NCBI GenBank assembly: GCA_964439215.1
Contig: CAYTNY010000001.1
Span: 33-64,032 of the forward strand
DNA: 64,000 bases
From: an uncultured Spirochaetia bacterium
GTDB lineage: Bacteria > Oederibacteriota > PGYV01 > CAYTNY01
Direction: 5' to 3'
Shown here: positions 1-64,000 of the stretch, one piece after another
How the letters are laid out: every line of letters begins with the position of its first letter
How positions within the stretch are numbered: the stretch's first letter is position 1
Notes under the pieces: generated by a model
Told to the model about the DNA's origin: nothing
Database searches by the model: none
What the model saw: only the letters and a program-made list of their open reading frames with translations
Translations under genes and position numbers: made by a program

Positions 1-102
1 TGTAACATACTCTATCCTCTCCCTTAGAGGGAGAGGGGGAAAAAGAAAAACCGAAAACAATATCCTCACACGTAACTTTTCCTTCGCAAGGAAATGCAGG
101 CA

Positions 103-138
103 TAAAAAAAAGGCGGGAGAAAAACTCCCGCCTTTTTT
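103..138. terminator. Bidirectional intrinsic terminator downstream of flgE: hairpin ggcgggag-aaaaa-ctcccgcc flanked by an A-run and a T-run
   Basis: Perfect 8-bp GC-rich stem at 112-119/125-132 with a 5-nt loop, A9 upstream and T6 downstream. It reads as a hairpin plus U-tract on either strand. A second GC hairpin gcgggcc-ggttag-ggcccgc sits at 145-164. Confidence 0.7.
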
Positions 139-176
139 ATGTCTGCGGGCCGGTTAGGGCCCGCTTTAAAAACTTA

Positions 177-2036
177 TTACCTTCCGATATTCACGAGCGT
201 GTCAAGCATTGTTGCCGATGTTGTTACGATTCTCGCGTTGGACTCAAAGCCCCTCTGCGCGATAATCATATTTGTCAGCTCAACCGAAAGATCAACATTT
301 GATCCTTCAAGCGATCCGCCCTCGGTTTTACCCGCGCCGGCTTGACCTGCTTCATTCATTCTTGCTGTTCCTGAGTTTGCGGAAATTGAATACATATTAC
401 CGCCTGCTTTTGAAAGGCCCTGCGGATTGCTGAATGTCGCAACAGCAAGCTTTGCTATTGTAAGTGTTTTCTCGTTTGAAAACTCCCCTACAATACCGCC
501 TGTTGAGTCAACGTTCATTCCGATCATGTCTCCGGCTCTCCATCCGTCGGTTTCCTTTGCGTATGCGGTATTATCAGGTATATATGTTGATACACCGCCT
601 ACAATCTGATACTCGCCCGAAACATCGCCCGTAAGCCCGTCTCTCAAGCCCGGCTGTGCAGGGTTAATCTCGGTATTTCCGGCAGGGTCATTAACCGTCA
701 CAACGCCTGTTCCCGGACCGGTTGTCGTGTCCCACGAGTTCGGAGTTCCAAAGTGAAGCTGGAAATCAAGATCCAATGCGCCGTCAGACATTATGCCCTG
801 GGCTGCACCACCCGCCGCAGCCGGTATCTGAGTGAATCTAATTTCCGGGCCGTATATTGTCTGCCCATCAACTTCACTCTCCAACGGCTGTCTATGGAAT
901 CCAGCACCGCCTGTACCTGTATCCCATCCGCCGCCTGAAGAAGCAAGCGAGCCGTCCTGGTTAAACCAGATAGGCGACATAACACTTTGCTCATCCGCAC
1001 CGCCGCCATTTGCCATATCAATATTTGTACCGCCCACACAGTTGAAATAATCAGGTTCACCCGTGAGAGTCTCAGAACCTCCAACAAAAGTGGTATCAAA
1101 AGCATACCAGTCCCAAACAGGCCTGAAATCATTTCCGCCCGTAGGATCAGTTCCGTGCTGGAAGAACCATACAGTAAGGTCTCTCGGGTTGCCGAGCGAA
1201 TCATATACCGTAAATGTTGCGGTATGATCAGGCACGACTTTTGAGGAGTTCTCATCAGCAGGATCTGTATGGAAATAATAGTTTGTTCCTCCGTCACCAT
1301 CCTGAACATCCTCAAGGTTAACCGAAGCAGCGCCGCCAAGCTGTGAAGGCGCGCTGTTCGGCGAAAAGTTTGACGGAAGCTCGGTAGGGGCTGCCGCAAC
1401 GTCGTTTGTCGCATATTGGTTCATAGGCGTATTGGAGTCAAGGTTGCCCGAGAACTTAACAAACCTTGTTGCCTGTGCGGACATTCTCAGGTCACTGGGT
1501 ATGTTGACATTGCCTATCTGTGATACATCATCTGTATTAATCGTATATGTTGCTGAATCTATCTGGAAACCCGGGTTTCTTGCGGGGTCATCAAGAAATG
1601 TTCTTTCAAGATTTCCCATCCAGCCCTGAACAATACCGCCGTCCGCTGTCGTAACATTACCAACATTGTCCTGAAGAAAATTTCCGGCCCTCGTGTACAT
1701 TGTTCTTGAGCCTGACGCGACAGTAAAGAATCCTTCTCCAGTTATCGCAACATCAAGCGGATTTCCTGTTGTCTGAATCGCTCCCTGGGTCATAATCGTG
1801 TCAATTGACCCGAGCGCGGCTCCGAGACCCTGCTGCAGCGGATTCTTGCCGCCGATGTTTCCCGCGGTGCTCGCGGCTGACGCCGAGCCGAGCGACTGTG
1901 AAACCTGTTCCTTGAATGTTACCCTCTGTGACTTGTAAGCCACGGTGTTTACGTTAGAAATGTTGTTTCCGATTGTGTTCATCCAGGTTGTGTGGTTTTT
2001 CAGACCTGAAATTGATGAAAACATTGATCCCATCAT
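177..2036 (-). CDS. flgE: Flagellar hook protein FlgE, long form (619 aa)
   Basis: N-terminal Flg_bb_rod motif (SGLKNHTTWMNTIGNNISNVNTVAYK) and C-terminal Flg_bbr_C motif (NVDLSVELTNMIIAQRGFESNARIV). Lies immediately downstream of flgD. AGGAGG RBS 10 nt before the ATG. Confidence 0.85.
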   Translation of the reverse strand: MMGSMFSSISGLKNHTTWMNTIGNNISNVNTVAYKSQRVTFKEQVSQSLGSASAASTAGNIGGKNPLQQGLGAALGSIDTIMTQGAIQTTGNPLDVAITGEGFFTVASGSRTMYTRAGNFLQDNVGNVTTADGGIVQGWMGNLERTFLDDPARNPGFQIDSATYTINTDDVSQIGNVNIPSDLRMSAQATRFVKFSGNLDSNTPMNQYATNDVAAAPTELPSNFSPNSAPSQLGGAASVNLEDVQDGDGGTNYYFHTDPADENSSKVVPDHTATFTVYDSLGNPRDLTVWFFQHGTDPTGGNDFRPVWDWYAFDTTFVGGSETLTGEPDYFNCVGGTNIDMANGGGADEQSVMSPIWFNQDGSLASSGGGWDTGTGGAGFHRQPLESEVDGQTIYGPEIRFTQIPAAAGGAAQGIMSDGALDLDFQLHFGTPNSWDTTTGPGTGVVTVNDPAGNTEINPAQPGLRDGLTGDVSGEYQIVGGVSTYIPDNTAYAKETDGWRAGDMIGMNVDSTGGIVGEFSNEKTLTIAKLAVATFSNPQGLSKAGGNMYSISANSGTARMNEAGQAGAGKTEGGSLEGSNVDLSVELTNMIIAQRGFESNARIVTTSATMLDTLVNIGR

Positions 2037-2139
2037 AGTTGGATCGCCTCCTGAGTTTTAATTAAACGCATATTCGATGCGTTTTTTGGAGGCCCCCGCT
2101 TTACTCAAAAGCAAAGCAGTCCGGCCTCAAATCTGGTTC

Positions 2140-2538
2140 TCAAGCAATTACCGCAGAATCTATATTGGTAAATACATTTTCCTGCATACCCGCTCTGTCA
2201 ACCGCGGTAATTACCGTACTGTTCTTTACGCTTACAACAAGCGAAAAGTTTTCAAAGACCATAAGCGTCTCATTTGCCCCTTTTTCTTTTGCTTTTCCGA
2301 GGGCATTCTGAAGCCTGCTCATTACTTCAGGATTCATATCAATATTACGCGAATGAATCCTCTTTTCAGCGTGAGAGGAAAATTTAATATCCTGCTCTTT
2401 ACCCGCTACCTGCTGCTGATCCAATACCTGCTTAAACGATGGAGTACCCCGGTCTGTCTTCTGCAGATTCCGGCTGCGCTGCTGTGCTTCCTGCAGCTGC
2501 GACAGCTTCTGAAACTGTGAATTAATATTGTTTACCAA
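2140..2538 (-). CDS. Small flagellar operon protein between flgD and flgE (TIGR02530-like, SSHAEKRIHSRNI motif)
   Basis: 132 aa, placed between flgD and flgE as in Firmicutes-type fla operons. Contains an HAxxRxxxRxI motif that I recall from the flgD-flgE intergenic 'flagellar operon protein' family. Confidence 0.45.
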   Translation of the reverse strand: MVNNINSQFQKLSQLQEAQQRSRNLQKTDRGTPSFKQVLDQQQVAGKEQDIKFSSHAEKRIHSRNIDMNPEVMSRLQNALGKAKEKGANETLMVFENFSLVVSVKNSTVITAVDRAGMQENVFTNIDSAVIA

Positions 2539-2552
2539 CTGGTATCACCACC

Positions 2553-2996
2553 TTACGCTTTTATTTCTGTAACTGAAGAAAGTCCGAATTCCTGTCCGTT
2601 CACTACTATCTTCGGATCTCCATCAGCAAATCTTACCGCACTTACCTGTCCTTCAACATTTCCCGCTTCCGTGCTTATGGCAACATTCTTTCCGATAAGC
2701 GACGCTGCCTGAGTCGTGTTCTGCATCATCATAAGCCCGATAATATTGTCATTAAGCGAGGTTATGCTGTCCGCAAACGTCTGATTCAGGTTTGTCATCT
2801 GTTCAAGCGAAGAAAACTGCGCCATATCAGCGACAAAAGACTCGTCCTCCATAGGCTTTAACGGGTCCTGATACTTGAGCTTCGTAATAAGCATTTCCAG
2901 AAAATCCATCTTGCCCAGCGCTGAATCAGGATTATCCACCATTGATGTTGCTGTTTCGCTCAAACTGTTTGTAGATCCTACTCCGGATACATCCAT
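2553..2996 (-). CDS. flgD: Flagellar hook assembly/capping protein FlgD
   Basis: Conserved FlgD N-terminal region LGKMDFLEMLITKLKYQDPLKPMEDESFVADMAQFSSLEQ, followed by a beta-rich C-terminus. Position fliK-flgD-flgE. Confidence 0.85.
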   Translation of the reverse strand: MDVSGVGSTNSLSETATSMVDNPDSALGKMDFLEMLITKLKYQDPLKPMEDESFVADMAQFSSLEQMTNLNQTFADSITSLNDNIIGLMMMQNTTQAASLIGKNVAISTEAGNVEGQVSAVRFADGDPKIVVNGQEFGLSSVTEIKA

Positions 2997-3015
2997 TTAT
3001 TATTCACCTCCTTTC

Positions 3016-5364
3016 TTAAGCAAAATAGTTTAGGTAGCCGGTAAACGGCGCTGAAACCGCTTCGGTACCATCAGCCTCCGGCAGCCCGGATAAAGCTGTA
3101 TCGTTCAATGCGCCGCCTTCCCATTGCGCAAATTCATCAAAAGAACCTTCAAAATCTCCGCGTCCATCGCTGTTAAGCATTGATATTTCAATATTTTCAA
3201 TATCCACTCCGGCATTTCCGAGGGAAGCTCTGAGTTCCGCCGTATTTACCCTTAATATTTCCCTTGCTTCAGCACCCGCAACCTGTATCTTTGCGTTTAC
3301 TTTTTTATCAGCGGTCTCAAGTTTTATTATGACAATTCCCAGATTTTCGGGCCTTAAGAACATTTTTATTTCAGTTGTTTTCGGCGACAGCGCGTTTCCC
3401 GCCACTGCTTCAGAAACCTGCTTTAAAATAATATCGGTTTTTGCCGCCTTTGCAAATGAAGCCAGATTTTCAAAAACAGCGTTATTTGCCGCGGTTTTTA
3501 AATGATTTTCATTTTTTATCTCAAATCCCATATTTTTAACCAGCCATTCCATATCTTTTACAAGCGGATTCTTTTCAGCGTTTGCTTCCCCGCTTTTAGG
3601 CGCGGGATTCACACTGCGCTCCGGCCGGGCCTCTTTAGGCGTTTCAGCGTTTTTAACATCCGCCGCGTTTGCTTTAAGTTTTAAGTTTTCCGTGTTTTCA
3701 GGCGCAGCCGCCGGAACAGGATTTTCTTTTGCGGTTATTCCTGACATTGTTTCGGGCGAAGAAGTCTGCGCGGCGGCGCGGGCCCCTTCACGGGCCGCTG
3801 TCTCCGCGGGTTTTGTGTTTATAAGACCATCCGCGGTTTTTGTCCGCGCGGCATTCTCTGATGCCGGTGCTGCTTCAGCTTTTACCGCCGGCGCAGGTTC
3901 GGGCAAAACCGTGTTTTTCATTGGTTCCTGCGGTGCTGTTTCCGCGTTTTTTATTATTTCCATTCTGCCGTTAAGCTGCTTTAAAAGCGACGCAATCTTC
4001 ATAAAAATATCTCCGTCCTGCTTTAAAGCCTGCTGTGCAGCCGGAGCATTGTCCCCCGCATTGCCGCCTTTATCCGTATTTACGCTTATTCCTCTGATAT
4101 TTCCAGAAACAGCCTCAGGCAGGGGATTATTTGATGTATCCGCGGAAAAAGAGCCGCTTAAACTGCCTGCCCCCGCGGATGATGAAAGAACACCATTAAA
4201 AATCCCGGCCAGTCCGTTTATTTTTGAAGCTGTTTCGGCTGCCTGCTGTTCAACAGCGCCGGTATTTATTAAAATATTTTTATTTCCTGAAATTTCAGGA
4301 GTGTTTTCAGAAGCAGTTTTAGGCGGAACCCCCGTAACCTGTGCTTCCACTGACACAACGGAATTCTGCGCTCTGTTTTCAACCGCGGCAAGCCTGACTG
4401 CCGAGAAAGTATTTTCTCCGGAACTCACCGAAGGCATAAGCATTGAAACCAGTTTATTAACAGATTCCACAGCTTCTTTGACCTGTGTATTTATTTCTTT
4501 GATTTCAGACGAACTCACTGAAGGGCCTTTCTCTGATACTGCTTTTTTCAAAACTGCCGCGGCTTCCATTATATCCCTGTTCAGCTGTGCGGCAAATTCT
4601 TTTACGGTTTCAGCAGGAACTTCTGTTTTTACAAAAGCCGCGCTTTTTGCCGTATCAGCGGATATTTCAATCCGTCCGGCGCCGGCGCCGGCCGGTTCTT
4701 TTCCTGCCTGTGTTTTTACATCAGGGACCGCCGGCATTTCCGCACGCACGGGAGCGTTTTGCGCCTCCCGCAAAACTTTCTGCTCAGCGGCCTGCGGCAC
4801 AGAACCCGTATTAACAATTTCTGTATTATTCCTGTTTGACGCACCCGCGTCTTTTGAATCTGTCTGCAAATCTTTGTTATTGCCGGAAATATCTTTATTG
4901 TTTTGAACATCAAAAGCAGCATCTTTTAAATCCGCCCGAAGCGCTTTTCCCAAAGCAGTATCTGCCGCCAGCTGCACAGCGGCCGCTTTTATGCTCTCAT
5001 AAAGAATATTTTTTTCATCAGCGCTCAGGCCCTGAGCAAATGCTTTCACAACAGGATCCTGCGCTATTTCAGCTTTGCCTGAAACCGCAATGCTGCCGGC
5101 TTTGTCCATAATGAATAACGCGGATACAGCTTTATAAAGAGCGGAGTGAAGTTTTTGATTTGCGATAAGATCTTCGGCAAGGCCGGCTTTCTGAATATCA
5201 TTCCTGCTGTTTTCCTGCTGCAGCATAATATCGGACATAATGCCTTTAAATGCATTAATACTATTATTGGAATTGTTTTCATTGATAACATCTATCGGAA
5301 TACCCTGCTTTGCGGACAGACTTTGTACGTTGAGCGCTGTCAACGACAAATTTAAATTGACCAC
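3016..5364 (-). CDS. fliK: Flagellar hook-length control protein FliK, unusually long (782 aa), Ala/Glu/Pro-rich
   Basis: C-terminal Flg_hook domain (MFLRPENLGIVIIKLETADKKVNAKIQVAGAEAREILRVNTAELRASLGNAGVDIENIEI). Low-complexity central region. Position between fliJ and flgD. Start appears to be GTG with an AGGAGG RBS 7 nt upstream. Confidence 0.75.
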   Translation of the reverse strand: MVNLNLSLTALNVQSLSAKQGIPIDVINENNSNNSINAFKGIMSDIMLQQENSRNDIQKAGLAEDLIANQKLHSALYKAVSALFIMDKAGSIAVSGKAEIAQDPVVKAFAQGLSADEKNILYESIKAAAVQLAADTALGKALRADLKDAAFDVQNNKDISGNNKDLQTDSKDAGASNRNNTEIVNTGSVPQAAEQKVLREAQNAPVRAEMPAVPDVKTQAGKEPAGAGAGRIEISADTAKSAAFVKTEVPAETVKEFAAQLNRDIMEAAAVLKKAVSEKGPSVSSSEIKEINTQVKEAVESVNKLVSMLMPSVSSGENTFSAVRLAAVENRAQNSVVSVEAQVTGVPPKTASENTPEISGNKNILINTGAVEQQAAETASKINGLAGIFNGVLSSSAGAGSLSGSFSADTSNNPLPEAVSGNIRGISVNTDKGGNAGDNAPAAQQALKQDGDIFMKIASLLKQLNGRMEIIKNAETAPQEPMKNTVLPEPAPAVKAEAAPASENAARTKTADGLINTKPAETAAREGARAAAQTSSPETMSGITAKENPVPAAAPENTENLKLKANAADVKNAETPKEARPERSVNPAPKSGEANAEKNPLVKDMEWLVKNMGFEIKNENHLKTAANNAVFENLASFAKAAKTDIILKQVSEAVAGNALSPKTTEIKMFLRPENLGIVIIKLETADKKVNAKIQVAGAEAREILRVNTAELRASLGNAGVDIENIEISMLNSDGRGDFEGSFDEFAQWEGGALNDTALSGLPEADGTEAVSAPFTGYLNYFA

Positions 5365-5478
5365 AACTATGCCTCCTTTGGCATTTTACCGGCGGCCCTC
5401 CTTGCGGTCCGGACCATACTGCCGGTGGAATAATCGATTCCTTAAACACCACGTTCTCGTACTATTTCAGTTAATACA

Positions 5479-5508
5479 AGTTTACACTATAAAACATAAA
5501 TCTGTCAA
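5479..5508 (-). promoter_or_regulatory. Possible internal sigma70-type promoter upstream of fliK (TTGACA-18-TAAACT)
   Basis: On the minus strand, a -35 TTGACA (plus 5503-5508) and a -10 TAAACT (plus 5479-5484) with an 18-nt spacer, inside the 210-bp fliJ-fliK gap. Confidence 0.3.
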
Positions 5509-5574
5509 CTAAAATTTCAATTTTTTTTTTGCTTTTTTTCCAAAAAACTTACATTGTTCCTTTTATGCATGTTT

Positions 5575-6030
5575 TCAGAAATTATGCTGTTCTTTGCGGT
5601 TATATTTGCTTATAGAGGTTTCATCAAGCTGTTTCTGCTCCGCGGCAAGAATGTTTTTATTAAATATCTTATAATCCCTGTCTCTGAGCTTTTCAAATAT
5701 CTTTTTTTCCTTTGAAGCTTCAACAACCTCTTCTCTCTTCCTGTCCGCCATTTTATGGAGCTCCTGTATCTTTTTTTCAGCTTCAACAATACGGTACCTG
5801 AGCACCGAAAGATGCTGTTCGTAATAAATAAGCCTGCCTATATCGGTTCCTTTCTGTTTTTCCTCATTCTTCATACGCAGATTTTCAGCGCTGCTCCGGC
5901 TTACTGCTTTGCGTATTTTTTCCTGCTCAAGCCTCAGAGCAGTAAGATGCATAAGCTCTCTTTTCAGCGCCTCTTCTTTTTTTTCCTTGACCCTCAGAAC
6001 CGTATCAAAACGGAAAACAAATTTTTTCAT
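5575..6030 (-). CDS. fliJ: Flagellar export chaperone FliJ
   Basis: 151 aa coiled-coil protein directly downstream of fliI. N-terminus FRFDTVLRVKEKKEEALKRELMHL is typical of FliJ. Confidence 0.7.
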   Translation of the reverse strand: MKKFVFRFDTVLRVKEKKEEALKRELMHLTALRLEQEKIRKAVSRSSAENLRMKNEEKQKGTDIGRLIYYEQHLSVLRYRIVEAEKKIQELHKMADRKREEVVEASKEKKIFEKLRDRDYKIFNKNILAAEQKQLDETSISKYNRKEQHNF

Positions 6031-6036
6031 AATAGT

Positions 6037-7362
6037 TTACTCTTCCCCGGGCGGAAAAAGCGCGATAAGCCTTTTTATTGTTTCTTCATACTCCGTCTTT
6101 TCATCTATGCCCTGTATCAGAAATTTTTTCACATCGCCTATTTTGCTTATGGCCCGGTCTATCTGCGGGTTTGACCCTTCCACATACGCGCCTATATTTA
6201 TAAGGTCCTCGGCATTTTTATAAGTGGAAAGCGTTTCTTTAAGTTTTCCCGCGGCGCGTCTGTGTTCATCGGATGTTATGTCTATCATACACCTGGAAAC
6301 CGAATCAAGAAGATCAACCGGCGGATAATGGTTCTGGGACGCTATCTGCCTGGAGAGCGCAATATGCCCGTCAAGTATTGCCCTGACCGAATCTGATATC
6401 GGCTCGTTCAGGTCGTCCGCTTCCACAAGCACGGTATAAAGCCCTGTGATGGATCCCTCATGCGGGGTCGTTCCCGCTCTTTCAAGAAGCTTGGGCAGAA
6501 GCGCAAAAACAGACGGCGTGTATCCTTTTGTCGTGGGAGGCTCGCCTATCGCGAGTCCTATTTCCCTCTGCGCCATGGCAAACCTTGTTACAGAATCCAT
6601 CATAAGCATTACATTATATCCCTTATCCCTGAAATACTCGGCTATGGCGGTTCCCACAAACGCGCCCATTCTCCTTATAAGAGCGGGCTGGTCGGAAGTC
6701 GCCGCAATCACAACAGACCTTTTTAAGCCTTCTTTTTTCAGGTCCTTTTCTATAAAATCCCTGACCTCGCGCCCTCTTTCTCCCACGAGCGCTATAACGT
6801 TTATATCCGCGGATGTATTTCTTGCTATCATTCCGAGCGTTGTTGATTTTCCCACTCCTGACCCCGAAAAAATACCCATCCTCTGGCCCGTGCCTATCGT
6901 AAGAGCGCCGTCAATGCTTCTTATGCCCATGGCAACCGGATCCTGTATTTTTTTTCTGGTTATGGGATCGGAAGGTTTGTTGTAAACAGAATAATATTCT
7001 TTTGTTTTTAATCTGCCTTTGTTGTCTATAGGTTTTCCCAGCCCGTCAAGCACTCTGCCCAAAAGGCCCTCCCCCACAGATACTTTGAATTCCTCTTCGG
7101 TGGGAAAAACTTTTGCGCCCGGCCCTATTCCGTGCAGGTCGCCCAGCGGCATCAGCAGAGCTTTGCCTTCCCGGAAGCCCACGATCTCGGCTTCAAGGAC
7201 AACGTCCTCGTTTCTGGAAATCACTCTGCACACCTCGCCAACCGAGGCTCTGAGCCCGGCAGCCTCAAGAACAAGGCCCACTATCTGGGTTACTTTGCCG
7301 CTGGTTTTAAGCGGATCAATTTTGGCAAGTCTTGAATGGTATTTTTGAATGTCAGGTTTCAT
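6037..7362 (-). CDS. fliI: Flagellum-specific ATP synthase FliI
   Basis: Walker A GIFSGSGVGKST. F1/T3SS ATPase fold. Position fliH-fliI-fliJ. Confidence 0.92.
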   Translation of the reverse strand: MKPDIQKYHSRLAKIDPLKTSGKVTQIVGLVLEAAGLRASVGEVCRVISRNEDVVLEAEIVGFREGKALLMPLGDLHGIGPGAKVFPTEEEFKVSVGEGLLGRVLDGLGKPIDNKGRLKTKEYYSVYNKPSDPITRKKIQDPVAMGIRSIDGALTIGTGQRMGIFSGSGVGKSTTLGMIARNTSADINVIALVGERGREVRDFIEKDLKKEGLKRSVVIAATSDQPALIRRMGAFVGTAIAEYFRDKGYNVMLMMDSVTRFAMAQREIGLAIGEPPTTKGYTPSVFALLPKLLERAGTTPHEGSITGLYTVLVEADDLNEPISDSVRAILDGHIALSRQIASQNHYPPVDLLDSVSRCMIDITSDEHRRAAGKLKETLSTYKNAEDLINIGAYVEGSNPQIDRAISKIGDVKKFLIQGIDEKTEYEETIKRLIALFPPGEE

Positions 7363-7363
7363 T

Positions 7364-8173
7364 TCACTCTCCTGCCGAGAGTTTCTTCTTTATCTCCCCA
7401 AACTGATTTTCAATGTCCGTGTCTATAATTTCTGTTTTTGATTCAAGCCTGCACTCGCCCGGGTCAAGCATATCATCAGGATGTATATGAAGCGCCTCAA
7501 CAAGATCCGTTATATTCTCAAAATCATCCCTGTGGGATTTAACAAGCTCAAGATCTTCCGGATGGCAGTAAATATATATTTTTTCCTTGTCCTCAAGCCT
7601 CATTATCGCTTCTTTTACATGCTCTATTATTATTTTCCTGTCTGTTTTCAGTTCATTGATCACAACTTTTTTCGCGATGCCGGCCGCAAGATCAACTATT
7701 TCCTTCTCTGTTTCATTTATTATTTTGGCCTTTTCAGAAGCGGCTTTTTCTGTTATTGATTCCAGGCGCTTTACAAGCAGACTGTATTTTTCCTCTGCTT
7801 CTTCTTTGCCTTTGCCGGCCCCTTCCCCGCGTCCTTTTTCAAAGCCTTCTTCATATCCCTGCTTTGATTTTTCTTCCTTCAGCGCCTCTGCTTCTTCCCG
7901 CGCTTTTTGCATTATGCTTTCAGCGTCTTTCTCGGCTTTGCCCGTCATTTCCCCGTACTCTTTTTTCAGTTCTTCAAGTTCATTCTGTTTTTCCCGCAAA
8001 AGAGCGTCTGTTTCCTTTACCCGGGCGTTCAGATCCTCAAGTTTTTCTTCGGGTGTTTTTTCTTTCTTCTTTTCCGCGGGCTTTACCGCGGTTTTCGGCA
8101 GATAAACATTCCGCAGTTTATATTCCTCGTCCGAAAGATCATAATCTCCGGTTTTAAAAATATTCTTATACAA
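7364..8173 (-). CDS. fliH: Flagellar assembly protein FliH
   Basis: Lys/Glu-rich coiled-coil N-terminus and a FliH/YscL-like C-terminal region. Located between fliG and fliI, overlapping fliG by 8 nt. Confidence 0.75.
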   Translation of the reverse strand: MYKNIFKTGDYDLSDEEYKLRNVYLPKTAVKPAEKKKEKTPEEKLEDLNARVKETDALLREKQNELEELKKEYGEMTGKAEKDAESIMQKAREEAEALKEEKSKQGYEEGFEKGRGEGAGKGKEEAEEKYSLLVKRLESITEKAASEKAKIINETEKEIVDLAAGIAKKVVINELKTDRKIIIEHVKEAIMRLEDKEKIYIYCHPEDLELVKSHRDDFENITDLVEALHIHPDDMLDPGECRLESKTEIIDTDIENQFGEIKKKLSAGE

Positions 8174-9164
8174 AGATCTCTTCCTCCCCGCCTCTTGCCA
8201 CTACAATTTCGCCCATTTCCTCCAGCTGGCGTATTACGTTTACTATCTTCTGCTGGGCCTCTTCGGTATTCTTCAGCCTTACCGGCCCCATAACTTCCAT
8301 ATCTTCCAGTATCATCTGGCGGGCGCGGCTTGACATGTTCTTCAGTATCTTGTTTTTCGTTTCTTCCGAAGCTCCCTTTAAAGCAAGAACAAGATCTTTG
8401 GAGTCAATTTCCCTGAGTATCTGCTGGATGGTCCTGTCGTCAAGAAGCAGAACATCATCAAATACGAACATAAGCCTTTTAATCTCATCGGCAAGATCCG
8501 GATTGGTTTCTTCAAGTTTTTCCATAATTCCTTTTTCCGTACTTCTGTCAACCCTGTTAAGCATTTCAGCAACCGACCTGATTCCGCCGGCGGAAGCAAA
8601 TTCCTGGGTAAATACGGAAGCGATCCTTCTTTCAAGAACCTTTTCAACCTCCATTATAACTTCAGGAGTTGCCCTGTCCATTGTTGCTATTCTTGTTGTT
8701 ACCTCAATCTGCAGCTCCGGCGAAAGCGAAGATATGATCTCCGAACCCTGTTCCGGTGAAATATGCGCCAAAACAAGCGCGATGGTCTGAGGATGCTCAT
8801 TCTGTATAAAATTCAGTATCTGCTGCGGATCCGTCTTTTTTATAAAATCAAACGGAGTCATCTGCAGAGCGCCCTGCAGACGGTTTAATATCTCAACAGC
8901 CTTCTGCTCACCGAGCGATTTCTCAAGAAGTTCTCTGGCGTAATCAATACCGCCCTGGGATATGTACTCTTCCGCCAGCGCAAGCTGATAACTTTCCTCA
9001 AGAACCGAATCTCTGTCCTGTGATGTTATTTTTCTTGTATTTGCTATCTGAAGCGTCAGCTGTTCAACAATTTCATCGTTTAATTCTCTGAATACAGTGC
9101 TGGATAAATCAGGTCCAAGCGTAATCAAAAGTGTAGCGGCTTTCTGTTCTCCGGACATCGCCAT
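8166..9164 (-). CDS. fliG: Flagellar motor switch protein FliG
   Basis: 332 aa. N-terminus MSGEQKAATLLITLGPDLSSTVFRELNDEIVEQLTLQIA. FliG middle and C-terminal domains present. Confidence 0.9.
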   Translation of the reverse strand: MAMSGEQKAATLLITLGPDLSSTVFRELNDEIVEQLTLQIANTRKITSQDRDSVLEESYQLALAEEYISQGGIDYARELLEKSLGEQKAVEILNRLQGALQMTPFDFIKKTDPQQILNFIQNEHPQTIALVLAHISPEQGSEIISSLSPELQIEVTTRIATMDRATPEVIMEVEKVLERRIASVFTQEFASAGGIRSVAEMLNRVDRSTEKGIMEKLEETNPDLADEIKRLMFVFDDVLLLDDRTIQQILREIDSKDLVLALKGASEETKNKILKNMSSRARQMILEDMEVMGPVRLKNTEEAQQKIVNVIRQLEEMGEIVVARGGEEEIFV

Positions 9165-9171
9165 TATTATC

Positions 9172-10779
9172 TCACCTCGTTTCTTCAGTCAGCCAGCGTT
9201 TAATAAGCTGAACAATAATCTTCGGATTCTCTCTTGCTATTTTCGTGATCTGTCTTTTCATTTCCGCGCGTTTCTGCGCTTCCGCAAGCTCTGCCGCGGA
9301 CGGAACCGCTTCCAGAGGAACTTCTATTTCTTCCTCTTCCTGAACTTCCTTTGCGGCAAGTTCTATCTGTTTGCGCAGTTTTTCCCTTATCGCCTTGGGT
9401 TTAAGCGTAGAGCGCAGGAACATCAGCGCAAACAGCAGTATAACTATTATAATACCCAGACTCGTCAGCGTTGTCATATATTTTTCTCTTGATTCCACTT
9501 TGCCTTTTGCCTGCTCAGCCTGCTCAATGCTTCTGTCAAATGATATATTTTCAACAGCAACCTGGTCGCCTCTTCCCAGATCAAGCCCCGCCGCGGCAAC
9601 AACAGCGTTTCTTATGGATGTAACCTGCTGCGGCTGCAGATTGTCAACTATAACCGCAACCGACATTCTTTTTACCGCGCCTACTGTTTCTATAATATGA
9701 CTCTCTCTTTTTGTTATCTCATAATTTTCGGTTGATTCTGTTTTGTTATACTGCGAGTTCCCGCTAACAACAGACTGATAACCCGGTACATTTGAATCTG
9801 TTCCCGGAACACCGCCCGGATATACTCCCGCTCCCGTATAACTTTCAAGATTATTGCGCGAACTCCTGAGAACGCCTTTGCCCCCTACCACAGGCTCATA
9901 AACCTCATCTTTTTTCTCAACCTGGTCAAAATTCATCTCCGCGCTGACCCTTACCGAGGCTCTTCTGCGGCCGAGAACATTAAGAAGCATTGATTCAACT
10001 CTTCTTTGTATCTCCCTCTCATACTCTCTCTGTATGCGGATCTGCTGATTTGTAAGTTTCAGCTGTTTTGAAAATGAATTTGCGGTGCCGTCTTCCAGAA
10101 GCTCATCGCGTATCTGATCCGTAAGGATCTCGCCTTTTGTATTTGCTATTGTAACATTTATGGGCTTTAACCCTTCAACACCGGCTGATACAAGATGAAC
10201 AATGGATTTCACTTCATCATAACCGACATTTGCGCCGGATTCCATTCGCAGAAGAACCGAAGCGGTTGGTTCCTGCTCCTTTTCTTCATAAAGCTCTTTT
10301 TTCGGCAGAACAATATGGACTCTTGCTTCCTGTACAGAATCAAGACTTGTTATTGTTCTGTTGAGCTCCCCTTCAAGCGCTCTTACAAAATTCACCCTTT
10401 GGGTAAAATCAGTAACACCCAGATTTGTTTTATCAAATATTTCAAAACCAACTCCTCCGCCCAGAGGCAGCCCTTTTGCCGCCATCTGCAGCCGCAGGTC
10501 ATACACATCTTTGGCAGGGACGGAAATCGTCTTGCCGTCATTACCGAGTTTATATGATATATTCTGTTCTTTAAGCTCTTCAACAATATTTCCCGCGTCA
10601 TCAGAACTCAAATTTGTATATAAAGGAGTGTAATTCGGCGCCGTGGTCCATAACGCAATGACTATAAGTCCGATTAAAACAACGGTAGGAACAGCAACCC
10701 ATACAGCCCTCTGCCCGGCATTAAGACCCGCCCAGAAACCCTTCGCGCGATCCCATATTCTCAAAAGAAAATCGTTCAC
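9172..10779 (-). CDS. fliF: Flagellar MS-ring protein FliF
   Basis: 535 aa. N-terminal TM helix, a YscJ/FliF domain, a second TM helix near the C-terminus, and a charged FliG-binding tail. Confidence 0.9.
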   Translation of the reverse strand: MNDFLLRIWDRAKGFWAGLNAGQRAVWVAVPTVVLIGLIVIALWTTAPNYTPLYTNLSSDDAGNIVEELKEQNISYKLGNDGKTISVPAKDVYDLRLQMAAKGLPLGGGVGFEIFDKTNLGVTDFTQRVNFVRALEGELNRTITSLDSVQEARVHIVLPKKELYEEKEQEPTASVLLRMESGANVGYDEVKSIVHLVSAGVEGLKPINVTIANTKGEILTDQIRDELLEDGTANSFSKQLKLTNQQIRIQREYEREIQRRVESMLLNVLGRRRASVRVSAEMNFDQVEKKDEVYEPVVGGKGVLRSSRNNLESYTGAGVYPGGVPGTDSNVPGYQSVVSGNSQYNKTESTENYEITKRESHIIETVGAVKRMSVAVIVDNLQPQQVTSIRNAVVAAAGLDLGRGDQVAVENISFDRSIEQAEQAKGKVESREKYMTTLTSLGIIIVILLFALMFLRSTLKPKAIREKLRKQIELAAKEVQEEEEIEVPLEAVPSAAELAEAQKRAEMKRQITKIARENPKIIVQLIKRWLTEETR

Positions 10780-10831
10780 TCTTTCACCTCGCGTATATGT
10801 TATTTAATTTTTTCTTTATAAACCTTTACTG

Positions 10832-11170
10832 TTATATCTGCATCCTCATTATCTCGTGATATGCGTCCGTTATTTTATTCTTTACCTGAAGAGCCGTCTG
10901 AAGAGTCATTGATGCTTTCTCAACAGCGAGCATGACATTATGCAGCTCAATATCCTGTCCGGCCGCAAGCTGTTTTATGGCTGTGTCCGCATTTATCTGA
11001 GTTTCATTTATTGATTTCACTGCCATATTTATAACATCTCCGAATCCGGAACCGCCTATTTTAAATTCAGGCTGCACCTGCTGTGCGTTCTGCAGCACTG
11101 TCTCCGGGATGTTGACTTTTGACGCGATTGATTCCATGCCGCCTATCGGTACTGCTCCTCCTGCCGCCAT
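10832..11170 (-). CDS. fliE: Flagellar hook-basal body protein FliE
   Basis: 112 aa. Conserved C-terminus LHNVMLAVEKASMTLQTALQVKNKITDAYHEIMRMQI. Confidence 0.85.
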   Translation of the reverse strand: MAAGGAVPIGGMESIASKVNIPETVLQNAQQVQPEFKIGGSGFGDVINMAVKSINETQINADTAIKQLAAGQDIELHNVMLAVEKASMTLQTALQVKNKITDAYHEIMRMQI

Positions 11171-11226
11171 AATACTACCTCCGTATAAAATAAATTATTG
11201 CTTATAAAACTTCTTTCCGCTGTTTT

Positions 11227-11676
11227 TTATGCTCTTCCTATTTCCAGCGCCTTGTTAGCCATTGTTTTTGCTGAATTCAGCGCGGTAACATTTGCTTCAT
11301 AAGCTCTTGTCGCGGAAATCATATCCACCATTTCCTTTACTATATTTACATTCGGCATTTTCACATATCCTGTGCGGTCCGCGTCAGGATGCCCGGGATC
11401 AAAAACAAGTTTTGACGGCTCCGGCGAATTAATAACACCTGTTACTTTCACGCCTTTAAGATTTTCCGCCTGTTTGCTTTTGTCAAAAAACGCGGGAAAA
11501 AGAAACTGTGCTTTTTCTCCGCGCGGTTCAAATAAAACACGCTGCCTCTGGTAAGGGCCGCCCTCCAGAGTCTGGGTTGTATTTACATTAGCTATATTAT
11601 TTGATATTACATCCATTCTGAGCCTTTCAGCGGTAAGGCCGGACGCGCTGATGGCAAAAGCGCCAAATACACTCAT
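11227..11676 (-). CDS. flgC: Flagellar basal-body rod protein FlgC
   Basis: N-terminal rod motif SASGLTAERLRMDVISNNIANVNTT and a C-terminal Flg_bbr_C domain. Confidence 0.9.
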   Translation of the reverse strand: MSVFGAFAISASGLTAERLRMDVISNNIANVNTTQTLEGGPYQRQRVLFEPRGEKAQFLFPAFFDKSKQAENLKGVKVTGVINSPEPSKLVFDPGHPDADRTGYVKMPNVNIVKEMVDMISATRAYEANVTALNSAKTMANKALEIGRA

Positions 11677-11679
11677 TTG

Positions 11680-12111
11680 TTATCTCCTCCCTTCGGTTAT
11701 TGCGGTTTTCAGCATACCCAGCTTCAGTGAAGTAAGCCGGGCAAGCGTTGAATATGAAGCTGTATTTTCAGCAAGTTTTGACATTTCAGAATCAATATCA
11801 ACATTATTTTTATCTGTTCTTAATGATGTTTCTGTCCTTGTTACGATCTCAGGTTCAAGATCGCTTATGTTCATATTGGGCATTATCGGTATATGCCTGC
11901 TGTTAGTAATATTAAGGGGCAGGTAATTTTTCGCGCTGTCATCCAGAATTTCAGCCAGCTTGTTCTGAAATACCACCTCGGATCTTTTATACCCCGGCGT
12001 TTCTGCGTTTGCTATGTTGTTCGCAACCATTTTGTGCTGCATTGACGCCGCACTCAATGATTTCTCAAGTATCTGATATATTTCACTGGAAAAAATACCG
12101 TCAATCATCAA
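11680..12111 (-). CDS. flgB: Flagellar basal-body rod protein FlgB
   Basis: Rod-protein motif IANAETPGYKRSEVVF. First gene of the flgB-flgC-fliE-fliF... operon. Only a 3-nt gap to flgC. Confidence 0.85.
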   Translation of the reverse strand: MMIDGIFSSEIYQILEKSLSAASMQHKMVANNIANAETPGYKRSEVVFQNKLAEILDDSAKNYLPLNITNSRHIPIMPNMNISDLEPEIVTRTETSLRTDKNNVDIDSEMSKLAENTASYSTLARLTSLKLGMLKTAITEGRR

Positions 12112-12165
12112 TAACCCTCTCTAAAAAATATAATAAATTAATACATTTATGCCGTAAGTGGTATC

Positions 12166-12194
12166 ATATTACTTAAATTTATTTTTTTTGTCAA
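12166..12194 (-). promoter_or_regulatory. Near-consensus sigma70 promoter for the flgB operon (TTGACA-17-TAATAT)
   Basis: Minus-strand -35 TTGACA (plus 12189-12194), an exact 17-nt spacer, and -10 TAATAT (plus 12166-12171). Lies about 55 nt upstream of the flgB ATG in a 128-bp AT-rich gap. Confidence 0.6.
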
Positions 12195-12239
12195 CAAATT
12201 TTTTACTTCTTTTTTTTGTGTGTCTTTTGAAACTCTGTT

Positions 12240-12590
12240 TTACAAGCCCGAACCGCCTTTGTCAAACTGCTTATAAGATTTTATAAAATCAATGCTGCGT
12301 TCGTCTATAAGAACAGAAATTATTTTTTCATTCTCTTTTTCCTGTCTCATCAGCTCTTCAAATAATCTGTTTATTTGCTTCATCAGCGCGGCGTTTTTTT
12401 CATCTTTATGATCCACGCCTTCCATCTGTCTGTCAATTCCGGAAAGCTCCGCGAGCATTCTGTTTTTTTCCCTGTCAAGCGAAACTGTTTCCGTTATTTT
12501 CCTCTGCTCCAGAAGCTCTTTCTGCTTCCGCGCATTTTTCAGCATTTCTTCAAGAAACTCCAGCTTCTTCTCAAGAAAGTTTTCCTTCAT
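12240..12590 (-). CDS. Hypothetical coiled-coil protein (116 aa), possible flagellar chaperone-like (FlgN/FliS-like?)
   Basis: Complete ORF translationally coupled (4-nt overlap) to the upstream ORF. Heptad-rich Lys/Glu sequence, directly upstream of the flgB promoter. No recognisable catalytic motif. Confidence 0.4.
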   Translation of the reverse strand: MKENFLEKKLEFLEEMLKNARKQKELLEQRKITETVSLDREKNRMLAELSGIDRQMEGVDHKDEKNAALMKQINRLFEELMRQEKENEKIISVLIDERSIDFIKSYKQFDKGGSGL

Positions 12591-12967
12591 TTCAACTGCA
12601 GCCTTTTGATCATTTCTTCAATATCCTCCCTTGTCCGCAGCCCGTTTATATCAATGTCAAGTTCAAGAAATCTTTTTAACACCATATTTATCAGCTTGTC
12701 CTTTGTAATCCTTGAAATGTTTTCGCTTTTATTCAAAGCAGACGCGATTTTATGGAATCCTTCAAAATTATACCTGTCAATTCTCGCGGTCCTTACATTT
12801 CTCGGCCGTTTTACGGTCTTTTTATTTTCTTCCTTTTCCTCCGGCCCGGAAAATTCAAATTCTTCTTTTTTTATTTTTTCTTCCGTTGTTTCTTTTTCTT
12901 CTTTTAATTTTTTCAGTTTTTCAATCTGCAGCATCGCTTCGGTAACCGCGTCTTTTTTATTTTCCAT
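12587..12967 (-). CDS. Hypothetical protein (126 aa), KE-rich N-terminus and a helical C-terminal domain of possible nucleic-acid-binding type
   Basis: ORF overlaps the MCP stop by 11 nt and the downstream ORF by 4 nt. The C-terminal segment KIASALNKSENISRITKDKLINMVLKRFLE looks HTH/RHH-like. Confidence 0.35.
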   Translation of the reverse strand: MENKKDAVTEAMLQIEKLKKLKEEKETTEEKIKKEEFEFSGPEEKEENKKTVKRPRNVRTARIDRYNFEGFHKIASALNKSENISRITKDKLINMVLKRFLELDIDINGLRTREDIEEMIKRLQLK

Positions 12968-14198
12968 CGTGCTCCTCTTCGTTTAATTTTTCTTTCAGCC
13001 GCACAAACGAAGCCATCAGGTTTTCCGTCATTTCCCTGGCTTCATAATTCACTTTTGACAGTTCCCCGGAAATGCTGTTTATAGCATCCAGATTTTTAAT
13101 CTGCGCAACGGACTTTGCGGCATTATCGGATATTATTTTAAACATAAGTTCGCTGTCAGTATTATGTTCGTCGGTAAAATCTTTTATTCCTGTAATTGTT
13201 TTTTCCACTTTCTTTACGTCTTTTACTATTTCAATAAAAATATCCCCTGTCTGGTAAAATGTCCTTATATTTTCCTCTATTTTTTCCGCTGTCTTGATTA
13301 TATCTATCACCTCTGTTGTTCTTTCCTGTATTTCTTTTAAAATAACAGCGATTTCCTCCGCCGACTGGTTTGACGCCCCGGAAAGCGTTTTTATCTCCCC
13401 TGCCACAACAGAAAAACTTTTTCCCGCCTCTCCGGCCCGAGCCGCTTCTATGCCGGCGTTAAGCGCAAGCATATTTGTTTTTTTCGCCATATCTGCGATC
13501 TTAACCACAAATATTTTTATTCTTTTTGACATTTCAACAAGTTCATTTATAAGCGACGTGGAATGTATTATGTTTTCCTTCAGCTCCGTTATATTCTGTA
13601 TTTCCCTCCCTATCGCTTTAACTCCGCCGGAAGCGAGTTTTGACTGCTGCCTGGCGTCCTTTAATACATTATATGTGGCGGTGTCAATTCCTTTTGACGT
13701 ATTTTTTATTTCCATTCCTATTGTTTTTATTTTATCAAAGATACCGTCAACTCCGCCGAGATACTCTTTCAAAAGCCGGGCTTTATCGGACATTGCGCTG
13801 TTTTCGTACGCGGTCTTTTCTATCTGGTCAAGCATTTCACGCAGTTTCTCCGTATAACCGTCAATATCTCCGGCCTGCAGCCTGACGCCTCTCTGCAGTT
13901 TTCTCTTTTCAAGAATAACATCATCCACAAGCATATGAATTTCAGGATCTTTTTCAATGAATTCACCCGGGGAATCATCTTCTTTTTTTATCATTTCCCG
14001 CGCCGCCCTGACCGAATCCCTGTGAAATTTCACAAGAAAAAGCGCGGTTATAAGAAATATAACAGCCGCGTGTATATAAAGGAACCAGAAAAGAAACACC
14101 ACATCCGTATCATAACGGAAAAGAAAAATAAGCGCAAAAAATGATGATGCCGCAAAAATAACGGCCCCGCACAGAACAAAGACAGACTGAAGCTTCAT
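12957..14198 (-). CDS. Methyl-accepting chemotaxis protein, short form (2 N-terminal TM helices, no periplasmic sensor)
   Basis: Highly conserved MCP signalling tip KTNMLALNAGIEAARAGEAGKSFSVVAGEIKTLS. Start overlaps the murA stop by 4 nt (ATGA). Confidence 0.85.
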   Translation of the reverse strand: MKLQSVFVLCGAVIFAASSFFALIFLFRYDTDVVFLFWFLYIHAAVIFLITALFLVKFHRDSVRAAREMIKKEDDSPGEFIEKDPEIHMLVDDVILEKRKLQRGVRLQAGDIDGYTEKLREMLDQIEKTAYENSAMSDKARLLKEYLGGVDGIFDKIKTIGMEIKNTSKGIDTATYNVLKDARQQSKLASGGVKAIGREIQNITELKENIIHSTSLINELVEMSKRIKIFVVKIADMAKKTNMLALNAGIEAARAGEAGKSFSVVAGEIKTLSGASNQSAEEIAVILKEIQERTTEVIDIIKTAEKIEENIRTFYQTGDIFIEIVKDVKKVEKTITGIKDFTDEHNTDSELMFKIISDNAAKSVAQIKNLDAINSISGELSKVNYEAREMTENLMASFVRLKEKLNEEEHDGK

Positions 14199-15472
14199 AC
14201 CGAAGCCTCCTTTTCAATATGTATATCAGCTCCCAGCTTTCTGAGTTTTTTATCAAGATTCTCATAACCTCTTTCAAGGTGATATATTCTCCTGACAACC
14301 GTTGTTCCCGAAGCCGCAAGCCCGGCGATTATCAGGGCAGCTGAGGCCCGCAGGTCGGAAGCCATCACATCCGCCCCGCTGAAAGACGGCACCCCTGTAA
14401 CTACCGCGGTATTTTCATCTATTTTTATATCAGCTCCCATACGCACCAGCTCCATTACGTGCATAAACCTGTTTTCCCATATATTTTCCTTTATTATACT
14501 GTCCCCTTTTGCCAGGGACATCAGAGCCATCCACTGCGCCTGTATATCCGTGGGAAATCCGGGATACGGCTCTGTCAGGACATCAACACTTTTCAGGCGT
14601 TTTCCTGACGCGGAAATCTCCACAAAGTTTTTCCCGGTTTTAAATTTCACGCCTGCTTCTTTTAATTTCTCAAGAAACATCGCAAGATGCCCGGGGTTTA
14701 TTTTTTTTACTCTTATTGTTCCTCTTGTAATAATACCCGCCGCAATCAGGGTTGCAGCCTCAATCCTGTCGGGAATAACACTGTATCCGTTTACACCTTT
14801 TAATTTCTTCACCCCTTTTATCACAAGACAATCCGTGCCTTCTCCGCTTATCTTTGCCCCCATACACCTTAAATATTTAACCGTATCTATTATTTCAGGT
14901 TCTTTAGAAGCGTTTTCAAGTATTGTTTCGCCTTCCGCAAGCACCGCGGCAAGCATTATATTCACGGTTGCCCCCAGGCTGACTTTGTCAAAAACGATCC
15001 TTGCCCCCTTCAGTCTTTTTGCACTGGCCTTTACATACCCGTGCTTCATTTCTATTTTCGCCCCCAGTTTTCTGAGGCCTTTTATATGAAGATCAATGGG
15101 TCTCGCGCCTATGGCGCAGCCTCCGGGCAGCGATACTTTTGCCTGCTTATATTTGGCGACAAGCGGCCCGAGCACATAAATGGAAGCGCGCATTGTTTTG
15201 ACAAGTTCATAAGGGGCCTTGTAGTTTTTAATTCTTTTGGGATTTATTATTAATGTATGATTTTCATAACCCACTGACGCACCCAGTATTTTAAGCAGAT
15301 GCCCCATTGTTTTTACATCCGCAAGCAGCGGAACATTATGAATCACACTCGGGGACCCGGCCAGTATTGAAGCCGCCATAACAGGAAGTGCGGCGTTTTT
15401 TGAGCCTGAAACATTCACGGACCCGTTTAATTTTTTCCCGCCTTTTATAATCATTTTTTTCAGTGTAATCAT
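14195..15472 (-). CDS. murA: UDP-N-acetylglucosamine 1-carboxyvinyltransferase MurA
   Basis: 425 aa EPSP-synthase-fold protein. N-terminus KLNGSVNVSGSKNAALPVMAASILA is typical of MurA. Full length. Confidence 0.9.
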   Translation of the reverse strand: MITLKKMIIKGGKKLNGSVNVSGSKNAALPVMAASILAGSPSVIHNVPLLADVKTMGHLLKILGASVGYENHTLIINPKRIKNYKAPYELVKTMRASIYVLGPLVAKYKQAKVSLPGGCAIGARPIDLHIKGLRKLGAKIEMKHGYVKASAKRLKGARIVFDKVSLGATVNIMLAAVLAEGETILENASKEPEIIDTVKYLRCMGAKISGEGTDCLVIKGVKKLKGVNGYSVIPDRIEAATLIAAGIITRGTIRVKKINPGHLAMFLEKLKEAGVKFKTGKNFVEISASGKRLKSVDVLTEPYPGFPTDIQAQWMALMSLAKGDSIIKENIWENRFMHVMELVRMGADIKIDENTAVVTGVPSFSGADVMASDLRASAALIIAGLAASGTTVVRRIYHLERGYENLDKKLRKLGADIHIEKEASV

Positions 15473-15570
15473 TTCAGCGCAGACATCTCCATAAATATTA
15501 TATTTTATTTATTATAACTTTTTTATAAAGTTCAGTAAAGGAGTTTGTGGGAGCAAACGGGAAACATAAT

Positions 15571-15810
15571 TTTTTATTTTTGATTTTTAATTTTTGATTT
15601 AAAACCAAAAACAAAACCATTGCGTGTGCGGTGCGGCGGGGTCTTTTTCGCAGGGAACACGCCCTGTCGTGTTCCGGCCTTTTAATTTTAAAACCCGGAC
15701 AAGCACAGGGGCTTGTCCCTACGAAATAAAAAATCAAAAATAAAAATGTATTTCGTCTTCATCTTTTAAGAAGTTAAATCAAAAATCACAAATAAAAAAT
15801 CAAAAATATC
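15571..15810. repeat. MITE/REP-like composite element: two GC-rich hairpin modules bounded by AT-rich inverted repeats
   Basis: Hairpin A is gggaacacgccctgtcgtgttcc at 15653-15675. Hairpin B is ggacaagcacaggggcttgtcc at 15697-15718. A is flanked by ttttcgcagg and B by cctacgaaa, which are near reverse complements, so A and B are inverted diverged copies. Left flank atttttgatttttaatttttgattt (15576-15600) is mirrored by the right flank aaatcaaaaat...aaaaaatcaaaaatatc (15728-15810). A related copy occurs at 24665-24810. Confidence 0.6.
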
Positions 15811-15817
15811 TTTTATC

Positions 15818-17836
15818 TCACTTATACACCGTACTTTTTATTATTATTTCAACTCTCCGGTTTTTTGCGCGGTTTTCGGATGTGCTGTTGGCCGCTACAG
15901 GATCTGTTTCTCCCTTTCCTGACACCCTTATTCTGCTTTCGTCAATACCCTGCAGATTTACCATAAAGAATTTAACGGCGCGGGCCCTTGCGCCCGACAG
16001 CTTTGTTCTTGTTCCGTATTCGCCCGGATCTTCCCTATTGTCCGTATATCCCGTTACCTTTATATCCGAATCCGGGAAGCTGCCAAGCACATCTTTTATT
16101 TCTTTCAATTTATTATACGCGGATATTTTCACGTTTGCCCTGCCCTGCTCAAATATCGCGTCAGAAGCAAATGTCAGTTTTATTTCTTTTAAAAGAATAA
16201 CCGCGGACTTAACAGGAGCCGCGCCCTTGTTCCCGGGATTGTCATGCGCCGTTAAAGAATAATAATATATTTCTCCTGTTTTCACATATCCGCCGTCATT
16301 TCCTCTGCCGTCCCACACAAGCTTTTCAGGAGGCGCTCCCGCGCCGGATGCTGAAAAAAACAATTCTTTATCATAATCCCAGACCGCCAGCTGCCAGTTC
16401 CTTATGCCGTTCCTGTCAAGGGCCCTCATTCTGAAAACCGCGGGTATTAAAAGAGCCTCATCTTCGCCCGGGCGCAGAAGTTTAGGCTCGGATAAAACAG
16501 AAACACGGGGCGGGGTATTGTCTATCTCCACTTTCACTGTATTTGACTCTGATATTGCCCTTCCGTAATCCACTTTAAGACGGGCGCTGTAAACTCCGTC
16601 AGGCAGAATCCGGCCGTCTTTATCTCTGCCGTCCCATATATATTCAAACCAATCCGGCGAAGACGCCTCAATAACAGCCGCGGGTTTATTTTCATTTTTT
16701 CCAAACACCTCCAGACTCATTTTTTTTATTTTCTCTTTTGAACCCGCATCCGCTTTAAACCGGGCAGTCCCGCTGCGGCTGCCGCCCCGCGAGGAAATAA
16801 CCGGCGGATAAACCGAAAGCTCCGACGGCGGCGCGCCCCAGCTGTAAGCCGCGGACATCCTGTGCGTCCCTCCGAGCTCTCCGTAATGAATAAAAGCATA
16901 ATCAACATCAAACCCTCCGAGTTTTATACCCAGTCCGGCTGTCAGGTGATTGAACCCTCCCGCAGCAAACCCTGTCCTGAACACCGCAATATCATTTATC
17001 GTGTATTCCGCTCCTCCTGAAAAAATAAAGTCATAATCAACGTGAAGATCCATCTGCACCGACAAAAGAAGCGGATATCCGGCTGCCTCAAAAACATCAG
17101 AGACACCCATTGACAGTATCTTGGGCGGTTCAAATGACATATTATTCAGTTTCACTTCGGTTCCTATATTTGATATCGCAACACCAAAACCTATAAGATG
17201 ATGATCATCAAACATCAGCATTTTATACAAGAGCCCCATATCCGCGGATAAATTATAACCCGTATAATCCGCCATACTCTCGGAATTAAAGTTTATCTTA
17301 AATCCCGTGGAAATATATTCATTAAGATATATGCCGTATGCGGCGGAGGCCGAATAATTATAAGGAAAATAAACCCCGTCCGAAAATTCATTCCAGTCTA
17401 CTCCTGAATTCAGATATACAGGATCATATGACGGCAGATCATAATTCCGCGAAAGCCCTCCCGCGCGCAGCATTGAAAAAGAAAAACCCATTTTTGTATT
17501 TTCCATAAAAGGAGAAGGCATTACAAAAGAAATATGCTCCATCCCGATGTCCTCAAACCACATTATATGAGATGCCTGAATTTCATAGGCCCTTACATAG
17601 GAAATACCCGCAGGATTATAATACATGCCGTATGTGCCTTCCGATACAGCCGTATATGCCCCACCCATACCGGCTGCCCCCGCCATAGGGGATATTTTCA
17701 TGAAATTATTTGAAGTGGTGCCCGTAAGCCGGCTGTCAGGCAAAACATTACGCGAAAAAAACACAACAGCCAGAAAAAGCACGCTCCAAAAAACAAGCAC
17801 TGTTCTCATCCGCATTGCCGCCGGTTTCACATTCAT
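15818..17836 (-). CDS. Outer-membrane protein with an N-terminal PorV/UPF0164-like barrel, two FlgD_Ig-like domains and a C-terminal OmpA peptidoglycan-binding domain
   Basis: Signal peptide. N-terminal motif AGAAGMGGAYTAVSEGTYGMYYNPAGISYV matches the PorV-like paralog at 25472 (GAAAGGMGNAY...NPAGLS). Two WDGRDKDGRILPDGVYSARL / WDGRGNDGGYVKTGEIYYY motifs of FlgD_Ig type. C-terminal OmpA_C motif VTGYTDNREDPGEYGTRTKLSGARARAV...NRRVEI. Confidence 0.65.
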   Translation of the reverse strand: MNVKPAAMRMRTVLVFWSVLFLAVVFFSRNVLPDSRLTGTTSNNFMKISPMAGAAGMGGAYTAVSEGTYGMYYNPAGISYVRAYEIQASHIMWFEDIGMEHISFVMPSPFMENTKMGFSFSMLRAGGLSRNYDLPSYDPVYLNSGVDWNEFSDGVYFPYNYSASAAYGIYLNEYISTGFKINFNSESMADYTGYNLSADMGLLYKMLMFDDHHLIGFGVAISNIGTEVKLNNMSFEPPKILSMGVSDVFEAAGYPLLLSVQMDLHVDYDFIFSGGAEYTINDIAVFRTGFAAGGFNHLTAGLGIKLGGFDVDYAFIHYGELGGTHRMSAAYSWGAPPSELSVYPPVISSRGGSRSGTARFKADAGSKEKIKKMSLEVFGKNENKPAAVIEASSPDWFEYIWDGRDKDGRILPDGVYSARLKVDYGRAISESNTVKVEIDNTPPRVSVLSEPKLLRPGEDEALLIPAVFRMRALDRNGIRNWQLAVWDYDKELFFSASGAGAPPEKLVWDGRGNDGGYVKTGEIYYYSLTAHDNPGNKGAAPVKSAVILLKEIKLTFASDAIFEQGRANVKISAYNKLKEIKDVLGSFPDSDIKVTGYTDNREDPGEYGTRTKLSGARARAVKFFMVNLQGIDESRIRVSGKGETDPVAANSTSENRAKNRRVEIIIKSTVYK

Positions 17837-17894
17837 TCGTTCCCCTCTATCATTCTTAATTTGTTTTTACAATTATATCACGGAGAAGAGGGAT

Positions 17895-18000
17895 AAGGGA
17901 ATAGAAACCTGAGTTTTGAGTTTTGAGTTTTGGGAAATAATAGTTCAAAGTTCAAAGATAAGGCAGTTCAAAGTTCAAAAGAACAAAATATAAGCTTTAA
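17895..18000. repeat. Short tandem repeat array in the upstream region of the PorV-OmpA gene
   Basis: Plus strand shows (gagttt)x3, then agttcaaagttcaaag twice separated by 9 bp, with an in-register spacing of 23 bp. On the minus strand (gene sense) this is TTTGAACTTTGAACT x2 followed by (aaaactc)x3, just upstream of a TATAAT-like -10 near 17880. Confidence 0.6.
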
Positions 18001-18214
18001 GTTTGGAATTTCGGAAAGAACAGTTTCAAGTTCCGAGTGTGAAGGGCTGGCGTTTGGTTTGCGGGCCCGGCGTTAAAAACTAAATCCCCCCTGCCCCCCT
18101 TTTTCAAAAGGGGGTAACAACGAAATAATTAAACCAACAGTATAGGTTTTACCAACCATACAATCATCTGAGCATCCGAGCCTCAGGTTTCCATTCCGCA
18201 TTTAAAATGGTTTT

Positions 18215-18245
18215 CATTGAAAATTGATAATTGACAATTGGCAAT
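18215..18245. repeat. Tandem aattgN hexamer repeats (aattga taattga caattgg caatt)
   Basis: Seen directly in the dus-to-ompA-like intergenic region. Confidence 0.5.
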
Positions 18246-18253
18246 TTTTCTCC

Positions 18254-19195
18254 CTACCCTTCCTGCAGTTTTTCCAGAAGCTTTCTTATTTCCCCGTAAT
18301 CTTCCATCACCATCAGGGTTTTGCGCATATCTCCGACTCCGGCAAAACTTTTTATATACTTTTTATAGTATTTTCTCATCTCAAATATGCCTTTTTGTCC
18401 TTTAAACTCATAGAGCATATCAAGATGTTTTATTGAGAGTTTCACCGCTTCCTCCCGGGAGAGTTCAAATCCCGGCTCGGTTATCTGTCTGAATATATAC
18501 GGCGCCGCGATCGCGCCCCTGGCAATCATAACAGCGTCAACACCCGTCTCCTTTTTCATCCTTAACGCGTCATCCGCGGTAAAGACATCCCCGCTGCCCG
18601 CCACAAACAATTTGGAGTTTTCTTTTAATTCCTTTATTTCATCCCACGCAGCGTTTCCGCGGAACATCTGCGTTCTGGTTCTGGGATGAAGCGTTATCAT
18701 GGATACACCACAGTCCTCGGCAATCTTGTTTACTTCAAGATAATTTTTGCTTTTTTCATCCCAGCCGCTGCGTATCTTTATGCTTACAGGCGTTTTTTTT
18801 ACCGCACTTACCGTCTGTTTTATAATATTTTCCACAACCGAAAGGTCCCTGAGCAGAGAAGCTCCCGAACCGCCGTTCGCAATACGTCCGGCAGGACATC
18901 CGAAATTTATATCTATGATATCAAATCCCAGAGATTCCGCTTTTTGGGCCGCTTCATAAAAAAGCCCTCCGCTTTTTCCGAAGATCTGTATTCCGATAGG
19001 GCGCTCACTTTCGTTATACTCATATATTTTTTTTATTTTATCGCTGAAACGGGCAAGGCCGTGTTCATTTATCATTTCAGTAAACACAAGAGACGCGCCG
19101 TAGTGTTTTGCGATCATACGGAAGGGCATATCCGTATAACCCGCAAGCGGCGCCAGAATATACGGGAACTGCTTTATTCTTTCAAAAACATTCAT
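18254..19195 (-). CDS. dusB: tRNA-dihydrouridine synthase (DusB-like)
   Basis: TIM-barrel Dus motifs PLAGYTDMPFRMIAKHYG and GIQIFG...DIIDINFGCP. 313 aa. Confidence 0.85.
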   Translation of the reverse strand: MNVFERIKQFPYILAPLAGYTDMPFRMIAKHYGASLVFTEMINEHGLARFSDKIKKIYEYNESERPIGIQIFGKSGGLFYEAAQKAESLGFDIIDINFGCPAGRIANGGSGASLLRDLSVVENIIKQTVSAVKKTPVSIKIRSGWDEKSKNYLEVNKIAEDCGVSMITLHPRTRTQMFRGNAAWDEIKELKENSKLFVAGSGDVFTADDALRMKKETGVDAVMIARGAIAAPYIFRQITEPGFELSREEAVKLSIKHLDMLYEFKGQKGIFEMRKYYKKYIKSFAGVGDMRKTLMVMEDYGEIRKLLEKLQEG

Positions 19196-19737
19196 TTCCC
19201 GGATCTTTTTTTCTTTTCGGTTTTTTTCTTCTTTTTGGGTGTTTTTTTCTTTTTAAGGTCCCTGATCCTGTTTTCCAGGCGTCTTTTTTGCGCCTCTATC
19301 TCCTCTATACTGTGCCCCATAGCATCAAAAAAATAATTTGTCGCGAGAAAAACCATGATTATCACGGCGGCAAGAGTTATGGATATCGCATACATGCCCG
19401 CGCCCACGGCAAGGCCTATGCCCGCAACGGCCCACAAACTTGCCGCGGTTGTCAGCCCTCTGACAGATCCTCTTGACTGTATTATTGTACCTGCTCCGAG
19501 AAATCCAATACCGGTTACAACCTGGGCCGCTATCCTGCCGGGATCCAAAGTCTTTGCCTCGTCCCCGTACATGTAATAAAGGTATAAAGAAACAAGCATA
19601 AACATGGTTGAACCCAGCCCCACAAAAATATGTGTTTTTAACCCCGCGGGTTTATGCCTCATTTCACGGTCAAATCCTATCGCGGCGCTCAGAACCAAAG
19701 TCAGTCCGATCCTAATAAGCATATCGGTATACGTCAA
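19192..19737 (-). CDS. mgtC: MgtC/SapB family membrane protein with a C-terminal Lys-rich tail
   Basis: MgtC signature LVLSAAIGFDREMRHKPAGLKTHIFVGLGS and VVTGIGFLGAGTII. Ends KKKKTPKKKKKTEKKKRSGK. Overlaps dus by 4 nt. Confidence 0.8.
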   Translation of the reverse strand: MTYTDMLIRIGLTLVLSAAIGFDREMRHKPAGLKTHIFVGLGSTMFMLVSLYLYYMYGDEAKTLDPGRIAAQVVTGIGFLGAGTIIQSRGSVRGLTTAASLWAVAGIGLAVGAGMYAISITLAAVIIMVFLATNYFFDAMGHSIEEIEAQKRRLENRIRDLKKKKTPKKKKKTEKKKRSGK

Positions 19738-19773
19738 TTAAACACCTCCGCATATACGGCATCCGCCGCAAAA

Positions 19774-20787
19774 TTATATTTTCAGGCCCGGATCAGCTTC
19801 CAGGCTGTATTCTGAATATCCGCCTCTTTTAAGCCTTTCATATCCCGCGTATGCTATCATTGCACCGTTATCAGTGCATAACACGGGCGACGGCGTATAA
19901 AACTTCATGCCTTTGGAATCCGCGTATTTTTTCACTTCCTGTTTCAGATAAATGTTTGCCGCCACACCGCCGGACATTGCTATTGTATTAAAGCCGTATT
20001 CCCGGCACGCCGTTTTTATCCGGCTCAGAATACTTCTTGCTACTGTTTTCTGAAAAGACGCCGCAATATCTCCTATACTGATCTCTCCTTTTTCTATTTT
20101 CTCCCTGTTGCCCCTGACATAATATAAAACAGATGTTTTAAGGCCGCTGAAAGACAGATCATAACTGCTGTCTTTCATACGCGCCTGGGGAAAAACAATT
20201 TTATTCATATCGCCTTTTAAAGCGGCCGCCGATACGGACGGACCGCCGGGATAAGGAAGCCCCAGCATTTTTGCAATCTTATCAAATGCTTCTCCGGCGG
20301 CGTCATCCCTTGTGGATGCAATAAGTTCATAATCCGAGAAGCCTTTTGCCGCGTAAAAATTCGTATGCCCTCCGGAAACAACTATTCCGAGAAAAGGAAA
20401 GTCAAAATCAGCAAATTCAAGAAAAGGGCTCAACAGATGCGCCTCCAGATGATTTACCCCTATATACTTTATACCCAGAGCATAAGCCATTGCCTTTGCG
20501 TAAGAAAGCCCCACTATAAGAGCGCCCGCAAGGCCCGGCCCGCAGGTAACCGCGGCTCCGTCAATATCGCCGTAGTCCAGCCCCGCCTCTTTAAGAGCTT
20601 CTGAAACCGCCGCGGGAAGCGCGTTCAGATGCTCTCTTGCCGCAATCTCCGGCACAACTCCTCCGTAGATCATATGGGATTTTATCTGTGAAAAAATTAT
20701 GTTTGAGAGTATTTTTTCTCCGTCAAAAACCGAGGCCGATGTTTCATCGCAGGATGTCTCAATTCCCAGAACATTCATCCGGCACAC
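19774..20787 (-). CDS. tsaD: tRNA N6-adenosine threonylcarbamoyltransferase TsaD
   Basis: Kae1/TsaD N-terminus VLGIETSCDETSASV. The true start is probably the internal Met in MNVLGIE (around 20778). Confidence 0.9.
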   Translation of the reverse strand: MCRMNVLGIETSCDETSASVFDGEKILSNIIFSQIKSHMIYGGVVPEIAAREHLNALPAAVSEALKEAGLDYGDIDGAAVTCGPGLAGALIVGLSYAKAMAYALGIKYIGVNHLEAHLLSPFLEFADFDFPFLGIVVSGGHTNFYAAKGFSDYELIASTRDDAAGEAFDKIAKMLGLPYPGGPSVSAAALKGDMNKIVFPQARMKDSSYDLSFSGLKTSVLYYVRGNREKIEKGEISIGDIAASFQKTVARSILSRIKTACREYGFNTIAMSGGVAANIYLKQEVKKYADSKGMKFYTPSPVLCTDNGAMIAYAGYERLKRGGYSEYSLEADPGLKI

Positions 20788-20796
20788 TCCTTTTTT

Positions 20797-21834
20797 TCAG
20801 AAAACAAGCTCGCTTGCAAATACAAATTCATATCCTCTTTCCTCGCTCTCGGGCATGAACTTCATAAGCGCTTCATATGTGGTTTTTGAGTCATGCCCTA
20901 TCGCGACCGCATAACCCTTTTTCAGCGCTGTACTTTCAGCCTGTTCAAGCTGCACTCTGTTATAGTCAATATCTTTTTCGTTGTCAATAAATATATTGCG
21001 CCAATTGCTCGGCACACCCATTTTTCCGGCTGTCGCAAGTCCTTTTGTATCAACGCTTGTCCTGCTGTCTATAAAATAAAAATTGTTTTTCCTGATCTGT
21101 TCAAGCACCGCGCTCATAAGCCGGACATTTTCCGTTGCCAGAGACCCCTGATGATTGTTAACCCCCGCGGCATAAGGCACAGTTTCAAGGCTTTTGCTGA
21201 AAACATCCGTTATTTCTTTTGCCGTCATATTGTTTTTCACTGTTTTCGGTTCAAGCGGTATATTCCCTTTAGGCTCCATCGGCAGATGCATTATAACTTC
21301 TTTGCCGTTTTTATGCGCGGCGGCGGCGGCGGCCCGTGAATAAGGCTGATTCGGAAGGACCGCGGCGGTAAAAGGATATTTGATTTTTTTCAGATAATGC
21401 AGGTTCCTCGTATTGTAACCGTAATCATCAAGTATTACGGCTATTTTGGGTTTAAGCGACCTTTCAAATATAACTTTTAAAAATTCCTTTTCCTCAATAA
21501 AAAACAGAACCTCGGCCCCTTCTTTTTCCCTGCCGCCGAAAACACGGACCTTTGCGTCCACTCCCCCGCGCGAAGCAGTATGTTTTTTCATAAGCGGCTT
21601 AATATCGCCGGGAGAATAGCGCAAAGGCAGTTTCACGGTATATTCACTGCCTTTGACATTTGTTATCAGACGGCCGCTGAGAAGTATCTCGCGGAGAATA
21701 TAATTAACCGCCTCCGGCCTTTCAGCGGCGGCCGCGGCATCCAGCTTTTTTTTCTGCTCGGGAACGTATACGTTTAAATAATAAACCAGTATCAGGCCCG
21801 CTGCCGCAAAAAACACGGCCCATGCTTTCTTCAT
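20797..21834 (-). CDS. Divergent polysaccharide deacetylase family protein (YibQ-like)
   Basis: Signal/TM N-terminus. YibQ-type core KIAVILDDYGYN...HLPMEP. Overlaps ctpA by 4 nt. The ctpA-yibQ arrangement is common. Confidence 0.7.
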   Translation of the reverse strand: MKKAWAVFFAAAGLILVYYLNVYVPEQKKKLDAAAAAERPEAVNYILREILLSGRLITNVKGSEYTVKLPLRYSPGDIKPLMKKHTASRGGVDAKVRVFGGREKEGAEVLFFIEEKEFLKVIFERSLKPKIAVILDDYGYNTRNLHYLKKIKYPFTAAVLPNQPYSRAAAAAAHKNGKEVIMHLPMEPKGNIPLEPKTVKNNMTAKEITDVFSKSLETVPYAAGVNNHQGSLATENVRLMSAVLEQIRKNNFYFIDSRTSVDTKGLATAGKMGVPSNWRNIFIDNEKDIDYNRVQLEQAESTALKKGYAVAIGHDSKTTYEALMKFMPESEERGYEFVFASELVF

Positions 21835-23294
21835 TGTATTTCTGAGATCCTTGTGAAAGCATTGAGTATATTTATCGCTCTTTTTACCTGCGTATCATTT
21901 TCAATGGATGCCCTGCGTTCGGCGTCTCTTCCTTTGTGTTTTTTCGCGATTTCTGATTTTATCCAGCGCAGTATTATTTCCCTGTCCGCGGCAAACTCCT
22001 GCGCCTTGACATCTATGCTCTCCCGCCTTAAAAATTTTCCGAATTCCTCAAGCAGTTTTTCATCCATATCTTTCTCAAATAAAACTTTCAGATCCGACTC
22101 GGAAACCTTTACGCTTTCTTTCATTTCAGCGGTCAGGCCTTCCGGATGCTCTTTAAGATATTTAACCGCGAACTTTTCAATGTGCCCGTCGTCATAGAGC
22201 CCCGCGGTAAAAGATGACGGTATGGGTTCGTCAAGTTCTATATCCGGTTTTATGCCCACTCCGTGTATTTTGTCTCCGCCCGGCGTAAAATACTGTGCCG
22301 TGGTAAGCCTGAGCGCTGATTTATCCGAAAGAGGCACTATTGTCTGAACCGAACCTTTCCCAAAGGTCCGGCTGCCGAGAACAATCGCTCTTTTATTATC
22401 CTGCAGCGCGCCGGCAACGATCTCTGACGCCGAGGCAGAACCGTTATTTATAAGCACAACCACATCGCCTTTGTATATCTTGTCTTTTTCCGCTTTGAAT
22501 TCCGCTCTTTTGCTTTTTTCCCGCCCCTGCGTATACACTATCATTTTTTCCTTTGAAAGAAAAAAGTCAGAAACCCTGACCGACTGGTCCAGAAGCCCTC
22601 CGGGATTGTTTCTGAGATCAAGAATAAGTTTATTTATCTTTTTTTCATTAAATTCCCTGACCGCCTCGTTTACAACTTTATCCGCACGCCCCATAAACTC
22701 ATTTATTTTTATATATCCGGTATCATCGCCGAGTATATAATATCTTGCGGTTTTTATTTTGATTATCGCCCTTGTTATTGTGATATCGCGCGGTTTGGGT
22801 TCAACACCTCTCTGAACGGTTATTGTAACCTCTGTATCGGGCTTGCCTCTGAGTTTATGCACGGCATCCATTATATCTATTCCTTCTGTTGATTCTCCTT
22901 CTATCGCGATTATCTTATCTCCCGCCTTTATACCGGCTCTGTACGCGGGTGTATCCTCTATGGGCGCCACAACCGTCAGCTGTCCGTCTTTTATGGATAT
23001 CTCAATGCCCAGCCCTCCGAATTCCGCTTTTGTATCCGCTGTCATATCTTCATAACTCTGTTTGTCAAGATACTGCGAAAAAGGATCAAGATGTTTTACC
23101 ATTCCGTTTATTGCTTCTTCCACCAGATCCTGAGGATCTGTTTTTTCATCGTCAACATAACTGTCCTGAATTATGGCATACACTTCCATTAAAGGTTTTA
23201 ATGATTCATAAGCATCATTTTTTTTGGCAAGAAAACCAAAAAAAACAGATACTGCAAGAACCACCGCTGTTATTGCTGTTATTTTTCTTTTCAT
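21831..23294 (-). CDS. ctpA: Carboxy-terminal processing protease (S41, CtpA/Prc family)
   Basis: PDZ domain followed by the S41 catalytic region GSASASEIVAGALQDNKRAIVLGSRTFGKGSVQ. N-terminal signal anchor. Confidence 0.85.
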   Translation of the reverse strand: MKRKITAITAVVLAVSVFFGFLAKKNDAYESLKPLMEVYAIIQDSYVDDEKTDPQDLVEEAINGMVKHLDPFSQYLDKQSYEDMTADTKAEFGGLGIEISIKDGQLTVVAPIEDTPAYRAGIKAGDKIIAIEGESTEGIDIMDAVHKLRGKPDTEVTITVQRGVEPKPRDITITRAIIKIKTARYYILGDDTGYIKINEFMGRADKVVNEAVREFNEKKINKLILDLRNNPGGLLDQSVRVSDFFLSKEKMIVYTQGREKSKRAEFKAEKDKIYKGDVVVLINNGSASASEIVAGALQDNKRAIVLGSRTFGKGSVQTIVPLSDKSALRLTTAQYFTPGGDKIHGVGIKPDIELDEPIPSSFTAGLYDDGHIEKFAVKYLKEHPEGLTAEMKESVKVSESDLKVLFEKDMDEKLLEEFGKFLRRESIDVKAQEFAADREIILRWIKSEIAKKHKGRDAERRASIENDTQVKRAINILNAFTRISEIQ

Positions 23295-23448
23295 AACAAT
23301 TCCTCCGTTATTTTTATCAAAAAAATGAAATCAGTATAAAGCATTGTAGCAGATGAAATTATTTTATGCAAGAATGCAGTTAGCCGGCATCCGGAAGGCC
23401 GGCAGTTTCCGGAATCAAAAAAAAAACTCAGGCATCACTGCTTTATCT

Positions 23449-24591
23449 TTAAGTTTTAAACTGTTTTCCCCTCACAAACACTTTCTTTAAATTCAGTTTT
23501 TCGTCCAGCAGTATCATATCCGCGGGCAGGCTTTTTTTTATCCTTCCTGCCTTTATTCCTGACACGGCGGCAGGCGTGGATGTGGCCATCGCAAGAGCGT
23601 CCTGCAGCGGGATGCCGCACCATTCACGCATATTTTTTACGGCCTGCAGCAGCGATGCGCCGCCGCCCATCAGTCGTCCGTCATCAAGATAATACGCGCC
23701 GTTTTTCCCGCGGTATGCTCTAACAGCCGCATTTATCCGTTTTTTACCGCCGCCCTCCTTCAGGCCCGGGCTGTCTGTAATTAAAACAATGCGGCCCCGG
23801 CCGAAAAGTTTATAAATAATCCTTAAAACAGACCTGTGTATATGCACCCCGTCCGCTATAACTTCAACAAATGTGTTTTTTTCTTCAAAAAACGCGGCAG
23901 CCGGCCCCGGCTCCCTGTGATGAAGCCCTTTCATTGCGTTAAAAAGATGAGCCGCGCATGATATTCCTTTTTTTATGCCGCGAAGTGTTTCCTTATAGTC
24001 CGCGGATGAATGACCCATACTCATAATAATTCCCTGTTCTTTTAAAAAAACCGCTGCCTTTGAAAACACCTTATGTTCCGGCGCGATACAGCATATTTTA
24101 ATTTTATTATTTTTATTTGCGGCAAATTTCAGAAATTCATCAGCCCTTTCCCTTTCCGAAACAATAAATTCCGCGGGTATCATGCCTCTTTTCTCAGAAC
24201 TGATAAACGGCCCTTCCAGATATACCCCCGCAATAAAAGCACCGGTCCCGGTCTCCGCGTATTGTGATATCTTTTCAATTATATGCGCGGTTTCCGGAGA
24301 ATAAAAACAGGCAGCCAGGACCGCAGTAACCCCGGCGCGCGCATTTTCCATGCTTATTTTCCGTATATCTTTTTTGCTTTTTATATCCAGCGTATGCACC
24401 CCGCCCGCGCCATGTGTATGAATATCAATAAGCCCCGGACTCAGTATCATCCCCTCCGCATCAATTATTCCGGTCTTTATGCGCGGAGGCGCTCCTTTAT
24501 ATATTCCGGTTATAATCCCGCGTTTTGCTTCAACAGTATCTTCCCGCAGAAATTTCACACCATCAAATACACGCGCGTTCTTTATGATCAT
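23449..24591 (-). CDS. nagA: N-acetylglucosamine-6-phosphate deacetylase NagA
   Basis: Amidohydrolase fold with PGLIDIHTHGAGG near the N-terminus. 380 aa. Confidence 0.8.
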   Translation of the reverse strand: MIIKNARVFDGVKFLREDTVEAKRGIITGIYKGAPPRIKTGIIDAEGMILSPGLIDIHTHGAGGVHTLDIKSKKDIRKISMENARAGVTAVLAACFYSPETAHIIEKISQYAETGTGAFIAGVYLEGPFISSEKRGMIPAEFIVSERERADEFLKFAANKNNKIKICCIAPEHKVFSKAAVFLKEQGIIMSMGHSSADYKETLRGIKKGISCAAHLFNAMKGLHHREPGPAAAFFEEKNTFVEVIADGVHIHRSVLRIIYKLFGRGRIVLITDSPGLKEGGGKKRINAAVRAYRGKNGAYYLDDGRLMGGGASLLQAVKNMREWCGIPLQDALAMATSTPAAVSGIKAGRIKKSLPADMILLDEKLNLKKVFVRGKQFKT

Positions 24592-24664
24592 ATTAATCTC
24601 CGTTTTGTTTTTTTTTATAATAATTCATTCCCGCGGGGAAAGCAATACAGAATACCGCCGGAAA

Positions 24665-24810
24665 GCCGGAACACGGCAGCTTGGTTAAAAATCAAAAGCC
24701 GGAACACGGCAGGGCGTGTTCCCTACGAAAAAAAGAAAAAGAAAAAACTTGCGGGCCTGCGCTTTGTTTTTTTTGTTTTCGCAGGAACAATCCCCTGTGC
24801 TTGTCCGGGT
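24665..24810. repeat. Second copy of the REP-like hairpin element (modules in inverted orientation relative to 15644-15725)
   Basis: ggaacacggcagggcgtgttcc+ctacgaaa at 24701-24730, a half copy gccggaacacggcagc at 24665-24680, and ttttcgcaggaacaatcccctgtgcttgtccgggttttt at 24775-24812. The reverse complement aligns almost base-for-base with 15644-15725 (22-nt identical aaaacccggacaagcacagggg). Confidence 0.6.
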
Positions 24811-24935
24811 TTTTATTCCCAAAACTCAAAAGATCCATATTTTAAAATATTTATCCTCCATAATCCCCTTGACTTATATAATATATATATTAAAATCATA
24901 ACTGTAACAGAAGACATTTTAGGAGGTTTATTTCT

Positions 24936-25460
24936 ATGAAAATATTTAAACTTTGTTTTATTGGTTTTATATTTGTTTTTGCGGCTTCTACGGTTTTCGC
25001 GACAGAAACAGTAACGCAGACAACAACAGAAACAACAACACAGACCGTTACGCCGACAACAACGCAGACAGCCACACAGACAGTCACGGAAACAGCTACG
25101 CCTGACTGGACCCCTACCGGCACATTTACAATAACACCTACCGCCACAATAACACCGACTTTCACATCAACACCCACGCCGCAGCCTAAGTTTTTCGCTT
25201 ACCCCAACCCCGCATATACCAATGAAATAACAATTGCGTATCCTCTGGATGACGCCAAAACTCCGCTGCGGGCAACTATCATAATAAACGCGGTAAACGG
25301 CGAGGAAGCAGGAAGAATATACGATGATACGCCCAACGGATATACCCGTTTTGATATAACGGCTCTCGCAAGAGGAGTTTATTTTTACAGGCTTATAATA
25401 AAATACACGGACAATTCCGAAACTGTTCATAAATATAAAAAATTCTCAGTGGTTAAATAG
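24936..25460 (+). CDS. Secreted Thr-rich protein with a T9SS-type C-terminal sorting domain (Por_Secre_tail-like)
   Basis: Signal peptide MKIFKLCFIGFIFVFAASTVFA. About 60-aa T/Q/P-rich repeat linker (TETVTQTTTETTTQTVTPTTTQ...). C-terminal ~80 aa carry hallmarks of TIGR04183 CTDs (AYPNPAYTNEITIAY ... GVYFYRLIIKY ... KFSVVK). TAGGAGG RBS. Confidence 0.6.
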   Translation: MKIFKLCFIGFIFVFAASTVFATETVTQTTTETTTQTVTPTTTQTATQTVTETATPDWTPTGTFTITPTATITPTFTSTPTPQPKFFAYPNPAYTNEITIAYPLDDAKTPLRATIIINAVNGEEAGRIYDDTPNGYTRFDITALARGVYFYRLIIKYTDNSETVHKYKKFSVVK

Positions 25461-25471
25461 GAGGCCTGCAT

Positions 25472-26410
25472 ATGAAAAAAATCACCGCAGCCATTACGCT
25501 TTTTCTTTTAATATCAACACAGCTTTTTGCTGTAACCGAAATTTACGACGATTCTTCAACCGTAGCGGGGAAATTTCTGGACCTTAAGGCCGGAGCCGCG
25601 GCAGGCGGCATGGGGAATGCCTATATCAACTCTTCCGTTGACGCAGGCGCCGCTTTCTGGAATCCCGCGGGGCTTTCAAATATGATAAAAGAAGATAAAG
25701 AATGGTCAATGTTCTTTTCGCACAATGTCTGGATCATGGATATGATGATAGACCACTTTTCAGCCGCGTCATATTTTCCTGAGTACGGCGTTTTTGCCCT
25801 TAGTGCTTCTTATTTTAACGCCGGCGCAATAGAACGCTATGATATTGACGGGAACGGACTTTATATAAGCAGCGGAACCTATTCGCCCTACTCGCTCATG
25901 ACCGCGCTTGCCTACTCAAATCATCTGGACAAGGACATAGACTTCGGAATAAACCTGAAATATATCTACGATAACATTGACGGCTCTTCGGCCCACGCTT
26001 ATGCCATAGATATGGGGCTCAGATATTTTTCTCCTATAGACGGCTTAAACTTCGGTCTTACAGCCTCTAATTTTTCCGGTTCCCTCAATGGTTTTATTCT
26101 GCCGAAAGAAATGTCTTTTGCTGTTTCATACAGCACTGAAATACAGAAATTCGGAATTGACGCGGAATACAACATAATAGGCAAAGTAAACAACTACCCG
26201 CTGCACAGAATCGGGCTGCAGATAGCCGCTCCTTCGGTATTTACAGCGAGATTCGGCTATCAGACAGATAACACGCTGACGGAAAACGGCTTCAGAAATC
26301 TCACGCTGGGAATAGGGCTGGATTTTGACGGCAGATACATAGATTTCTCCTATGAACCTTTTGGCGATATCGGAAATTCTTTCAAGCTTTCCATCGGCGG
26401 GGGCTTTTGA
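25472..26410 (+). CDS. PorV/PorQ-like (UPF0164/FadL-like) outer-membrane beta-barrel
   Basis: Signal peptide. N-terminal motif GAAAGGMGNAYINSSVDAGAAFWNPAGLS. Alternating beta-strand pattern ending in an aromatic residue. AGGAGG RBS. 12 nt downstream of the CTD-cargo gene. Confidence 0.55.
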   Translation: MKKITAAITLFLLISTQLFAVTEIYDDSSTVAGKFLDLKAGAAAGGMGNAYINSSVDAGAAFWNPAGLSNMIKEDKEWSMFFSHNVWIMDMMIDHFSAASYFPEYGVFALSASYFNAGAIERYDIDGNGLYISSGTYSPYSLMTALAYSNHLDKDIDFGINLKYIYDNIDGSSAHAYAIDMGLRYFSPIDGLNFGLTASNFSGSLNGFILPKEMSFAVSYSTEIQKFGIDAEYNIIGKVNNYPLHRIGLQIAAPSVFTARFGYQTDNTLTENGFRNLTLGIGLDFDGRYIDFSYEPFGDIGNSFKLSIGGGF

Positions 26411-26413
26411 TAC

Positions 26414-27787
26414 TCAGTCTATAACAAGTTTATAGTCTTTTATTTTTCTCCAGAGCGTTGACCTTGAAACACCAAGCGCTTTGGAGATTTTTGTATGGTT
26501 TTTCCCGAATCTCTCAAACGCTTTTAATATAACCCTCTTTTCAACCTCCGCAAGATTAAACTCATCATCAATGTTTTTGTCTTTTTCTCCGGATTCAGGA
26601 CTGTCCGGATTATACGCTTCAAGTTCTCTGTAAGGAGTAATATTCTGAAGATGAACCGGCAGGTCTTCCACCGTGATATAATCCCCGTTAGAAAGCGCAA
26701 AAGCATGCTGGATTATATTTTCCATTTCCCTCACATTTCCGGGATAATCATAGTACATAAGTATTGCCTTTGCCTTTTGTTCTATTCCCATTATGTTTTT
26801 TTTATTGAGTTTGTTGTATTTTTCTATAAAAAAACGCACCAGAACAGGTATGTCGTCTTTTCTTTCCCTCAGAGGCGGTATCTCTATATGTATTACATTC
26901 AGCCGGAAAAACAGGTCTTCGCGGAATCTTTTTTCTTTTATCGCCTCTTTCAGATCCTGATTTGTCGCGGCAATTACGCGTATATCAACCTTTTTGGTGT
27001 TTTCATCCCCAAGTCTTCTGACTTCTCTGTACTCCAGCGTCCTGAGAAGTTTTGCCTGAAGCCCGAGGCTCAAATCGCCGATTTCATCAAGAAACAGCGT
27101 GCCCTTATCCGCCAGTTCAATCAGTCCTTTTTTATCCGATACAGCTCCCGTAAACGCCCCTTTTCTGTATCCAAACAGCTCTGATTCAAGAAGATTTTCA
27201 GGAATAGCCGCGGAATTCACCGCTATAAAAGGATTATTGGACCTGCCGCTCATTTCATAAAGCGCCCTTGCAATCAATTCCTTTCCTGTTCCGGTTTCTC
27301 CCGTAATAAGAATATTGCTGTTATTTGAAGCAACTTTCTTTACAATTCCCGTAACCTTTCTGATCTTCTCGGAATTTCCCACAAACCTGTTTTCGAAATA
27401 TTCCAATGCGTCCATATCCTCTTCCCGTTCTTTTTCCATAAACGCTTTTTCCGCAAGGTATTTAATTTCATTCAGATTTATGGGTTTTGATATATAGGCA
27501 AATCCGGCCCGGCCCGCCATTTCTATTGCTTTGTTTATTTTTTCCCTGCCGCTTACAACCACAACTTTAAGCGAAGGGGTTCTTCTTTTTATGAAATTTA
27601 TTATGTCCAGTTCCAGCTCTTCCACGATGTCAATGTCAAGTATAAGAAGTTTGAAATTACTCTGTATCTTGTTCATGAGTGATCCGGAATCCGTGACAAT
27701 ATAAGGAGAATAAGACAACTCATCAAAAAAATTGTTTATTCTTATGGCATCATCTTTATCTGTAAGCGCAACAAGTATTTTCCCCAT
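26414..27787 (-). CDS. Sigma54-dependent Fis-family response regulator (NtrC-like, REC-AAA-HTH)
   Basis: Walker A GETGTGKELIARALYE. Sigma54-contact GAFTGA motif (ESELFGYRKGAFTGA). C-terminal Fis HTH KALGVSRSTLWRKIKDY. N-terminal receiver-like domain. No histidine kinase adjacent. Confidence 0.85.
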   Translation of the reverse strand: MGKILVALTDKDDAIRINNFFDELSYSPYIVTDSGSLMNKIQSNFKLLILDIDIVEELELDIINFIKRRTPSLKVVVVSGREKINKAIEMAGRAGFAYISKPINLNEIKYLAEKAFMEKEREEDMDALEYFENRFVGNSEKIRKVTGIVKKVASNNSNILITGETGTGKELIARALYEMSGRSNNPFIAVNSAAIPENLLESELFGYRKGAFTGAVSDKKGLIELADKGTLFLDEIGDLSLGLQAKLLRTLEYREVRRLGDENTKKVDIRVIAATNQDLKEAIKEKRFREDLFFRLNVIHIEIPPLRERKDDIPVLVRFFIEKYNKLNKKNIMGIEQKAKAILMYYDYPGNVREMENIIQHAFALSNGDYITVEDLPVHLQNITPYRELEAYNPDSPESGEKDKNIDDEFNLAEVEKRVILKAFERFGKNHTKISKALGVSRSTLWRKIKDYKLVID

Positions 27788-27794
27788 CTTAAAG

Positions 27795-30149
27795 CTATTC
27801 TCCTTTGATCTGCTTTCTTAGATCCAGTAAACCGCTGTCTTCCGGAAATGTTTTTATTCCGCGATCCAAAACATTCAATGCTTGTTTTTTGTTTCCTTTT
27901 GTATAATACACATATGCTTCAAAACTATAAAGTTCCGCGGAATTTGTTTCATTTTTTGCTTTTTTGAAGTTCTCCAGTGCTTTTTCATACCTCTTTGTTT
28001 GAAAATAAAACACTCCCAGATTCCTATATATTATACCTTCCTTATAATCATTTTCAAGTAAAAAATCCGCAATGTATTCTGCTTTCCGGTATTCATTTTG
28101 AGTCAGTTTTTCGCCTTTTGAAAGCATTTCAGTAAGCTTAGCCATTGCAATTTCAAACCATTTGCTGTTATCTGATTCTTTCAGCGATTTAAGCAGAGCA
28201 GCAACCCTGCTGTTTTCACTTCCCATTGATACTGCTTTTTTCAGATTTTCACCGGCTTTTTCAAAGATTCCAAGATTAAAATATATTCCTCCAAGATGCT
28301 CAAAAACCCTGGGATTGCTTTCTTCTTTTTCCGCGGCTAAAATAAGATATTTCATTTCATTTTTAAAATCATCAAGATTTGAATAAGCAAGAGCAATATT
28401 ATAAAAGATCATTGATTCCGGCTTGTCCACAGGGAACAAAAGCGCTTTTTTATAAAGTTTTACCGCTTCCTCCGGATAACCCGACGCATTCAGTGCATTT
28501 GCCTGATTTACCATACTTACGGGGTACCATCCTATCAGATCATTATTGTTCTTTGTAAGCCTCGCAAAATCTTCAAACACCCCCCTATACGAATATCTTT
28601 CAAAAACATCCGGACCATAAAGCCTCTGTTTTTTTGATATCCTCAGCAGTATGCCTTTCTGGGAAAAAACAAACCCTTCAGGCGGATGCTCCATTTCAGG
28701 CAGATAGCTGCTCCTGTAAACCGCTTCATCCGGAGAATAAAACCGCACAATCTCAGCAATATTTTCCGCGGTCTTAAACGGCGTCATTTTTATATCACCG
28801 TATCTGCCGGAAAAATCCTCAATACCCCAGTCAAATATAATAAAAGAAGATGTAGCAAACTTAACATCCTTTCGTCTTTTCTGTACTTCCATAATATAAT
28901 ACAGCGGCATAAGGTTATAATCGCCGTCAGCTATATAGACGCCGTCTTTTTCCACGGTCCTTAAAATATTATATCCGTAATCATAGGATAGATAATCCTC
29001 TTTATAATCATTTTTTATGAAATTGGACCAAAACATAAGAACCCCGCCGGCCGCGGCAAGAACAATAAAAAGTTTTTTATACCGCCGGCCCCTTATTCTT
29101 GTGTAAATATACGCTATTCCTGCTGAAATAAAAAGCCCTGCCAGATAGACCGCGGGCATAAGAAAAATATATATCAGCCAGATAACGCCTTCCTGTGTTC
29201 TGTTAAGAAAAACAACCGCAAATATTATAATAAAAGCAGCTGCCGCCAGAAGAACCGATATTCCGCGCGCCCTCTTATAGCCGGCATAAATACCGGCCGG
29301 CAGAAAAACACACAGCACCGAAAAATTCACGGCAAAAAGATATAAAAAATGCTTTACCTGGTATAAATACACATCAGCGGAAGGCGTGACAGGATTAACA
29401 TATCCCCGGCGCAGAACAACCCATAAGAATCCGGATAAGCCGGAAGAAGGATCGCCCCAGTTAAAAACAGGATCAGAAGATGACCTGATAACAAGAAATA
29501 AATACGGCGTGAGCCCTGCCAGAAAAAACAGCGCGGAAATAATATAATTTTTCCCTGATGTCTTTTTGCGGAAAATATATAGACAGGAAGCAAAAACCGG
29601 CGCTAATATTATCATGCTGGGCCAGTGATTGGAAAGGGACAAGCCATAGATATAGGATGACATATATATATATACAGGCGTCTTTGCGCTTTTTGCCTTA
29701 AGCATGGAAAAAATAATAACCGCAAGAAACAGCAGGTTCAGCATATAAATACTTCCCTTTGCCTCTGTTCCCTGATTCCAGAAAATATAGGAAAACGCCG
29801 TTAAAACCGCTCCCGCCCCCGCCCATATGCGCATACCGCTTCCGAAAATATTTATATTAAGCATGATCAGTATTCTGTAAGTCATATAAAGTATTATCAT
29901 CCCCAGAAACGAAGAAAAAACATTCATTCGGAACGCCGGAGACGCAAAAGAAGGCAGGCAGGCGATCTTCCCTGCCATTGTGTGCAGAGGATAAGCCGGA
30001 GGATGCGCTATGCCCAGAGTGTATGCCGCAGCCGCGGTCTCGGGCGAATCATTGTTTTTAAACACAGGGTTCATCGTGTGAAGATAAACACCGAATATAA
30101 AAACCACAACAACCACAGCCGCCGTATATGTTATTGGCTTTTGCTTCAT
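27795..30149 (-). CDS. DUF2723-family (TMEM260/GT-C-like) polytopic membrane protein fused to C-terminal TPR repeats
   Basis: N-terminal motif AYTLGIAHPPAYPLHTMAG typical of DUF2723. About 11 TM helices over the first ~400 aa. C-terminal ~300 aa of TPR-like repeats. Confidence 0.6.
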   Translation of the reverse strand: MKQKPITYTAAVVVVVFIFGVYLHTMNPVFKNNDSPETAAAAYTLGIAHPPAYPLHTMAGKIACLPSFASPAFRMNVFSSFLGMIILYMTYRILIMLNINIFGSGMRIWAGAGAVLTAFSYIFWNQGTEAKGSIYMLNLLFLAVIIFSMLKAKSAKTPVYIYMSSYIYGLSLSNHWPSMIILAPVFASCLYIFRKKTSGKNYIISALFFLAGLTPYLFLVIRSSSDPVFNWGDPSSGLSGFLWVVLRRGYVNPVTPSADVYLYQVKHFLYLFAVNFSVLCVFLPAGIYAGYKRARGISVLLAAAAFIIIFAVVFLNRTQEGVIWLIYIFLMPAVYLAGLFISAGIAYIYTRIRGRRYKKLFIVLAAAGGVLMFWSNFIKNDYKEDYLSYDYGYNILRTVEKDGVYIADGDYNLMPLYYIMEVQKRRKDVKFATSSFIIFDWGIEDFSGRYGDIKMTPFKTAENIAEIVRFYSPDEAVYRSSYLPEMEHPPEGFVFSQKGILLRISKKQRLYGPDVFERYSYRGVFEDFARLTKNNNDLIGWYPVSMVNQANALNASGYPEEAVKLYKKALLFPVDKPESMIFYNIALAYSNLDDFKNEMKYLILAAEKEESNPRVFEHLGGIYFNLGIFEKAGENLKKAVSMGSENSRVAALLKSLKESDNSKWFEIAMAKLTEMLSKGEKLTQNEYRKAEYIADFLLENDYKEGIIYRNLGVFYFQTKRYEKALENFKKAKNETNSAELYSFEAYVYYTKGNKKQALNVLDRGIKTFPEDSGLLDLRKQIKGE

Positions 30150-30201
30150 AAAATCCCCTTTATATCCCGGATAACCGCAGGCTTCAAATGCGGTCCGGTT
30201 T

Positions 30202-32070
30202 TTATTCCGGTCCTTGTTCTGTTTTAATTATTGCTTTTATATAAGGATCCATTTTTCCGTCATCACCGTTAAACCGAATATACTTTTCAGCTGTTTTTTT
30301 CGCGTTTTCTGTATCACCGGCCGCCATATACGCGGTTATAAGGTTTATATAAGCCGTTTCATAGTGCGGCGCCGCAAAAACAGCGGTTTCAAGATGCTGT
30401 ATCGCTTCTTTGAGGCTGCCGGTGCCCTCCGCGGACAGCTGCCCGGAAAGCGCGCCGAACATATTATTCACTTCAGGACAATACGGATTTATTTCCAGGT
30501 CTTTTTTATAATATTCATAGGCTTTTTTCGGATACCCGGCCTGCCGGTAGGCTTCCGCCGCATAATAATACTGAGCAACATCTGTCTGCGGGCAAAGCTC
30601 AACGTTATTCTGCTCAACTATACGCTCATAATAATTTATAGCGCTTTTATAATGCCCGCTTTTGACCAGACGGTTGGCCTGCTTAAGATATATGTTTGAC
30701 GCGGCCGCTTTTCCGTCCGCAGCCGCCGAAAACATTATCAGAAAAGCCGATGCAGCAGCTCCGGCTATGGCGCCTTTTTTTCCTATGCCGGCGCTTTTTA
30801 ATGACCGCTCTTTCTTATATGCCGACACAAAAAATATGAGTATAAAAAAATAAAGTGTTGTCGCCGGAATATTGTAAAAAGTATTAAACAGCGAAGCGCC
30901 CAGCAGCGCAGCAGCGCCCGAAACCGCTCCAGCAAGAAAAGGATCGCCTCTTTTTCTTATATAAAAACTCCTGTAAGCGGAATAAAACAATACCGCAACA
31001 ACGGCAAGAAAGGCCCCCAGCCCTAAAATACCCGTTTCCGAGGCTATAAGTATATAATTCTGATGAGGCATCCAGGTCACCACATAATCATATTTATCGT
31101 TTTTTGGATCATTTAAAAGTATTCCCTGGTAATGCGGAAAATTCAGTCTGTACATACCCATGCCTTTGCCTTTAACCGGTGATTCTTTGATCATGAGCCA
31201 TCCGGCTTCCCACATAAGAAACCTGTGTATCACAGACCGCTGCTTGCCTTCAAGAAATCTTTTTGATTCTGCCAAAACAGCCGGATATACGGCGGCGCCG
31301 CCGATAATAAGCGCAAGCAGCGCGGCGGCAGCTGCCTTTTTGCGCCGTTTAATGAACATTTTCACATGACTGCCTTTTAATGTCAGCCATAAGATTGCAA
31401 ACAAAGCCATGCCGCCCGCAAAACCTATGTAAGTACCCGCCACTTTTGCGTATAAAAATACCGCGAACATAACAACAAACCCCGCACCCGCGGCAGCCTT
31501 ATGTTTTTTTCCCAAAACCGCGTAAGACAGCAGAAGAAACATCGGTATAAGAAGCTGTGACGCAAAAAAATTAGGATTGCCGATGGTGCCCATGGGCCGC
31601 CCCTGAAAATTTGTGTTCCAGCTGAAAATATCCGCATCAAATCTCTGAGCAAGCCCGTAAACCGCCATTATCACATGGACAAAAAACACTAAAAACAGCA
31701 TTCTTCTGCCGTCATTTTCATCGGAAACGTTCCAGATAAAATAGGCCCCGAAAATAAAAAGTACAAGTTCAAAAGCATACTTGGAGGCGATCTGCGCATT
31801 CATCGCCCATGCAACGGAAAGAACCGCGATAACCGCATATAAGAACGCGGGAAAAAGAGCAGGATTGATTTTTACCTCAAATCCCCCTCTGCGCCGCGCT
31901 TCAAGAAAATACAGCAAAAAGAAAAAAGGCAGAAAAAGACGCGCGGCCATAAGCTGGGCAGGGCCGAAAGGATCAAAAAACGGCTGAAAAAAAACCACGG
32001 GGATAAACAGAATTATGAAATTAAGAATATTTTTTCTTAAAAGAATTAACAGCCTGAGATTCAATATCAC
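30202..32070 (-). CDS. O-antigen ligase (Wzy_C)-domain membrane protein fused to C-terminal TPR repeats
   Basis: Multi-TM N-terminal region with Wzy_C hallmarks (GNPNFFASQLL; MPHQNYILIASETGILGLGAFL). C-terminal ~200 aa TPR repeats (KSAINYYERIVEQN...AEAYRQAGYPKKAYEYYKKDLEINP). Confidence 0.6.
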   Translation of the reverse strand: MILNLRLLILLRKNILNFIILFIPVVFFQPFFDPFGPAQLMAARLFLPFFFLLYFLEARRRGGFEVKINPALFPAFLYAVIAVLSVAWAMNAQIASKYAFELVLFIFGAYFIWNVSDENDGRRMLFLVFFVHVIMAVYGLAQRFDADIFSWNTNFQGRPMGTIGNPNFFASQLLIPMFLLLSYAVLGKKHKAAAGAGFVVMFAVFLYAKVAGTYIGFAGGMALFAILWLTLKGSHVKMFIKRRKKAAAAALLALIIGGAAVYPAVLAESKRFLEGKQRSVIHRFLMWEAGWLMIKESPVKGKGMGMYRLNFPHYQGILLNDPKNDKYDYVVTWMPHQNYILIASETGILGLGAFLAVVAVLFYSAYRSFYIRKRGDPFLAGAVSGAAALLGASLFNTFYNIPATTLYFFILIFFVSAYKKERSLKSAGIGKKGAIAGAAASAFLIMFSAAADGKAAASNIYLKQANRLVKSGHYKSAINYYERIVEQNNVELCPQTDVAQYYYAAEAYRQAGYPKKAYEYYKKDLEINPYCPEVNNMFGALSGQLSAEGTGSLKEAIQHLETAVFAAPHYETAYINLITAYMAAGDTENAKKTAEKYIRFNGDDGKMDPYIKAIIKTEQGPE

Positions 32071-33083
32071 AGCCCGTAATAATCCCCTTCATTTATGGCC
32101 GCACCCGCGGCCCCTATCGCACCCGCAAGCTCTCCCAGTTTCGCAGGAACAATAACCGCGTCCGAAAACGGAGCAGCAAACGCTTTTTTTCCTGTTTCTT
32201 TCCTGAGCGGCGTAAAAAGCCTGTTCCCCGCATTTATTACTCCCCCCGCAATAACAACGACTTCCGGATTTAGAGTGTTTAATATTCCGGCCAGAGACGC
32301 GGATAAATGCCGGATAAAATCATCCCATACTTCCAGGGCGACCTTATCTTTATTTAAAAGCGCTTCATAAACTGTTTTTGATGTTATTTTGTTCATGTCC
32401 CCTTTTGCAATCTGCACTATCATTGACTGTCTTTTTTCTCTTATTTTTTCTTTTGCCGACTCCGCAATGGCCGTAGCCGAAGCATACGCTTCAATACACC
32501 CTGAAGCCCCGCAGGAGCATTTTTTCCCGTTTATATCAATTATGGTATGCCCTATCTCGCCGGCCGTGCCGGAATTCCCCCTGTGCAGCCTGTTATTAAG
32601 TATTATGCCTCCGCCGACGCCGGTACCCAGCGTCAGGCCGACCACATCAGCGGCGCCTTTTGCCGCGCCTGTCCATTTTTCTCCGTATACCGCGCAGTTC
32701 GCGTCGTTTTCCACCGCTGTTTTTATGCCTGTCTTTTTTTCAATTTTTTGTTTTAATTTTATATCTTTCCATCCCGGCATATTCGGAGCAAGCCTGACAA
32801 TTCCTTTTTTACTGTCCAGCGGGCCGGGCACGCCTATACCCATTCTTTTAACATTTTGTTTTTTTATGCCCGCGGATCTGATAATACCGTTGATTTTTTC
32901 CGCCATATTGTCAATTATAAAATCCGGACCCTTTGCCGCTTCTGTTTCCATGCGCTCTGTTCTGACTACTTTACCCTTATAAGTAATCAGAACAAGAACA
33001 ATATTTGTGCCTCCAAGATCCACGCCTACGGCGTATTCAGCTTCCGGCTTCTTTGAGTTCTGCTTTTTCTTTTTTAAAGTCAT
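32067..33083 (-). CDS. ROK-family sugar kinase (glucokinase-like)
   Basis: ROK motifs VGVDLGGTNI, GIGVPGPLD and CSCGASGCIEAYAS. Lys-rich N-terminal extension. Overlaps the downstream ligase-like gene by 4 nt. Confidence 0.8.
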   Translation of the reverse strand: MTLKKKKQNSKKPEAEYAVGVDLGGTNIVLVLITYKGKVVRTERMETEAAKGPDFIIDNMAEKINGIIRSAGIKKQNVKRMGIGVPGPLDSKKGIVRLAPNMPGWKDIKLKQKIEKKTGIKTAVENDANCAVYGEKWTGAAKGAADVVGLTLGTGVGGGIILNNRLHRGNSGTAGEIGHTIIDINGKKCSCGASGCIEAYASATAIAESAKEKIREKRQSMIVQIAKGDMNKITSKTVYEALLNKDKVALEVWDDFIRHLSASLAGILNTLNPEVVVIAGGVINAGNRLFTPLRKETGKKAFAAPFSDAVIVPAKLGELAGAIGAAGAAINEGDYYGL

Positions 33084-33136
33084 TTTTTCTCCCTGCCTGT
33101 TTTTTTATTTCAAAAGAAAAAAAACGGACTGAAAAA

Positions 33137-33220
33137 TTGGTGCGAGGAGCGGGACTTGAACCCGCACCGGTCGCCCGACATGGCCCTCAACCATGCGTGT
33201 CTACCATTCCACCACCCTCG
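33137..33220 (-). tRNA. tRNA-Leu (anticodon GAG)
   Basis: Hand-folded cloverleaf: acceptor stem GCGAGGG/UCCUCGC with a G-U pair, discriminator A, encoded CCA, 3-bp D-stem, anticodon stem CAUGG/CCAUG, loop UUGAGGG, long variable arm, T-stem GCGGG/CCCGC with a UUCAAGU loop. Confidence 0.85.
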
Positions 33221-33242
33221 CGCCGATTATATCATTTCCCTT

Positions 33243-33668
33243 CTATTCATCAATAATCCTGTAATCAACAGGCTTTGCGTTTCTTTTATCAGGAACGAAA
33301 ATACCCAGTATCATGGAGAGTATGCTGTAAAAAACAGAGCCAGCGACAGCGCCCCAGAAACTTTTAACCTCAAAACCGTTCACAAGCAGCCCTGCCAGCG
33401 CAAACATAACTCCATTAATAACAAAAGTAAGCAGGCCAAATGATAACACGTTTATGGGCAAAGTCAATAATAAAACAAACGGCTTAATAAACACATTTAT
33501 GACGGCAATAACAGCCGCGGCAGCCATTAAAATCACCAGACCTTCCAGGCCGTCGGCTTTTATCTCCAGGCCCTTTATCGTCTTCACAACAAGAAAAAGA
33601 GCAAAAGTATTCAAAAACCATTTTATGACAAGCGCTTTGGCATTATAGTCCCGCAATTCCACAACCAT
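33243..33668 (-). CDS. PF04020 (phage_holin_4_2 / YvlD-like) 4-TM membrane protein
   Basis: 141 aa, four hydrophobic helices in the pattern typical of the YvlD/DUF360 holin-like family. Its start lies 26 nt inside the 3' end of the cNMP-binding gene. Confidence 0.6.
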   Translation of the reverse strand: MVVELRDYNAKALVIKWFLNTFALFLVVKTIKGLEIKADGLEGLVILMAAAAVIAVINVFIKPFVLLLTLPINVLSFGLLTFVINGVMFALAGLLVNGFEVKSFWGAVAGSVFYSILSMILGIFVPDKRNAKPVDYRIIDE

Positions 33669-34107
33669 CCTTCACCAGCCTTTTATCCGCGTCTCTCAGC
33701 CGCTGAATAAGCACTTTGATAAATACTTCATTAAGCTTGACCACGACAGCGGGATAATCTTTTTTAAAAGAATTATAATCTCTTCCCGAAAAACGTATCA
33801 TTTTACAGGGTTTAATGGCAACTGCCGATGCGCTCCGCGGCGCGGGCACCATCATTGCCATCTCGCCGAAAAATTCGCCTTCCCTCAGATTGGCAATAAC
33901 CTTTTCCTCGGTCTTGTGTTTTTTTGTGATCTTCACCGCGCCCTCCGCTATTATATACATGGCATCATCACCTATCTGATTCTCCATAAAAATCCCGTCC
34001 CCGGTTTCAAACTCCTCCCAAAGCAGCCGTTCAGAAAAAACCTTTAATTCTTCCTCCGTGAAAATTCCGAAAAATTTCTGTTTTTTCAACACTTCAGCAT
34101 CAACCAT
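33643..34107 (-). CDS. Stand-alone cyclic-nucleotide-binding (CAP effector-domain) protein
   Basis: Phosphate-binding cassette GEFFGEMAMMVPAPRSASAVA. 154 aa with no output domain. Start is 1 nt after the rsmD stop. Confidence 0.75.
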   Translation of the reverse strand: MVDAEVLKKQKFFGIFTEEELKVFSERLLWEEFETGDGIFMENQIGDDAMYIIAEGAVKITKKHKTEEKVIANLREGEFFGEMAMMVPAPRSASAVAIKPCKMIRFSGRDYNSFKKDYPAVVVKLNEVFIKVLIQRLRDADKRLVKDGCGIAGL

Positions 34108-34108
34108 C

Positions 34109-34672
34109 TCATACCGCCTTTTCGAAAATTATTACATGCGTATCACTGTAATTTTTTTCTTTTATTTTCCTGAAAAAATCAGGCGTTTCAATCTCAGCAG
34201 CTTCGCTTTTATGCACTTCCAGAACACACAGCGAACCTTTAATTAAAATACCATTTAACTGCGTATTTTTCAAGATTTTTGACGCATACCCTTTGTTATA
34301 AGGAGGATCCGCCATAAATATTTCCGCTGTTATGCCTTTTTGGTGTATTTTCTGAAGCGCTTTTTGAAAGCTGCAGGAAAATATTTCATATTGTTTTTTT
34401 CCCGCCCCTGTTTTGCGAAGATTTTTCTCTATCAGTTCCCGTGTACTGTCATCTATAAATAAAACTTTTTCCGCTTCATTGCTCAGCGCTTCCAGCCCGT
34501 AAGCGCCGGTGCCCGCAAAACAGTCAATAACCGTACTGCCCGCGAGCTTTTCTCTGAGCATATTAAAAACTGCCTGCCTGACCCTGGCAAGCGAGGGCCT
34601 TGTATGCCGTCCGGGCGGCGAAAATATCTTAAACCCATTGTAACGCCCGCTTGTTATTTTCATCTTATTCAC
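34109..34672 (-). CDS. rsmD: 16S rRNA (guanine966-N2)-methyltransferase RsmD
   Basis: SAM motif VIDCFAGTGAYGLEALS and the DPPY motif (ADPPYNKG). 187 aa. Confidence 0.85.
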   Translation of the reverse strand: MNKMKITSGRYNGFKIFSPPGRHTRPSLARVRQAVFNMLREKLAGSTVIDCFAGTGAYGLEALSNEAEKVLFIDDSTRELIEKNLRKTGAGKKQYEIFSCSFQKALQKIHQKGITAEIFMADPPYNKGYASKILKNTQLNGILIKGSLCVLEVHKSEAAEIETPDFFRKIKEKNYSDTHVIIFEKAV

Positions 34673-34730
34673 CGGGCCTTCCTATCCTGATAAAAAACAC
34701 ACGCCTGCCGTACGATCTTAACCAACAGGC

Positions 34731-35237
34731 TTATTTTTTCTTTTTAGCCGTTTTTTTCTTTTTTACTGTTTTCTTTTTCGGAGACGCTTTTTTTGCCGTT
34801 TTTTCAACTGATTTTTTAACAGTTTTTTTCACGGTTTTTTTGGCTTTTTTCTTTTTAGGCGGCTCCGGCATAACAAAACTCTTTACTTTTGTTTTTCTGG
34901 TGTTAAGACACTTTATACAGTTTTGGGCAAAAGGAACCGCTTTCAGCCTTTCCATGGATATATTTCCGCCGCAGTTATTGCATTTTCCGTAATTATTCCT
35001 TTTTATTCTTTCGAGCCCGTCCTCTATATCGCCCAACAGCTGTTTGTTTTTCTCAGTCAGGTCGTACTGCAGTTCTTTTTCATATATATTGCTTGCCGTA
35101 TCCGCAAAATCCTGCGCGTCGCCTTTGAAGCTGTCAGAGCTTTCTATTTCTTCGTTCTGTCTTTTGATTTCATTGATCTTTTCTTTTTTCATACGGAGAA
35201 GCATTGCTTTAAGTTCTTTTTTTCTTTTTCCATCCAC
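34731..35237 (-). CDS. DksA/TraR-type C4 zinc-finger protein with a histone-H1-like Lys/Ala-rich C-terminal tail
   Basis: Zinc finger CNNCGGNISMERLKAVPFAQNCIKC. C-terminal 45 aa KKKKAKKTVKKTVKKSVEKTAKKASPKKKTVKKKKTAKKKK. Confidence 0.7.
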   Translation of the reverse strand: MDGKRKKELKAMLLRMKKEKINEIKRQNEEIESSDSFKGDAQDFADTASNIYEKELQYDLTEKNKQLLGDIEDGLERIKRNNYGKCNNCGGNISMERLKAVPFAQNCIKCLNTRKTKVKSFVMPEPPKKKKAKKTVKKTVKKSVEKTAKKASPKKKTVKKKKTAKKKK

Positions 35238-35260
35238 GGGTCTCTCTCCTTTTTTTGTGA

Positions 35261-35677
35261 TTATGCTTTTTCAAGCGTAAGTGTCTTTTCCTTTTGCCCG
35301 GCCTGTGCTTTATGCTTCAGGTTCGGTATATCAAGAAGTCCGCGTTTCAATTCCATTGTTGTGTTTGTTTCCGCTTCAAGAGCCTTATTCAGATAAAAAA
35401 ACGAATCCCATGGATCAACATCATCACCGCAGGTAAAAAGATCAACCGCCGCATAACCGTATTCAGGCCAGGTATGAATTGCCAGATGAGATTCCGCAAT
35501 CACAACAACACCGGATACTCCGTGCGGATTAAATTTATGAAATACATCATCCACCACTGTCGCTTTAGCAAATTCCGCGGCTCCAATCATTGCCTCTCGG
35601 ATAAATTTTAATTTATTTATTTTTTTTCTGCTGCATCCGTAAAACTCAACCAGAATATGTCTGCCAAGGCTTTTCAA
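35261..35677 (-). CDS. speH: S-adenosylmethionine decarboxylase proenzyme, small prokaryotic SpeH type
   Basis: [12 protein letters not shown] start. Self-processing site context [14 protein letters not shown] (Glu-Ser cleavage). 138 aa. Confidence 0.85.
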
Positions 35678-35794
35678 TTCATTCCCACCCCCTCTGCTTA
35701 TTTTTTTTTAGTACCAAAGAGTGTGCCTGTTACAGCCGGTCTCTGTATGCTGTCCTTTGCAAAAAGCAAAAAAAATTATAAAAAAGTAACTATA

Positions 35795-35823
35795 TTTATA
35801 CTCTTTCATCCTGTATTTGTCAA
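35795..35823 (-). promoter_or_regulatory. Sigma70-type promoter for speH (TTGACA-17-TATAAA)
   Basis: Minus-strand -35 TTGACA (plus 35818-35823), a 17-nt spacer, and -10 TATAAA (plus 35795-35800). Predicts a ~110-nt leader before the GGGGGTGG RBS. Confidence 0.5.
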
Positions 35824-35833
35824 CTATTTTTTC

Positions 35834-36045
35834 CCGCCTTGAACCTTTATATAGATTGCAGGTTTTATTGCGGCGCCTGATAGAATCGAAATCCTTTTCC
35901 CGCGCATATCGGAGCGCTTAATTCATACCGTTATTTATGTTTTTTGCAGGGCGCGCCCTCTCCAATCATGCTGTCCTTGCCCAAATCTTCTGTTTAATCT
36001 CCGGCTTATATCATACAGTATTCAGCCGCCTTGAACCTTTAAATT
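35834..36045. repeat. Two direct copies of the 19-nt motif ccgccttgaaccttta[t/a]at (35834-35852 and 36027-36045), plus a perfect 12-bp palindrome agggcgcgccct (35948-35959), in the divergent speH/nth control region
   Basis: Seen directly. Copy 1 abuts the -35 of the speH promoter. Copy 2 is ~80 nt upstream of the nth ATG. Confidence 0.5.
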
Positions 36046-36123
36046 TGCGGAGAGTTTTTTACTCTTGCCTCCGGCGTTTTTTTATTATAAACTCAACCTG
36101 CCGGCTGCAAGGAGGAAAAAAAC

Positions 36124-36783
36124 ATGATATCAGGCAAAAACATAGATAAAACCATGAATATCTTAAAAAAAATATCCTCTGCTTATAAACCGCCTGTACT
36201 GGAGCGGTTTGCGTATGATAAAAAAGATCCGTACTGGGTGCTTATACCGTGCCTTTTATCTTTAAGGGCAAGAGATGAAACAACGGCTGTTGTTTCGGAA
36301 AAACTTTTTGCCGCCGCGCCCGCACCTGCCGAAATAATGAAACTGCCGCGCCCCAAACTTGAAAAAATAATTTACAAAAGCGGTTTTTACAGAAACAAAG
36401 CCAAAGCCATACACGAAACAACCAAAATGCTTATAGAAAAATACAGCGGAAAGGTCCCCGACAGCCTTGAAGAACTTTTAAAACTTCCCGGAGTAGGAAG
36501 AAAAACCGCAAATCTCGTTGTGACAGCAGCGTTCAATAAGCCCGGCATCTGCGTTGATACCCATGTCCACAGAATCACCAACCGCTGGGGCTATGTAGAC
36601 ACAAAAAACGCGGATAAAACCGAAATGCGATTAAGAGAAATTCTTCCGAAAAAATACTGGATAAAAATAAACTATCATCTCGTGCTTTTCGGCCAGAACA
36701 TCTGCCTTCCTGTATCCCCTTACTGCTCCCGCTGTCCTCTGCGCGGAATGTGCCCCCAAAAAAACGTCAGAACACCGCGCTGA
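36124..36783 (+). CDS. nth: Endonuclease III (HhH-GPD base-excision DNA glycosylase, FeS cluster loop)
   Basis: HhH motif LKLPGVGRKTANLVV. Catalytic region CVDTHVHRI. C-terminal Cys cluster CLPVSPYCSRCPLRGMC. Confidence 0.85.
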   Translation: MISGKNIDKTMNILKKISSAYKPPVLERFAYDKKDPYWVLIPCLLSLRARDETTAVVSEKLFAAAPAPAEIMKLPRPKLEKIIYKSGFYRNKAKAIHETTKMLIEKYSGKVPDSLEELLKLPGVGRKTANLVVTAAFNKPGICVDTHVHRITNRWGYVDTKNADKTEMRLREILPKKYWIKINYHLVLFGQNICLPVSPYCSRCPLRGMCPQKNVRTPR

Positions 36784-36789
36784 ACCGGC

Positions 36790-37308
36790 TCAGATCTTTT
36801 TAAAGGTATACGTTTTCTTTCCTCTTTCAAAAAAATCAAAAAGGTTTCCGGCAAGCACCGCTTTTCTTATTTCGCCGTCGTTCATATGATGATCGCTGAA
36901 CGAAAATCTTCCGTCAGGTTTCATGACTCTGTATATTTCATCAAGAACCTGTCTTTTATTCTCCAGAAGATGAAAAACATCATACAACAGCACTCTGTCA
37001 ACGGAAGAATCAGGCAGCCCCGCGGCACAGGAAGACTCTATGACAAAGACATTGGGTTTGCCCGCGGTCCTTTTTTTTATAAATGCGGCCGCTTCAGGAT
37101 CACTGTCAAGCGCATAGACTTTCCCTCCGCTCCCGACGATTCCGGCTGCCGCAGCGGCAAAACTTCCGGTTCCCGCGCCGAAATCAAGCACGCTCATTCC
37201 TTTATCGAGTGCAGCCTCTTTCAGTGTTTTTTTCGGCGGCGAGAAAATGTCCCTTACTCCGAAAAATACAGCTTTCACCATAAAAAATTTCCTCTTTTTC
37301 CCTTTCAT
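36790..37308 (-). CDS. Class I SAM-dependent methyltransferase (small, substrate unknown)
   Basis: Motif I VLDFGAGTGSFAAAAAG. 172 aa. Confidence 0.7.
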   Translation of the reverse strand: MKGKKRKFFMVKAVFFGVRDIFSPPKKTLKEAALDKGMSVLDFGAGTGSFAAAAAGIVGSGGKVYALDSDPEAAAFIKKRTAGKPNVFVIESSCAAGLPDSSVDRVLLYDVFHLLENKRQVLDEIYRVMKPDGRFSFSDHHMNDGEIRKAVLAGNLFDFFERGKKTYTFKKI

Positions 37309-37321
37309 TCAGGAGACCTCC

Positions 37322-39070
37322 TTATTTTTTCTCCCGCGCCAAACCGGCGCTTTCCTCTCCGAATTCCATATCCGCCACTTCAAGTATAAGGTTTTCAGAA
37401 CCCTGCCATTCATTTATACCCGGATAAAAAACAACATCCGCGCCGCGCCCTTTTCGGACCGCTGTTTTGTGTTCTTCTTTGCATCCAAACATTATAAAAT
37501 TATAGTACCGCCGGCCGTGTTTTGCGTAGAATTTTATTGTATTGTTCCTGAAATGCTTCACATCCATGATCATAACTGACCGCAGACAGAACAAAGGACG
37601 CGGATTTCCTTCACCCCACGGCTGCAGTTTTTCAAATATCCTTACATCCTTTATATCAATTATTTCATTGATTTCCGCGTCAATATATATTTTTTTCTCA
37701 AAATCTTCGGTTAAATATCTTTTTTTTACATATTCATTTATCATTTCCCGGAATCTGTCAATATTTTCTTCTTTCAGACAAACTCCGGCCGCGAGTTTAT
37801 GTCCGCCGTATTTTTCCAGAACGCCTTCGCAGGCTTTCAGGCACTCATAGATATTTACCGCCGGAACACTTCTTGCGCTTCCGTGCACCAGGCCGTCCTC
37901 TCCCATAGTCAATACAAAAACAGGCCTGTCAAATCTGTTAAGTACCTTTGAAGCCGTCAGCCCCACTATGCCGGAATTCCAGGACCTGTCAAAAAGCACT
38001 ATCACAAAATCTTTTTCAGGATCAAAAACATCGGCAATCTTTTCCATCGCCTGCTCTTCGGCAAGTTTGGCCGCGCTCTTTCTCTCTTCGTTTATTCTGT
38101 TTAAATCCTGCGCCGCGTTTTTTATAAGCTCTTCATCTTCTCCGATAAAAAGTTCAACAGCTTTTTTTGCATGCTCAAGCCTTCCTGCCGCGTTTATCCG
38201 CGGACCCAGAACAAATCCCAGATGATAAGCATTAACCGGCTTTCCTTCTTTCATTCCCGCCGCTTCTTTAAGGGCTCTAAGGCCTCTGTTGGAGGCAAAT
38301 TCCATTTTTTTCATCCCTCTTGCGGATATTGTCCTGTTTTCCGCTGTCAGCGGAACTACATCCGCAATGGTCCCCAGGGCCGCGAAATCAACAAATTCAT
38401 CCCTTATATCAATCCCCTTTTTTTCGGCAAGAGCGCAGACAAGCTTGTAGGCCACACCCGCGCCGCTGAGTTCCTTTTCCGGATATCTTTCGGAATATTT
38501 CGGATTAATTATCGCGGCGGCTTTATCAGGTATTGTTTTTTCCCCGGGCATATGATGATCCGTCACTATCACATCAACTCCGCTGTCCCGGCAGAATGCC
38601 ACATCGTCTTTTGATGTTATTCCGCAGTCAACCGTTATTATCAGTTTTGCCCCTTCATTTATTATTTTTTCCGCGGCGTCCCTGTTCATGCCGTAGCCTT
38701 CATCGTGTCTGCCGGGTATGTAAAAATGAATATTATCAGCATTTAAATAATCCCTGAAAAAAAGATAAAGTATGGCGATGGATGTCACTCCGTCAACATC
38801 ATAATCCCCGTAGATCACGATCTTTTCTTTTTTCAAAACAGCTTTTAATATCCTGTCCGCCGCTCTGTTCATTTCCTCAAACAAAAACGGACTGTTAAGC
38901 GGCGCATCCGCAATCTCAAGCATTTCCCGGGCTTTTTCAGCTGTTGTTATTTCCCGGTTAATCAGCGCGCTTATAATGTATGCCGGAAGTTTCAGTTCTT
39001 CCGCAAGTTTCTCCGCCGCTCCCTCCGGCGCAGCACTGTCTGTAATTATCCATTTCATAATAAACCGCAT
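37322..39070 (-). CDS. recJ: Single-stranded-DNA-specific exonuclease RecJ
   Basis: DHH motifs (IYGDYDVDGVTS; VIVTDHH), a DHHA1 region, and a C-terminal OB-fold-like region. 582 aa. Confidence 0.85.
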   Translation of the reverse strand: MRFIMKWIITDSAAPEGAAEKLAEELKLPAYIISALINREITTAEKAREMLEIADAPLNSPFLFEEMNRAADRILKAVLKKEKIVIYGDYDVDGVTSIAILYLFFRDYLNADNIHFYIPGRHDEGYGMNRDAAEKIINEGAKLIITVDCGITSKDDVAFCRDSGVDVIVTDHHMPGEKTIPDKAAAIINPKYSERYPEKELSGAGVAYKLVCALAEKKGIDIRDEFVDFAALGTIADVVPLTAENRTISARGMKKMEFASNRGLRALKEAAGMKEGKPVNAYHLGFVLGPRINAAGRLEHAKKAVELFIGEDEELIKNAAQDLNRINEERKSAAKLAEEQAMEKIADVFDPEKDFVIVLFDRSWNSGIVGLTASKVLNRFDRPVFVLTMGEDGLVHGSARSVPAVNIYECLKACEGVLEKYGGHKLAAGVCLKEENIDRFREMINEYVKKRYLTEDFEKKIYIDAEINEIIDIKDVRIFEKLQPWGEGNPRPLFCLRSVMIMDVKHFRNNTIKFYAKHGRRYYNFIMFGCKEEHKTAVRKGRGADVVFYPGINEWQGSENLILEVADMEFGEESAGLAREKK

Positions 39071-39123
39071 CTCCCTGCACAGTGTTTTTTTTGCCGCCGC
39101 CCGGGGCCCGGGCTCCCCGTCAT

Positions 39124-40002
39124 TTATATTTCAAACAGTTCATCCGTGAATTTCCGGGCGGAAAATTCTTCAATATCGGCGGAAGTTTCACCAAAAGTAA
39201 TGTACTTAACGGGAAGGTTCAGTCCTGAGCGTATGCCTATAACGCTTCCGCCTTTTGCGGAACTGTCAAATTTCGTAAGCACGATCCCGCTTAATTTTAT
39301 ACAGGCGTTAAATTCTTTTGCCTGCATATAGGCGTTTTTTCCGGTATTCGCGTCAATAATTATATATGCGTCAATATTTTCCTCCGCCACTTCTCTCATT
39401 GCTATTTTTTTTATTTTTTCAAGCTCCTGCATAAGATTTTTCTTTGTATGCAGTCTTCCGGCAGTGTCCACTATAAGCAGGTCCGCCCGGTCTTTTTTCG
39501 CTTTCATAACAGCGTCATACACAACAGAGGCCGGATCCGCATTTTCCATGCCGCTTATAAGTTCAACTCCCAGTTTTTCCGCCCATGAAGCAAGCTGCTG
39601 TATTGCCGCCGCCCTGAAAGTATCCGCCGCCGCAAACATTACTTTTTTTCCTTTTTTCTTAAAAAGCCATGCCAGTTTCGCGGCAGTACTGGTTTTTCCG
39701 CTCCCGTTTATTCCGGTAAGAAGCAGAATATGCAGCGGTGCTTTTATTTCCAGTCCGGCTCCATCATGAGAAAGTTTTTTTTCAAATTCTTTTTTCAGGA
39801 ACCCGGCCGCTTCTTCATAAGTTTTAAGTTTGTTTTTTTCAAGCAGTTCTGACATTTCATCCACTATATCCATGTCTATGTCCGCGCTTATAAGCAGCTC
39901 TTCAAGTTCATCCAGATATTCTTTAATATCCCCTCTGTCAAAAAAAGATTTAATCTTCCCGAGAAATGATCTTGGCCGGGAAAATTTATCAGTTTTGGTC
40001 AT
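39124..40002 (-). CDS. ftsY: Signal recognition particle receptor FtsY (short, NG-domain form)
   Basis: GTPase motifs LLLTGINGSGKTSTAAKLA and DTAGRLH. 292 aa. Downstream of smc as in Bacillus. Confidence 0.9.
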   Translation of the reverse strand: MTKTDKFSRPRSFLGKIKSFFDRGDIKEYLDELEELLISADIDMDIVDEMSELLEKNKLKTYEEAAGFLKKEFEKKLSHDGAGLEIKAPLHILLLTGINGSGKTSTAAKLAWLFKKKGKKVMFAAADTFRAAAIQQLASWAEKLGVELISGMENADPASVVYDAVMKAKKDRADLLIVDTAGRLHTKKNLMQELEKIKKIAMREVAEENIDAYIIIDANTGKNAYMQAKEFNACIKLSGIVLTKFDSSAKGGSVIGIRSGLNLPVKYITFGETSADIEEFSARKFTDELFEI

Positions 40003-43000
40003 TGTCCCCGCCCTTTACCGGCTCCGCCGCCTCACCGGCTCCGGATGCATCGCTTTTATTGCTCCGTTTTTCTGCATCCGTGTTATTTTCTTCTGTTTTT
40101 TCCGGGCCTGCGGCTCCGGTATTTTCCGCGGAGCCTTCTGCCGCGGCATCCGTCTGCCGTTCACCGGAAGTACTGAATCCCTCCAGTCTTTCTTTTTTCA
40201 CCTTTTTCTCATCCATTTCCTTTTTATCCGCGGGTTTTTTCTCTTTCCCGTCCAGTTTCACTGATATGATCTTTGAAACTCCGGCTTTTTCCATGGAAAC
40301 TCCGTAAAGCACGTCCGCTGTTTCCATTGTTATCTTATTATGGGAAATTATTATAAACTGAGTTATGTCATTGAAGCTCTTTACCAGATTGGTAAATCTG
40401 ACAACATTAATATCATCAAGCGCCGCGTCAATCTCGTCCATTACGCAGAAAGGGCTTGCTTTTGTCAGAAACAGGGAAAATAAAAGGGATATTGCGGTTA
40501 TTGCCTTTTCCCCGCCGGAAAGCAGGGTTATATTCTGAAGTTTTTTGCCCGGCGGCCTGGCTATAATATCTATTCCGGATTCCAGTATATTGTCCCTGTC
40601 AATCAGTATAAGATCCGCCTCTCCGCCGTTCATCATTTTCCTGAAAACCTCGGAAAACTTTCCTCTTATTTCATCAAAAGCCTTCTCAAAAAGCGCTTTT
40701 GACTCTTCATTTGTTTTTCTTATTACTTTCTGAAGGTTTGAGCGCGCCGATGCCAGGTCATCATACTGTGACTGAAGAAATTCATTTCTTTCTTTAAGTT
40801 CATTATATTCTTCTATCGCCACAAGGTTTATAACTCCGAGCTTATCCATCTTTTCTTTTTTTTCTTCCGCGTTCATTTTCAGTTCCCTGTACTGCTCCTC
40901 ATCCATTCCTTCGCTTTCAATCTGCTCCTCGCGGGCCTTCACTTTGAATTCTTCTTCCAGTTTTTCTTCAAGAGCCCTTATGTCAACCGAAAGTTCGTTC
41001 ATTACCACTTTCAGTTCATACTGCTGTTCTTTGAGCCGGTCCCTTTCCCTGCCCATTTCTTTTATATACTTTTCAAGTCCGTCCATCTCTTTTTTAAAAC
41101 CTTCAAATTCAATTCTGCTTTGATTCCACGCGTCCTCGTCACCGCTGAGCGTATTTTTATCTTCATTTATTCTGTTTTCGCTTTCCTGCCGCTCCTGCCG
41201 GCTTTCGGATATTTTTATTTTCAGACTTTCAATTTCTTTGCCGGTATTTTCATAGAACGCCTCTATTTCCCCCAGCCTGTTTTCAAGCGTCTTTTTATTG
41301 TTTAATTCCATTTCATATTCGTTTTTCGCGGTAAGAAACTCCATCCTTTTTTCTTCAAGATTTCTATTGAGCCCCTGCAGTTCTTCCTCTGCCCGGGCAA
41401 TGCCTTCCTCCGCGTTTTCCGCCAGTTCCAGGACCCGCTGTTTTTCGTCTTTTTTCTTTCCGGACAGCTCCTGTATGCCGGCTATACGCTCTGACTTTTC
41501 CTCTTTTTCCTTTATAAGTTCTTTTTTCTGTACGTCCAGATTCTTAACTGTTTCTTTTACAAAAATACGCTCTTCTTCTTTCTGTTTGATCCTCTCATCG
41601 TCCTTGACAACCTCAACATACCTGCTGTGAAACAGCGTGGACAGCCTCTCTATTTCGGATTCTATTTCAAATATTTTTCTCTCCTGGCGGACAAATTCCT
41701 CTTCAACAGCGCCCTGTTTTTCCCGCGCAGCCATTATTTCATTTTTTATTTCACTGATCTCCCTTTCCCTGCTTAAAAAACCTTCGCCTGCCCCGGCTCC
41801 TGCTCCGGCTCTTGAATAATATCCCCGATTGGAAATAAATTCTCCCTGCTGCGTTAAAATATAGTATTCCTCGTCCGAATTCCCGTCACGGATTATCTCA
41901 AACGCCTTTTCCAGATTTTCACAGGTAAATATATTGTAAAAAAGCGCTTTCAGCGGGGTATATTTTTCCTCTACAGTTATCATATCCGGAAGGTACCCCG
42001 TAATATTTCTATGAGCGGCCTTTTTTCGTCCGGATTCAAGAACCGCCTCTCCGGAAAAAGAGGAATCAAAAAGCGAGATCCTGCCCTTGGCGTCCGCATA
42101 CCTGGTGAATATATCCTTTACCACGCCTTTATCATTTATTATAACGGTCTGCAGGACATCCGAAAGTGTTTTCTCAACGGCTTTTTCATACGTTTTTTCA
42201 ACACTTATAAGGTTACCGACCGCGTCAATTATCCTTTCACCGCCGGATTCTGTGTTTTCCTTTTTAAAATCCGTCAGAACTTTTCTTACTATTTCCCCGT
42301 ATCCTTCAAGTTTTTCATGCATCTGCTTAAGGAATCCATACCTGGATTCCATACGCCCGATATCCATTTCCAGATCCTTCAGCATTGAATCTGTCCGTTT
42401 CTTTGTTTCGTTCTTTAAGATCTTTTCTTTAATTAAACGTGTTTCCCTTCCTTTTATATCTTCTATTTCATCTTTTTTTACGCCTCTGTTCTCGGTTATC
42501 TGCTTTAATTCATTTTCAATAAAAATTTCTTTTTCTCCGGCGTATTTTGCGTCAGCTTCATTCTTCTGAAGTTTTTCATCCAGCGTTTTCAGTGCTATTT
42601 CCTGCTCAACCAGATTATTATTAAGTGTGTTTATTTCTTTATTCAGCTCTTCAACAGCTCTCAGTTTAACGTCTTTTTCGCTCCTGCGGGCCTCAAGACC
42701 CTGTTCAAATTCAGATACTTTAAGGGTCAGGCCCTCAATTTCCGTGTTTTTCCCGTCTATTTCGCGCTGTTTAACATCCAGCACTTCATTTTTTTCCGAG
42801 ATTTCAATCCTGATCCGTTCAATTTTGCCCGCATTATCCACATTTTCATTTTTCAGCTCCTCAACCCGCTGGCTCAGTTCAGCGTACCTCTGGGAAAGAA
42901 ATTTAAGATTATCTTCAAGCCTCTTTATTTCCTGCTGTTTAATAAGAAAACGCTCCCTTTTTTCATTTATATCTTTTTCTTTCTGAAGCGAAAGTATTTT

Positions 43001-43816
43001 CATTTCTTCATGTTTCATTTCATGCGTGGAAAGCTTTGTGTTTTCTTCCTCTATTTTTTCGTCAACACTCTTTTTTTCGCCCTCAACATTTCTGTACTTG
43101 GAATTTTTTTTCTTTATATCCCTGAACAGGAGCCTTACCGCTATATCGCTCCATTCTTCCTTAAGAACTTTATACTTTTCGGCTTTTTTCGCCTGCCTCT
43201 CAAGCGATGCCGCCTGCCGTTTGACTTCAACAAGTATGTCGTTTATCCTCAGCATATTCTGTTCGGTCGCTTCAAGCCTTCTTAACGCTTCATCTCTTTT
43301 CTTTATGTACTTTGTTATACCCGCGGCTTCTTCAAATATTTCCCTTCTCTGCTCGGGTTTTGTATTTATTATCCTGTCCACTTCGCCCTGGCTTATCACG
43401 GAATAGGAATCAATACCCACTCCCGTATCCATAAAAAGCTCCACTATATCCTTGAGTCTTACGGGATTTTCATTTATAAAATATTCGCTCTCTCCGGACC
43501 TGTAAAGTCTTCTGGTGACCTTTACTTCGGTATAATCCATATTTATGGTTTTCTCGGAATTATCAAGCGTTATGGATACTTCCGCCATACCCAGCGTCTT
43601 GCGGTCGTCAGACCCCACAAATATAACATCTTCCATCCTGCTGCCCCTTAAGGACTTCGGACTCTGCGTTCCGAGCACCCATTTCACGGCGTCAAATATA
43701 TTGCTTTTCCCGGAACCGTTCGGACCCACAACAATGGTTATTCCGCCGCCGAATTTCAGGCGCGTTTTATCAGCAAAAGATTTAAAACCAAAAAGTTCAA
43801 GTTCTTTAAATTTCAA
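39989..43816 (-). CDS. smc: Chromosome condensation/segregation ATPase SMC, with an unusual ~90-aa acidic low-complexity C-terminal extension
   Basis: N-terminal Walker A GPNGSGKSNIFDAVKWVLG. Long coiled-coils with a hinge. C-terminal signature LSGGEKAITAISLLFSLF and a Walker B. Tail sequence DEKKVKKERLEGF...GGDNDQN overlaps the ftsY start. Confidence 0.9.
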   Translation of the reverse strand: MKFKELELFGFKSFADKTRLKFGGGITIVVGPNGSGKSNIFDAVKWVLGTQSPKSLRGSRMEDVIFVGSDDRKTLGMAEVSITLDNSEKTINMDYTEVKVTRRLYRSGESEYFINENPVRLKDIVELFMDTGVGIDSYSVISQGEVDRIINTKPEQRREIFEEAAGITKYIKKRDEALRRLEATEQNMLRINDILVEVKRQAASLERQAKKAEKYKVLKEEWSDIAVRLLFRDIKKKNSKYRNVEGEKKSVDEKIEEENTKLSTHEMKHEEMKILSLQKEKDINEKRERFLIKQQEIKRLEDNLKFLSQRYAELSQRVEELKNENVDNAGKIERIRIEISEKNEVLDVKQREIDGKNTEIEGLTLKVSEFEQGLEARRSEKDVKLRAVEELNKEINTLNNNLVEQEIALKTLDEKLQKNEADAKYAGEKEIFIENELKQITENRGVKKDEIEDIKGRETRLIKEKILKNETKKRTDSMLKDLEMDIGRMESRYGFLKQMHEKLEGYGEIVRKVLTDFKKENTESGGERIIDAVGNLISVEKTYEKAVEKTLSDVLQTVIINDKGVVKDIFTRYADAKGRISLFDSSFSGEAVLESGRKKAAHRNITGYLPDMITVEEKYTPLKALFYNIFTCENLEKAFEIIRDGNSDEEYYILTQQGEFISNRGYYSRAGAGAGAGEGFLSREREISEIKNEIMAAREKQGAVEEEFVRQERKIFEIESEIERLSTLFHSRYVEVVKDDERIKQKEEERIFVKETVKNLDVQKKELIKEKEEKSERIAGIQELSGKKKDEKQRVLELAENAEEGIARAEEELQGLNRNLEEKRMEFLTAKNEYEMELNNKKTLENRLGEIEAFYENTGKEIESLKIKISESRQERQESENRINEDKNTLSGDEDAWNQSRIEFEGFKKEMDGLEKYIKEMGRERDRLKEQQYELKVVMNELSVDIRALEEKLEEEFKVKAREEQIESEGMDEEQYRELKMNAEEKKEKMDKLGVINLVAIEEYNELKERNEFLQSQYDDLASARSNLQKVIRKTNEESKALFEKAFDEIRGKFSEVFRKMMNGGEADLILIDRDNILESGIDIIARPPGKKLQNITLLSGGEKAITAISLLFSLFLTKASPFCVMDEIDAALDDINVVRFTNLVKSFNDITQFIIISHNKITMETADVLYGVSMEKAGVSKIISVKLDGKEKKPADKKEMDEKKVKKERLEGFSTSGERQTDAAAEGSAENTGAAGPEKTEENNTDAEKRSNKSDASGAGEAAEPVKGGDNDQN

Positions 43817-44923
43817 TTATATTCTCCCGAAATATTTTTTAAATGCTCTGCTTATTTTTTCAATATCATCTCTGTTCAGGCCGGGATGAACCGGCAGGCT
43901 TATAACTTCCCGCGATGCCTTTTCCGCCTCCGGGAACGCCGCGTTTTTCCCCGCAAACTTCCTGAATACAGGCTGTTTATGCAGAGGCACGGGATAAAAT
44001 ACCTTGGCTCCTATTTTTTCGGCATTGAGATGTTTTAAAAGACTGCCGCGCCTGCCTTTTTTCACCCTGACTGTAAACTGATGAAAAATATGCCGGCATC
44101 CTTTCTGTTCTTTCGGTGTTATTATACTGTCATATTCAGCGAATGCTTCTGTTAACACAGCCGCGTTCTTTCTTCTTTTTGCGTTAAATCCGTCAAGCTT
44201 TTTCAGCTGCTCCAGCCCTATTGCCGCCTCAATATCCGTGGTGCGGTAGTTGTAGCCTATATGCGTATGGTAATACATATTTTTCATTCCGTGGTTTATA
44301 AACTGTCTTGCTGTTCTTTCCGGGCCCCTGCTCTTAAAAATAACCATTCCGCCTTCCGAAGACGTCATATTTTTCGTCGCGTACATTGAAAATGCCGCCG
44401 CATCCCCGAACTGCCCCGCTTTTTTCCCTTTATAAACCGCGCCATGCGCCTGCGCCGCATCTTCTATTACTTTCACGCCGTACCTTCGGGCCGTTTTCAT
44501 TATCTCATCCATTTTACATATCTGTCCGTAAAGATGTACAACAACCACGGCTTTTATTTTTCTTTTTTTGTCTTTTTTCAGAGCCTGCTCCAGCGCATCG
44601 GGGGATATATTAAAACTTTCTTCTTCAATATCCGCAAAAACAGGCGAGGCGCCCGAATGAATTATTGAACTTGCCGTTGCAAAAAAGGTAAAAGGTGTTG
44701 TTAAAACCATATCGCCCCTTCCTATACCGAGGGCATAAAGAGCTGTATGCAGGGCGCACGTCCCGTTTGCCGCGGCAACCGCGCTTTTTGCTCCCTGATA
44801 AGAAGCGAACTTTCTCTCAAATTCCTTCACAACAGGGCCCGATGCGATGATCCCCGAATCAAGCACTTTTTTTACCGCCTGCTTTTCCTCTTTGCCTATT
44901 AACGGCCTTGAAATTGGAAGCAT
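43817..44923 (-). CDS. DegT/DnrJ/EryC1/StrS-family PLP-dependent sugar aminotransferase
   Basis: N-terminus PLIGKEEKQAVKKVLDSGIIASGPVVKEFE. PLP-lysine context FSMYATKNMTSSEGGMV. Zero-gap junction with smc. 26 nt after lpxI. Confidence 0.8.
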   Translation of the reverse strand: MLPISRPLIGKEEKQAVKKVLDSGIIASGPVVKEFERKFASYQGAKSAVAAANGTCALHTALYALGIGRGDMVLTTPFTFFATASSIIHSGASPVFADIEEESFNISPDALEQALKKDKKRKIKAVVVVHLYGQICKMDEIMKTARRYGVKVIEDAAQAHGAVYKGKKAGQFGDAAAFSMYATKNMTSSEGGMVIFKSRGPERTARQFINHGMKNMYYHTHIGYNYRTTDIEAAIGLEQLKKLDGFNAKRRKNAAVLTEAFAEYDSIITPKEQKGCRHIFHQFTVRVKKGRRGSLLKHLNAEKIGAKVFYPVPLHKQPVFRKFAGKNAAFPEAEKASREVISLPVHPGLNRDDIEKISRAFKKYFGRI

Positions 44924-44949
44924 ACCATTCTCCTTATGAATGTTTTTTA

Positions 44950-45750
44950 TCAGTAACCGGTTATAAATATTTTTGCTCTGTCTGCTTTTTTTATGATCTT
45001 CTCCCTGTCAAGAAGAAATGTTCTGCCTGCCTCAAGCGCAATTCCCGCGCCTTTATGTTTTTGAATAAGATCTATTGTTTTTTCTCCCACAACAGGAACG
45101 TCATACCTCATATCCTGTCCCGGCCTTGCCGCTTTTACGACCACAAAGCCCGGCCCGCCTTCCGCCGCGGCGCGTTCAATGCATTTATCTGTTCCTTCCA
45201 TTGCTTCAACCGCAATTATTGACTTCTTTTTCACAACAACCGTCTGTCCTATATCCAGCGACGCCGTCTTTTTCGCGATCTTAATTCCCAGCTGAATATC
45301 CCGGATATTATCTTTCCCCGGCGCTGTTTTTCCCGCATTTCCCTTTCCCGCAAGAAAATCCTCAAGAAGATATGTACTCTTTAAGACCTTTATTCCTTTT
45401 TCCGAAAAAAGGTCTATTATCCCTTTCATTACCGCGGCTGCCCTGAAATCCTTAAGTTTCATAAGAGTCTTTAAAGTAAGCATGTCAAACTTTATATTTT
45501 TAACAAGATTTGCGTGCCGAATATAACCCAAAAGCACTATCCTGTCAACCGCTTCTTTTCTGCATATACGGATGATTTTAGAAAGCTCCGTTATTTTTAT
45601 TTCATAAGGCTCTGAATATTCGGCAAGCGCTTTTATGTCAGCCTCGCCTGTTATTCCGAAAACAACCACGGGCTTTTTTTTCTCCGCTGCTTTGCGCAGG
45701 AACAAAAGCGGCAGGCTGCCTCCTCCCGCCGCAAGGGCTGTTTTCTTCAC
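44950..45750 (-). CDS. lpxI: UDP-2,3-diacylglucosamine pyrophosphatase LpxI (DUF1009)
   Basis: DUF1009-type N-terminus LAAGGGSLP. Size 266 aa. Immediately downstream of lpxA with a 4-nt overlap, as in other lpxI-bearing genomes. Confidence 0.65.
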   Translation of the reverse strand: MKKTALAAGGGSLPLLFLRKAAEKKKPVVVFGITGEADIKALAEYSEPYEIKITELSKIIRICRKEAVDRIVLLGYIRHANLVKNIKFDMLTLKTLMKLKDFRAAAVMKGIIDLFSEKGIKVLKSTYLLEDFLAGKGNAGKTAPGKDNIRDIQLGIKIAKKTASLDIGQTVVVKKKSIIAVEAMEGTDKCIERAAAEGGPGFVVVKAARPGQDMRYDVPVVGEKTIDLIQKHKGAGIALEAGRTFLLDREKIIKKADRAKIFITGY

Positions 45751-46514
45751 CTTATGATACCTCTGGCGGATGTTTCCGCGAATTCAATAAAATGCCTGAC
45801 ATCTTCGGTATTCTCCGCCTGTTTTTTCACGGTTTCAACCGCTTCTTTCATCATAAGTTTCTTTCTGAAAATAATATTATATGCGTTTTGAAGCGCCTTT
45901 ATCCTCGCGGAGTCAAAACCTTTTCGTTTCAGTCCGACTTTATTCAGCCCGAACGTTCTTGCGGGCTCGCTGACAACCATGACAAACGGCATTGCGTCTT
46001 TGGTGACCCTGCATCCTCCGCCTATCATGCTGTATGCGCCTATTCTGACGCCCTGGTGCACAAGCACCGTACTGCTTATAAACGCATGGTCCTCAACAAG
46101 CGTGTGCCCCGCCAGCTGTGCGGCGTTTACTATTATAACATTATTCTTCACCCGCGCATCATGGGCCATATGAACATATCCCATGATAAAGTTATTGTCT
46201 CCTATACGGGTCGCGCCGCCGGGAGCGGTTGCCCTGTGTATTGTGGCATATTCCCTTATGACATTTCCGTCTCCCACAATAACAAATGATTCTTCGTCTT
46301 TAAATTTTGTATCCTGCGGCTTATCGCCTATCAGCGTGCCTTCTCCGATATAATTTCCTCTGCCCAGGACAGTGCCTTTTTTAAGATGAACCTTCGGCGC
46401 GATTTCGCATTCATCTCCCACAACAACGCCTTCATCAATTATGGCAAAGGCTCCCACCTTTACATTTTTTCCTATTTCCGCTTTTTCGGAAACCAGAGCT
46501 GTATCGTGTATCAC
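45747..46514 (-). CDS. lpxA: Acyl-ACP--UDP-GlcNAc O-acyltransferase LpxA
   Basis: Left-handed beta-helix hexapeptide repeats. N-terminus MIHDTALVSEKAEIGKNVKVGAFAII. 255 aa. Confidence 0.85.
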   Translation of the reverse strand: MIHDTALVSEKAEIGKNVKVGAFAIIDEGVVVGDECEIAPKVHLKKGTVLGRGNYIGEGTLIGDKPQDTKFKDEESFVIVGDGNVIREYATIHRATAPGGATRIGDNNFIMGYVHMAHDARVKNNVIIVNAAQLAGHTLVEDHAFISSTVLVHQGVRIGAYSMIGGGCRVTKDAMPFVMVVSEPARTFGLNKVGLKRKGFDSARIKALQNAYNIIFRKKLMMKEAVETVKKQAENTEDVRHFIEFAETSARGIIR

Positions 46515-46535
46515 TTCACTTCTCCTTTTTCATCA

Positions 46536-46976
46536 TCAGGCGATCATAGCCATCATATCCGCTTCCGCGGCTTTGTCCTCTCCGACAAAAGCGTCCCCGT
46601 GTATTTTTCCTATCTTTCCTTTAAATTTTTCTATTGTCACCTTCATCGTCAGCGTGTCCCCGGGAACCACCGGCCTTCTGAACTTCACATTGTCAATTGA
46701 CATGAAATAAATGGCTTTTCCTTCCTGTCCTTCAAGTTTTTTCATGAGAAGCACCCCGCCGGTCTGCGCCATTGCCTCCACAATCAGAACCCCCGGCATT
46801 ACGGGTTCATCCGGATAATGCCCCTGGAAGAACCATTCATTCATAGTCACATTCTTTATTCCTGTAATTGACTCCCCTTCTGTGATTTCCGTTATTCTGT
46901 CCACGAGCAGCATAGGGATCCTGTGGGGAATAAGTTTCATAATTTCTTTAACATTCAGCTTTGTTTCCATAATCAT
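46536..46976 (-). CDS. fabZ: 3-hydroxyacyl-ACP dehydratase FabZ
   Basis: Hotdog fold. Active-site region FFQGHYPDEPVMPGVLIVEAMAQ. Confidence 0.9.
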   Translation of the reverse strand: MIMETKLNVKEIMKLIPHRIPMLLVDRITEITEGESITGIKNVTMNEWFFQGHYPDEPVMPGVLIVEAMAQTGGVLLMKKLEGQEGKAIYFMSIDNVKFRRPVVPGDTLTMKVTIEKFKGKIGKIHGDAFVGEDKAAEADMMAMIA

Positions 46977-47015
46977 TCACCTCGTTTTTTTTCATGAATT
47001 AATATACGGCCGGGA

Positions 47016-47837
47016 TTATTTTTTAATCGTGCGGATTTTCTTTATTGCTTCTATATTATGCCTGTGCCCTGTCTTATAGGCAATAACAAGCATTTTCAGT
47101 CCTGAACCCAGAATGCCGAAGTCGCCTATTACATCAAGAGCCTTATGCCTTGCCAGTTCGTTTTTATACCGCAGTCTTGTATTAACGGCCCTGCCTTTAT
47201 CCATCAGAACCGCGTTTTTAGGCCCCGCGCCTTTTATAAGCCCGCTTTTTATGAGCCCCTGCAGTTCTTTTTTAAAGCCAAAAGTTCTGGCCCGGCAGAT
47301 GCGTTTTAAGTATGTATCAGGCGTTACCTCCGATGAAAACTCCATCGGCCCGCATCCCATTTCGGAAAAATCGGAAAAATAATAAACTTTAAACACAGGA
47401 TACGGAATAACAGCCAGAAAACAGCCGTTGTCTTTAACTGCCGCAGGCTCTTTTATTTCCAGTGTTTTTTTTAATGCATTCTGTTTTTTCAGCCCCGCAC
47501 TCAAAACAGCTTTCGCAAAAACCGCGGCGCTGCCGTCGCCGCAGGGAAGTTCGCCGCCTTTAATTTCAACGGTTATATTGTCTATTCCAAGCCCCCGCAC
47601 AGCCGATACCATATGCTCCACGGTATAAATCCTGCTTTTTCCTTTTTTTACGGATGTCCCGCGCCTTGTATCAAATACATTTTCGGGCCTCAGGGTATAT
47701 TTCTCATTATTATTCTTTATTATTATTCCTCTGCCGGGCGCGGCCGCGGAAAAAACCACGGTGCTTTCTCTGCCCTTGTGCAGGCCCCTGCCTTTTACCA
47801 GCGCGCTTCCCGCAATAGTAATCTGTTTTTCTCTCAT
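47016..47837 (-). CDS. lpxC: UDP-3-O-acyl-GlcNAc deacetylase LpxC
   Basis: N-terminus [24 protein letters not shown]. 273 aa. Overlaps lpxD by 4 nt. Confidence 0.85.
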
Positions 47838-48859
47838 TTGTTCTTTTTAAACCCGTCCAGTTCCTCTTTGATTTTTCTGATCTCTTTTATAAGCTCCGGA
47901 ATCTTAGCTGTATTTGCCTCTGCTCTTCTGACCTGCATAATGGGCCTTGCCGGGGTCCCGCTCATAACAGAACCCGGTTCAATATCCTTTGAAACTCCGG
48001 CCTTAGATCCTATTATTGCTCCGTCTTTTATCGCGACATGGTCGGCAATACCTGCCTGTCCGCCTATAATGCATCCTTTTCCTATCACCGTGCTTCCCGC
48101 AATACCGGTCTGCGCCGCAATAAGGGTTCCCGCCCCTATCTTTACATTATGGCCCACATGGATAAGATTATCCATTTTCACATTATCATCTATGACCGTA
48201 GGTCCGAAAGCGCCTCTGTCAATACAGCAGTTCGCCCCTATTTCAACGTTATTTCCGATCTCCACCCATCCTGTCTGGGGTATTTTCACAACATCATCCT
48301 TAACCGGAAGGAAACCAAATCCATCCGGACCTATGACGGCTCCCGCATGAATAATACAGTCAACTCCTATTTTTACCCGCGCGTATATTACCGCATTCGG
48401 GTATATAATTGTTTTATTTCCGATTGCGGCATTTTCTCCGACACAGACGCCGTCCGACACCACAGCCATATCCCCGATGCTGCATCCGTCTCTTATTACC
48501 GCGGCTCCCCCAATATGAACGTCTTTTCCTATTTTTACATCTTTTCCTATTACCGCTGTTTCTGAGATACCCGGCTGCGGCCGCGGCCGGGTATAAAACA
48601 TCCTTAAAACTTCAACATACGCTTTTTTTGCGTCGTCTACCTTTATTATTGTCTTCCCTTTTAAATCTGACCGTGAATCCGAAATTATAACCCGCGCCTT
48701 TGAACGTTCCGCCGCTTCAATATATTTTTCGGAAAGAATAAAGCTCGCATCCGTGCCGGAAGCATTTTCAAGATCTGAGATTCCGGATATAACAGCCTCC
48801 GCATCACCGGCAGCTGTTCCGCCCAGTTTTCGCGCCAGCTGCCGTGCGGAAAGTTCCAT
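47834..48859 (-). CDS. lpxD: UDP-3-O-(3-hydroxyacyl)glucosamine N-acyltransferase LpxD
   Basis: N-terminal UDP-binding domain plus long hexapeptide-repeat beta-helix. 341 aa. Follows skp. Confidence 0.85.
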
Positions 48860-48865
48860 TGAATC

Positions 48866-49360
48866 TTAATTCCCGTTCATTTCTTTTATTACATCAAATG
48901 TAAGATCGTCGCCGCCGAACAACAGCAGGTTCTTTTCAAAAACATAATCATACCCTTCATCTTTCGCTACTTTCTGCACAACCGCTCTTATATGCTCTAT
49001 GATTTCGCCCGTGGCGCTCTGCTCTTCACTCATTAGCACACGTGCTTTTTCCTCCGCTTCCCTGGAAAGTTTCGCGATCTCCTGCTGAAGTTCTTCCTGT
49101 TTTTTCTGAAGATTTTTCCTGTCAAGCACACCTGCTTTCTTTTCCAGGTCATCTCTCCTCTCAAGAAGCATCTGTTTTTCTTTTTCTATGTTCTTTTCCA
49201 TCTCTTCTTTTTTCTTCATAAGTTTTTCCTGAGCCTTTTTTGTACCCCCATACTTTGAAAAGACCTTTTCAATGTCAACATAACCCACATTCAGCGCAAA
49301 TGCCGACACCGAAAAAACCATAAGCATCAAAACCGCCGTCAAAATCTTCATTTTTCTCAT
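48866..49360 (-). CDS. skp: Periplasmic chaperone Skp/OmpH
   Basis: Signal peptide plus a Lys/Glu-rich coiled coil. Canonical bamA-skp-lpxD position. Confidence 0.8.
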   Translation of the reverse strand: MRKMKILTAVLMLMVFSVSAFALNVGYVDIEKVFSKYGGTKKAQEKLMKKKEEMEKNIEKEKQMLLERRDDLEKKAGVLDRKNLQKKQEELQQEIAKLSREAEEKARVLMSEEQSATGEIIEHIRAVVQKVAKDEGYDYVFEKNLLLFGGDDLTFDVIKEMNGN

Positions 49361-49399
49361 TTCTATTACCTCCTGCTTTTTTTATTATTTTATTGAATG

Positions 49400-51778
49400 T
49401 TAAAATATATTCCCTATGTTAAAGTGTATCTTTCCATCCTGCCGCCCCGTGATAGGATCCGGAACCAGCGGGTAACCCCAGTCAAGCCTGATAAGCATAA
49501 CAGTTCCGGGTATCGTAAACCTTATTCCCATTCCCGCACTCGGATAAAGGAACGGATTTGAGAAATCAACGTCTTTTGAACTTGTCCAGGCATTTCCGCT
49601 GTCATAAAAAGCCACAACAGAAAACATCCTCTCAACCACTTTCAGTTTGTATTCCAGATTTGTAACCAGTGTGAAATTCCCTCCACCCAGCGGATTAAGA
49701 GCCCGTTCTTCATAACCTCTTACCGTATCCGTTCCGCCGCAGTAAAATTTCTCTGTCGGCGGCACGTCCGGCGAACCGTATGCCCATGGATAGCCCCATA
49801 CATTTCCGATCTTTGCCCGGAAGCCAAGTACAAATTTCCAAATACTGGGGGTGAAATATCTGAAGTCAGCAATTCCTTTATAATAATTATAATCCCCGCC
49901 CAGAATACCTCCGCCTGTCTGAAGCGCCAAACTTGCGTAGAGACCCTTTCCGGGATCAAAAACATCATCTCTGGTATCATAAACAAACATCGGGGTTATA
50001 CTGCTTACCTGGCTCTTTCTTTCCTCTATTACTCCCTGCAGCTCCTCGTCAATATTTGAATAAGCGTCCTCCTGATACCTGTATGTCATAAAACCTTTCA
50101 TTTCATTTGTGAATCTTCTGCCAAAACTGAGGTTCAGCCCGTAAGTATCAAGGTCATATCCCTGATTATTGTAATCTTTTTCCTTTAATATGTTCCATAC
50201 ATCAACACCCAGAGATGTCGGCACATCAAAGAGCCACGGATCTTCATAGGAAAGCTGCCAGCTTCTTTTTGTATTGCCGAACTGAACATCCGCACTGAAA
50301 GATTTGCCCTCCCCGAAAAGATTCGCGTTCGTAAGCTGCACATATCCCACAAGCCCTTCCACGGTTGAGTATCCGGCTCCGAGTCCTATTGTATTTGTTT
50401 TTCTTTCAACAACTTCAAAAACAAGATTGAGTTCATCCATTGCTATCTGTTCCGTATCTATCACAACATTGTCAAAGAATCCCAGATTGTATATTCTTTC
50501 CTGCGACTTTTTGATCTTTTCGCTGTCAAAAGGCTCATCCGGCTTCACAAGGATCTCCCTCAGGATCACTTTGTCTTTTGTCGCGTAATTGCCCCGTATT
50601 TTTATTTCATTAACATATGCAACCGGGCCCTCGGATATGGCAAGGCCTATATCAACCTCTCCGGTATCATCATCATAAAAATAAGACCTTCGCACCTGCG
50701 CGAAAATATGTCCTTTTTGCGAATACATATTCTTTACCCTTGCCACATCCTGCTCAAAACGGTTCCTGTCAAATTCCCTGTCTTTCCGGCTTTTTATGTT
50801 TTCCTCGATCTCGCGCGTCGTGAATATTTCATTGCCCTCTATCACTATCTCTCTTATTTCATACCGCGCGCCCTCTTTTATCGGTATCGTTATTTCTATC
50901 GTATTTGTTTCCGTATCTATATCCACGAATTCTTCTATGAGCTTCTCTCTGTTCATTTCGATCTCGCCGGATTCATAGCCGTTTATCTTTGCTTTCACAT
51001 AACCTTCGGATGAGTATGCGTTTAAAATCTTTTTCAGATCATTTATAAACTTATCATCATCAAACACACCGCTTTGAAACCATCCTTCTTCTTTTGTCTC
51101 CATAATTCCTTTTATCCTGTCAATGCTGAAAACCGAATTGCCTTCCGCGGTTATGGATTTTACTTTTACTTTTTCCCCTTCATTGACATTGATCTTTATT
51201 CCGACTCTTTTTTTGCCGTTTTCTTCGGTTTCCATCTCATTTATTTCGTAATTTACATCCGCGTAATAATAATTTCTTGTTTTATACATTTCTTCTATCT
51301 GGCCCACAACTTTTTTAAGAAGAAATTCATCCAGATAGCCGCCTTCTTTTATTTTGGGGTTATCACGGCTTTCAGGCGCTTCATCCTGGGCGTCGAAAGG
51401 ATTTATCGTTTCCTGCGCATCAAGTTCAAATTTCCCTTTAATATCACCGCTGCCGATACCTTCATTTCCTTCTATTGCAATTTCCGCAACTACGGGTTTC
51501 TCTTCTATCTTATAAGTCAGCACATTTTTCCCATCTTCTTCGGACAACACGACATTAATATCGTCAAATATTCCGGTTTCATACAGATTTCTGATATCTT
51601 CGCGTGTCTTGTACTGCGAATACGGCATGCCTATCCCGTATGATATCCTGCTCAGTATTTCCTGTTCATCGGCGGTCACCAGGCCCGTTATTCTAATATC
51701 GTCAATTATTGTTATTGCCGCGTTCAGAACCGGTGCCAGACACATAAAAATCAATAAAAATCGCAAATTTTTAAACAC
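49400..51778 (-). CDS. bamA: Outer-membrane protein assembly factor BamA
   Basis: Signal peptide, multiple POTRA domains, and a C-terminal Bac_surface_Ag/Omp85 barrel. 792 aa. Confidence 0.9.
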   Translation of the reverse strand: MFKNLRFLLIFMCLAPVLNAAITIIDDIRITGLVTADEQEILSRISYGIGMPYSQYKTREDIRNLYETGIFDDINVVLSEEDGKNVLTYKIEEKPVVAEIAIEGNEGIGSGDIKGKFELDAQETINPFDAQDEAPESRDNPKIKEGGYLDEFLLKKVVGQIEEMYKTRNYYYADVNYEINEMETEENGKKRVGIKINVNEGEKVKVKSITAEGNSVFSIDRIKGIMETKEEGWFQSGVFDDDKFINDLKKILNAYSSEGYVKAKINGYESGEIEMNREKLIEEFVDIDTETNTIEITIPIKEGARYEIREIVIEGNEIFTTREIEENIKSRKDREFDRNRFEQDVARVKNMYSQKGHIFAQVRRSYFYDDDTGEVDIGLAISEGPVAYVNEIKIRGNYATKDKVILREILVKPDEPFDSEKIKKSQERIYNLGFFDNVVIDTEQIAMDELNLVFEVVERKTNTIGLGAGYSTVEGLVGYVQLTNANLFGEGKSFSADVQFGNTKRSWQLSYEDPWLFDVPTSLGVDVWNILKEKDYNNQGYDLDTYGLNLSFGRRFTNEMKGFMTYRYQEDAYSNIDEELQGVIEERKSQVSSITPMFVYDTRDDVFDPGKGLYASLALQTGGGILGGDYNYYKGIADFRYFTPSIWKFVLGFRAKIGNVWGYPWAYGSPDVPPTEKFYCGGTDTVRGYEERALNPLGGGNFTLVTNLEYKLKVVERMFSVVAFYDSGNAWTSSKDVDFSNPFLYPSAGMGIRFTIPGTVMLIRLDWGYPLVPDPITGRQDGKIHFNIGNIF

Positions 51779-52050
51779 TTATATTACCTCCATTGTATTC
51801 TTGATAATTTGAAATATATTATAACATATAAAAAAACAAATTCAATACGTTTAGCCACTTTTCTTTTTTCCATATAACAAAAAACTGTGTCATAAAAACA
51901 TGCTTCCGGATATACACCCGGTCAAACACTGAACAGCAACTGCTTTTGTATCTGTTAAGTCTTTGGACGTTTAAAAAGGCGTTCCGGTTCACATATATTT
52001 CCCCAAAGCAGACATAAATACTCCCGGAACATAATTTTAAAATAAATTAC

Positions 52051-52079
52051 TTGAACACAGCTGTTTTTCAGTGTAAAAT
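52051..52079 (+). promoter_or_regulatory. Sigma70-type promoter for the HNH gene (TTGAAC-17-TAAAAT)
   Basis: -35 TTGAAC at 52051-52056, a 17-nt spacer, and -10 TAAAAT at 52074-52079. AAGGAGA RBS 9 nt before the ATG at 52107. Confidence 0.5.
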
Positions 52080-52106
52080 AATATAAATTTATAAGGAGAA
52101 TATCTG

Positions 52107-52682
52107 ATGGACCCTGATCAAAATGTCCTGCTCCTTAATTCTACCTTTGAACCGCTTACTGTTTTGCGGGGACGCAGGGCTTTAAAACTTATTTTTGAGA
52201 GAAAAGCGCACGTTATAGAAGACAGCGGGGTTTTTCTGCATACCGTAAAACACAAACTCAAACTGCCTTCAGTTGTTCAGCTTATGTATTATGTCAAAAA
52301 GCCCTATAAAAAACCCAAATTCTCCAAAAAAGCCATTTTCATAAGGGATAACTTCCGCTGCCAGTACTGCAGAACATATACATCCAAGCCCACCATTGAC
52401 CATATAGTTCCCAAAAGCAAGAACGGGCCCTCTGTATGGACAAACGTGGTAACAGCCTGCCACAAATGCAACAATAAAAAGAGCGACAGAACACTCAAAG
52501 AAGCCGGAATGACCCTTTTAAAAAAACCCCGCACTCCTAAGTATATAATAATCCATGGTTTTTCCGGAACAAAGAATATAAAGAAATGGGAAAAATACTT
52601 CAACCCCGGAGAACAGAAAATATCCAGAAATTATAATTCTCATTTTGAATCCGCTCTGCCCGCACTCGAGCAGAATGCCTGA
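52107..52682 (+). CDS. Stand-alone HNH endonuclease (McrA-like, COG1403)
   Basis: HNH motif FRCQYCRTYTSKPTIDHIVPKSKNGPSVWTNVVTACHKCNNKK. N-terminal LLLNSTFEPL region typical of this small family. Only plus-strand gene in a long minus-strand stretch. Confidence 0.75.
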   Translation: MDPDQNVLLLNSTFEPLTVLRGRRALKLIFERKAHVIEDSGVFLHTVKHKLKLPSVVQLMYYVKKPYKKPKFSKKAIFIRDNFRCQYCRTYTSKPTIDHIVPKSKNGPSVWTNVVTACHKCNNKKSDRTLKEAGMTLLKKPRTPKYIIIHGFSGTKNIKKWEKYFNPGEQKISRNYNSHFESALPALEQNA

Positions 52683-52701
52683 ATATACCCTCTGACCCCT
52701 C

Positions 52702-53556
52702 TTAAAACTCTGTCATAAAATCGCCGGGATTTACAGGTTCTTTAAACACATTCATCTGCCAGTGCAGATGCGGGCCCGTGGATATTCCGGTGCTTCCTAC
52801 GGCGCCTATTATATCGCCTTTTTTTACCACAACATCCTTATCCACATATATTTCGCTCATGTGTTCGTACAGAGAATAAACACCGCCGCCATGGTCTATA
52901 ACAATGGTTTTTCCGTGCCCCTTCATATCTTCGGCCAGTTTCACCGTTCCGTTGTTTGCTGCTTTTATCTCTGTTCCGGAAGGAGACGCAAGGTCCATTC
53001 CCTTGTGCCGCCATCCCACCGAACCGTCATCATATACTCGTTTTTTTCCAAACGGACTGGAAAGCCTTCCCGTAACAGGCCTTAAAAAAGGAAAATCAAA
53101 TTTCACCGGCGTTATTTCATCCTGCGCCTCTGATATGCGGATATTTTCCTCCCTCAGATATTTGCCGAGGGAAAAAACCTTTCCCCCTGTCTGTATAAGT
53201 GATTCTTCGCTTTTCATCGGGCGTATATTGATATATTCTTTTTTTTCGGTCTTTCCGCCTTCAGAGGAAAAATACCTTACTTTCATGACTTTTCTTCCCT
53301 GTGTCCCGAGCGGAACAGGCACAACTGCCATATATATATACTCACGGGATACCGGTTCATATTTCCTGAAAAAAACAGGATATTTTTCTTCCATAAATCT
53401 GATCTCCGACGCTTTTAAAGGCGCTTCAACACCGATCTTCACCTTTACAACTCCGCCTTCTTTCACTGTGTTTGTATCCAGCATTACATATCCCGGATAA
53501 ACAGACATCGGAAAAAGCAGGATCAAAAGAAACAATGCGTGTGTTTTTATCTTCAT
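52702..53556 (-). CDS. M23-family metallopeptidase (LytM-like), secreted
   Basis: Signal peptide. M23 catalytic motifs HKGMDLASPSGTEIKAANNGTV and GSTGISTGPHLHWQMN. Starts 2 nt after the pyrD stop. Confidence 0.85.
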   Translation of the reverse strand: MKIKTHALFLLILLFPMSVYPGYVMLDTNTVKEGGVVKVKIGVEAPLKASEIRFMEEKYPVFFRKYEPVSREYIYMAVVPVPLGTQGRKVMKVRYFSSEGGKTEKKEYINIRPMKSEESLIQTGGKVFSLGKYLREENIRISEAQDEITPVKFDFPFLRPVTGRLSSPFGKKRVYDDGSVGWRHKGMDLASPSGTEIKAANNGTVKLAEDMKGHGKTIVIDHGGGVYSLYEHMSEIYVDKDVVVKKGDIIGAVGSTGISTGPHLHWQMNVFKEPVNPGDFMTEF

Positions 53557-53557
53557 A

Positions 53558-54505
53558 TTAATACTTCAGACTCCCTCTTATCCTGTTCATGCTTTTTATT
53601 CCTTTCTTTAACATATATTCTTCTATCCCTGATATTGTTTTTTCACAGCTGCACGGGTCAACAAAATTCGCGGTGCCTATCTGGACAGCCGATGCTCCGG
53701 CAATTATAAATTCAAGAGCGTCTTCGGCGCACATTATACCGCCTATGCCTATAACCGGTATCTTTACTTTTTTTGAAACCTTATGCACCATAGCCAGCGC
53801 AACAGGTTTTACCGCGGGCCCTGACAGCCCGCCAAAAACATTTGCTATATGAGGCTTTCTTTTTTCAACATCAACAGACATACCCACAAGGGTATTTATA
53901 AGCGAGACCGCGTCAGCTCCGTGATCAGAGCACACAGCGGCCATTTCCTCTATATTTCCCGTATTCGGAGACAGTTTAACTATTACGGTTTTATCATATA
54001 CTTTTTTTATATCTTTCAGCATTTTTTTTACAGCTGTTTTGTCCGCCGCAAACTGAAGCCCTCCTTTTTTTACGTTCGGGCAGGATATGTTTATTTCAAT
54101 ACCCGCTGTTTCCGTATGATTCAGGCGCCGCGCTGCATCCGTGTATTCACTGACATTTGTGCCGTAAATATTCGCTATAACAGGTGTGTCGTATTTTTTA
54201 AGCAGCGGAAGTTTTTCGGAGATGAATTTTTCAACTCCTATATTCTGCAGTCCGATGGCGTTTATGATCCCGGCCGGCGTTTCAACAAGCCTTTGGGGCC
54301 TGTTTCCCTTCACGGGTTTTACTGACATGCCTTTTACAACGATTGCGCCCAGCCTGTTCAGATCAAAAAAATTCTCAAATTCAAGACCATAACCGAAAGT
54401 TCCGGAAGCCGTCATAACAGGATTTTTCAGCCTGAGCTTTCCTATTTTTACTCTTGCGCTGAAGCTCATACGCTCCTCCGCGGATAAAAGTTCAAAACAA
54501 AACAT
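53558..54505 (-). CDS. pyrD: Dihydroorotate dehydrogenase, catalytic subunit (class 1B PyrD)
   Basis: TIM-barrel DHODH motifs (NPVMTASGTFGYG; GIGGI). Paired with pyrK. Confidence 0.85.
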   Translation of the reverse strand: MFCFELLSAEERMSFSARVKIGKLRLKNPVMTASGTFGYGLEFENFFDLNRLGAIVVKGMSVKPVKGNRPQRLVETPAGIINAIGLQNIGVEKFISEKLPLLKKYDTPVIANIYGTNVSEYTDAARRLNHTETAGIEINISCPNVKKGGLQFAADKTAVKKMLKDIKKVYDKTVIVKLSPNTGNIEEMAAVCSDHGADAVSLINTLVGMSVDVEKRKPHIANVFGGLSGPAVKPVALAMVHKVSKKVKIPVIGIGGIMCAEDALEFIIAGASAVQIGTANFVDPCSCEKTISGIEEYMLKKGIKSMNRIRGSLKY

Positions 54506-55265
54506 CCTTTACATCAAAAACAGGCCCTTCTTTACAGACTCTTTTATATTCAAAATTATCTTTCCTGCCCACCGCAACCACGCAGCTTATGCAGGCGCCT
54601 ATTCCGCATCCCATATAAGCCTCAAGCGAAGCAAGCACACGCGTGTTTTTTTCCCTGCGGGCTTCTTTTCTCACTGCTTTTATCATCCCTTCGGGGCCGC
54701 AGGCAAAAACCACGCTGTCCGGTTTCAGTGTTTCCTCCAGCACACGGCCGGCAAGGCCTTTTATTCCGTACGAACCGTCCTCCGTACAGAATATACATCC
54801 CAATTTTTCGAGTTTTTCTTTCATTATTATCATTTCATCCGTCCGGGCGCCCTGAATCAAAGTGAATTTTATATTTTTCCCTCTTAAATATTCAGCGAGA
54901 TAATGCACCGATGCCGTGCCCGTGCCTCCGCCCACGAGTATGATATTTTTTTTCAGTGTTTCCGGCTCAAGGAAATCAAGATAAGAATTTCCCAAAGGCC
55001 CTATAAAATCAACCGGATCGTTCTTTTTTTTCTCCGAAAGGATCTCAGTGGCTCTTCCTATAACTTTATAAACTATCTCGGCATAATTCTCCCCGGCATC
55101 AAACACGGAAAACGGGCGCCTCAAAAGCGGGGCATAGCTGTCCGAAACCCTTATATTTATAAACTGCGCGGGTTTTGCGCTGAATTTCGCGGCTGTTTTT
55201 ATCTTCATATGATAAAACCCGGCGCCTGTTTTTCTGTTATATACTGTTTCTGCTTTATGCTTCAA
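54492..55265 (-). CDS. pyrK: Dihydroorotate dehydrogenase electron-transfer subunit PyrK
   Basis: FAD/NAD-binding ferredoxin-reductase fold plus a C-terminal 2Fe-2S Cys cluster (CGIGACISC). Confidence 0.85.
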   Translation of the reverse strand: MKHKAETVYNRKTGAGFYHMKIKTAAKFSAKPAQFINIRVSDSYAPLLRRPFSVFDAGENYAEIVYKVIGRATEILSEKKKNDPVDFIGPLGNSYLDFLEPETLKKNIILVGGGTGTASVHYLAEYLRGKNIKFTLIQGARTDEMIIMKEKLEKLGCIFCTEDGSYGIKGLAGRVLEETLKPDSVVFACGPEGMIKAVRKEARREKNTRVLASLEAYMGCGIGACISCVVAVGRKDNFEYKRVCKEGPVFDVKDVLF

Positions 55266-55300
55266 ATTTATCCTCCGGAAAAAAACACACAGAACGAATA

Positions 55301-58300
55301 TTACCGCTGTTTTTTGTAATAATCCTGTATTGATTTCACTTTCATATCTTTTTTCTTTACTGATTCAATTGCCGTCACCATTGCCTGCGCTCCGGCCAGG
55401 GTCGTGGTAAAAGGCACGCCAAGCGCTATTGCCGTGGTCCTTATAAGATAATCATCCGAACGCGGGCCCTTGCCTGCAGGGGTATTTATGATAAAGTCTA
55501 TTTCCTTGTTTTTCAGCGCGTCAATTATATTCGGCCTTCCTTCATTTACCTTGTTTACAATCTTTGCCTTTATGCCCTGCCGGTTAAGCATATTTGCCGT
55601 TCCCTCAGTGGCGATAATACTGAATCCCATGTCCTCAAGTTTTTTAGCGACAAAGGTCATTGTTCTTTTATCCTTGTTCTTTACGCTGATAAAAACCGTT
55701 CCTGACAAAGGCAGTTTCTGCCCTGCCGCAAGCTGCGCCTTATAAAACGCGTGCCCGAAATCCACATCTATCCCCATAACCTCACCGGTTGATTTCATTT
55801 CGGGCCCGAGTACAGAATCCGCTCCCGGAAACTTGCTGAACGGAAATACCGATTCTTTTATTGCAAAGTGCCCCATTTCAAGATTTTCTTTTATTTCAAG
55901 CTCCTTTATGGTTCTTCCTGCCATAAGTTTTGTCGCGATCTTAACCCACGGCACGCCGGAAGCCTTTGAAACAAAAGGAACCGTTCTTGAGGCCCTTGGA
56001 TTTACCTCAAGCACATATACTGTATCATTTTTTACCGCATACTGTGTATTCATCAGCCCTCTTACATCAAGCTCCAGCGCCAGGGCCCTTGTATGCTTTT
56101 TTATTTTTTCAACAATATCGTCCCTTATGGTAAAATGCGGCAGAACACAGGCGGAATCGCCGGAATGTATTCCCGCCTCCTCAATATGCTCCATAATACC
56201 CGCTATCACAACTTCTCTGCCGTCGCACACGCAGTCCACATCAACCTCAACAGCATCTTCCAGAAACTTGTCTATCAGCACCGGATGGGTTCCCGACACT
56301 TCAAAAGCTTCTTTTATAAAATCATCAAAACCAAAATCATCATAAACGATCTCCATTGCCCTGCCTCCGAGAACGTAACTCGGCCTCACAAGCACAGGAT
56401 AGCCTATTCTGTGAACTATTTTTCTTGCTTCTTCAACGTTTTTCGCGGTTCCCGGTTCAGGACAGGGTATTCCAAGTTTTTTCAGTATTCTTTCAAACTT
56501 TTTTCTGTCCTCCGCCAGGTCAATACTGAGCGGGGACGTACCCATTATCTTTACTTTTTCCTTAAACAGCGGCATTGAAAGTTTTAAAGGAGTCTGACCG
56601 CCGAACTGCACAATAAACCCGGTGTCTTTTCCCTCCTGCCGCGCGATCGCAAGAACATCCTCTTTTGTCAAAGGCTCAAAATAAAGCTTGTCAGATGTAT
56701 CATAATCCGTGGATACGGTTTCAGGATTGCAGTTTACCATTGAAACCTCATACCCTTCTTCCCTGAGTGCGAATACCCCGTGAACACAGCAGTAATCAAA
56801 TTCTATCCCCTGCCCTATGCGGTTCGGCCCGCCTCCCAGTATCACTGCTTTTTTCTTTTTTGTAACAGGATTCTCGTTCTCGCTTTCGTAAGTGGAATAC
56901 AGATACGGAGTGTGGGCCTCAAACTCTCCGCCGCAGGTATCAACCGTTTTATATACCGGCTGCAGTGAAAGTTTTTTTCTTATCTTTCTTACTGTATCCT
57001 CGCTGCTGCCGAATATATGCGCAAGCTGTATGTCCGAATAGCCGTCTTCTTTTGCTTTTTTCAGGGTATCCCTGAACGCCGGGGCGTTCTTCATATTTAT
57101 TCTGCCCTGTTTTTTCCTAAGCCTGTACATTTCCTTTTCAAAATCCGTCATTTCCTTTATCTGCTTTAAGAACCACGGATCTATTTTTGTTATATCATAA
57201 CATTCCCGGATGCTCATTCCTTTTTCCAGCGCGTATTTTACATACATGAGCCGTTTGCTGCTCGCGGCGGGTATTTTCTTTTTCAGCCATTCCATCTGCA
57301 GCTTTGAGACATCGCGGTCCTTGCCGTCCGCTCCGAATCCCGCCCTTCCGATTTCCAGCGAACGCATTGCCTTCTGAAGCGACTCTTTGAATGTCCTGCC
57401 GATAGACATAACTTCACCTATGGATTTCATCTGCGTGCCGAGTTCGTCTTTTGTCTCCCTGAACTTTTCAAAAGTAAACCGCGGAATCTTTGTCACAACA
57501 TAGTCAATGGTCGGCTCAAAAGACGCCGGCGTATATTTGGTAATATCATTGGGAATCTCATCAAGAGTATATCCCACGGCAAGTTTTGCCGCTATCTTGG
57601 CGATCGGAAAGCCGGTTGCCTTTGAAGCCAGCGCCGAGGACCTTGATACTCTCGGATTCATTTCTATGACAACAAGCCGTCCGTTTTTCGGATCAACTCC
57701 AAACTGTATATTGGAGCCGCCCGTGCTTACGCCGATTTCCCTCATTATCGCGAGCGAAGCGGACCTCATCAGCTGATATTCTTTATCCGTAAGCGTCTGA
57801 GCCGGAGCGACGGTTATTGAGTCGCCCGTATGTATACCCATGGGATCAAAATTCTCTATTGAACATACTATTACAACATTATCTTTCAGATCCCGCATCA
57901 CCTCAAGTTCATATTCTTTCCACCCCAGTATGGACGCCTCCAAAAGCACTTTGTCAACGGGAGAATCCTGAATTCCGCGCTCAACCTTTTCCTGAAACTC
58001 CTGCATATTATAGGCAATGGAGCCGCCTGTTCCTCCAAGCGTGAACGCCGGTCTTATTATAATGGGGAAATCTATTTTTTCCGCGGCCGCCATAGCTTCC
58101 TTCATGTTTTTTACCTGAGCGCTTTTGGGGACATCAAGCCCTATCTTCTGCATTGCTTTTTTAAACTCGTCCCTGTCTTCGGCTTTTTTAATAGCTTTAA
58201 AATCCGCGCCTATTAATTCAACGCCGTATTTTTTGTCATATCCTTTTCTGACAAAATCCATTGCCAGATTCAGCCCTGTCTGCCCGCCGATTGTCGGCAG

Positions 58301-58558
58301 TATACAGTCAGGACGCTCTTTTTTCACTATTTTCTCAAGAATATCAACGGTGAGCGGTTCTATGTATGTCGCGTCGGCAAATTCCGGATCTGTCATTATT
58401 GTGGCGGGATTTGAGTTCACAAGGACTACCTCATATCCTTCTTCTTTCAGCGCCTTGCAGGCCTGTGTTCCCGAATAATCAAATTCGCACGCCTGTCCTA
58501 TTACAATAGGTCCGGAGCCTATCAAAAGTATTTTTTTTATGTCTGTTCTTTTCGGCAT
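55301..58558 (-). CDS. carB: Carbamoyl-phosphate synthase large subunit CarB
   Basis: Duplicated ATP-grasp halves and an MGS-like C-terminal domain. 1085 aa. Confidence 0.92.
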
Positions 58559-58577
58559 ATTTTTCTCCTTTTATCTT

Positions 58578-59789
58578 TTAATTCTTCTTTTTTTTCGCGG
58601 TTTTCCCCGGGCTGTGTCCTGCTGTTTTCCGGGCTTTCTTTTCCTGCCTCATATAATCGGCAAATCTATCAAATATGTTTTTATGGTCATGCGGGCCCGC
58701 CGATGCTTCAGGATGATTCTGTATGGCAAAGCATTTTAATTTTTTAACCTCAATGCCTTCCACCGTACCGTCATTCAGGTTTGTATGCGTAACCTCCACC
58801 TTATGCGGGGAGCCTTTCAGCGAATCCATATCCGTGGCAAAACCATGATTCTGCACGGTTATGTCTATCCTGCCGGTCTTATTATCCCTGACAGGATGAT
58901 TGGCCCCTCTATGCCCGAATTTCAGCTTATATGTCCTGCCGCCGAGCGCCAGCGACATAAGCTGGCTCCCGAAACATATTCCAAACATGGGTTTTTTTCC
59001 GAGAAGTTTTTTTATTTCCTCAACCAGATAAGGAACCGCAGCCGGGTCCCCCGGACCGTTGGAAATAAATATCCCATCGGGCTTAAGCTCCATTATACGC
59101 TCTGCTTTTGCGGTTATGGGCACTACCGTGATCTTACAATTGAGCTCCGTCAGTATTCTTAAGATCGTATGCTTTATGCCGCAGTCAACCGCAACCACAT
59201 GGAATTTATCTTTGTTCTTCCACATTTTCAGATAATCTTTCTCATTTCTCATTATATCAAGAACCTTAAGGCCTTTGGCTTCGGGCCATCTGTATTCTTT
59301 TTTCACGGATACACCCTTTGCAAGGTCCCTTCCCTCAAGAGGCTCGGATGCTTTCACTTTTTTCAGCAGCGACTTTTTATCCGTATCCTTTGCCGAAAGC
59401 ACGCTTTTCATCGCGCCGTTGTTCCTTATATGCCTGACAAGCTTCCTTGTATCAATGCCCTCAATGGCAGGAATCTTGTTTTTTATCAGATAATCAATAA
59501 AACTCATTTCACTTCTCCAGTTGGAAGCTATCTTGCTCATGTTTTTCACGACAAATCCTTCCGCCTGCGGTCTGTTTGACTCCGAGTCATAACGGTTCAC
59601 TCCGCAGTTTCCTATTTCGGTATAGGTCATTGCCACAATCTGCCCTTTATAAGAAGGATCCGTGATTATTTCCTGATAACCCGTCATGGAAGTATTAAAA
59701 ACTATTTCACCATAAGCTTCCCCGGAATACCCGGCGGAAACACCTTCAAAACAGGCGCCGTCTTCCAGCATAAGCATTGCTTTTTTCAT
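58578..59789 (-). CDS. carA: Carbamoyl-phosphate synthase small subunit CarA (start placed at the internal Met with a strong RBS)
   Basis: CPSase small-chain N-domain plus a glutamine amidotransferase domain. The longest ORF runs to 59843. ATAATTAAAAAGGAGACAAAT-ATG places the real start at 59789 (MKKAMLMLEDG...). C-terminus is Lys-rich. Confidence 0.85.
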   Translation of the reverse strand: MKKAMLMLEDGACFEGVSAGYSGEAYGEIVFNTSMTGYQEIITDPSYKGQIVAMTYTEIGNCGVNRYDSESNRPQAEGFVVKNMSKIASNWRSEMSFIDYLIKNKIPAIEGIDTRKLVRHIRNNGAMKSVLSAKDTDKKSLLKKVKASEPLEGRDLAKGVSVKKEYRWPEAKGLKVLDIMRNEKDYLKMWKNKDKFHVVAVDCGIKHTILRILTELNCKITVVPITAKAERIMELKPDGIFISNGPGDPAAVPYLVEEIKKLLGKKPMFGICFGSQLMSLALGGRTYKLKFGHRGANHPVRDNKTGRIDITVQNHGFATDMDSLKGSPHKVEVTHTNLNDGTVEGIEVKKLKCFAIQNHPEASAGPHDHKNIFDRFADYMRQEKKARKTAGHSPGKTAKKKKN

Positions 59790-59823
59790 ATTTGTCTCCT
59801 TTTTAATTATATGAGTATGCTTT

Positions 59824-61113
59824 TCAGCACTTTTCCTGTGCATTGCCTGTAACTGCTTTGCCGTTCTTTATAACTGTTTCTATTTTGCCGTGAAGCCTGC
59901 TTCCGATAAACGGGGAGTTGGTTGACTTTGATTCAAAGAAATCATTTGTGATTTCAACCTCCGCGTCAATGTCAGCTATCACAATATCGGCGTCCGAGCC
60001 TTCCGACAGGCTGCCCGCGTTTATTCCCAGTATCTTCGCTGGGTTCACGCACATTTTTTCAACAAGAGCGCTTATCGTAAGCGTTTGTGTTCTTACAAGA
60101 TACTCAATTGCCAGAGGAAACGCGGTCTCAAGCCCGATCATTCCCGGAGCAGCCATACGAAACTCCACATTTTTGTCAAGCTCGGCGTGGGGCGCGTGGT
60201 CAGTGGCAATAACATCTATGGTGCCGTCTTTGAGCCCTTTTATCACGGCTTTTACATCCTCTTTTGACCTCAGCGGCGGCTTGACCTTAAAATTCGTGTC
60301 ATATCCCGCGAGCATTGAGTCATCAAGCGAAAAATGGTGGGGCGCGGCCTCGGCAGTCACCTTTACCCCCTGTTTTTTCGCCCATCTCACAAGTTCTACG
60401 GCACCTTTGGTGGAAATATGCTGTATGTGTATCTTTGCGTCCATCTCTTTGGCTGTCATTATATCCCGCGCAGCTATCACATCCTCGGCGCAGGCAGGCT
60501 CGCCTTTTAACCCAAAAATCGTGGAATAATATCCCTCGTTCATCTCCGCTTCCGCGGTAAGCGCAAGGTCCTCGCAATGCTCCATAAGGGGTATGTCAAA
60601 CATCTTACAGTATTCAAGGGCGCGCCTTAAAAGTTCGGAATTCTTAACAGGCGACCCGTCGTCGGTAACCGCAACTGCCCCGGCTTTCACAAGCTCGCCT
60701 ATGGGCGCAAGCTCTTCGCCTGCCCGGCCTTTTGTTACTGTCCCGGCAACAAGCACATCTATACAGCCTTCTTTGCCTGCTTTCATATTTATAAACTCAA
60801 CCATTGCCTGATTATCTATCGGTGGCTGGGTATTTGGCATACATACAACTTTTGTAAAACCGCCCTTTGCCGCGGCTTTTGTGCCTGTCTCAATGGTTTC
60901 CTTGTACTCGTATCCCGGCTCCCTGAGATGAACGTGCAGGTCAATAAAACCGGGCATAACATATTTGCCGCCCGCGTCTATTATTTTCGCGTCCCTTTCC
61001 GAAATGCTTTTTCCTGTTTTGGCTATCACTCCGCCTGAAACCAGTATGTCCATTTTCCCGTTTATGCCGTTTGCCGGGTCCACAACCGTTCCGTTTTTAA
61101 TTAATAATTTCAT
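59824..61113 (-). CDS. pyrC: Dihydroorotase PyrC
   Basis: Amidohydrolase fold. GFIDLHVHLREPG motif. 429 aa. Confidence 0.88.
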   Translation of the reverse strand: MKLLIKNGTVVDPANGINGKMDILVSGGVIAKTGKSISERDAKIIDAGGKYVMPGFIDLHVHLREPGYEYKETIETGTKAAAKGGFTKVVCMPNTQPPIDNQAMVEFINMKAGKEGCIDVLVAGTVTKGRAGEELAPIGELVKAGAVAVTDDGSPVKNSELLRRALEYCKMFDIPLMEHCEDLALTAEAEMNEGYYSTIFGLKGEPACAEDVIAARDIMTAKEMDAKIHIQHISTKGAVELVRWAKKQGVKVTAEAAPHHFSLDDSMLAGYDTNFKVKPPLRSKEDVKAVIKGLKDGTIDVIATDHAPHAELDKNVEFRMAAPGMIGLETAFPLAIEYLVRTQTLTISALVEKMCVNPAKILGINAGSLSEGSDADIVIADIDAEVEITNDFFESKSTNSPFIGSRLHGKIETVIKNGKAVTGNAQEKC

Positions 61114-62029
61114 CTTTTTTGCCTCCCCCGAGAAGATAAAGAACAGCCATTCTCACGGCCACTCCGTTTGTAACCTGCTCTTCTATGACCGACTGCGGCC
61201 CGTCCGCGACTGACGGCGATATTTCTATGCCCCTGTTCATCGGGCCCGGGTGCAGGACAAGGCAGTCTTCTTTCGCGTATTTCAGTTTTTTGCTGTCAAT
61301 TCCGAAAAGCATCGCGTACTCCCTTAAAGTCGGAAACATATTTTTTTTCTGTCTTTCAAGCTGCATCCTGAGTATGTTTATGACATCAACGTCTTTAAGC
61401 CCTTCTTTAATATCAGTGTACACATCAACCCCCATTTTATGTATGTCTCTCGGTATCAGCGTTGACGGGCCCACAACCCTCACATTCGCGCCGAGTTTTT
61501 TCAGCCCCCATATGTTTGAACGGGCGACGCGCGAGTGAAGTATGTCCCCGACTATGGCAACATTCAGCCCTTTTATGTCTGCCTTTTTTTCCTGTATTGA
61601 AAACATATCCAAAAGCGCCTGGGTCGGATGCTCGTGCATCCCGTCCCCCGCGTTTATCACCGAGGATTTTATGTTTTTGGACAGAAAAAGCGGAACACCC
61701 GACATTGAGTGCCTTATTATCACCATATCTATCTGCATCGCCTCCACGGTGCGCAGGGTATCAAGAAGCGTCTCGCCCTTTGCCACCGCTGAAGTTGACA
61801 TCTGCATATTCACGACATCAGCGGAGAGCCGCTTGGCCGCAAGCTCAAAAGAGGTCCTTGTCCTTGTGGACGGCTCAAAAAACATATTCACTATTGTCCT
61901 GCCCTTGAGAGCCGGCACCTTTTTTATCGGCCTTAAAATAACTTCTTTAAAATTCTTTGCCAGCTTAAGTATTGACTCAATATCCTCTTTTGAAACATCT
62001 TCCAGCCCTATCAGGTGTTTGAAACCCAT
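61097..62029 (-). CDS. pyrB: Aspartate carbamoyltransferase catalytic subunit PyrB
   Basis: STRTRTSFE carbamoyl-phosphate-binding motif. HPGP motif. 310 aa. Confidence 0.9.
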   Translation of the reverse strand: MGFKHLIGLEDVSKEDIESILKLAKNFKEVILRPIKKVPALKGRTIVNMFFEPSTRTRTSFELAAKRLSADVVNMQMSTSAVAKGETLLDTLRTVEAMQIDMVIIRHSMSGVPLFLSKNIKSSVINAGDGMHEHPTQALLDMFSIQEKKADIKGLNVAIVGDILHSRVARSNIWGLKKLGANVRVVGPSTLIPRDIHKMGVDVYTDIKEGLKDVDVINILRMQLERQKKNMFPTLREYAMLFGIDSKKLKYAKEDCLVLHPGPMNRGIEISPSVADGPQSVIEEQVTNGVAVRMAVLYLLGGGKKDEIIN

Positions 62030-62047
62030 ATCCGCCTCCGTATCATA

Positions 62048-62587
62048 TTATAACTTTTCCGCAAGAAGAACCTTGTTTTCGCCTTCAAGCCTGAAAACTA
62101 TCTCTTCCTCCGCGCTTGTCGGGACATTCTTTCCCGCGTAATTCGCCTGTATGGGAAGCTCCCGGTGCCCGCGGTCAACAAGAACGGCAAGCTGTATTGT
62201 TTTCGGCCTGCCCTGTTCTATAACCACATCCATCGCGGCCCTTGCTGTCCTGCCCGTGTAAAGAACATCGTCAACCAGTATTATGTCTTTGCCGTCCACT
62301 TTGAAATTAAGCTCGGTTTCGTTTACTTCGATATGACTCGTAATATCATAATCGTCCCTGTAAAAGGTTATGTCAACAGCGCCCACAGGAACGTCCTTGT
62401 TTTCTATTTTTTTGATGTTTTCGGCTATTCTTTCCGCGAGTATATCGCCTCTTTTCTTTATGCCGACAATGGCAAGATTCTCCGCGCCTCTGTTTTTTTC
62501 AAGGATTTCGTGGGAAATACGGGTAAGAGCGCGGCTGATTGATTCCGCGTCAAGGATCTCGGATTTGATTTTAATTTCTTCTTCCAT
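62048..62587 (-). CDS. pyrR: Bifunctional pyr operon regulator / uracil phosphoribosyltransferase PyrR (start placed at the internal Met)
   Basis: PRTase fold. The PyrR-like start MEEEIKIKSEILDAESISRALTRISHEILE is preceded by a GGAGA RBS. The longest ORF (to 62671) would add 28 non-conserved residues and run across the attenuator terminator. Confidence 0.8.
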   Translation of the reverse strand: MEEEIKIKSEILDAESISRALTRISHEILEKNRGAENLAIVGIKKRGDILAERIAENIKKIENKDVPVGAVDITFYRDDYDITSHIEVNETELNFKVDGKDIILVDDVLYTGRTARAAMDVVIEQGRPKTIQLAVLVDRGHRELPIQANYAGKNVPTSAEEEIVFRLEGENKVLLAEKL

Positions 62588-62649
62588 TTTAAGCTCTCCG
62601 TTTTCACGGATGCCCTCTGTTTTTCTCCGCGGCGAAAAAGGCGTCAAAC

Positions 62650-62730
62650 AAAAAAAGCCTTCTTCCCGCAAGAGGCAGAAAGGAGGCCTGTCATTTTCTC
62701 CTTACCGGTCTCGCAGGACCGATTTAAAGG
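62650..62730 (-). promoter_or_regulatory. Putative PyrR-dependent transcription attenuator: PyrR-box-like loop followed by an intrinsic terminator
   Basis: On the minus-strand RNA, GGUCCUGCGAGACCGGUAAGGAG (plus ~62700-62722) resembles the PyrR binding consensus UCCNGAGAGGCUNCAAGG. Downstream, a 10-bp GC-rich hairpin (plus 62657-62688) is followed by U7 (plus 62650-62656), ~60 nt before the pyrR RBS. Confidence 0.5.
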
Positions 62731-62758
62731 ACATCTCTTTTTTCTTTTCGTCCGCATT

Positions 62759-62787
62759 ACAATACTATATCACCGGGAAAAGGTCAA
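62759..62787 (-). promoter_or_regulatory. Candidate pyr operon promoter (TTGACC-17-TATTGT)
   Basis: Minus-strand -35 TTGACC (plus 62782-62787), a 17-nt spacer, and -10 TATTGT (plus 62759-62764), upstream of the PyrR-box leader. Confidence 0.35.
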
Positions 62788-62807
62788 GTTTTTTTTATTC
62801 CAACGCC

Positions 62808-62835
62808 CCCGCAAAATAGAAATGTCCGGTTTCAA
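62808..62835. repeat. Direct repeat copy 1 (cgcaaaatagaaatgtccggtttcaaaa...) immediately 3' of hicA
   Basis: Shares an 18-nt identical core cgcaaaatagaaatgtcc and ~25/28 identity with 63376-63404. Followed by a GC-rich segment. Confidence 0.6.
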
Positions 62836-62867
62836 AAATACAGCACGCCGGGACCCGATGCTTTGTT

Positions 62868-63089
62868 CTATTTTTCAATAATCTCTTTTAATTGCTTTAA
62901 AGTAATTCCCGCCTGCCGTAGTATGCTGTTCAATGTTCCTTGCGGTATTTCTTTTTTATTCATCGGCAATATAACAACATTTCCATCCTGATTTTTTAAT
63001 TTTCCGTGAGAACCTTTCTGAGAAATAAAATTGAAGCCCATTTGGTTTAATGCAGATTGGATTTTCTTTGAGGAATACAGCTTAGGCAT
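62868..63089 (-). CDS. hicA: HicA-family mRNA-interferase toxin
   Basis: 73 aa. HicA/YcfA motifs (KKIQSALNQMGF; QKGSHGKLKNQDGNVVILPMNKKEIPQGTLNSILRQAGI). Confidence 0.8.
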   Translation of the reverse strand: MPKLYSSKKIQSALNQMGFNFISQKGSHGKLKNQDGNVVILPMNKKEIPQGTLNSILRQAGITLKQLKEIIEK

Positions 63090-63288
63090 TGATTTGTTCT
63101 TTGCCTATGGTTATTCTTTCCACTTTAGAAAGTTCTATATTTTCCCCTTCTAATCTTAACTCAACAGCTTCTTTCAGATTTGCAATAGCTTCTTCCATCG
63201 AATCTCCGCAGGACGCCACATCAATATTTACGCATTGAGAAACATATTGTTTCTCTTCCTTCCATACCACAACATCTATTTCTTTCAC
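63082..63288 (-). CDS. hicB: HicB-like antitoxin (short, RNase-H-like fold only), GTG start
   Basis: 68 aa UPF0150/HicB N-domain-like sequence. Overlaps hicA by 8 nt. AGGAGG RBS 7 nt before the GTG. Confidence 0.65.
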   Translation of the reverse strand: MKEIDVVVWKEEKQYVSQCVNIDVASCGDSMEEAIANLKEAVELRLEGENIELSKVERITIGKEQINA

Positions 63289-63326
63289 AATATCACCTCC
63301 TTTATTGGCTGTTTATCCTCAAATAA

Positions 63327-63355
63327 ATTATACTACTGTATTCTGCCCTTTTCAA
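63327..63355 (-). promoter_or_regulatory. Consensus-like sigma70 promoter for hicBA (TTGAAA-17-TATAAT)
   Basis: Minus-strand -35 TTGAAA (plus 63350-63355), a 17-nt spacer, and -10 TATAAT (plus 63327-63332), ~35 nt upstream of the hicB RBS. Confidence 0.55.
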
Positions 63356-63375
63356 CTATTGCTTTTTTCAGTGCC

Positions 63376-63404
63376 GCCGCAAAATAGAAATGTCCTGTTT
63401 TCCA
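63376..63404. repeat. Direct repeat copy 2 (cgcaaaatagaaatgtcctgttttccaaa...) upstream of the hicBA promoter and 3' of the lipoprotein gene
   Basis: See copy 1. Followed by the GC-rich stretch cgcagcggtccggcgcggggg. Confidence 0.6.
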
Positions 63405-63435
63405 AACGCAGCGGTCCGGCGCGGGGGTCTTCGCT

Positions 63436-63945
63436 TCATTCCCATGGTGTAGGAAGCGGTATAGAAGCATTGTAATTCAGGTAAAACTCCTTTGCTTCAG
63501 AACGAAAACTCTCTATTTCCGACTGCGCATTAACAGTCACGGTGAAAATATCTCCGCCGAGATAACTTCCGCCCCGCGGTAAATCCAGATAATCACTCAT
63601 ATATATCTCATACGATACAGTCACGGTAATGTGCCGCGGCACGCCCGAATTTATTTCTATATCCCAGCTTGTTTTATCCTGTTCATAGATGTCATCTATC
63701 TCAGAAACCGGATTGTAATATTTATCTTCCTTTAATTCATACCTGTACGAAGAAGAATGCAGATACGAATGTGCTTCTTCCTGCATTTCCCCGTTCAAAA
63801 ACACCCACACTCCCGGTTCTATACCCTGAACCCTCGCCTTTACAACCACGGAATAACTGTCGGTATATTTATACTGCGGAAATTTGAAATCGCGGCATCC
63901 GAAGAAAAACACCGCGCATAAACATATAAAAACAACCCGCTTCAT
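63436..63945 (-). CDS. Hypothetical lipoprotein (169 aa)
   Basis: Signal peptide with a lipobox (FFFGC). No recognisable domain. Confidence 0.5.
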   Translation of the reverse strand: MKRVVFICLCAVFFFGCRDFKFPQYKYTDSYSVVVKARVQGIEPGVWVFLNGEMQEEAHSYLHSSSYRYELKEDKYYNPVSEIDDIYEQDKTSWDIEINSGVPRHITVTVSYEIYMSDYLDLPRGGSYLGGDIFTVTVNAQSEIESFRSEAKEFYLNYNASIPLPTPWE

Positions 63946-64000
63946 AACAGGCTCCTTTTTGCGCCGTTAATTCCCCGGCAGGTTTTAATCCGCATCTTCA

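Follow-up and report, generated by a model that had tools for sequence, protein, structure and literature searches.

Published descriptions present REP elements as specific to a species, and REPIN/RAYT systems as lineage-specific and passed on vertically. The members of the GTAG-tagged REP super-family (Di Nocera et al. 2013, PMC3733652) are extragenic palindromes of 20-40 bp, located mostly downstream of genes, which combine a stem of 6-9 bp with an unpaired GTAG/GYAG end; their sub-families differ by complementary stem changes, and they form inverted dimers 20-100 bp apart with the GTAG ends lying either outside ('HH') or inside ('TT'). TnpA_REP proteins of subclass 2.4 display a unique trait, i.e. 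in-frame REP insertions between the HUH and Tyr motifs, and the REPs of this subclass have the form GTAG+GGAC...GTCC, with GTAGGGACAGACTTTATGTCTGTCC and GTAGGGACGCACTGCGTGCGTCC as examples (Quentin et al. 2018, PMC6006769). In the case of REPs that are perfect palindromes, the RAYT studied reads the loop and the stem shape and requires GTAG for cutting, the stem sequence being of little weight and GCAG being barely cleaved (PMC8266576).

Our analysis assigns, with a probability of roughly 0.77, the repeat units found in the window (the whole 64,000-nt stretch of DNA analysed here) to this GTAG-tagged class of REP elements, that is, to a known kind rather than to a new element type or a MITE. 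Two intergenic loci, 15650-15722 (locus 1) and 24665-24806 (locus 2), together hold four full copies of a 26-nt unit and one half copy. In this unit a G[T/C]AG foot, which is unpaired, is followed by an 8-bp GC-rich stem and a conserved asymmetric 6-nt loop, CCCTG[T/C]; the units in the window add to this a T-rich leader and a GG[C/G]TTTT tail, the latter being present on every unit. A sequence-only reading had already described palindromic intergenic repeats in both orientations at these two loci, and the four units bear this out, but the consensus string offered with them has no match even when three mismatches are allowed. The corrected unit reads TTTCG-[C/T]-AG + GGA(ACACG/CAAGC) + CCCTG[T/C] + complementary arm + GG[C/G]TTTT, and the corrected search pattern derived from the window copies, GYAGGGAMMASSCCCTGYSSTKKTCC, retrieves three of them as such and the fourth with 2 mismatches, with no matches in shuffled sequence. 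Two subtypes can be told apart by their stems, GGAACACG in A and GGACAAGC in B, each locus carrying one of each:

15650-15675, plus strand: REP unit A1, GCAG head, stem GGAACACG/CGTGTTCC, loop CCCTGT, pattern match with 0 mismatches (extended unit 15644-15691, including the TTTTTCG leader and the GGCCTTTTAATTTTAA tail; model R2 32.7 bits, E 1e-5; DNA hairpin -8.5 kcal/mol)
15697-15722, minus strand: REP unit B1, GTAG head, stem GGACAAGC/GCTTGTCC, loop CCCTGT, pattern match (extended unit 15690-15740; model R2 44.3 bits, E 2e-8; DNA hairpin -7.9 kcal/mol, z -3.2)
24701-24726, minus strand: REP unit A2, GTAG head, stem as in A1, loop CCCTGC, pattern match (extended unit 24685-24732, tail GGCTTTTGATTTTTAA; model R2 31.7 bits, E 2e-5; DNA hairpin -7.9 kcal/mol)
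24781-24806, plus strand: REP unit B2, GCAG head, decayed 5' arm GAACAATC against GCTTGTCC, pattern match with 2 mismatches (extended unit 24763-24813; model R2 28.0 bits, E 1e-4; no hairpin fold on its own, -2.9 kcal/mol, z 0.1)
24665-24679, minus strand: truncated A-type unit, 3' arm plus GGC tail CTGCCGTGTTCCGGC

Four hallmarks of REPs, i.e. a short stem-loop palindrome, a G[T/C]AG foot, an extragenic site and inverted dimers, are found in the window units. The heads agree in four of four cases with the GYAG rule of PMC3733652 and in two of four with the stricter GT[AG]G rule of PMC6006769. The perfect 8-bp stem with its 6-nt loop folds in A1, B1 and A2 (-7.9 to -8.5 kcal/mol as DNA), the stem of B2 being decayed. 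At locus 1 the units A1 and B1 form an inverted pair with the GTAG ends outside ('HH' dimer) and 21 nt between the cores, and at locus 2 A2 and B2 form an inverted pair with these ends inside ('TT' dimer) and 54 nt between the cores. A single long hairpin is also open to A1 and B1 together (-20 kcal/mol as DNA, z -4.0), albeit a mismatched one, since the two subtypes have different stems. No inverted repeats in the window are longer than the two formed by A1 with A2 and by B1 with B2, tails included (15644-15691 versus 24685-24732, 48 nt, 90%; 15690-15740 versus 24763-24813, 51 nt, 84%). Direct reading also confirmed two details of the sequence-only account, namely the identical 22-nt block shared by B1 and B2 (15690-15711 versus 24792-24813) and the truncated half copy at locus 2, whose 15 nt are identical to 24698-24712.

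Both loci are extragenic, lying in gaps between genes with Pfam support:

14195-15472, minus strand: aroA, whose start bounds locus 1
15818-17836, minus strand: OmpA-domain gene (672 aa), whose stop bounds locus 1
23449-24591, minus strand: amidohydrolase gene, bounding locus 2
24936-25460, plus strand: small gene with a secretion sorting-tail domain, bounding locus 2

The locus 1 pair follows the OmpA-like gene at a distance of 96-170 nt and precedes a promoter-like site of aroA (15539-15511) revealed by a promoter scan. The PCACPGF peptides that open reading frames yield when they run through the repeats, at 15498-15737 on the minus strand and 24283-24939 on the plus strand, had been dismissed in the sequence-only reading as artefacts of the repeat, and such they are: neither frame has a Pfam match, and the second runs antisense to part of the amidohydrolase gene. 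The REP assignment removes two false gene calls and accounts for two oversized intergenic regions. Other features of the surrounding DNA deserve mention in their own right. The motif TATT(T)CCCAAAACTCAAAA occurs at 24814-24832 on the plus strand and at about 17935-17905 on the minus strand, each time roughly 70-120 nt ahead of a start codon, that of the sorting-tail gene in the first case and that of the OmpA-like gene in the second, and it may represent a common regulatory site, both genes being outer-membrane/secretion genes. A 68-nt direct repeat of 74% identity (62784-62851 versus 63352-63419) is located in a 764-nt gap close to the right-hand end, in a part of the window devoid of long ORFs. 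Some 0.4-1.1 kb past the left end (L125 12479-13172) there is a DUF559 (Vsr-like endonuclease) gene followed by an ORF that encodes low-complexity 'GRGxG' peptides and a stretch resembling RHS/YD repeats (..DHLGSTTYLTNETGDVVEQTKYTPW..); the two may form a degraded toxin cassette.

The REP family of the window is a low-copy and partly decayed one within the 72.6 kb of the source genome examined, i.e. the window plus 8.6 kb of contig JBKHBI010000001.1 (GCA_046542475.1). The four full copies and the half copy are confined in this sequence to the two loci, as compared with the more than 100 copies per genome that are typical of the REP class; the covariance model run with filters off found no window copies beyond the four, and the additional 8.6 kb contain none. 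The broken stem of B2, the GCAG heads of A1 and B2 and the truncated half unit make the window units look like ageing copies. Since GCAG is barely cut by the RAYT studied, it is suggested that A1 and B2 would be poor substrates. A Logan contig of the same strain terminates inside unit B1, which may be a hint of repetition, strain variation being an equally possible cause. A search of Rfam 15 at the gathering score returned a tRNA-Leu as the sole match in the window, with the best scores at both loci amounting to 14-21 bits against cut-offs of 55-144.

The claim of a new family made in the sequence-only reading was not sustained, as the units fit the GTAG-tagged class in its subclass 2.4 form and have relatives in many other genomes. 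In a species-representative genome collection, the window-derived pattern had more than 114 matching stretches, distributed over at least 46 species-level genomes and at least 8 named major taxa, including Nitrospirota, Latescibacterota, Poribacteria, Nitrospinota, Zixibacteria, Planctomycetota, Clostridia and a gammaproteobacterium; retrieval by a pattern from the window copies inflates the apparent similarity of these external loci in head and loop. The external units occur mostly as inverted pairs, with partner stems that fall outside the search pattern (GGACAGGC, GGGACGGC and GGGCAGGC). Comparison of 58 distinct cores showed the GTAGG head and the CCCYGT loop to be invariant or nearly so and six of the eight stem pairs to change on both sides. 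In these cores 94.6% of the cells are paired, a percentage partly built in by the choice of cores at >=6/8 pairs, versus 74% in shuffles; the fairer measures are the controls with the partner slid (32-47%) and the double changes (92 cells versus 30 in shuffles). This conservation, with head and loop fixed and stems variable, is the pattern of enzyme recognition reported in PMC8266576. The covariance model R2, built without the window copies, singled out the four units of the window and no others (E 2e-8 to 1e-4), the next match having an E of 2.9. The exact stem variants of the window were not seen in any other genome or metagenome searched; a metagenome scan for the window-specific unit with its T-tail gave 0 matches, and one for GGAACA-type stems gave 3 related loci only. 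Viral contigs yielded 0 matches to the unit, hence no sign of phage carriage. No protein was common to all the family loci, the largest cross-locus clusters inspected consisting of ABC-transporter ATPases and repeat-derived ORFs.

A Y1 transposase gene is present in 5 of 114 8-kb loci, and each of the five has units either upstream of this gene or within it, some also having units downstream. Chance would place a usually single-copy gene in about 0.2 of 114 loci, a rough estimate that assumes genomes of ~4 Mb. The five RAYT-like Y1 genes are:

L068 6274-6855, minus strand: RAYT-like Y1 gene with clusters of REP pairs upstream
L022 7076-7636, plus strand: RAYT-like Y1 gene
L115 381-1061, plus strand: RAYT-like Y1 gene with clusters of REP pairs upstream
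L031 about 2908-3396, minus strand: RAYT-like Y1 gene
L072 about 1643-2154, minus strand: RAYT-like Y1 gene

These genes harbour an in-frame REP pair located between the HUH and Tyr motifs (e.g. ..IVGDGPRAVPNE..NGQPRGVVPT..), a shared trait which suggests that the neighbouring RAYTs may be affiliated to subclass 2.4. The one Y1 protein that was scored reached 34 bits with Pfam Y1_Tnp (cut-off 23) and an E of 4e-16 with the NCBIfam model of the REP-associated tyrosine transposase, below the strict cut-off of that model. A weak Y1-like match was seen in L030 only, and no RAYT gene was found in the examined 72.6 kb (window and L125), the Goldbacteria loci or the AT-rich loci. By analogy with published work on the class, the hairpin would form on single-stranded DNA and a RAYT (TnpA_REP), a single-copy Y1 HUH enzyme, would recognise its loop and stem shape and cleave it via the GTAG; the gene would lie elsewhere in the source genome and its product would copy or maintain the units in trans.

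The more surprising result lies outside the window and concerns one REP variant that is identical across many phyla. The 26-mer GTAGGGACAACCCCCTGTGGTTGTCC is, among the matches listed, base-for-base identical in 43 species-level genomes from 7 named major taxa (Nitrospirota, Latescibacterota, Poribacteria, Nitrospinota, Zixibacteria, Planctomycetota and Gammaproteobacteria) and from unclassified 'bacterium' MAGs. It is usually paired with a partner of different stem at loci within the series L002-L115, for example:

L022 7382-7407: copy of the 26-mer
L068 7056-7081: copy of the 26-mer
L115 81-106: copy of the 26-mer

Going by isolate-name conventions, many of these genomes may be sponge or coral symbiont MAGs. 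A literature search with the exact REP strings found no paper. REPs being held to be species-specific and REPIN/RAYT systems vertical, an invariant REP in many phyla would suggest either repeated horizontal spread of the whole REPtron within a shared habitat or an unusually strict lock between enzyme and substrate. It is tempting to speculate, at less than even odds, that a REP/RAYT system has crossed phylum boundaries and that the units of the window are its diverged, AT-adapted cousins. Should the cross-phylum identity reflect transfer, it would put to the test the notion of REP/RAYT as strictly vertical passengers. As a separate observation, contig OZ251456.1 (loci L013, L016, L026, L054, L061 and L113), from a 3.1-Mb genome, contains several other GTAG-headed hairpin families with CGCG, TATA, TACA and other loops; this genome appears to be extremely REP-rich.

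Among the alternatives to a REP assignment, the one that survives best, and yet is improbable, is a local duplication or gene conversion between the two gaps, 9 kb apart, the units then not being mobile repeats in the source genome. It would account for the finding of units at no more than two loci in the 72.6 kb, with A and B represented once at either, and for the similarity of A to A and B to B running past the hairpin into the AT-rich tails. A further point in its favour comes from the nearest relatives by the OmpA-like protein, which belong to Candidatus Goldiibacteriota (49% protein identity, conserved gene order). Two of these Goldbacteria relatives likewise have lineage-specific repeats common to the same two syntenic gaps, those preceding the amidohydrolase gene and aroA:

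L120 3290-3640 and 12154-12553: shared gap repeats
L117 1857-2059 and 12259-12310: shared gap repeats

These comprise a GTAG-type hairpin (GGTAGACGCGGGTCTTYAGCCCGCGGYAG) different from that of the window, arrays of 8-nt period and, at L120 12275-12546, a MITE-like unit whose inverted ends measure 32 nt; both intergenic gaps look like repeat sinks across the clade. Two intergenic regions of L120 (1358-1690 and 11973-12142) additionally harbour tandem arrays with periods of 55 nt and 49 nt and the common core ATTAAGCTATAGGCA.ATAAGCATAAGCG. However, locus 1 reads A-forward, B-reverse on the plus strand and locus 2 A-reverse, B-forward, and a single duplication or a single inversion is insufficient because each unit is flipped in place with the A-then-B order retained. 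The loci have only the units in common, the sequence between and around these being unrelated, and the unit family is dispersed over at least 46 unrelated genomes. For the same reasons a segmental duplication carrying unique flanks, the explanation that the sequence-only reading had set against its own, is rejected. A CRISPR remnant is likewise rejected since the units are inverted pairs with irregular spacing. In the orthologous-region comparison proposed in that reading, a second assembly of the same species (L116, GCA_048624355.1) proved identical throughout the locus 1 intergenic region save for one 52-nt insertion, and the window REP family is absent from the syntenic sites of the Goldbacteria relatives, where the intergenic regions are not alignable and other repeats are found.

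Marginally less probable again is that the hairpins are functional in the first place, as terminators, RNA-stabilising stem-loops or operator palindromes, and resemble one another through function and not through copying. The GG[C/G]TTTT tail on every unit, the location of locus 1 just 3' of the OmpA-like gene and a related single unit on an AT-rich metagenome contig, placed at an apparent ORF end and followed by TTTTTT, would all agree with such a role, as would the fact that one unit, A2 (24701-24722, minus strand), passes a terminator-like scan. On the other hand, A2 is the sole unit to do so and has no upstream gene on its strand; it sits in a divergent promoter region, and locus 2 has nothing to terminate because its flanking genes are divergent. 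At locus 1 the terminator consensus scan scored no site; the sequence after B1 there, GGGUUUUAAAA, has only 4 U. The unpaired GTAG and the asymmetric loop stay conserved from phylum to phylum with covarying stems, a terminator needs neither of these features, and covarying stems speak against a double-stranded operator. The proposal of the sequence-only reading that one hairpin doubles as terminator of the OmpA gene is thus weak, the role of the locus 1 hairpin being plausible but the scan lending it no site. As a secondary role of the REP pair, locus 1 could be transcribed into the 3' UTR of the OmpA-like gene, where hairpins of such a kind can protect or end transcripts, and a 3'-end role in the OmpA-like transcript is possible.

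The third alternative, a 240-bp MITE in which the AT-rich arms are the terminal inverted repeats of a non-autonomous transposon carrying both hairpins, corresponds to the MITE-like architecture perceived in the sequence-only reading and is very improbable. The inverted AT-rich repeats on which it was built are real (15569-15602 versus 15774-15807, 34 nt, 88%), the whole 258-nt locus 1 region folds strongly as one long hairpin (z -4.9), and in a Goldbacteria relative the site syntenic to locus 2 presents a GCAG-headed hairpin between inverted short-period repeats. The arms are nonetheless made up of heptamer tandem arrays:

15569-15600, minus strand: heptamer array AAAAATN, 4.6 copies (TRF period 7, motif matches), forming the left AT-rich 'arm', ~30 nt upstream of the aroA promoter-like site
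15724-15746, plus strand: heptamer array, 3.3 copies, abutting the B1 head and constituting the T-rich 5' leader of B1 on the minus strand
15776-15807, plus strand: heptamer array, 4.6 copies, forming the right AT-rich 'arm' as part of a ~52-nt repeat unit
Window 15741/15742 versus L116 1911-1962: strain difference, a 52-nt tandem unit consisting of a heptamer block + aacttcttaaaagatgaa..

The insertion in L116 is a diverged tandem copy of the arm unit, present once in the window and twice in L116, and since this 52-nt unit differs between two strains, everything else being identical, the right arm is a variable-number repeat. With up to one mismatch, AAATCAAAAAT has 18 matches in the window, 10 of them within 240 bp at locus 1, as compared with ~9 expected window-wide. 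Three more heptamer arrays (17910-17932, 17942-17979 and 18216-18246; units TGAGTTT, AGTTCAA and ATTGACA) are located upstream of the OmpA-like gene with no REP nearby, and arrays of at least 3 copies occur between genes of the window only in the two gaps flanking the OmpA-like gene. A G/C hairpin, cccccttttgaaaaagggggg, accompanies the arrays at 17910-18246. AT-rich inverted flanks are an automatic result of pairing such REP units in inverted orientation, since each bears a T-rich leader; they lie outside the pair at locus 1 and inside it at locus 2. No direct repeat of 4 nt or more, as expected of a target-site duplication, was seen at the arm ends (ggaaacata| ... |atcttttat), the 72.6 kb contain no second copy of the 240-bp composite, and locus 2 has no arms. 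A MITE is therefore rejected; the AT-rich arms are separate heptamer microsatellites and not transposon ends, a caution against taking arms of this sort for the latter. Heptamer STRR repeats, which are tandem 7-nt units in intergenic regions of cyanobacteria, are likewise arranged as the arms and the 17910-18246 arrays are, but their unit sequences differ and the lineage is unrelated, so that there is resemblance only.

Finally, remnant IS200/IS605-type ends, i.e. subterminal left and right hairpins persisting after loss of the transposase gene, are just as improbable as a MITE: they have hairpins of the same size with a 5' guide tetranucleotide (PMC6006769), but such ends share their orientation on one strand whereas the window units are inverted pairs with 21-54 nt between partners, the members of the family in other genomes are grouped, in the manner of REP clusters, into tandem series of pairs, and the scored Y1 protein associated with them reaches 59 bits with the RAYT model against 26 bits with the IS200 model.

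The assignment to GTAG-tagged REPs is best appreciated by setting the window units beside the systems that they resemble. With the GTAG-tagged super-family of PMC3733652 they share the palindrome with its unpaired GTAG/GYAG end, the stem range, sub-families set apart by complementary changes in the stem, the dimers and the extragenic placement, differing in a 6-nt loop with a conserved CCCYGT of its own; this string does not occur in the supplements of that paper, a comparison made without its Figure 1 list of 24 families. REPs of subclass 2.4 (PMC6006769) have the same form, with GTAG + GGAC....GTCC, a perfect 8-bp stem and a GC-rich stem bottom, but their loops differ, no entry in the table of that work having a CCCTGTG or CCCCGTG loop. 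Both the Pseudomonas REPIN/RAYT systems and the E. coli BIMEs have as their unit an inverted REP pair which can fold into a long hairpin. In the BIMEs the partners are REPs of different subtypes (Y and Z), as A and B are in the window. The long hairpin of the A1/B1 pair is at most a partial counterpart, being imperfect since the A and B stems differ. Starting from the window units, the analysis arrived at a REP family, invariant in head and loop, which spans many phyla and lies beside RAYT genes carrying the repeat in frame, and, in contrast to REPIN systems, whose descent is described as vertical and lineage-specific, one variant of this family is identical across phyla.

Follow-up and report, generated by a model that had tools for sequence, protein, structure and literature searches.

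A PorV-family barrel joined to Ig-like domains and an OmpA peptidoglycan-binding domain: a candidate outer membrane-to-wall tether of Goldbacteria and their relatives

We analyzed a gene that lies on the reverse strand of a 64-kb stretch of DNA (here, the window) and encodes a protein with three modules (Table 1). The gene is a single uninterrupted open reading frame of 672 codons for amino acids; a GAGGGG ribosome-binding site precedes its start codon, ATG 17836, by 6 nt. In the AlphaFold2 model of the protein (pLDDT 78.6), residues 7 to 30 form a helix, with equivalent leaders in the orthologues, followed by a barrel (residues 84 to 333), two beta-sandwiches (338 to 450 and 466 to 547), and an alpha/beta OmpA_C fold (551 to 667). 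The host is a diderm with LPS, as BamA, LpxC, LpxD, and LpxI are encoded within the window. A preliminary description of this locus had proposed a fusion of a PorV-like barrel, two FlgD_Ig-like domains, and an OmpA domain, and had suggested structure prediction as a check; the model recovers every module, and the NCBIfam and Pfam matches and full-length orthologues described below confirm the architecture.

Table 1. Features of the fusion gene, its flanking spacers, and a related gene pair in the window
Feature	Position	Strand	Description	Basis
Complete gene	15818..17836	-	672 aa: PorV-like barrel, two Ig-like domains, OmpA_C	ORF list, Pfam, NCBIfam, 22 full-length orthologues
Signal peptide region	17732..17836	-	Approximately residues 1-35; predicted	Hydrophobic TVLVFWSVLFLAVVFF behind basic N-terminus
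N-terminal plug/hatch segment	17588..17722	-	Residues 39-83; GTTSxNFxKI...GMGxAY...YNPAG	Best-conserved block of alignment A1
14-stranded FadL/PorV-type beta-barrel	16838..17587	-	Residues 84-333	AlphaFold2 model
Ig-like domain 1	16487..16825	-	Residues 338-450; FlgD_ig/CHU_C-like; motif WDGRDKDGRILPDGVY	Pfam FlgD_ig, beta-sandwich in model
Ig-like domain 2	16196..16441	-	Residues 466-547; motif WDGRGNDGGYVKTGEIYYY	Second FlgD_ig stretch, model pLDDT ~85-93
OmpA_C peptidoglycan-binding domain	15836..16186	-	Residues 551-667; D599 and R617, predicted DAP-binding pair	
Lineage-specific upstream spacer	17837..18253	-		Sequence, TRF
RBS in upstream spacer	17842-17847		GAGGGG	
Extended -10-like element in upstream spacer	17872-17880		TGATATAAT	
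Period-7 arrays of upstream spacer	17910-17932, 17942-17979, 18216-18246			TRF
GC hairpin of upstream spacer	18094-18114			
Downstream spacer	15473..15817	-	REP-like GC hairpins 15644-15740; inverted heptamer arrays 15569-15602 and 15774-15807 on both sides	
Related module: 174-aa mini-protein	24936..25460	+	Signal peptide, Thr-rich linker, type-A-like CTD	
Related module: free-standing PorV/PorQ-family barrel	25472..26410	+	Paralogue of fusion barrel	NF033709, 124.4 bits

The fusion protein scored 111.1 bits against the NCBIfam PorV_fam model NF033709 (cutoff 90), with residues 40 to 332 spanning positions 1 to 325 of the 326 in the model. A sequence-profile search of the PDB matched its barrel to PorV (6h3i_F, E = 4.8e-17), and the plug segment, in which T41, A52, N74, P75, A76, and G77 are invariant in alignment A1, aligns with the N-terminus of the same chain. 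The fusion protein has the arrangement by which the PorV/PorQ family is recognized, namely a FadL-like barrel of 14 strands whose lumen is occupied by an N-terminal segment, and it has a predicted long extracellular loop, L2 (residues 125 to 158). The models for the T9SS equivalogs PorV (NF033710) and PorQ (NF033711) gave only 40.1 and 40.4 bits, respectively, versus cutoffs of 250 and 220. Judged by these profile scores, the barrel is a member of the PorV/PorQ family at the subfamily level only, so that the PorV kinship proposed previously stands for the subfamily and fails for both equivalogs. Residues 8 to 328 of the fusion align end-to-end with residues 1 to 307 of the free-standing barrel by BLASTP (E = 1e-12, 24% identity), an alignment that contains the AGAAGMGGAY...NPAG stretch already seen in both proteins in the preliminary description.

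Between barrel and anchor, Pfam FlgD_ig (PF13860) matches two stretches with 30.1 bits, a small margin over the cutoff of 27, and the corresponding motifs are WDGRDKDGRILPDGVY (residues 401 to 416) and WDGRGNDGGYVKTGEIY (residues 508 to 524). Within the second domain, W508, D509, and G510 are invariant in alignment A1. Foldseek matched this region of the model to tandem Ig/FN3 structures, which, together with the FlgD_ig match and the two beta-sandwiches, supports the Ig-like nature first assigned to the middle domains. We rejected the internal Ig domains as candidate CTDs: their similarity to cargo CTDs is confined to the WDGxDxxG...G.Y motif (E of about 1e-3 by hmmsearch and 1e-5 by BLASTP over 20 to 38 residues), and because it is weak and local, we do not claim that they are bona fide CTDs. 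The C-terminal domain matches Pfam OmpA (PF00691) over residues 562 to 660 with 68.4 bits (cutoff 27.2). D599 in the TD motif, R617 in the LSxxRA motif, and N659-R660-R661-V662 in the NRRVE motif are invariant in the 23 sequences of A1, and these motifs align with their canonical counterparts in YiaD and OprF. Following the published structure of A. baumannii OmpA, we take D599 and R617 to be the pair that contacts DAP.

We found 22 orthologues (639 to 671 aa, 34 to 49% identity) that can be aligned across the entire length of the fusion, with the linker motifs WGxPP and VEIDNTPP conserved. A library of 1.8 billion representatives contains about 30 full-length fusion clusters, and more than 30 sequence clusters in all, from Goldiibacteriota/FCPU426 MAGs and an Elusimicrobiota-like group, retain the whole architecture. 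By tblastn, we detected the full architecture in loci L003 to L026; among GTDB genomes, scanned with an alignment of four closer sequences as the query, there were 21 full-architecture loci, and several genomes hold two or three fusion paralogues. In all, a search for the same architecture in other genomes, as proposed at the outset, recovered it in more than 30 independent assemblies. The fusion is real and conserved, an uncharacterized outer-membrane protein shared by Goldbacteria and related lineages. Our literature search found no published combination of PorV, OmpA, and FlgD and no PorV/peptidoglycan/OmpA-like fusion.

The spacers on both sides of the gene are rich in repeats. The inverted repeats of the downstream spacer comprise I1 to I3, I6, and I7, its hairpin modules recur at 24685 to 24813, and it folds stably as RNA (z = -3.7). 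No Rfam family matched in the flanking spacers, and a simple terminator scan found none at the end of the gene. The tandem-repeat upstream region noted earlier does exist, in the form of heptamer arrays, but it is not conserved. In HGW-Goldbacteria-1, Dus runs into the 5' end of the orthologue and leaves no room for an upstream spacer, and the repeats flanking the fusion gene look like REP/MITE-type intergenic elements, which argues against the earlier reading of this region as an elaborate control region.

We next consider linkage to CTD genes, one of which adjoins the fusion gene in nine homologous loci (L008, L014, L017, L045, L046, L047, L049, L050, and L051). The window copy and most core orthologues of Goldbacteria lack a CTD gene within 6 kb. 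The fusion genes in L008, L014, and L017 are Goldbacteria-type paralogues inside same-strand operons of proteins with FlgD_ig/Por_Secre_tail-type CTD ends, with four or more CTD genes in the L014 operon. Five of the seven distant loci examined (L045, L046, L047, L050, and L051) have, directly upstream, a gene for a mini-protein of 123 to 238 aa that is essentially a signal peptide plus a CTD (CTD-HMM E-values of about 1e-12 to 1e-16), separated from the fusion by 6 to 27 nt or overlapping it by 4 nt. A gene for a 489-aa CTD protein overlaps the fusion start by 4 nt in L049, leaving L048 as the only one of the seven with no CTD gene beside the fusion. The same order, CTD gene and then barrel, occurs with free-standing barrels in L034, L035, L037, L043, and the window itself (24936 to 26410), where the barrel gene lies 12 nt downstream of the gene for the 174-aa mini-protein in a pair conserved in L001/L002. 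This mini-protein scored 20.2 bits with TIGR04183 and 21.7 bits with Pfam Por_Secre_tail, both just under cutoff, and E = 4e-20 with the CTD HMM, a score that is not independent, since the HMM was partly trained on the same sequence. Several fusion- or barrel-linked CTDs exceed the TIGR04183 cutoff. No T9SS core component (SprA/Sov, PorK/L/M/N, PorU) was found in the window or the fetched loci, which are small genome samples, and in the Goldbacteria literature that we found, mention of type IX secretion was confined to one reference list.

By analogy, the fusion is best read as a putative single-polypeptide equivalent of the Bacteroidota complex of PorP (the barrel) and PorE (the peptidoglycan-bound OmpA_C protein). 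This complex, with type B CTD cargo, is represented by PorP/PorE/PG1035 in P. gingivalis and by porP-like/porE-like gene pairs in F. johnsoniae (PMC9143113; PMC12204202). PorP is a FadL-family barrel related to PorV and is tethered to peptidoglycan via PorE (PMC9143113), contrary to the earlier statement that PorV-type barrels are not normally tethered in this way. Both systems couple a 14-stranded FadL-family barrel to a peptidoglycan-bound OmpA_C, although binding is predicted in the fusion; both have an Ig-like domain ahead of OmpA_C (PMC9143113; PMC12204202); and in both, barrel genes are paired with CTD partners, for the fusion in homologous loci. The PorP barrel docks a surface CTD protein, and we infer a similar role for the fusion barrel. 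Several differences are clear. The fusion carries barrel and anchor on one polypeptide rather than two proteins, and its barrel belongs to the PorV/PorQ branch, with no Pfam match to the PorP/SprF family (PF11751) at E ≤ 1. It does not belong with PorE (PG1058), a lipoprotein with TPR, beta-propeller, CP-like domain, and OmpA_C: it shares only OmpA_C and the Ig-like domain ahead of it, having no TPR or beta-propeller matches and no lipoprotein anchor. The PorP-PorE cargo is type B, whereas fusion-linked CTDs look like type A (TIGR04183). PorP-PorE is part of the Bacteroidota T9SS, whereas the fusion hosts, Goldiibacteriota and an Elusimicrobiota-like group, lie outside Bacteroidota.

Other systems share parts of the architecture. 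Like PorV (LptO) and PorQ, the fusion passes the NCBIfam PorV/PorQ subfamily model and has homologues that are gene-linked with CTD proteins, but its barrel has short loops and some 100 residues fewer than theirs. Because the barrel is covalently extended by Ig-Ig-OmpA_C, it cannot be a freely diffusing shuttle, unlike PorV and PorQ. Tethers such as OmpA and OprF likewise combine an N-terminal outer-membrane beta-barrel with a C-terminal periplasmic OmpA_C that has canonical peptidoglycan-binding residues; however, the fusion barrel is of the 14-stranded, plugged FadL/PorV type rather than the 8-stranded OmpA type (Pfam gave no match to the canonical OmpA membrane-domain family), and two Ig-like spacers replace the short Pro-rich hinge. 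The C-terminal Ig-Ig-OmpA_C cassette recurs in giant (FlgD_ig)n-OmpA proteins of Rectinemataceae and Elusimicrobia and in Leptospira Lsa66, and positions of about 320 to 650 of the fusion profile match hundreds of proteins. These proteins lack a PorV-like barrel and carry further Ig repeats or unrelated sequence at the N-terminus. Lsa66 was rejected as a counterpart: its model (NF053608) aligns to residues 348 to 665 with 54.5 bits versus a cutoff of 700, only the cassette is held in common, and no barrel has been described for it. BamG, of the Bacteroidota BAM complex, differs in being bound to BamA and in having no peptidoglycan-binding extension; the fusion gene is not linked to bamA, from which some 32 kb of the window separate it. 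We also rejected BamP, which accompanies the FadL-like BamG, as a parallel for the anchor, as it does not bind peptidoglycan.

We lean, by analogy, toward a tether in which the PorV-family barrel and OmpA_C would link outer membrane and wall and the barrel would probably also dock CTD proteins at the surface. The 14-stranded PorV/PorQ-family (FadL-superfamily) barrel would sit in the outer membrane, and since its strand number is even, its C-terminus should emerge in the periplasm. The two Ig-like domains would then form a periplasmic spacer of roughly 8 to 9 nm that brings OmpA_C to peptidoglycan, which it is predicted to bind non-covalently through the conserved Asp599 and Arg617. With one end in the outer membrane and the other on peptidoglycan, the protein would staple the membrane to the wall. 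The extracellular face of the barrel would probably dock T9SS-type CTD proteins, as in PorV-PorU, PorQ-PorZ, and PorP with its type B cargo, so that they would stay on a platform fixed to the wall instead of traveling on a diffusing shuttle. The homologues in operons with CTD-bearing genes lend support to the cargo-tether role first suggested in the preliminary description, and the window copy, which has no adjacent CTD gene, may share it. Several observations count against this reading: the window copy and most Goldbacteria core orthologues have housekeeping neighbors (Dus, MurA, dnaA) rather than CTD genes, the CTD gene closest to the window copy is already paired with its own free-standing barrel, and the fusion falls far under the PorV and PorQ equivalog cutoffs. 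Compared with F. johnsoniae PorV, its extracellular loops are also much shorter, which may mean that the surface for CTD binding is not conserved.

Possible, though clearly less probable to us, is that the protein is purely an outer membrane-peptidoglycan staple, an analogue of OmpA or Pal in which the barrel is an anchor and the CTD-linked copies are specialized paralogues. The window copy and most Goldbacteria core orthologues have housekeeping neighbors, and the setting of this conserved core copy among housekeeping and envelope genes (Dus and MurA in the window, dnaA next to the fusion in L003) fits such a role, as do the gene order ExbB/ExbD/TonB_C, M23, CsgG/LpoB, fusion, AsmA in L048, the AsmA-like or PASTA genes downstream in L046, L050, and L051, and the invariant peptidoglycan-binding residues. 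A 2025 analysis also argues that PorE may primarily be a tether between outer membrane and peptidoglycan (PMC12204202). However, a mere anchor would need neither the highly conserved PorV-family plug nor loop L2, both of which are kept, and the tight operons with CTD-only mini-proteins in five of seven distant lineages are hard to explain without an interaction between barrel and CTD. A FadL-type role, as a channel that passes hydrophobic substrates and is incidentally anchored to the wall, seems quite improbable to us: Pfam Toluene_X (PF03349) had no match at E ≤ 1, PorV came up in the profile search and the 60 matches listed, of 87 in the PDB, include no FadL chain, and no locus has linked genes for lipid or aromatic catabolism, with CTD genes present instead.

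A flagellar or motility-associated role, for example, as a wall-anchored partner of a ring or bushing, is more doubtful still. In the window and L001/L006, the fusion gene is on the same strand as fliF-fliG-fliH-fliI... and 5 to 6 kb from them, with an MCP gene nearby, and OmpA_C scores well against MotB, MotS, and PomB structures. Furthermore, Goldbacteria have flagellar genes, which are reportedly missing from the sister clades whose homologues consist of the barrel alone (PMC7031533). The flagellar/chemotaxis cluster is thus close by, as described previously, but MurA and MCP stand between it and the fusion gene, and the adjacency is restricted to the closest relatives (L001/L002/L006) and absent from all other loci. 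The full fusion is also present in an Elusimicrobiota-like MAG, and Elusimicrobiota are reported to be a phylum without flagellar genes (PMC7031533). The MotB/PomB stator equivalogs scored 54 to 76 bits versus cutoffs of 250 to 301, and the fusion begins with a signal peptide and then a barrel, where the stators have an N-terminal inner-membrane helix with a plug. "FlgD_ig" is the name of a fold, which is all that the protein shares with the hook cap FlgD: the FlgD N-terminal region is absent, and no FlgD family appeared among the Pfam matches or the 25 listed of 50 NCBIfam matches. Because the flagellar neighborhood and the repeat-rich upstream spacer are lineage specific, they are no evidence of function, and we rejected the flagellar link on synteny. 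Finally, that the reading frame is an artefact, with separate PorV-like and OmpA-family genes run together through a frameshift or a faulty join in the assembly, has practically no likelihood: although the L019 orthologue, from a MAG, is broken into two reading frames, it is the exception, and conservation of architecture, length, and linker across the independent assemblies, with an unbroken frame in the window, effectively rules this out.

If the wall-tied barrel does dock CTD proteins, a broader scenario can be sketched, which we regard as speculative and rather unlikely. Goldiibacteriota and the Elusimicrobiota-like group might have a minimal surface-anchoring module without the canonical Bacteroidota T9SS, in which a PorV-family barrel tied to peptidoglycan is paired with a CTD protein of its own, in many cases a mini-protein of signal peptide and CTD that would serve as cap or adaptor; the combination of barrel, CTD, and wall anchor, as a tether between outer membrane and wall and a docking post, could then be the ancestral role of PorV/PorQ/PorP, with mobile T9SS shuttles evolving later.

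The fusion bears on two open questions, how diderms outside Proteobacteria tie the outer membrane to the wall and how FadL-derived PorV/PorP barrels became docks for surface proteins. By analogy, it would unite in one chain two functions that are split between PorP and PorE in Bacteroidota. Its hosts belong to poorly known, uncultured phyla, and related lineages show a strikingly regular pairing with genes for CTD-only mini-proteins. Should docking prove false, the fusion would still be a previously undescribed class of OmpA-like tether between outer membrane and wall. Should it prove true, this would be evidence that the pairing of CTD and barrel predates the Bacteroidota T9SS or extends beyond it, and the fusion and its partner would offer a simple two-component system for studies of CTD recognition.

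The gene under study is a single unbroken ORF, in the ORF list and in the sequence itself, that encodes 672 aa and has a GAGGGG ribosome-binding site upstream of its ATG. The preliminary description had proposed a PorV-like barrel joined to two FlgD_Ig-type domains and an OmpA anchor, and all of these structural parts were borne out by family matches, a structural model, and alignment with a second barrel. Residues 40-332 match NCBIfam PorV_fam NF033709 (111.1 bits against a cutoff of 90), two stretches match Pfam FlgD_ig (30.1 bits against a cutoff of 27), and residues 562-660 match Pfam OmpA (68.4 bits). When aligned with 22 orthologues and used as a profile, the protein matched the F. johnsoniae PorV structure 6h3i_F over the N-terminal 220 positions (E=4.8e-17) as well as dozens of OmpA_C domains. 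In the AlphaFold2 model built on the alignment of these proteins (mean pLDDT 78.6), a leader helix and a conserved N-terminal segment precede a beta-barrel at 84-333, for which we counted 14 strands and one long loop (125-158). Two beta-sandwich domains (338-450 and 466-547) follow, and then an OmpA_C alpha/beta fold at 551-667. The barrel and the free-standing PorV-like protein of the window can also be aligned along their entire length (E=1e-12). At the subfamily level, the fusion protein belongs to the PorV/PorQ family (NF033709). It was rejected as an orthologue of T9SS PorV or PorQ, whose equivalog cutoffs it missed by a wide margin, and Pfam and NCBIfam searches rejected membership in the PorP/SprF, FadL/Toluene_X, canonical OmpA, MotB, PorE, and Lsa66 families.

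The gene is real, because the 22 orthologues (639-671 aa, 34-49% identity) align with it from end to end and the linkers between domains are conserved; an assembly artefact is hardly conceivable. Where names are given, the orthologues are Goldiibacteriota MAG proteins. About 30 more full-length clusters came from an exhaustive profile search against 1.84 billion representative proteins, and a scan of GTDB species genomes located the barrel and Ig part at 22 loci from Goldiibacteriota, candidate division FCPU426, and MAGs labelled "uncultured Spirochaetia," with the OmpA_C continuation detected by tblastn at 21. Several genomes have two or three fusion paralogues. In one FCPU426 MAG (L019), the orthologue is split into ORFs of 457 and 192 aa by a frameshift or assembly error, or as a pseudogene, which is the exception and not the rule.

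Endomicrobia and other Elusimicrobia genomes in the same GTDB scan have the barrel only, matching residues 1-334, and proteins of approximately 390-525 aa with a barrel and Ig domains lacking OmpA (for example, P0024, P0028, and P0029) exist as intermediate forms. Because the Ig-Ig-OmpA cassette is common to hundreds of long (FlgD_ig)n-OmpA proteins (1,000-5,700 aa; Rectinemataceae spirochaetes and Elusimicrobia), the fusion looks like modular accretion, in which a common periplasmic cassette would have been added to a PorV-family barrel. These long proteins (P0051-P0198; for example, P0067 and P0215 from Rectinemataceae and P0072 from Elusimicrobia) form a large barrel-less family with many FlgD_ig/CHU_C/Big_13-type Ig repeats before the same Ig-Ig-OmpA_C end, combining tens of Ig domains with a peptidoglycan (PG)-binding end.

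BamA, LpxC, LpxD, and LpxI are all encoded in the window, so the host is, judging by gene content, a diderm with LPS. An even strand number would leave both termini of an outer membrane (OM) barrel in the periplasm, which should make the Ig-Ig-OmpA_C tail periplasmic. Within OmpA_C, D599 (TD motif), R617 (LSxxRA motif), and NRRVE are all invariant in the family and align with canonical motifs of YiaD and OprF. One Ig domain spans roughly 4 nm, and the length of a two-Ig spacer seems suited to reaching the PG layer. Given the predicted periplasmic tail, the invariant residues, and the spacer, the fusion is best read as a putative OM barrel tied to the wall.

Surface proteins of Bacteroidota repeatedly dock on FadL-derived barrels, as in PorV-PorU with cargo, PorQ-PorZ, BamG-BamH, and PorP/SprF with proteins that end in a T9SS-type C-terminal domain (CTD) of type B (PMC9143113; PMC12611786). 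[quoted passage not shown] Unlike PorP-PorE, the Goldbacteria fusion carries both parts on one chain, and for this reason we lean toward a wall-anchored docking barrel, which would tether the OM and also immobilize CTD proteins. The main rival, a pure OmpA/Pal-like staple whose barrel is an anchor only, fits the location of core copies among housekeeping and envelope genes (MurA, AsmA-like, PASTA, ExbBD-TonB-like); we regard it as possible and rather unlikely. A FadL-type transporter is much less likely still.

The target gene has Dus upstream and MurA downstream, and beyond MurA come an MCP and a fliF...flgE cluster. This setting had been offered as a functional hint, but the order from Dus to the flagellar genes is retained only in the closest relatives (L001/L002 from HGW-Goldbacteria-1, and L006), and elsewhere the orthologue adjoins dnaA or unrelated genes. 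The flagellar neighborhood is therefore lineage-specific, and we give very little credence to a flagellar component. The tandem-repeat control region suggested earlier did not hold up as such. The 417-bp upstream spacer does contain period-7 arrays and a GC hairpin, and the 64-kb window has such arrays nowhere but in the two spacers on either side of the target; the upstream spacer, however, is missing in the closest sequenced relative, HGW-Goldbacteria-1, where the Dus stop overlaps the orthologue start. Two GC-rich hairpin modules in the 3' spacer, GGGAACACGCCCTGTCGTGTTCC and CCGGACAAGCACAGGGGCTTGTCC, occur a second time in the window, inverted and rearranged, and in the spacer they are flanked by 34-nt inverted AT-rich heptamer arrays. 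The 3' spacer has a stable RNA fold (z=-3.7) and matched no Rfam family. These intergenic repeats resemble REP/MITE-type elements more than they do a conserved control region.

A second fusion subfamily (~33% identity) sits in a fixed gene order of its own, with S49 peptidase and an 800-aa PD40/Tricorn-like beta-propeller before the paralogue and IclR, TGT, and YajC after it; this synteny is strictly kept in up to seven loci and in six for most of these neighbors. Its propeller-then-OmpA_C order is reminiscent of tolB-pal. At L008, an apparent operon comprises an ECF sigma factor, an anti-sigma factor, a Spy-like periplasmic chaperone, a 554-aa CTD protein, and a fusion paralogue, which suggests envelope-stress control of this paralogue.

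Clustering the neighbors of 24 loci yielded a "family" whose one common feature is a C-terminal domain of ~85 aa. Its otherwise unrelated members (PQQ/BamB-like propellers, NHL propellers, an IgGFc-binding-like protein) all end in a FlgD_ig/Por_Secre_tail/CHU_C-type domain, several of which exceed the cutoff of TIGR04183, "T9SS type A sorting domain." At L008, L014, and L017, CTD genes of this kind lie next to Goldbacteria-type paralogues, in the same orientation and ~20-270 nt away; L014 has at least four of them, and L017 has an additional PorV-like gene. Among seven divergent full-length members examined with their flanks (L045-L051), five have directly upstream a gene of 123-238 aa, essentially a signal peptide plus CTD, although counts from loci centred on barrel genes are not an unbiased enrichment test. 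In the sixth (L049), a 489-aa CTD protein overlaps the fusion start by 4 nt, and the seventh (L048) has no CTD neighbor in its flanks. Downstream of the divergent fusions preceded by a mini-protein, there is often a PASTA-domain or AsmA-like gene. GatB, a housekeeping neighbor at L045, has its closest sequences in Elusimicrobiota.

Free-standing barrels are likewise preceded by a CTD gene in the window, L001, L034, L035, L037, and L043. The window pair, kept in HGW-Goldbacteria-1, looks like a minimal unit of a CTD protein and its putative docking barrel. The window copy of the fusion has no CTD gene as a neighbor. Recurrent CTD genes immediately upstream, on the same strand, in independent lineages are hard to put down to chance. 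A protein at L042 has an anti-sigma-factor domain at its N-terminus and a FlgD_ig-like one at its C-terminus, so not every FlgD_ig-like domain in these genomes is a secretion signal. TMEM260-like (protein O-mannosyltransferase-like)+TPR and Wzy_C (O-antigen-ligase-like)+TPR genes recur 4-12 kb from fusion genes in several lineages, and may be related to glycosylation of Thr-rich surface proteins or simply reflect large gene families.

Positions of the fusion gene, its homologues, neighboring genes, and intergenic repeats
Locus	Position	Strand	Feature
Window	15818-17836	-	Target fusion
Window	15566-15808		Hairpin modules in 3' spacer (flanked by heptamer arrays at 15569-15807)
Window	24685-24813		Second occurrence of hairpin modules
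Window	15569-15600, 15776-15807, 17910-17932, 18216-18246		Period-7 arrays
Window	24936-25460	+	Mini-protein, 174 aa: signal peptide, Thr-rich TETVTQT... linker, type-A-like CTD ending KFSVVK
Window	25472-26410	+	Free-standing PorV/PorQ-family barrel, 312 aa, 12 nt after mini-protein
L001	1281-1790 and 330-1268		Mini-protein and free-standing barrel
L045	7278-7994		CTD-only mini-protein (signal peptide, one type-A-like CTD) directly upstream of divergent fusion
L046	1536-1907		Same
L047	5624-6004		Same
L050	151-528		Same
L051	1681-2088		Same
L019	2952-4821		Split orthologue
L004, L021-L026	~6001-7900 in each		Second-subfamily match
L008	2845-7974		Apparent operon
L042	9858-10823		Anti-sigma/FlgD_ig-like protein
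Window	27795-32070		TMEM260-like+TPR / Wzy_C+TPR genes
L012	172-2052		Same
L045	1-1230		Same
L004	21785-21947		Same

Public MAG annotations already contain the architecture as "PorV/PorQ family protein" or "OmpA-like," and literature searches found no description of it or experiment on it. The fusion, from phyla outside Bacteroidota, is predicted to act as a tether of the PorP-PorE or OmpA kind, built as a single chain on a PorV-family barrel. The most interesting lead is that related fusions are regularly paired with CTD-only mini-proteins.

Follow-up and report, generated by a model that had tools for sequence, protein, structure and literature searches.

The analysed stretch of DNA (64,000 nucleotides, hereafter the window) contains two adjacent genes which probably encode a cognate module of a type IX-like surface-sorting pathway, consisting of a small protein with a sorting tail and its own PorV-like carrier or anchor, in a flagellated bacterium from outside the FCB group. 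The pair was conserved across the phylum Goldbacteria in the loci examined. The coordinates of the two genes, of the parts of the small protein and of the neighbouring features are presented in Table 1.

Table 1. Positions within the window of the gene pair, its expression signals and the neighbouring genes.
Feature	Position	Strand	Remarks
Second PorV/PorQ-family barrel, fused to Ig-like (FlgD_ig) and OmpA_C peptidoglycan-binding domains	15818..17836	-	671 aa
Sigma-70-type promoter-like site TTGACT-16-TAAAAT	24869..24896	+	Upstream of the pair; 10/12 consensus positions
Shine-Dalgarno tAGGAGG of the small gene	24921..24927	+	Read from sequence; 8 nt ahead of ATG
Small-protein ORF	24936..25460	+	174 aa
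Signal peptide, residues 1-22	24936..25001	+	Hydrophobic N-terminus; predicted cleavage between VFA and TET
Thr-rich (T-x)n linker, residues 23-84	25002..25187	+	Predicted disordered
Type A T9SS-like CTD, residues 85-174, and stop codon	25188..25460	+	Assigned from HMM, hhalign, AF2 and motifs
Shine-Dalgarno AGGAGG of the barrel gene	25459..25464	+	Overlaps TAG stop of the small gene; read from sequence
PorV/PorQ-family outer-membrane beta-barrel gene	25472..26410	+	312 aa
Sigma-54-dependent response regulator	26414..27787	-	Convergent with the pair; Pfam Sigma54_activat, Response_reg, HTH_8
TMEM260-like GT-C protein O-mannosyltransferase homologue with TPR	27795..30149	-	PF11028, 76 bits
Wzy_C (O-antigen ligase/O-oligosaccharyltransferase-like) membrane protein with TPR	30202..32070	-	PF04932, 53 bits

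Gene organisation and expression signals

Both open reading frames of the pair named in the preliminary description were present on the forward strand. The barrel gene does lie close downstream of the small gene, with 11 nt between the stop codon of the latter and the start of the barrel ORF, where twelve had been given. The overlap of the barrel gene's Shine-Dalgarno sequence with the stop codon of the small gene suggests co-transcription and coupled translation of the pair, and the two genes are predicted from these sequence signals to form a two-gene operon. To judge by its consensus match, the sigma-70-type site upstream would be a strong promoter for this operon. No sigma-54 -24/-12 element was found upstream of the pair, and matches to this element in the whole window were fewer than expected by chance. 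The adjoining sigma-54 activator was dropped as a candidate driver of the pair, as no sigma-54 site lies upstream of it. An Rfam scan of the 344-bp intergenic region upstream of the pair returned only miRNA matches at chance level.

Signal peptide and threonine-rich linker

The 174-aa protein is composed of a signal peptide, a 62-aa linker in which Thr strictly alternates with another residue, and a C-terminal beta-sandwich of about 90 aa. The signal peptide and the Thr-rich repeat linker had both been proposed previously, and both were borne out by the sequence, by an AF2-modelled helix at residues 3-20 and by the homologues. The signal peptide was aligned at the same position in all homologues of the small protein, and Thr linkers of 45-95 aa (41-52% Thr) were found in 11 of them, so the linker represents a conserved feature and not chance low complexity. 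In the protein studied here, Thr accounted for 52% of the linker, with 27 T-x-T steps. The whole linker was modelled with low confidence by AF2, and pLDDT was below 50 at residues 22-61.

The suggestion that the linker varies in repeat number was not upheld. Analysis of the linker DNA with TRF gave a period of 36 with 2.2 copies and 77% match, and a period of 12 with 67%, while copies shifted by 12 nt were 62-74% identical. A reading of the linker as a contingency locus was rejected on account of this degeneracy of the DNA repeats (62-77% identity).

It is plausible that the Thr-rich linker is O-glycosylated, for which the evidence is circumstantial and comes from the conserved neighbouring TMEM260-like and Wzy_C genes. 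The function assigned to the TMEM260 family is that of a protein O-mannosyltransferase (PMC10214176), and the TMEM260-like protein is a candidate for the glycosylation of this linker. By inspection, the Bacteroidota O-glycosylation motif D(S/T)(A/I/L/V/M/T) was absent from the linker, and the Bacteroidota O-glycosylation system is thus not implied.

Apart from the linker and the tail, the mature protein contains nothing that could be regarded as a passenger domain. The description of this protein as a cargo needs to be qualified in this respect. As the passenger domain is lacking, the small protein more likely serves the barrel as a partner or ligand than acts as a conventional exported enzyme.

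C-terminal sorting domain

The assignment of the C-terminus to the type A T9SS sorting domains (CTDs) is supported at family level by profile comparisons, and a role in export is predicted from it. The earlier claim of a T9SS CTD holds for the family, but the protein's own sequence scored below the cutoffs, with 21.7 bits for PF18962 (GA 27) and 20.2 bits for TIGR04183 (cutoff 23). PF18962 was matched by 15 of 16 homologues (E up to 0.01; best 1.6e-9), and a precomputed PF18962 annotation was present on many homologues. Alignment of the CTD with annotated T9SS type A domains by hhalign gave a probability of 98.2% (E 5e-14). Faint matches to CHU_C occurred in only three of the 16 homologues.

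The motifs YPNPA (residues 89-93), RGVYFY and KKFSVVK were recognised in the C-terminus. The homologue alignment contained 26 invariant columns; P90, P92, G147, Y149, K169 and F170 were invariant across the 16 homologues, and Y89 and N91 nearly so. The invariant Lys was aligned across Goldbacteria CTDs, and K169 corresponds to the near-invariant Lys found close to the C-terminus of type A CTDs (PMC10994853). The domain thus combines an extreme C-terminal position, as it forms the last 90 residues of the protein, with an Ig-like beta-sandwich bearing PxP/GxY motifs and the Lys. A word-indexed protein search with a CTD-only profile gave just 8 matches and was replaced by an exhaustive search, in which 126 of the 150 best matches ended no more than 5 residues from the C-terminus of proteins of 70-3586 aa.

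Type A CTDs are seven-stranded Ig-like sandwiches; in the AF2 model the CTD studied here was a beta-sandwich of eight strand segments, with pLDDT values of 75 to 96 per 10-residue block (residues 91-174), mostly above 90. A Foldseek search with the small protein listed generic FN3/Ig folds first, with the CTD of Mirolase at rank 8 and PorU at rank 14, and the fold alone therefore cannot assign the CTD to T9SS. A PDB sequence search with the full-length family profile matched Pro/Thr linkers only (8zvk) and no CTDs; it was uninformative because of the low complexity of the linker.

CTD identity was 42-63% within the paired family, compared with 24-25% to other Goldbacteria CTDs. A domain that is the sole folded part of the protein and unusually conserved is easier to reconcile with a stable, specific interaction than with a disposable signal. 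This bears on the alternative that the protein is an ordinary cargo of a general PorV, from which a PorU-type sortase removes the CTD, leaving a glycosylated Thr-rich peptide of about 60 aa on LPS as a surface coat. The type A motif set is complete and includes the invariant Lys, which would agree with such processing, as would the A-LPS-linked forms known for the small CTD protein PorA (PMC12152298). One would not, however, expect a CTD due for removal to be conserved better than any other part of the protein, and no PorU was found in the contig, neither among the approximately 50 window proteins nor in the remainder of its 76 kb.

The PorV-like barrel

The 312-aa protein is a genuine FadL-like outer-membrane barrel of the PorV/PorQ family, but not an equivalog of PorV or of PorQ. 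It scored 124.4 bits against the PorV/PorQ family model NF033709 (cutoff 90, E 7e-36), with barrel residues 32-309 aligned to model positions 3-323 of 326. Scores for the PorV equivalog NF033710 (67.5 bits, cutoff 250) and the PorQ equivalog NF033711 (69.8 bits, cutoff 220) were below the cutoffs, and the protein is not a member of PorV2 (NF052325, 51.8 vs 325). An identical protein in NCBI is named 'PorV/PorQ family protein'. Searching the PDB with the barrel family profile retrieved Flavobacterium johnsoniae PorV (6h3i_F) at E 5.7e-26. The AF2 model had a mean pLDDT of 89.5, and its top Foldseek matches were PorV structures 8gl6_F (E 2.4e-13, TM 0.73) and 6h3i_F, with FadL behind at 2.4e-7. 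With the family model above cutoff and PorV the top match by sequence and fold, the PorV-like barrel of the preliminary description is confirmed.

The two genes might nevertheless be neighbours by coincidence; in that case the barrel would be a FadL-type channel that passes hydrophobic substrates, and the small protein would be an unrelated Ig-fold protein of the periplasm or surface. The FadL-family NPA motif is kept in the barrel (FWNPAGL, with N64 and P65 invariant), weak matches to Toluene_X were found, and generic FN3 domains dominated the fold search with the CTD. Against this, NF033709 was matched above its cutoff, and PorV surpassed FadL/TodX by 6 to 20 orders of magnitude in the sequence and fold searches. 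The genomic context, considered below, also bears on this point.

The 76-kb contig carries a second PorV-family barrel (Table 1), which scored 111.1 bits against NF033709 (cutoff 90) over residues 39-331, with the OmpA domain at residues 550-665. It is 24% identical to the barrel of the pair.

Conservation and gene neighbourhood in Goldbacteria

The small-protein and barrel genes were found as an ordered pair in L001, L002/L003, L004/L005, L006/L007 and L019, with gaps of no more than 14 nt by longest-ORF calling, and the barrel orthologues were 44-75% identical. The TMEM260-like gene was syntenic in all Goldbacteria loci examined and is directly followed by ROK in L006/L007. The Wzy_C gene was kept in most loci examined and was syntenic in L002 and L004.

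The sigma-54 response regulator occupied the same position in L001, L002, L004 and L006. An invariant regulator gene beside a protein whose sole folded domain is a strongly conserved CTD recalls PorA, which is small and PorV-bound, and whose CTD alone activates PorXY-SigP signalling (PMC12152298). The small protein could thus be a ligand which mainly signals to or primes the sorting machinery, in the way that the CTD of PorA binds PorY, and which builds no surface structure. This is improbable, as the regulator next to the pair is a sigma-54 activator, encoded on the other strand, and no homologue of PorX or PorY, no sigma-54 promoter precedes the pair, and the FimH-like N-terminal domain of PorA (PMC7712824) is missing here. 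It would also leave the conserved Thr-rich stalk without a role.

In all Goldbacteria contigs seen, the barrel orthologue was single-copy at a conserved, housekeeping-like locus, as might be expected of a general shuttle. The L006 pair has a large CTD cargo just upstream of it, and the barrel could thus serve several cargos. The phylum has large CTD cargos that are not each paired with a barrel, an example being the 1163-aa beta-helix CTD protein of L006 (TIGR04183, 24 bits). However, at least four PorV-family paralogues occur in the same lineage, several of them each beside a CTD gene, which fits dedicated pairs better. In L010, a 415-aa barrel gene overlaps the start of the gene for a 250-aa CTD-only protein (P0014), and in L012 a 1352-aa cargo is followed by a PorV-OmpA barrel and then by a second barrel. 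Taken with the evidence from the CTD, removal of the tail from an ordinary cargo of a general PorV appears unlikely, and a cognate pair is favoured.

PorV-family barrels and CTD genes in metagenomes

In a survey of 80 metagenomic PorV-family loci, the barrels were generally adjoined by genes for CTD proteins. A same-strand CTD ORF lay within 600 bp in 53 of the 80 loci, and 63 of the 75 CTD ORFs in these loci were barrel-adjacent. The partners comprised PorU, M6-like proteases, glycanases and 12 small (≤260 aa) CTD proteins, and of the large CTD partners, M6i proteins were the most frequent (11 of 44 at E up to 1e-5; lowest E 1.9e-177). In L018 the gene order was porU-porV. No T9SS core gene adjoined the more distant PorV paralogues in L008, L013 and L015. 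The existence of models for PorV2, PorU2 and an M6-like inactivated metalloprotease (NF052325, NF052324 and NF052323) suggests that NCBI curators distinguish a second PorV/PorU-like set; no paper describing these models was found.

This strong enrichment of CTD genes beside PorV-family barrels, together with an adjacency kept over phylum-level divergence, leaves a coincidental association of the two genes largely refuted and very improbable indeed. The combination of cargo and shuttle in a flagellated organism, which had been regarded as unusual, is present here but is not unique, barrel-CTD adjacency being common in metagenomes.

Host and other T9SS components

Proteins identical to those studied here belong to the Candidatus Goldiibacteriota MAG GCA_046542475.1. 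As had been claimed, the organism is flagellated; a fla-type gene order was found, and the remainder of the contig is flagellar. Goldbacteria have Firestonebacteria and Elusimicrobia as their sibling clades (PMC7031533). They lie outside the FCB group, to which T9SS is assigned in the literature (PMC7031533, PMC12611786, PMC12618676), and thus outside the usual taxonomic range of T9SS (Bacteroidota/FCB superphylum). SprA is described as FCB-specific (PMC12611786). SprA/Sov, PorU and GldK/L/M/N were all absent from the approximately 50 window proteins and from the rest of the 76-kb contig. A literature search on T9SS in Goldbacteria or Elusimicrobia returned nothing relevant.

Proposed role and significance

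In the favoured reading of a cognate pair, the small protein would be exported by Sec, and its Thr-rich stalk would probably receive O-glycans in the periplasm, with the GT-C or Wzy_C enzymes encoded nearby as possible catalysts. By analogy with type A CTDs and PorV, the extracellular loops of the cognate barrel would then capture the CTD, which may stay bound and uncleaved, like PorU on PorV and PorZ on PorQ. The outcome might be an abundant, barrel-anchored glycosylated surface stalk or, as in the case of PorA, a subunit with an accessory or regulatory role in the sorting machinery.

In the literature, T9SS, the PorV carrier and the CTD signal are hallmarks of Bacteroidota, or at most of FCB, and are tied to gliding and not to flagella. 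A pair found phylum-wide in Goldbacteria implies that the CTD/carrier part of T9SS is more widely distributed. It is a doubtful further step that Goldbacteria sort surface proteins by cognate type A CTD/PorV-like pairs, maybe without the SprA translocon and the GldKLMN motor or, if both are present, that T9SS is not restricted to FCB and coexists with flagella. If such pairs do act without SprA and GldKLMN, they would represent a minimal or ancestral carrier-only route, with the passenger-less Thr-rich protein as its simplest client. A passenger-less CTD protein with its own barrel also offers a minimal pair for the study of CTD docking on a PorV-type carrier.

Comparison with known systems

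The adjacency of PorV-family barrels and CTD genes points to a modular organisation of one tail and one barrel, which was earlier known only for type B CTDs with PorP/SprF. In those systems the gene of a type B CTD substrate is directly followed by that of its own PorP/SprF-like carrier or anchor, e.g. SprB-SprF of F. johnsoniae (PMC12618676). The logic and the gene order, substrate and then its own carrier or anchor, are the same here, but the tail is type A-like (PF18962/TIGR04183) and the barrel belongs to the PorV/PorQ family and not to PorP/SprF.

Very small type A CTD proteins are known in PorA (PGN_0123) and Fjoh_0547, which are delivered to the surface or the medium independently of the Sov/SprA translocon (PMC7712824, PMC12152298), and the carrier-only route can be likened to this Sov-independent delivery. 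PorA was found bound to PorV (PMC12152298, PMC7712824). Unlike PorA, which acts on PorY and carries a FimH-like domain at its N-terminus, the small protein has a Thr-rich linker only, and no PorXY adjoins the pair.

The barrel also invites comparison with the PorQ-PorZ pair, in which a PorV/PorQ-family barrel is likewise combined with a CTD protein, and its PorQ score of 69.8 was as good as its PorV score. In the PorQ-PorZ attachment complex, the CTD of PorZ is uncleaved. PorZ differs from the small protein in being a large beta-propeller carrier of A-LPS, and porZ and porQ are not known to be adjacent in P. gingivalis.

The gene order of the pair is that of porU-porV, as seen in L018, where porV comes directly after porU, a gene likewise encoding a protein with a terminal type A CTD. 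PorU retains this CTD and is seated on PorV. The upstream partner studied here is a passenger-less protein of 174 aa, in contrast to the 1100-aa sortase. The barrel itself resembles PorV (LptO) of the Bacteroidota T9SS in belonging to the same NCBIfam family and in having a FadL-like outer-membrane barrel fold, with PorV as its top PDB match (6h3i_F, 8gl6_F), but its host, unlike those of PorV, belongs to a flagellated non-FCB phylum. With 312 aa compared with 402 aa in F. johnsoniae PorV, it is shorter by about 90 aa, and the counterpart of PorV residues ~220-322 is much reduced in length.

Organisation and genomic context of the pair

Both open reading frames of the preliminary description, which encode a small protein and a barrel, were recovered at the coordinates it had assigned to them (see table). 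The gap between them was 11 nt, within one base of the twelve nt previously reported. Because of this short gap, the AGGAGG of the barrel gene overlapping the upstream stop codon, a second AGGAGG found 5' of the small-protein gene and a good sigma-70-like promoter, the pair has the appearance of a bicistronic operon with strong expression. A sigma-54 promoter was sought 5' of the pair and was absent. The 344-bp region 5' of the pair also contains one copy of an intergenic element of ~45 nt, present twice in the window in opposite orientation (24701-24722 and 15654-15675). This element, which may be REP-like, includes a hairpin, GGAACACG-N6-CGTGTTCC, with 0 and 1 mismatches in the two copies (none expected by chance), and a second motif, CCCCTGTGCTTGTCCGGGTTTT, lies near both.

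Features of the pair and its neighbours (window coordinates; residues for the signal peptide)
Feature	Position	Strand	Remarks
Second PorV-family barrel	15818..17836	-	671 aa; NF033709 111 bits, residues 39-331
Sigma-70-like promoter, TTGACT-16-TAAAAT	24869-24896	+	10/12 consensus matches; 5' of pair
Small-protein gene	24936..25460	+	174 aa
Signal peptide (Sec) of small protein	residues 1-22		VFA/TET cleavage context; helix 3-20 in AF2
Shine-Dalgarno AGGAGG of barrel gene	25459-25464	+	overlaps TAG stop of small-protein gene
Barrel gene	25472..26410	+	312 aa
TMEM260-like GT-C (protein O-mannosyltransferase family) with TPR repeats	27795-30149	-
Wzy_C (O-antigen ligase/O-OTase-like) TPR protein	30202-32070	-

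Both proteins were 100% identical to entries of a Candidatus Goldiibacteriota MAG (GCA_046542475.1, contig JBKHBI010000001.1, 76,115 bp). The Goldbacteria are a sibling group to Firestonebacteria and Elusimicrobia, with known flagellar genes (PMC7031533). A fla-type cluster in the window (FliF, G, H, I, J, FliK, FlgE) runs on in the contig remainder (MotAB, FliL through FliR). The full order (window 177-10779 and remainder L016), flgB-flgC-fliE-fliF-fliG-fliH-fliI-fliJ-fliK-flgD-flgE-…-flbD-motA-motB-fliL-fliM-fliN-fliO-fliP-fliQ-fliR, bears out the earlier remark on a B. subtilis-type fla operon. Outside the window, this cluster is interrupted between flgE and flbD by a gene resembling a DUF559 endonuclease (L016 12479-13172). 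The window also encodes BamA, Skp, LpxA/C/D/I and housekeeping proteins of ordinary kinds. One housekeeping block runs on the minus strand except for a single HNH endonuclease ORF (52107-52682, +), which separates BamA from an M23 peptidase. SprA, PorU and GldKLMN were sought on the 76,115-bp contig, window included, and none was found.

The small protein

The small protein consists of a signal peptide, a linker and a type IX secretion system (T9SS) C-terminal sorting domain (CTD), with no passenger domain. It had been labelled a cargo; apart from the signal peptide, it has only the Thr-rich linker and the sorting tail. The linker (62 residues, 52% Thr, strict T-x-T alternation) was predicted to be disordered (AF2 pLDDT <50 at residues 22-61, low confidence throughout), whereas the C-terminal beta-sandwich (residues 91-174) reached pLDDT 75 to 96 per 10-residue block. 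Repeat-number variation had been proposed for the linker; the underlying DNA repeats are only 62-77% identical, and such instability is not supported.

Taken singly, the sequence fell below the HMM cutoffs for type A CTDs (PF18962, 21.7 bits, cutoff 27; TIGR04183, 20.2 bits, cutoff 23), but PF18962 was matched by 15/16 homologues (best E 1.6e-9). Profile-profile alignment of the CTD to annotated type A sorting domains of Ignavibacteriaceae and Bacteroidetes gave 98.2% probability (E 5e-14). The proposed T9SS-type CTD can be considered secure at the family level, its own scores being just short of the cutoffs. When 1.84 billion representatives were searched exhaustively with the CTD profile (HMMER), 971 matched at E <= 1e-3; in 126 of the best 150 the domain ended <=5 residues from the C-terminus. 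This placement at the ends of proteins of 70 to 3586 aa is the behaviour of a C-terminal sorting signal. Residues P90, P92, G147, Y149, K169 and F170 showed no variation in 16 homologues; Y89 and N91 showed almost none. K169 corresponds to the Lys of type A CTDs that is almost invariant and functionally important (PMC10994853). In a fold search the leading matches were FN3/Ig folds, with the mirolase CTD ranked 8 and PorU ranked 14; alone, this result is non-specific.

The barrel

The description of the barrel as PorV-like was upheld by the PorV/PorQ family model NF033709 (124.4 bits, cutoff 90) and by PorV being the top match in both sequence profile and fold. A profile of 32 relatives gave E 5.7e-26 for F. 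johnsoniae PorV (6h3i_F, from the translocon structures), and TodX came second at E 0.03. For the AF2 model (mean pLDDT 89.5), the closest fold was PorV 8gl6_F (E 2.4e-13, TM 0.73), with FadL at 2.4e-7. The barrel keeps the FadL-type NPA motif as FWNPAGL, and F. johnsoniae PorV exceeds it in length by ~90 residues. That the two genes are coincidental neighbours, and the barrel a FadL-type channel, is very improbable. Scoring above the NF033709 cutoff and below those of the equivalog models (PorV 67.5 vs 250; PorQ 69.8 vs 220; PorV2 51.8 vs 325), the barrel is a PorV/PorQ family member without orthology to any named subunit.

Conservation and candidate glycosylation neighbours

The ordered pair was present in every Goldbacteria contig inspected (L001, L002/L003, L004/L005, L006/L007, L019), with gaps of <=14 nt by longest-ORF calling and barrel orthologues of 44-75% identity. 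The upstream protein usually has 154-208 aa, comprising signal peptide, linker and CTD; in two lineages it has 465 or 479 aa, with two extra Ig-like domains. Linker length varied between species from 45 to 95 aa. CTD identity was 42-63% within the paired small-protein family and only 24-25% to other Goldbacteria CTDs. CTD sorting signals are normally cleaved off and discarded, and for such a signal this conservation is unusually strong. That the small protein is an ordinary cargo, cleaved and carried by a general PorV, is unlikely.

At each Goldbacteria locus examined, the genes that come after the pair lie on the opposite strand and encode a sigma-54 activator and either one or two TPR-bearing GT-C glycosyltransferases of TMEM260-like type, a block retained in L004 despite broken upstream synteny. 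A Wzy_C-TPR protein is next in most Goldbacteria loci, and is syntenic with the pair in L002 and L004. TMEM260 is a TPR-bearing protein O-mannosyltransferase targeting Thr in Ig-like domains (PMC10214176). The Thr-rich stalk is probably glycosylated, and the TMEM260-like and Wzy_C proteins are candidate enzymes, through a link that is positional only.

Proposed role of the pair

Several precedents served as models. Type A CTDs are bound by PorV on extracellular loops (PMC10994853), PorU and PorZ retain their CTDs, seated on PorV and PorQ (PMC12152298), and for type B CTD proteins the gene directly downstream supplies a cognate PorP/SprF barrel (PMC12618676). PorA and Fjoh_0547, both small CTD proteins, arrive at the surface independently of Sov/SprA (PMC7712824); a PorA-like regulatory ligand is, for the Goldbacteria protein, a distinctly improbable role. 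The best reading, which we consider reasonably probable, is that the small protein would be exported by Sec, that its own barrel would capture it through the CTD, and that it would remain on the barrel, either as a Thr-rich stalk exposed at the surface or as an accessory subunit. The earlier observation was confirmed and its interpretation supported in part. In this reading a type A CTD protein that lacks a passenger would be hard-wired to a PorV/PorQ-family barrel dedicated to it; the pair is conserved throughout a flagellated phylum outside the FCB group.

Other barrel/CTD pairs

The second PorV-family barrel of the window, 24% identical to the first, carries fused Ig-like (FlgD_ig) domains and a C-terminal OmpA_C peptidoglycan-binding domain; in effect, a PorV-like barrel and a PorE-like OmpA_C anchor are joined in one polypeptide. 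At another locus (L012), a 1352-aa CTD cargo is followed directly 3' by a 480-aa relative, a PorV-OmpA barrel, and then by another PorV-family barrel. A reversed pair was found in Goldbacteria HGW-1 (GCA_002839855.1, L010 8757-10753), where a 415-aa PorV-family barrel (74.5 bits) shares 4 nt with the start of P0014, a passenger-less protein of 250 aa with signal peptide, Thr-linker and CTD (TIGR04183, 27.4 bits, cutoff 23). A weak PorV-family barrel of 328 aa lies 6 kb upstream.

All ORFs of 80 metagenomic PorV-family loci were scanned with HMMs built from our alignments. A same-strand CTD ORF lay <=600 bp from the barrel in 53/80 loci, and barrel-adjacent CTD ORFs accounted for 63/75 in the surveyed loci. 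The partners included true PorU (in canonical porU-porV order; also L018), M6-like inactivated metalloproteases (11/44 large partners, E <= 1e-5), glycanases, beta-propeller proteins and 12 small proteins of <=260 aa, among them a recurrent ~190-aa family. From these counts and the other pairs, a CTD gene next to its own PorV-like barrel is a widespread arrangement, of which the Goldbacteria pair is the minimal form. The combination had been called unusual. Measured against the literature this is fair, but among uncultivated lineages PorV-family/CTD pairs occur commonly.

In proteins of the ~190-aa family (L029, L031, L043, L047, L037), a signal/anchor segment precedes ~70 aa that contain GGDY-type motifs, and the type A CTD ends in KGKFAVIR or KGRIVIIR. 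Their genes lie immediately 5' of a PorV-family barrel, with which they form another passenger-poor CTD/barrel pair. A conserved family of about 312-344-aa CTD proteins (…IKVYPNPFKPSEGHTE…GKVVIIR) with an unannotated N-terminal domain was seen in L027, L040, L069 and L087, where a PorV-family barrel of 372-406 aa has a start that its stop codon overlaps or abuts.
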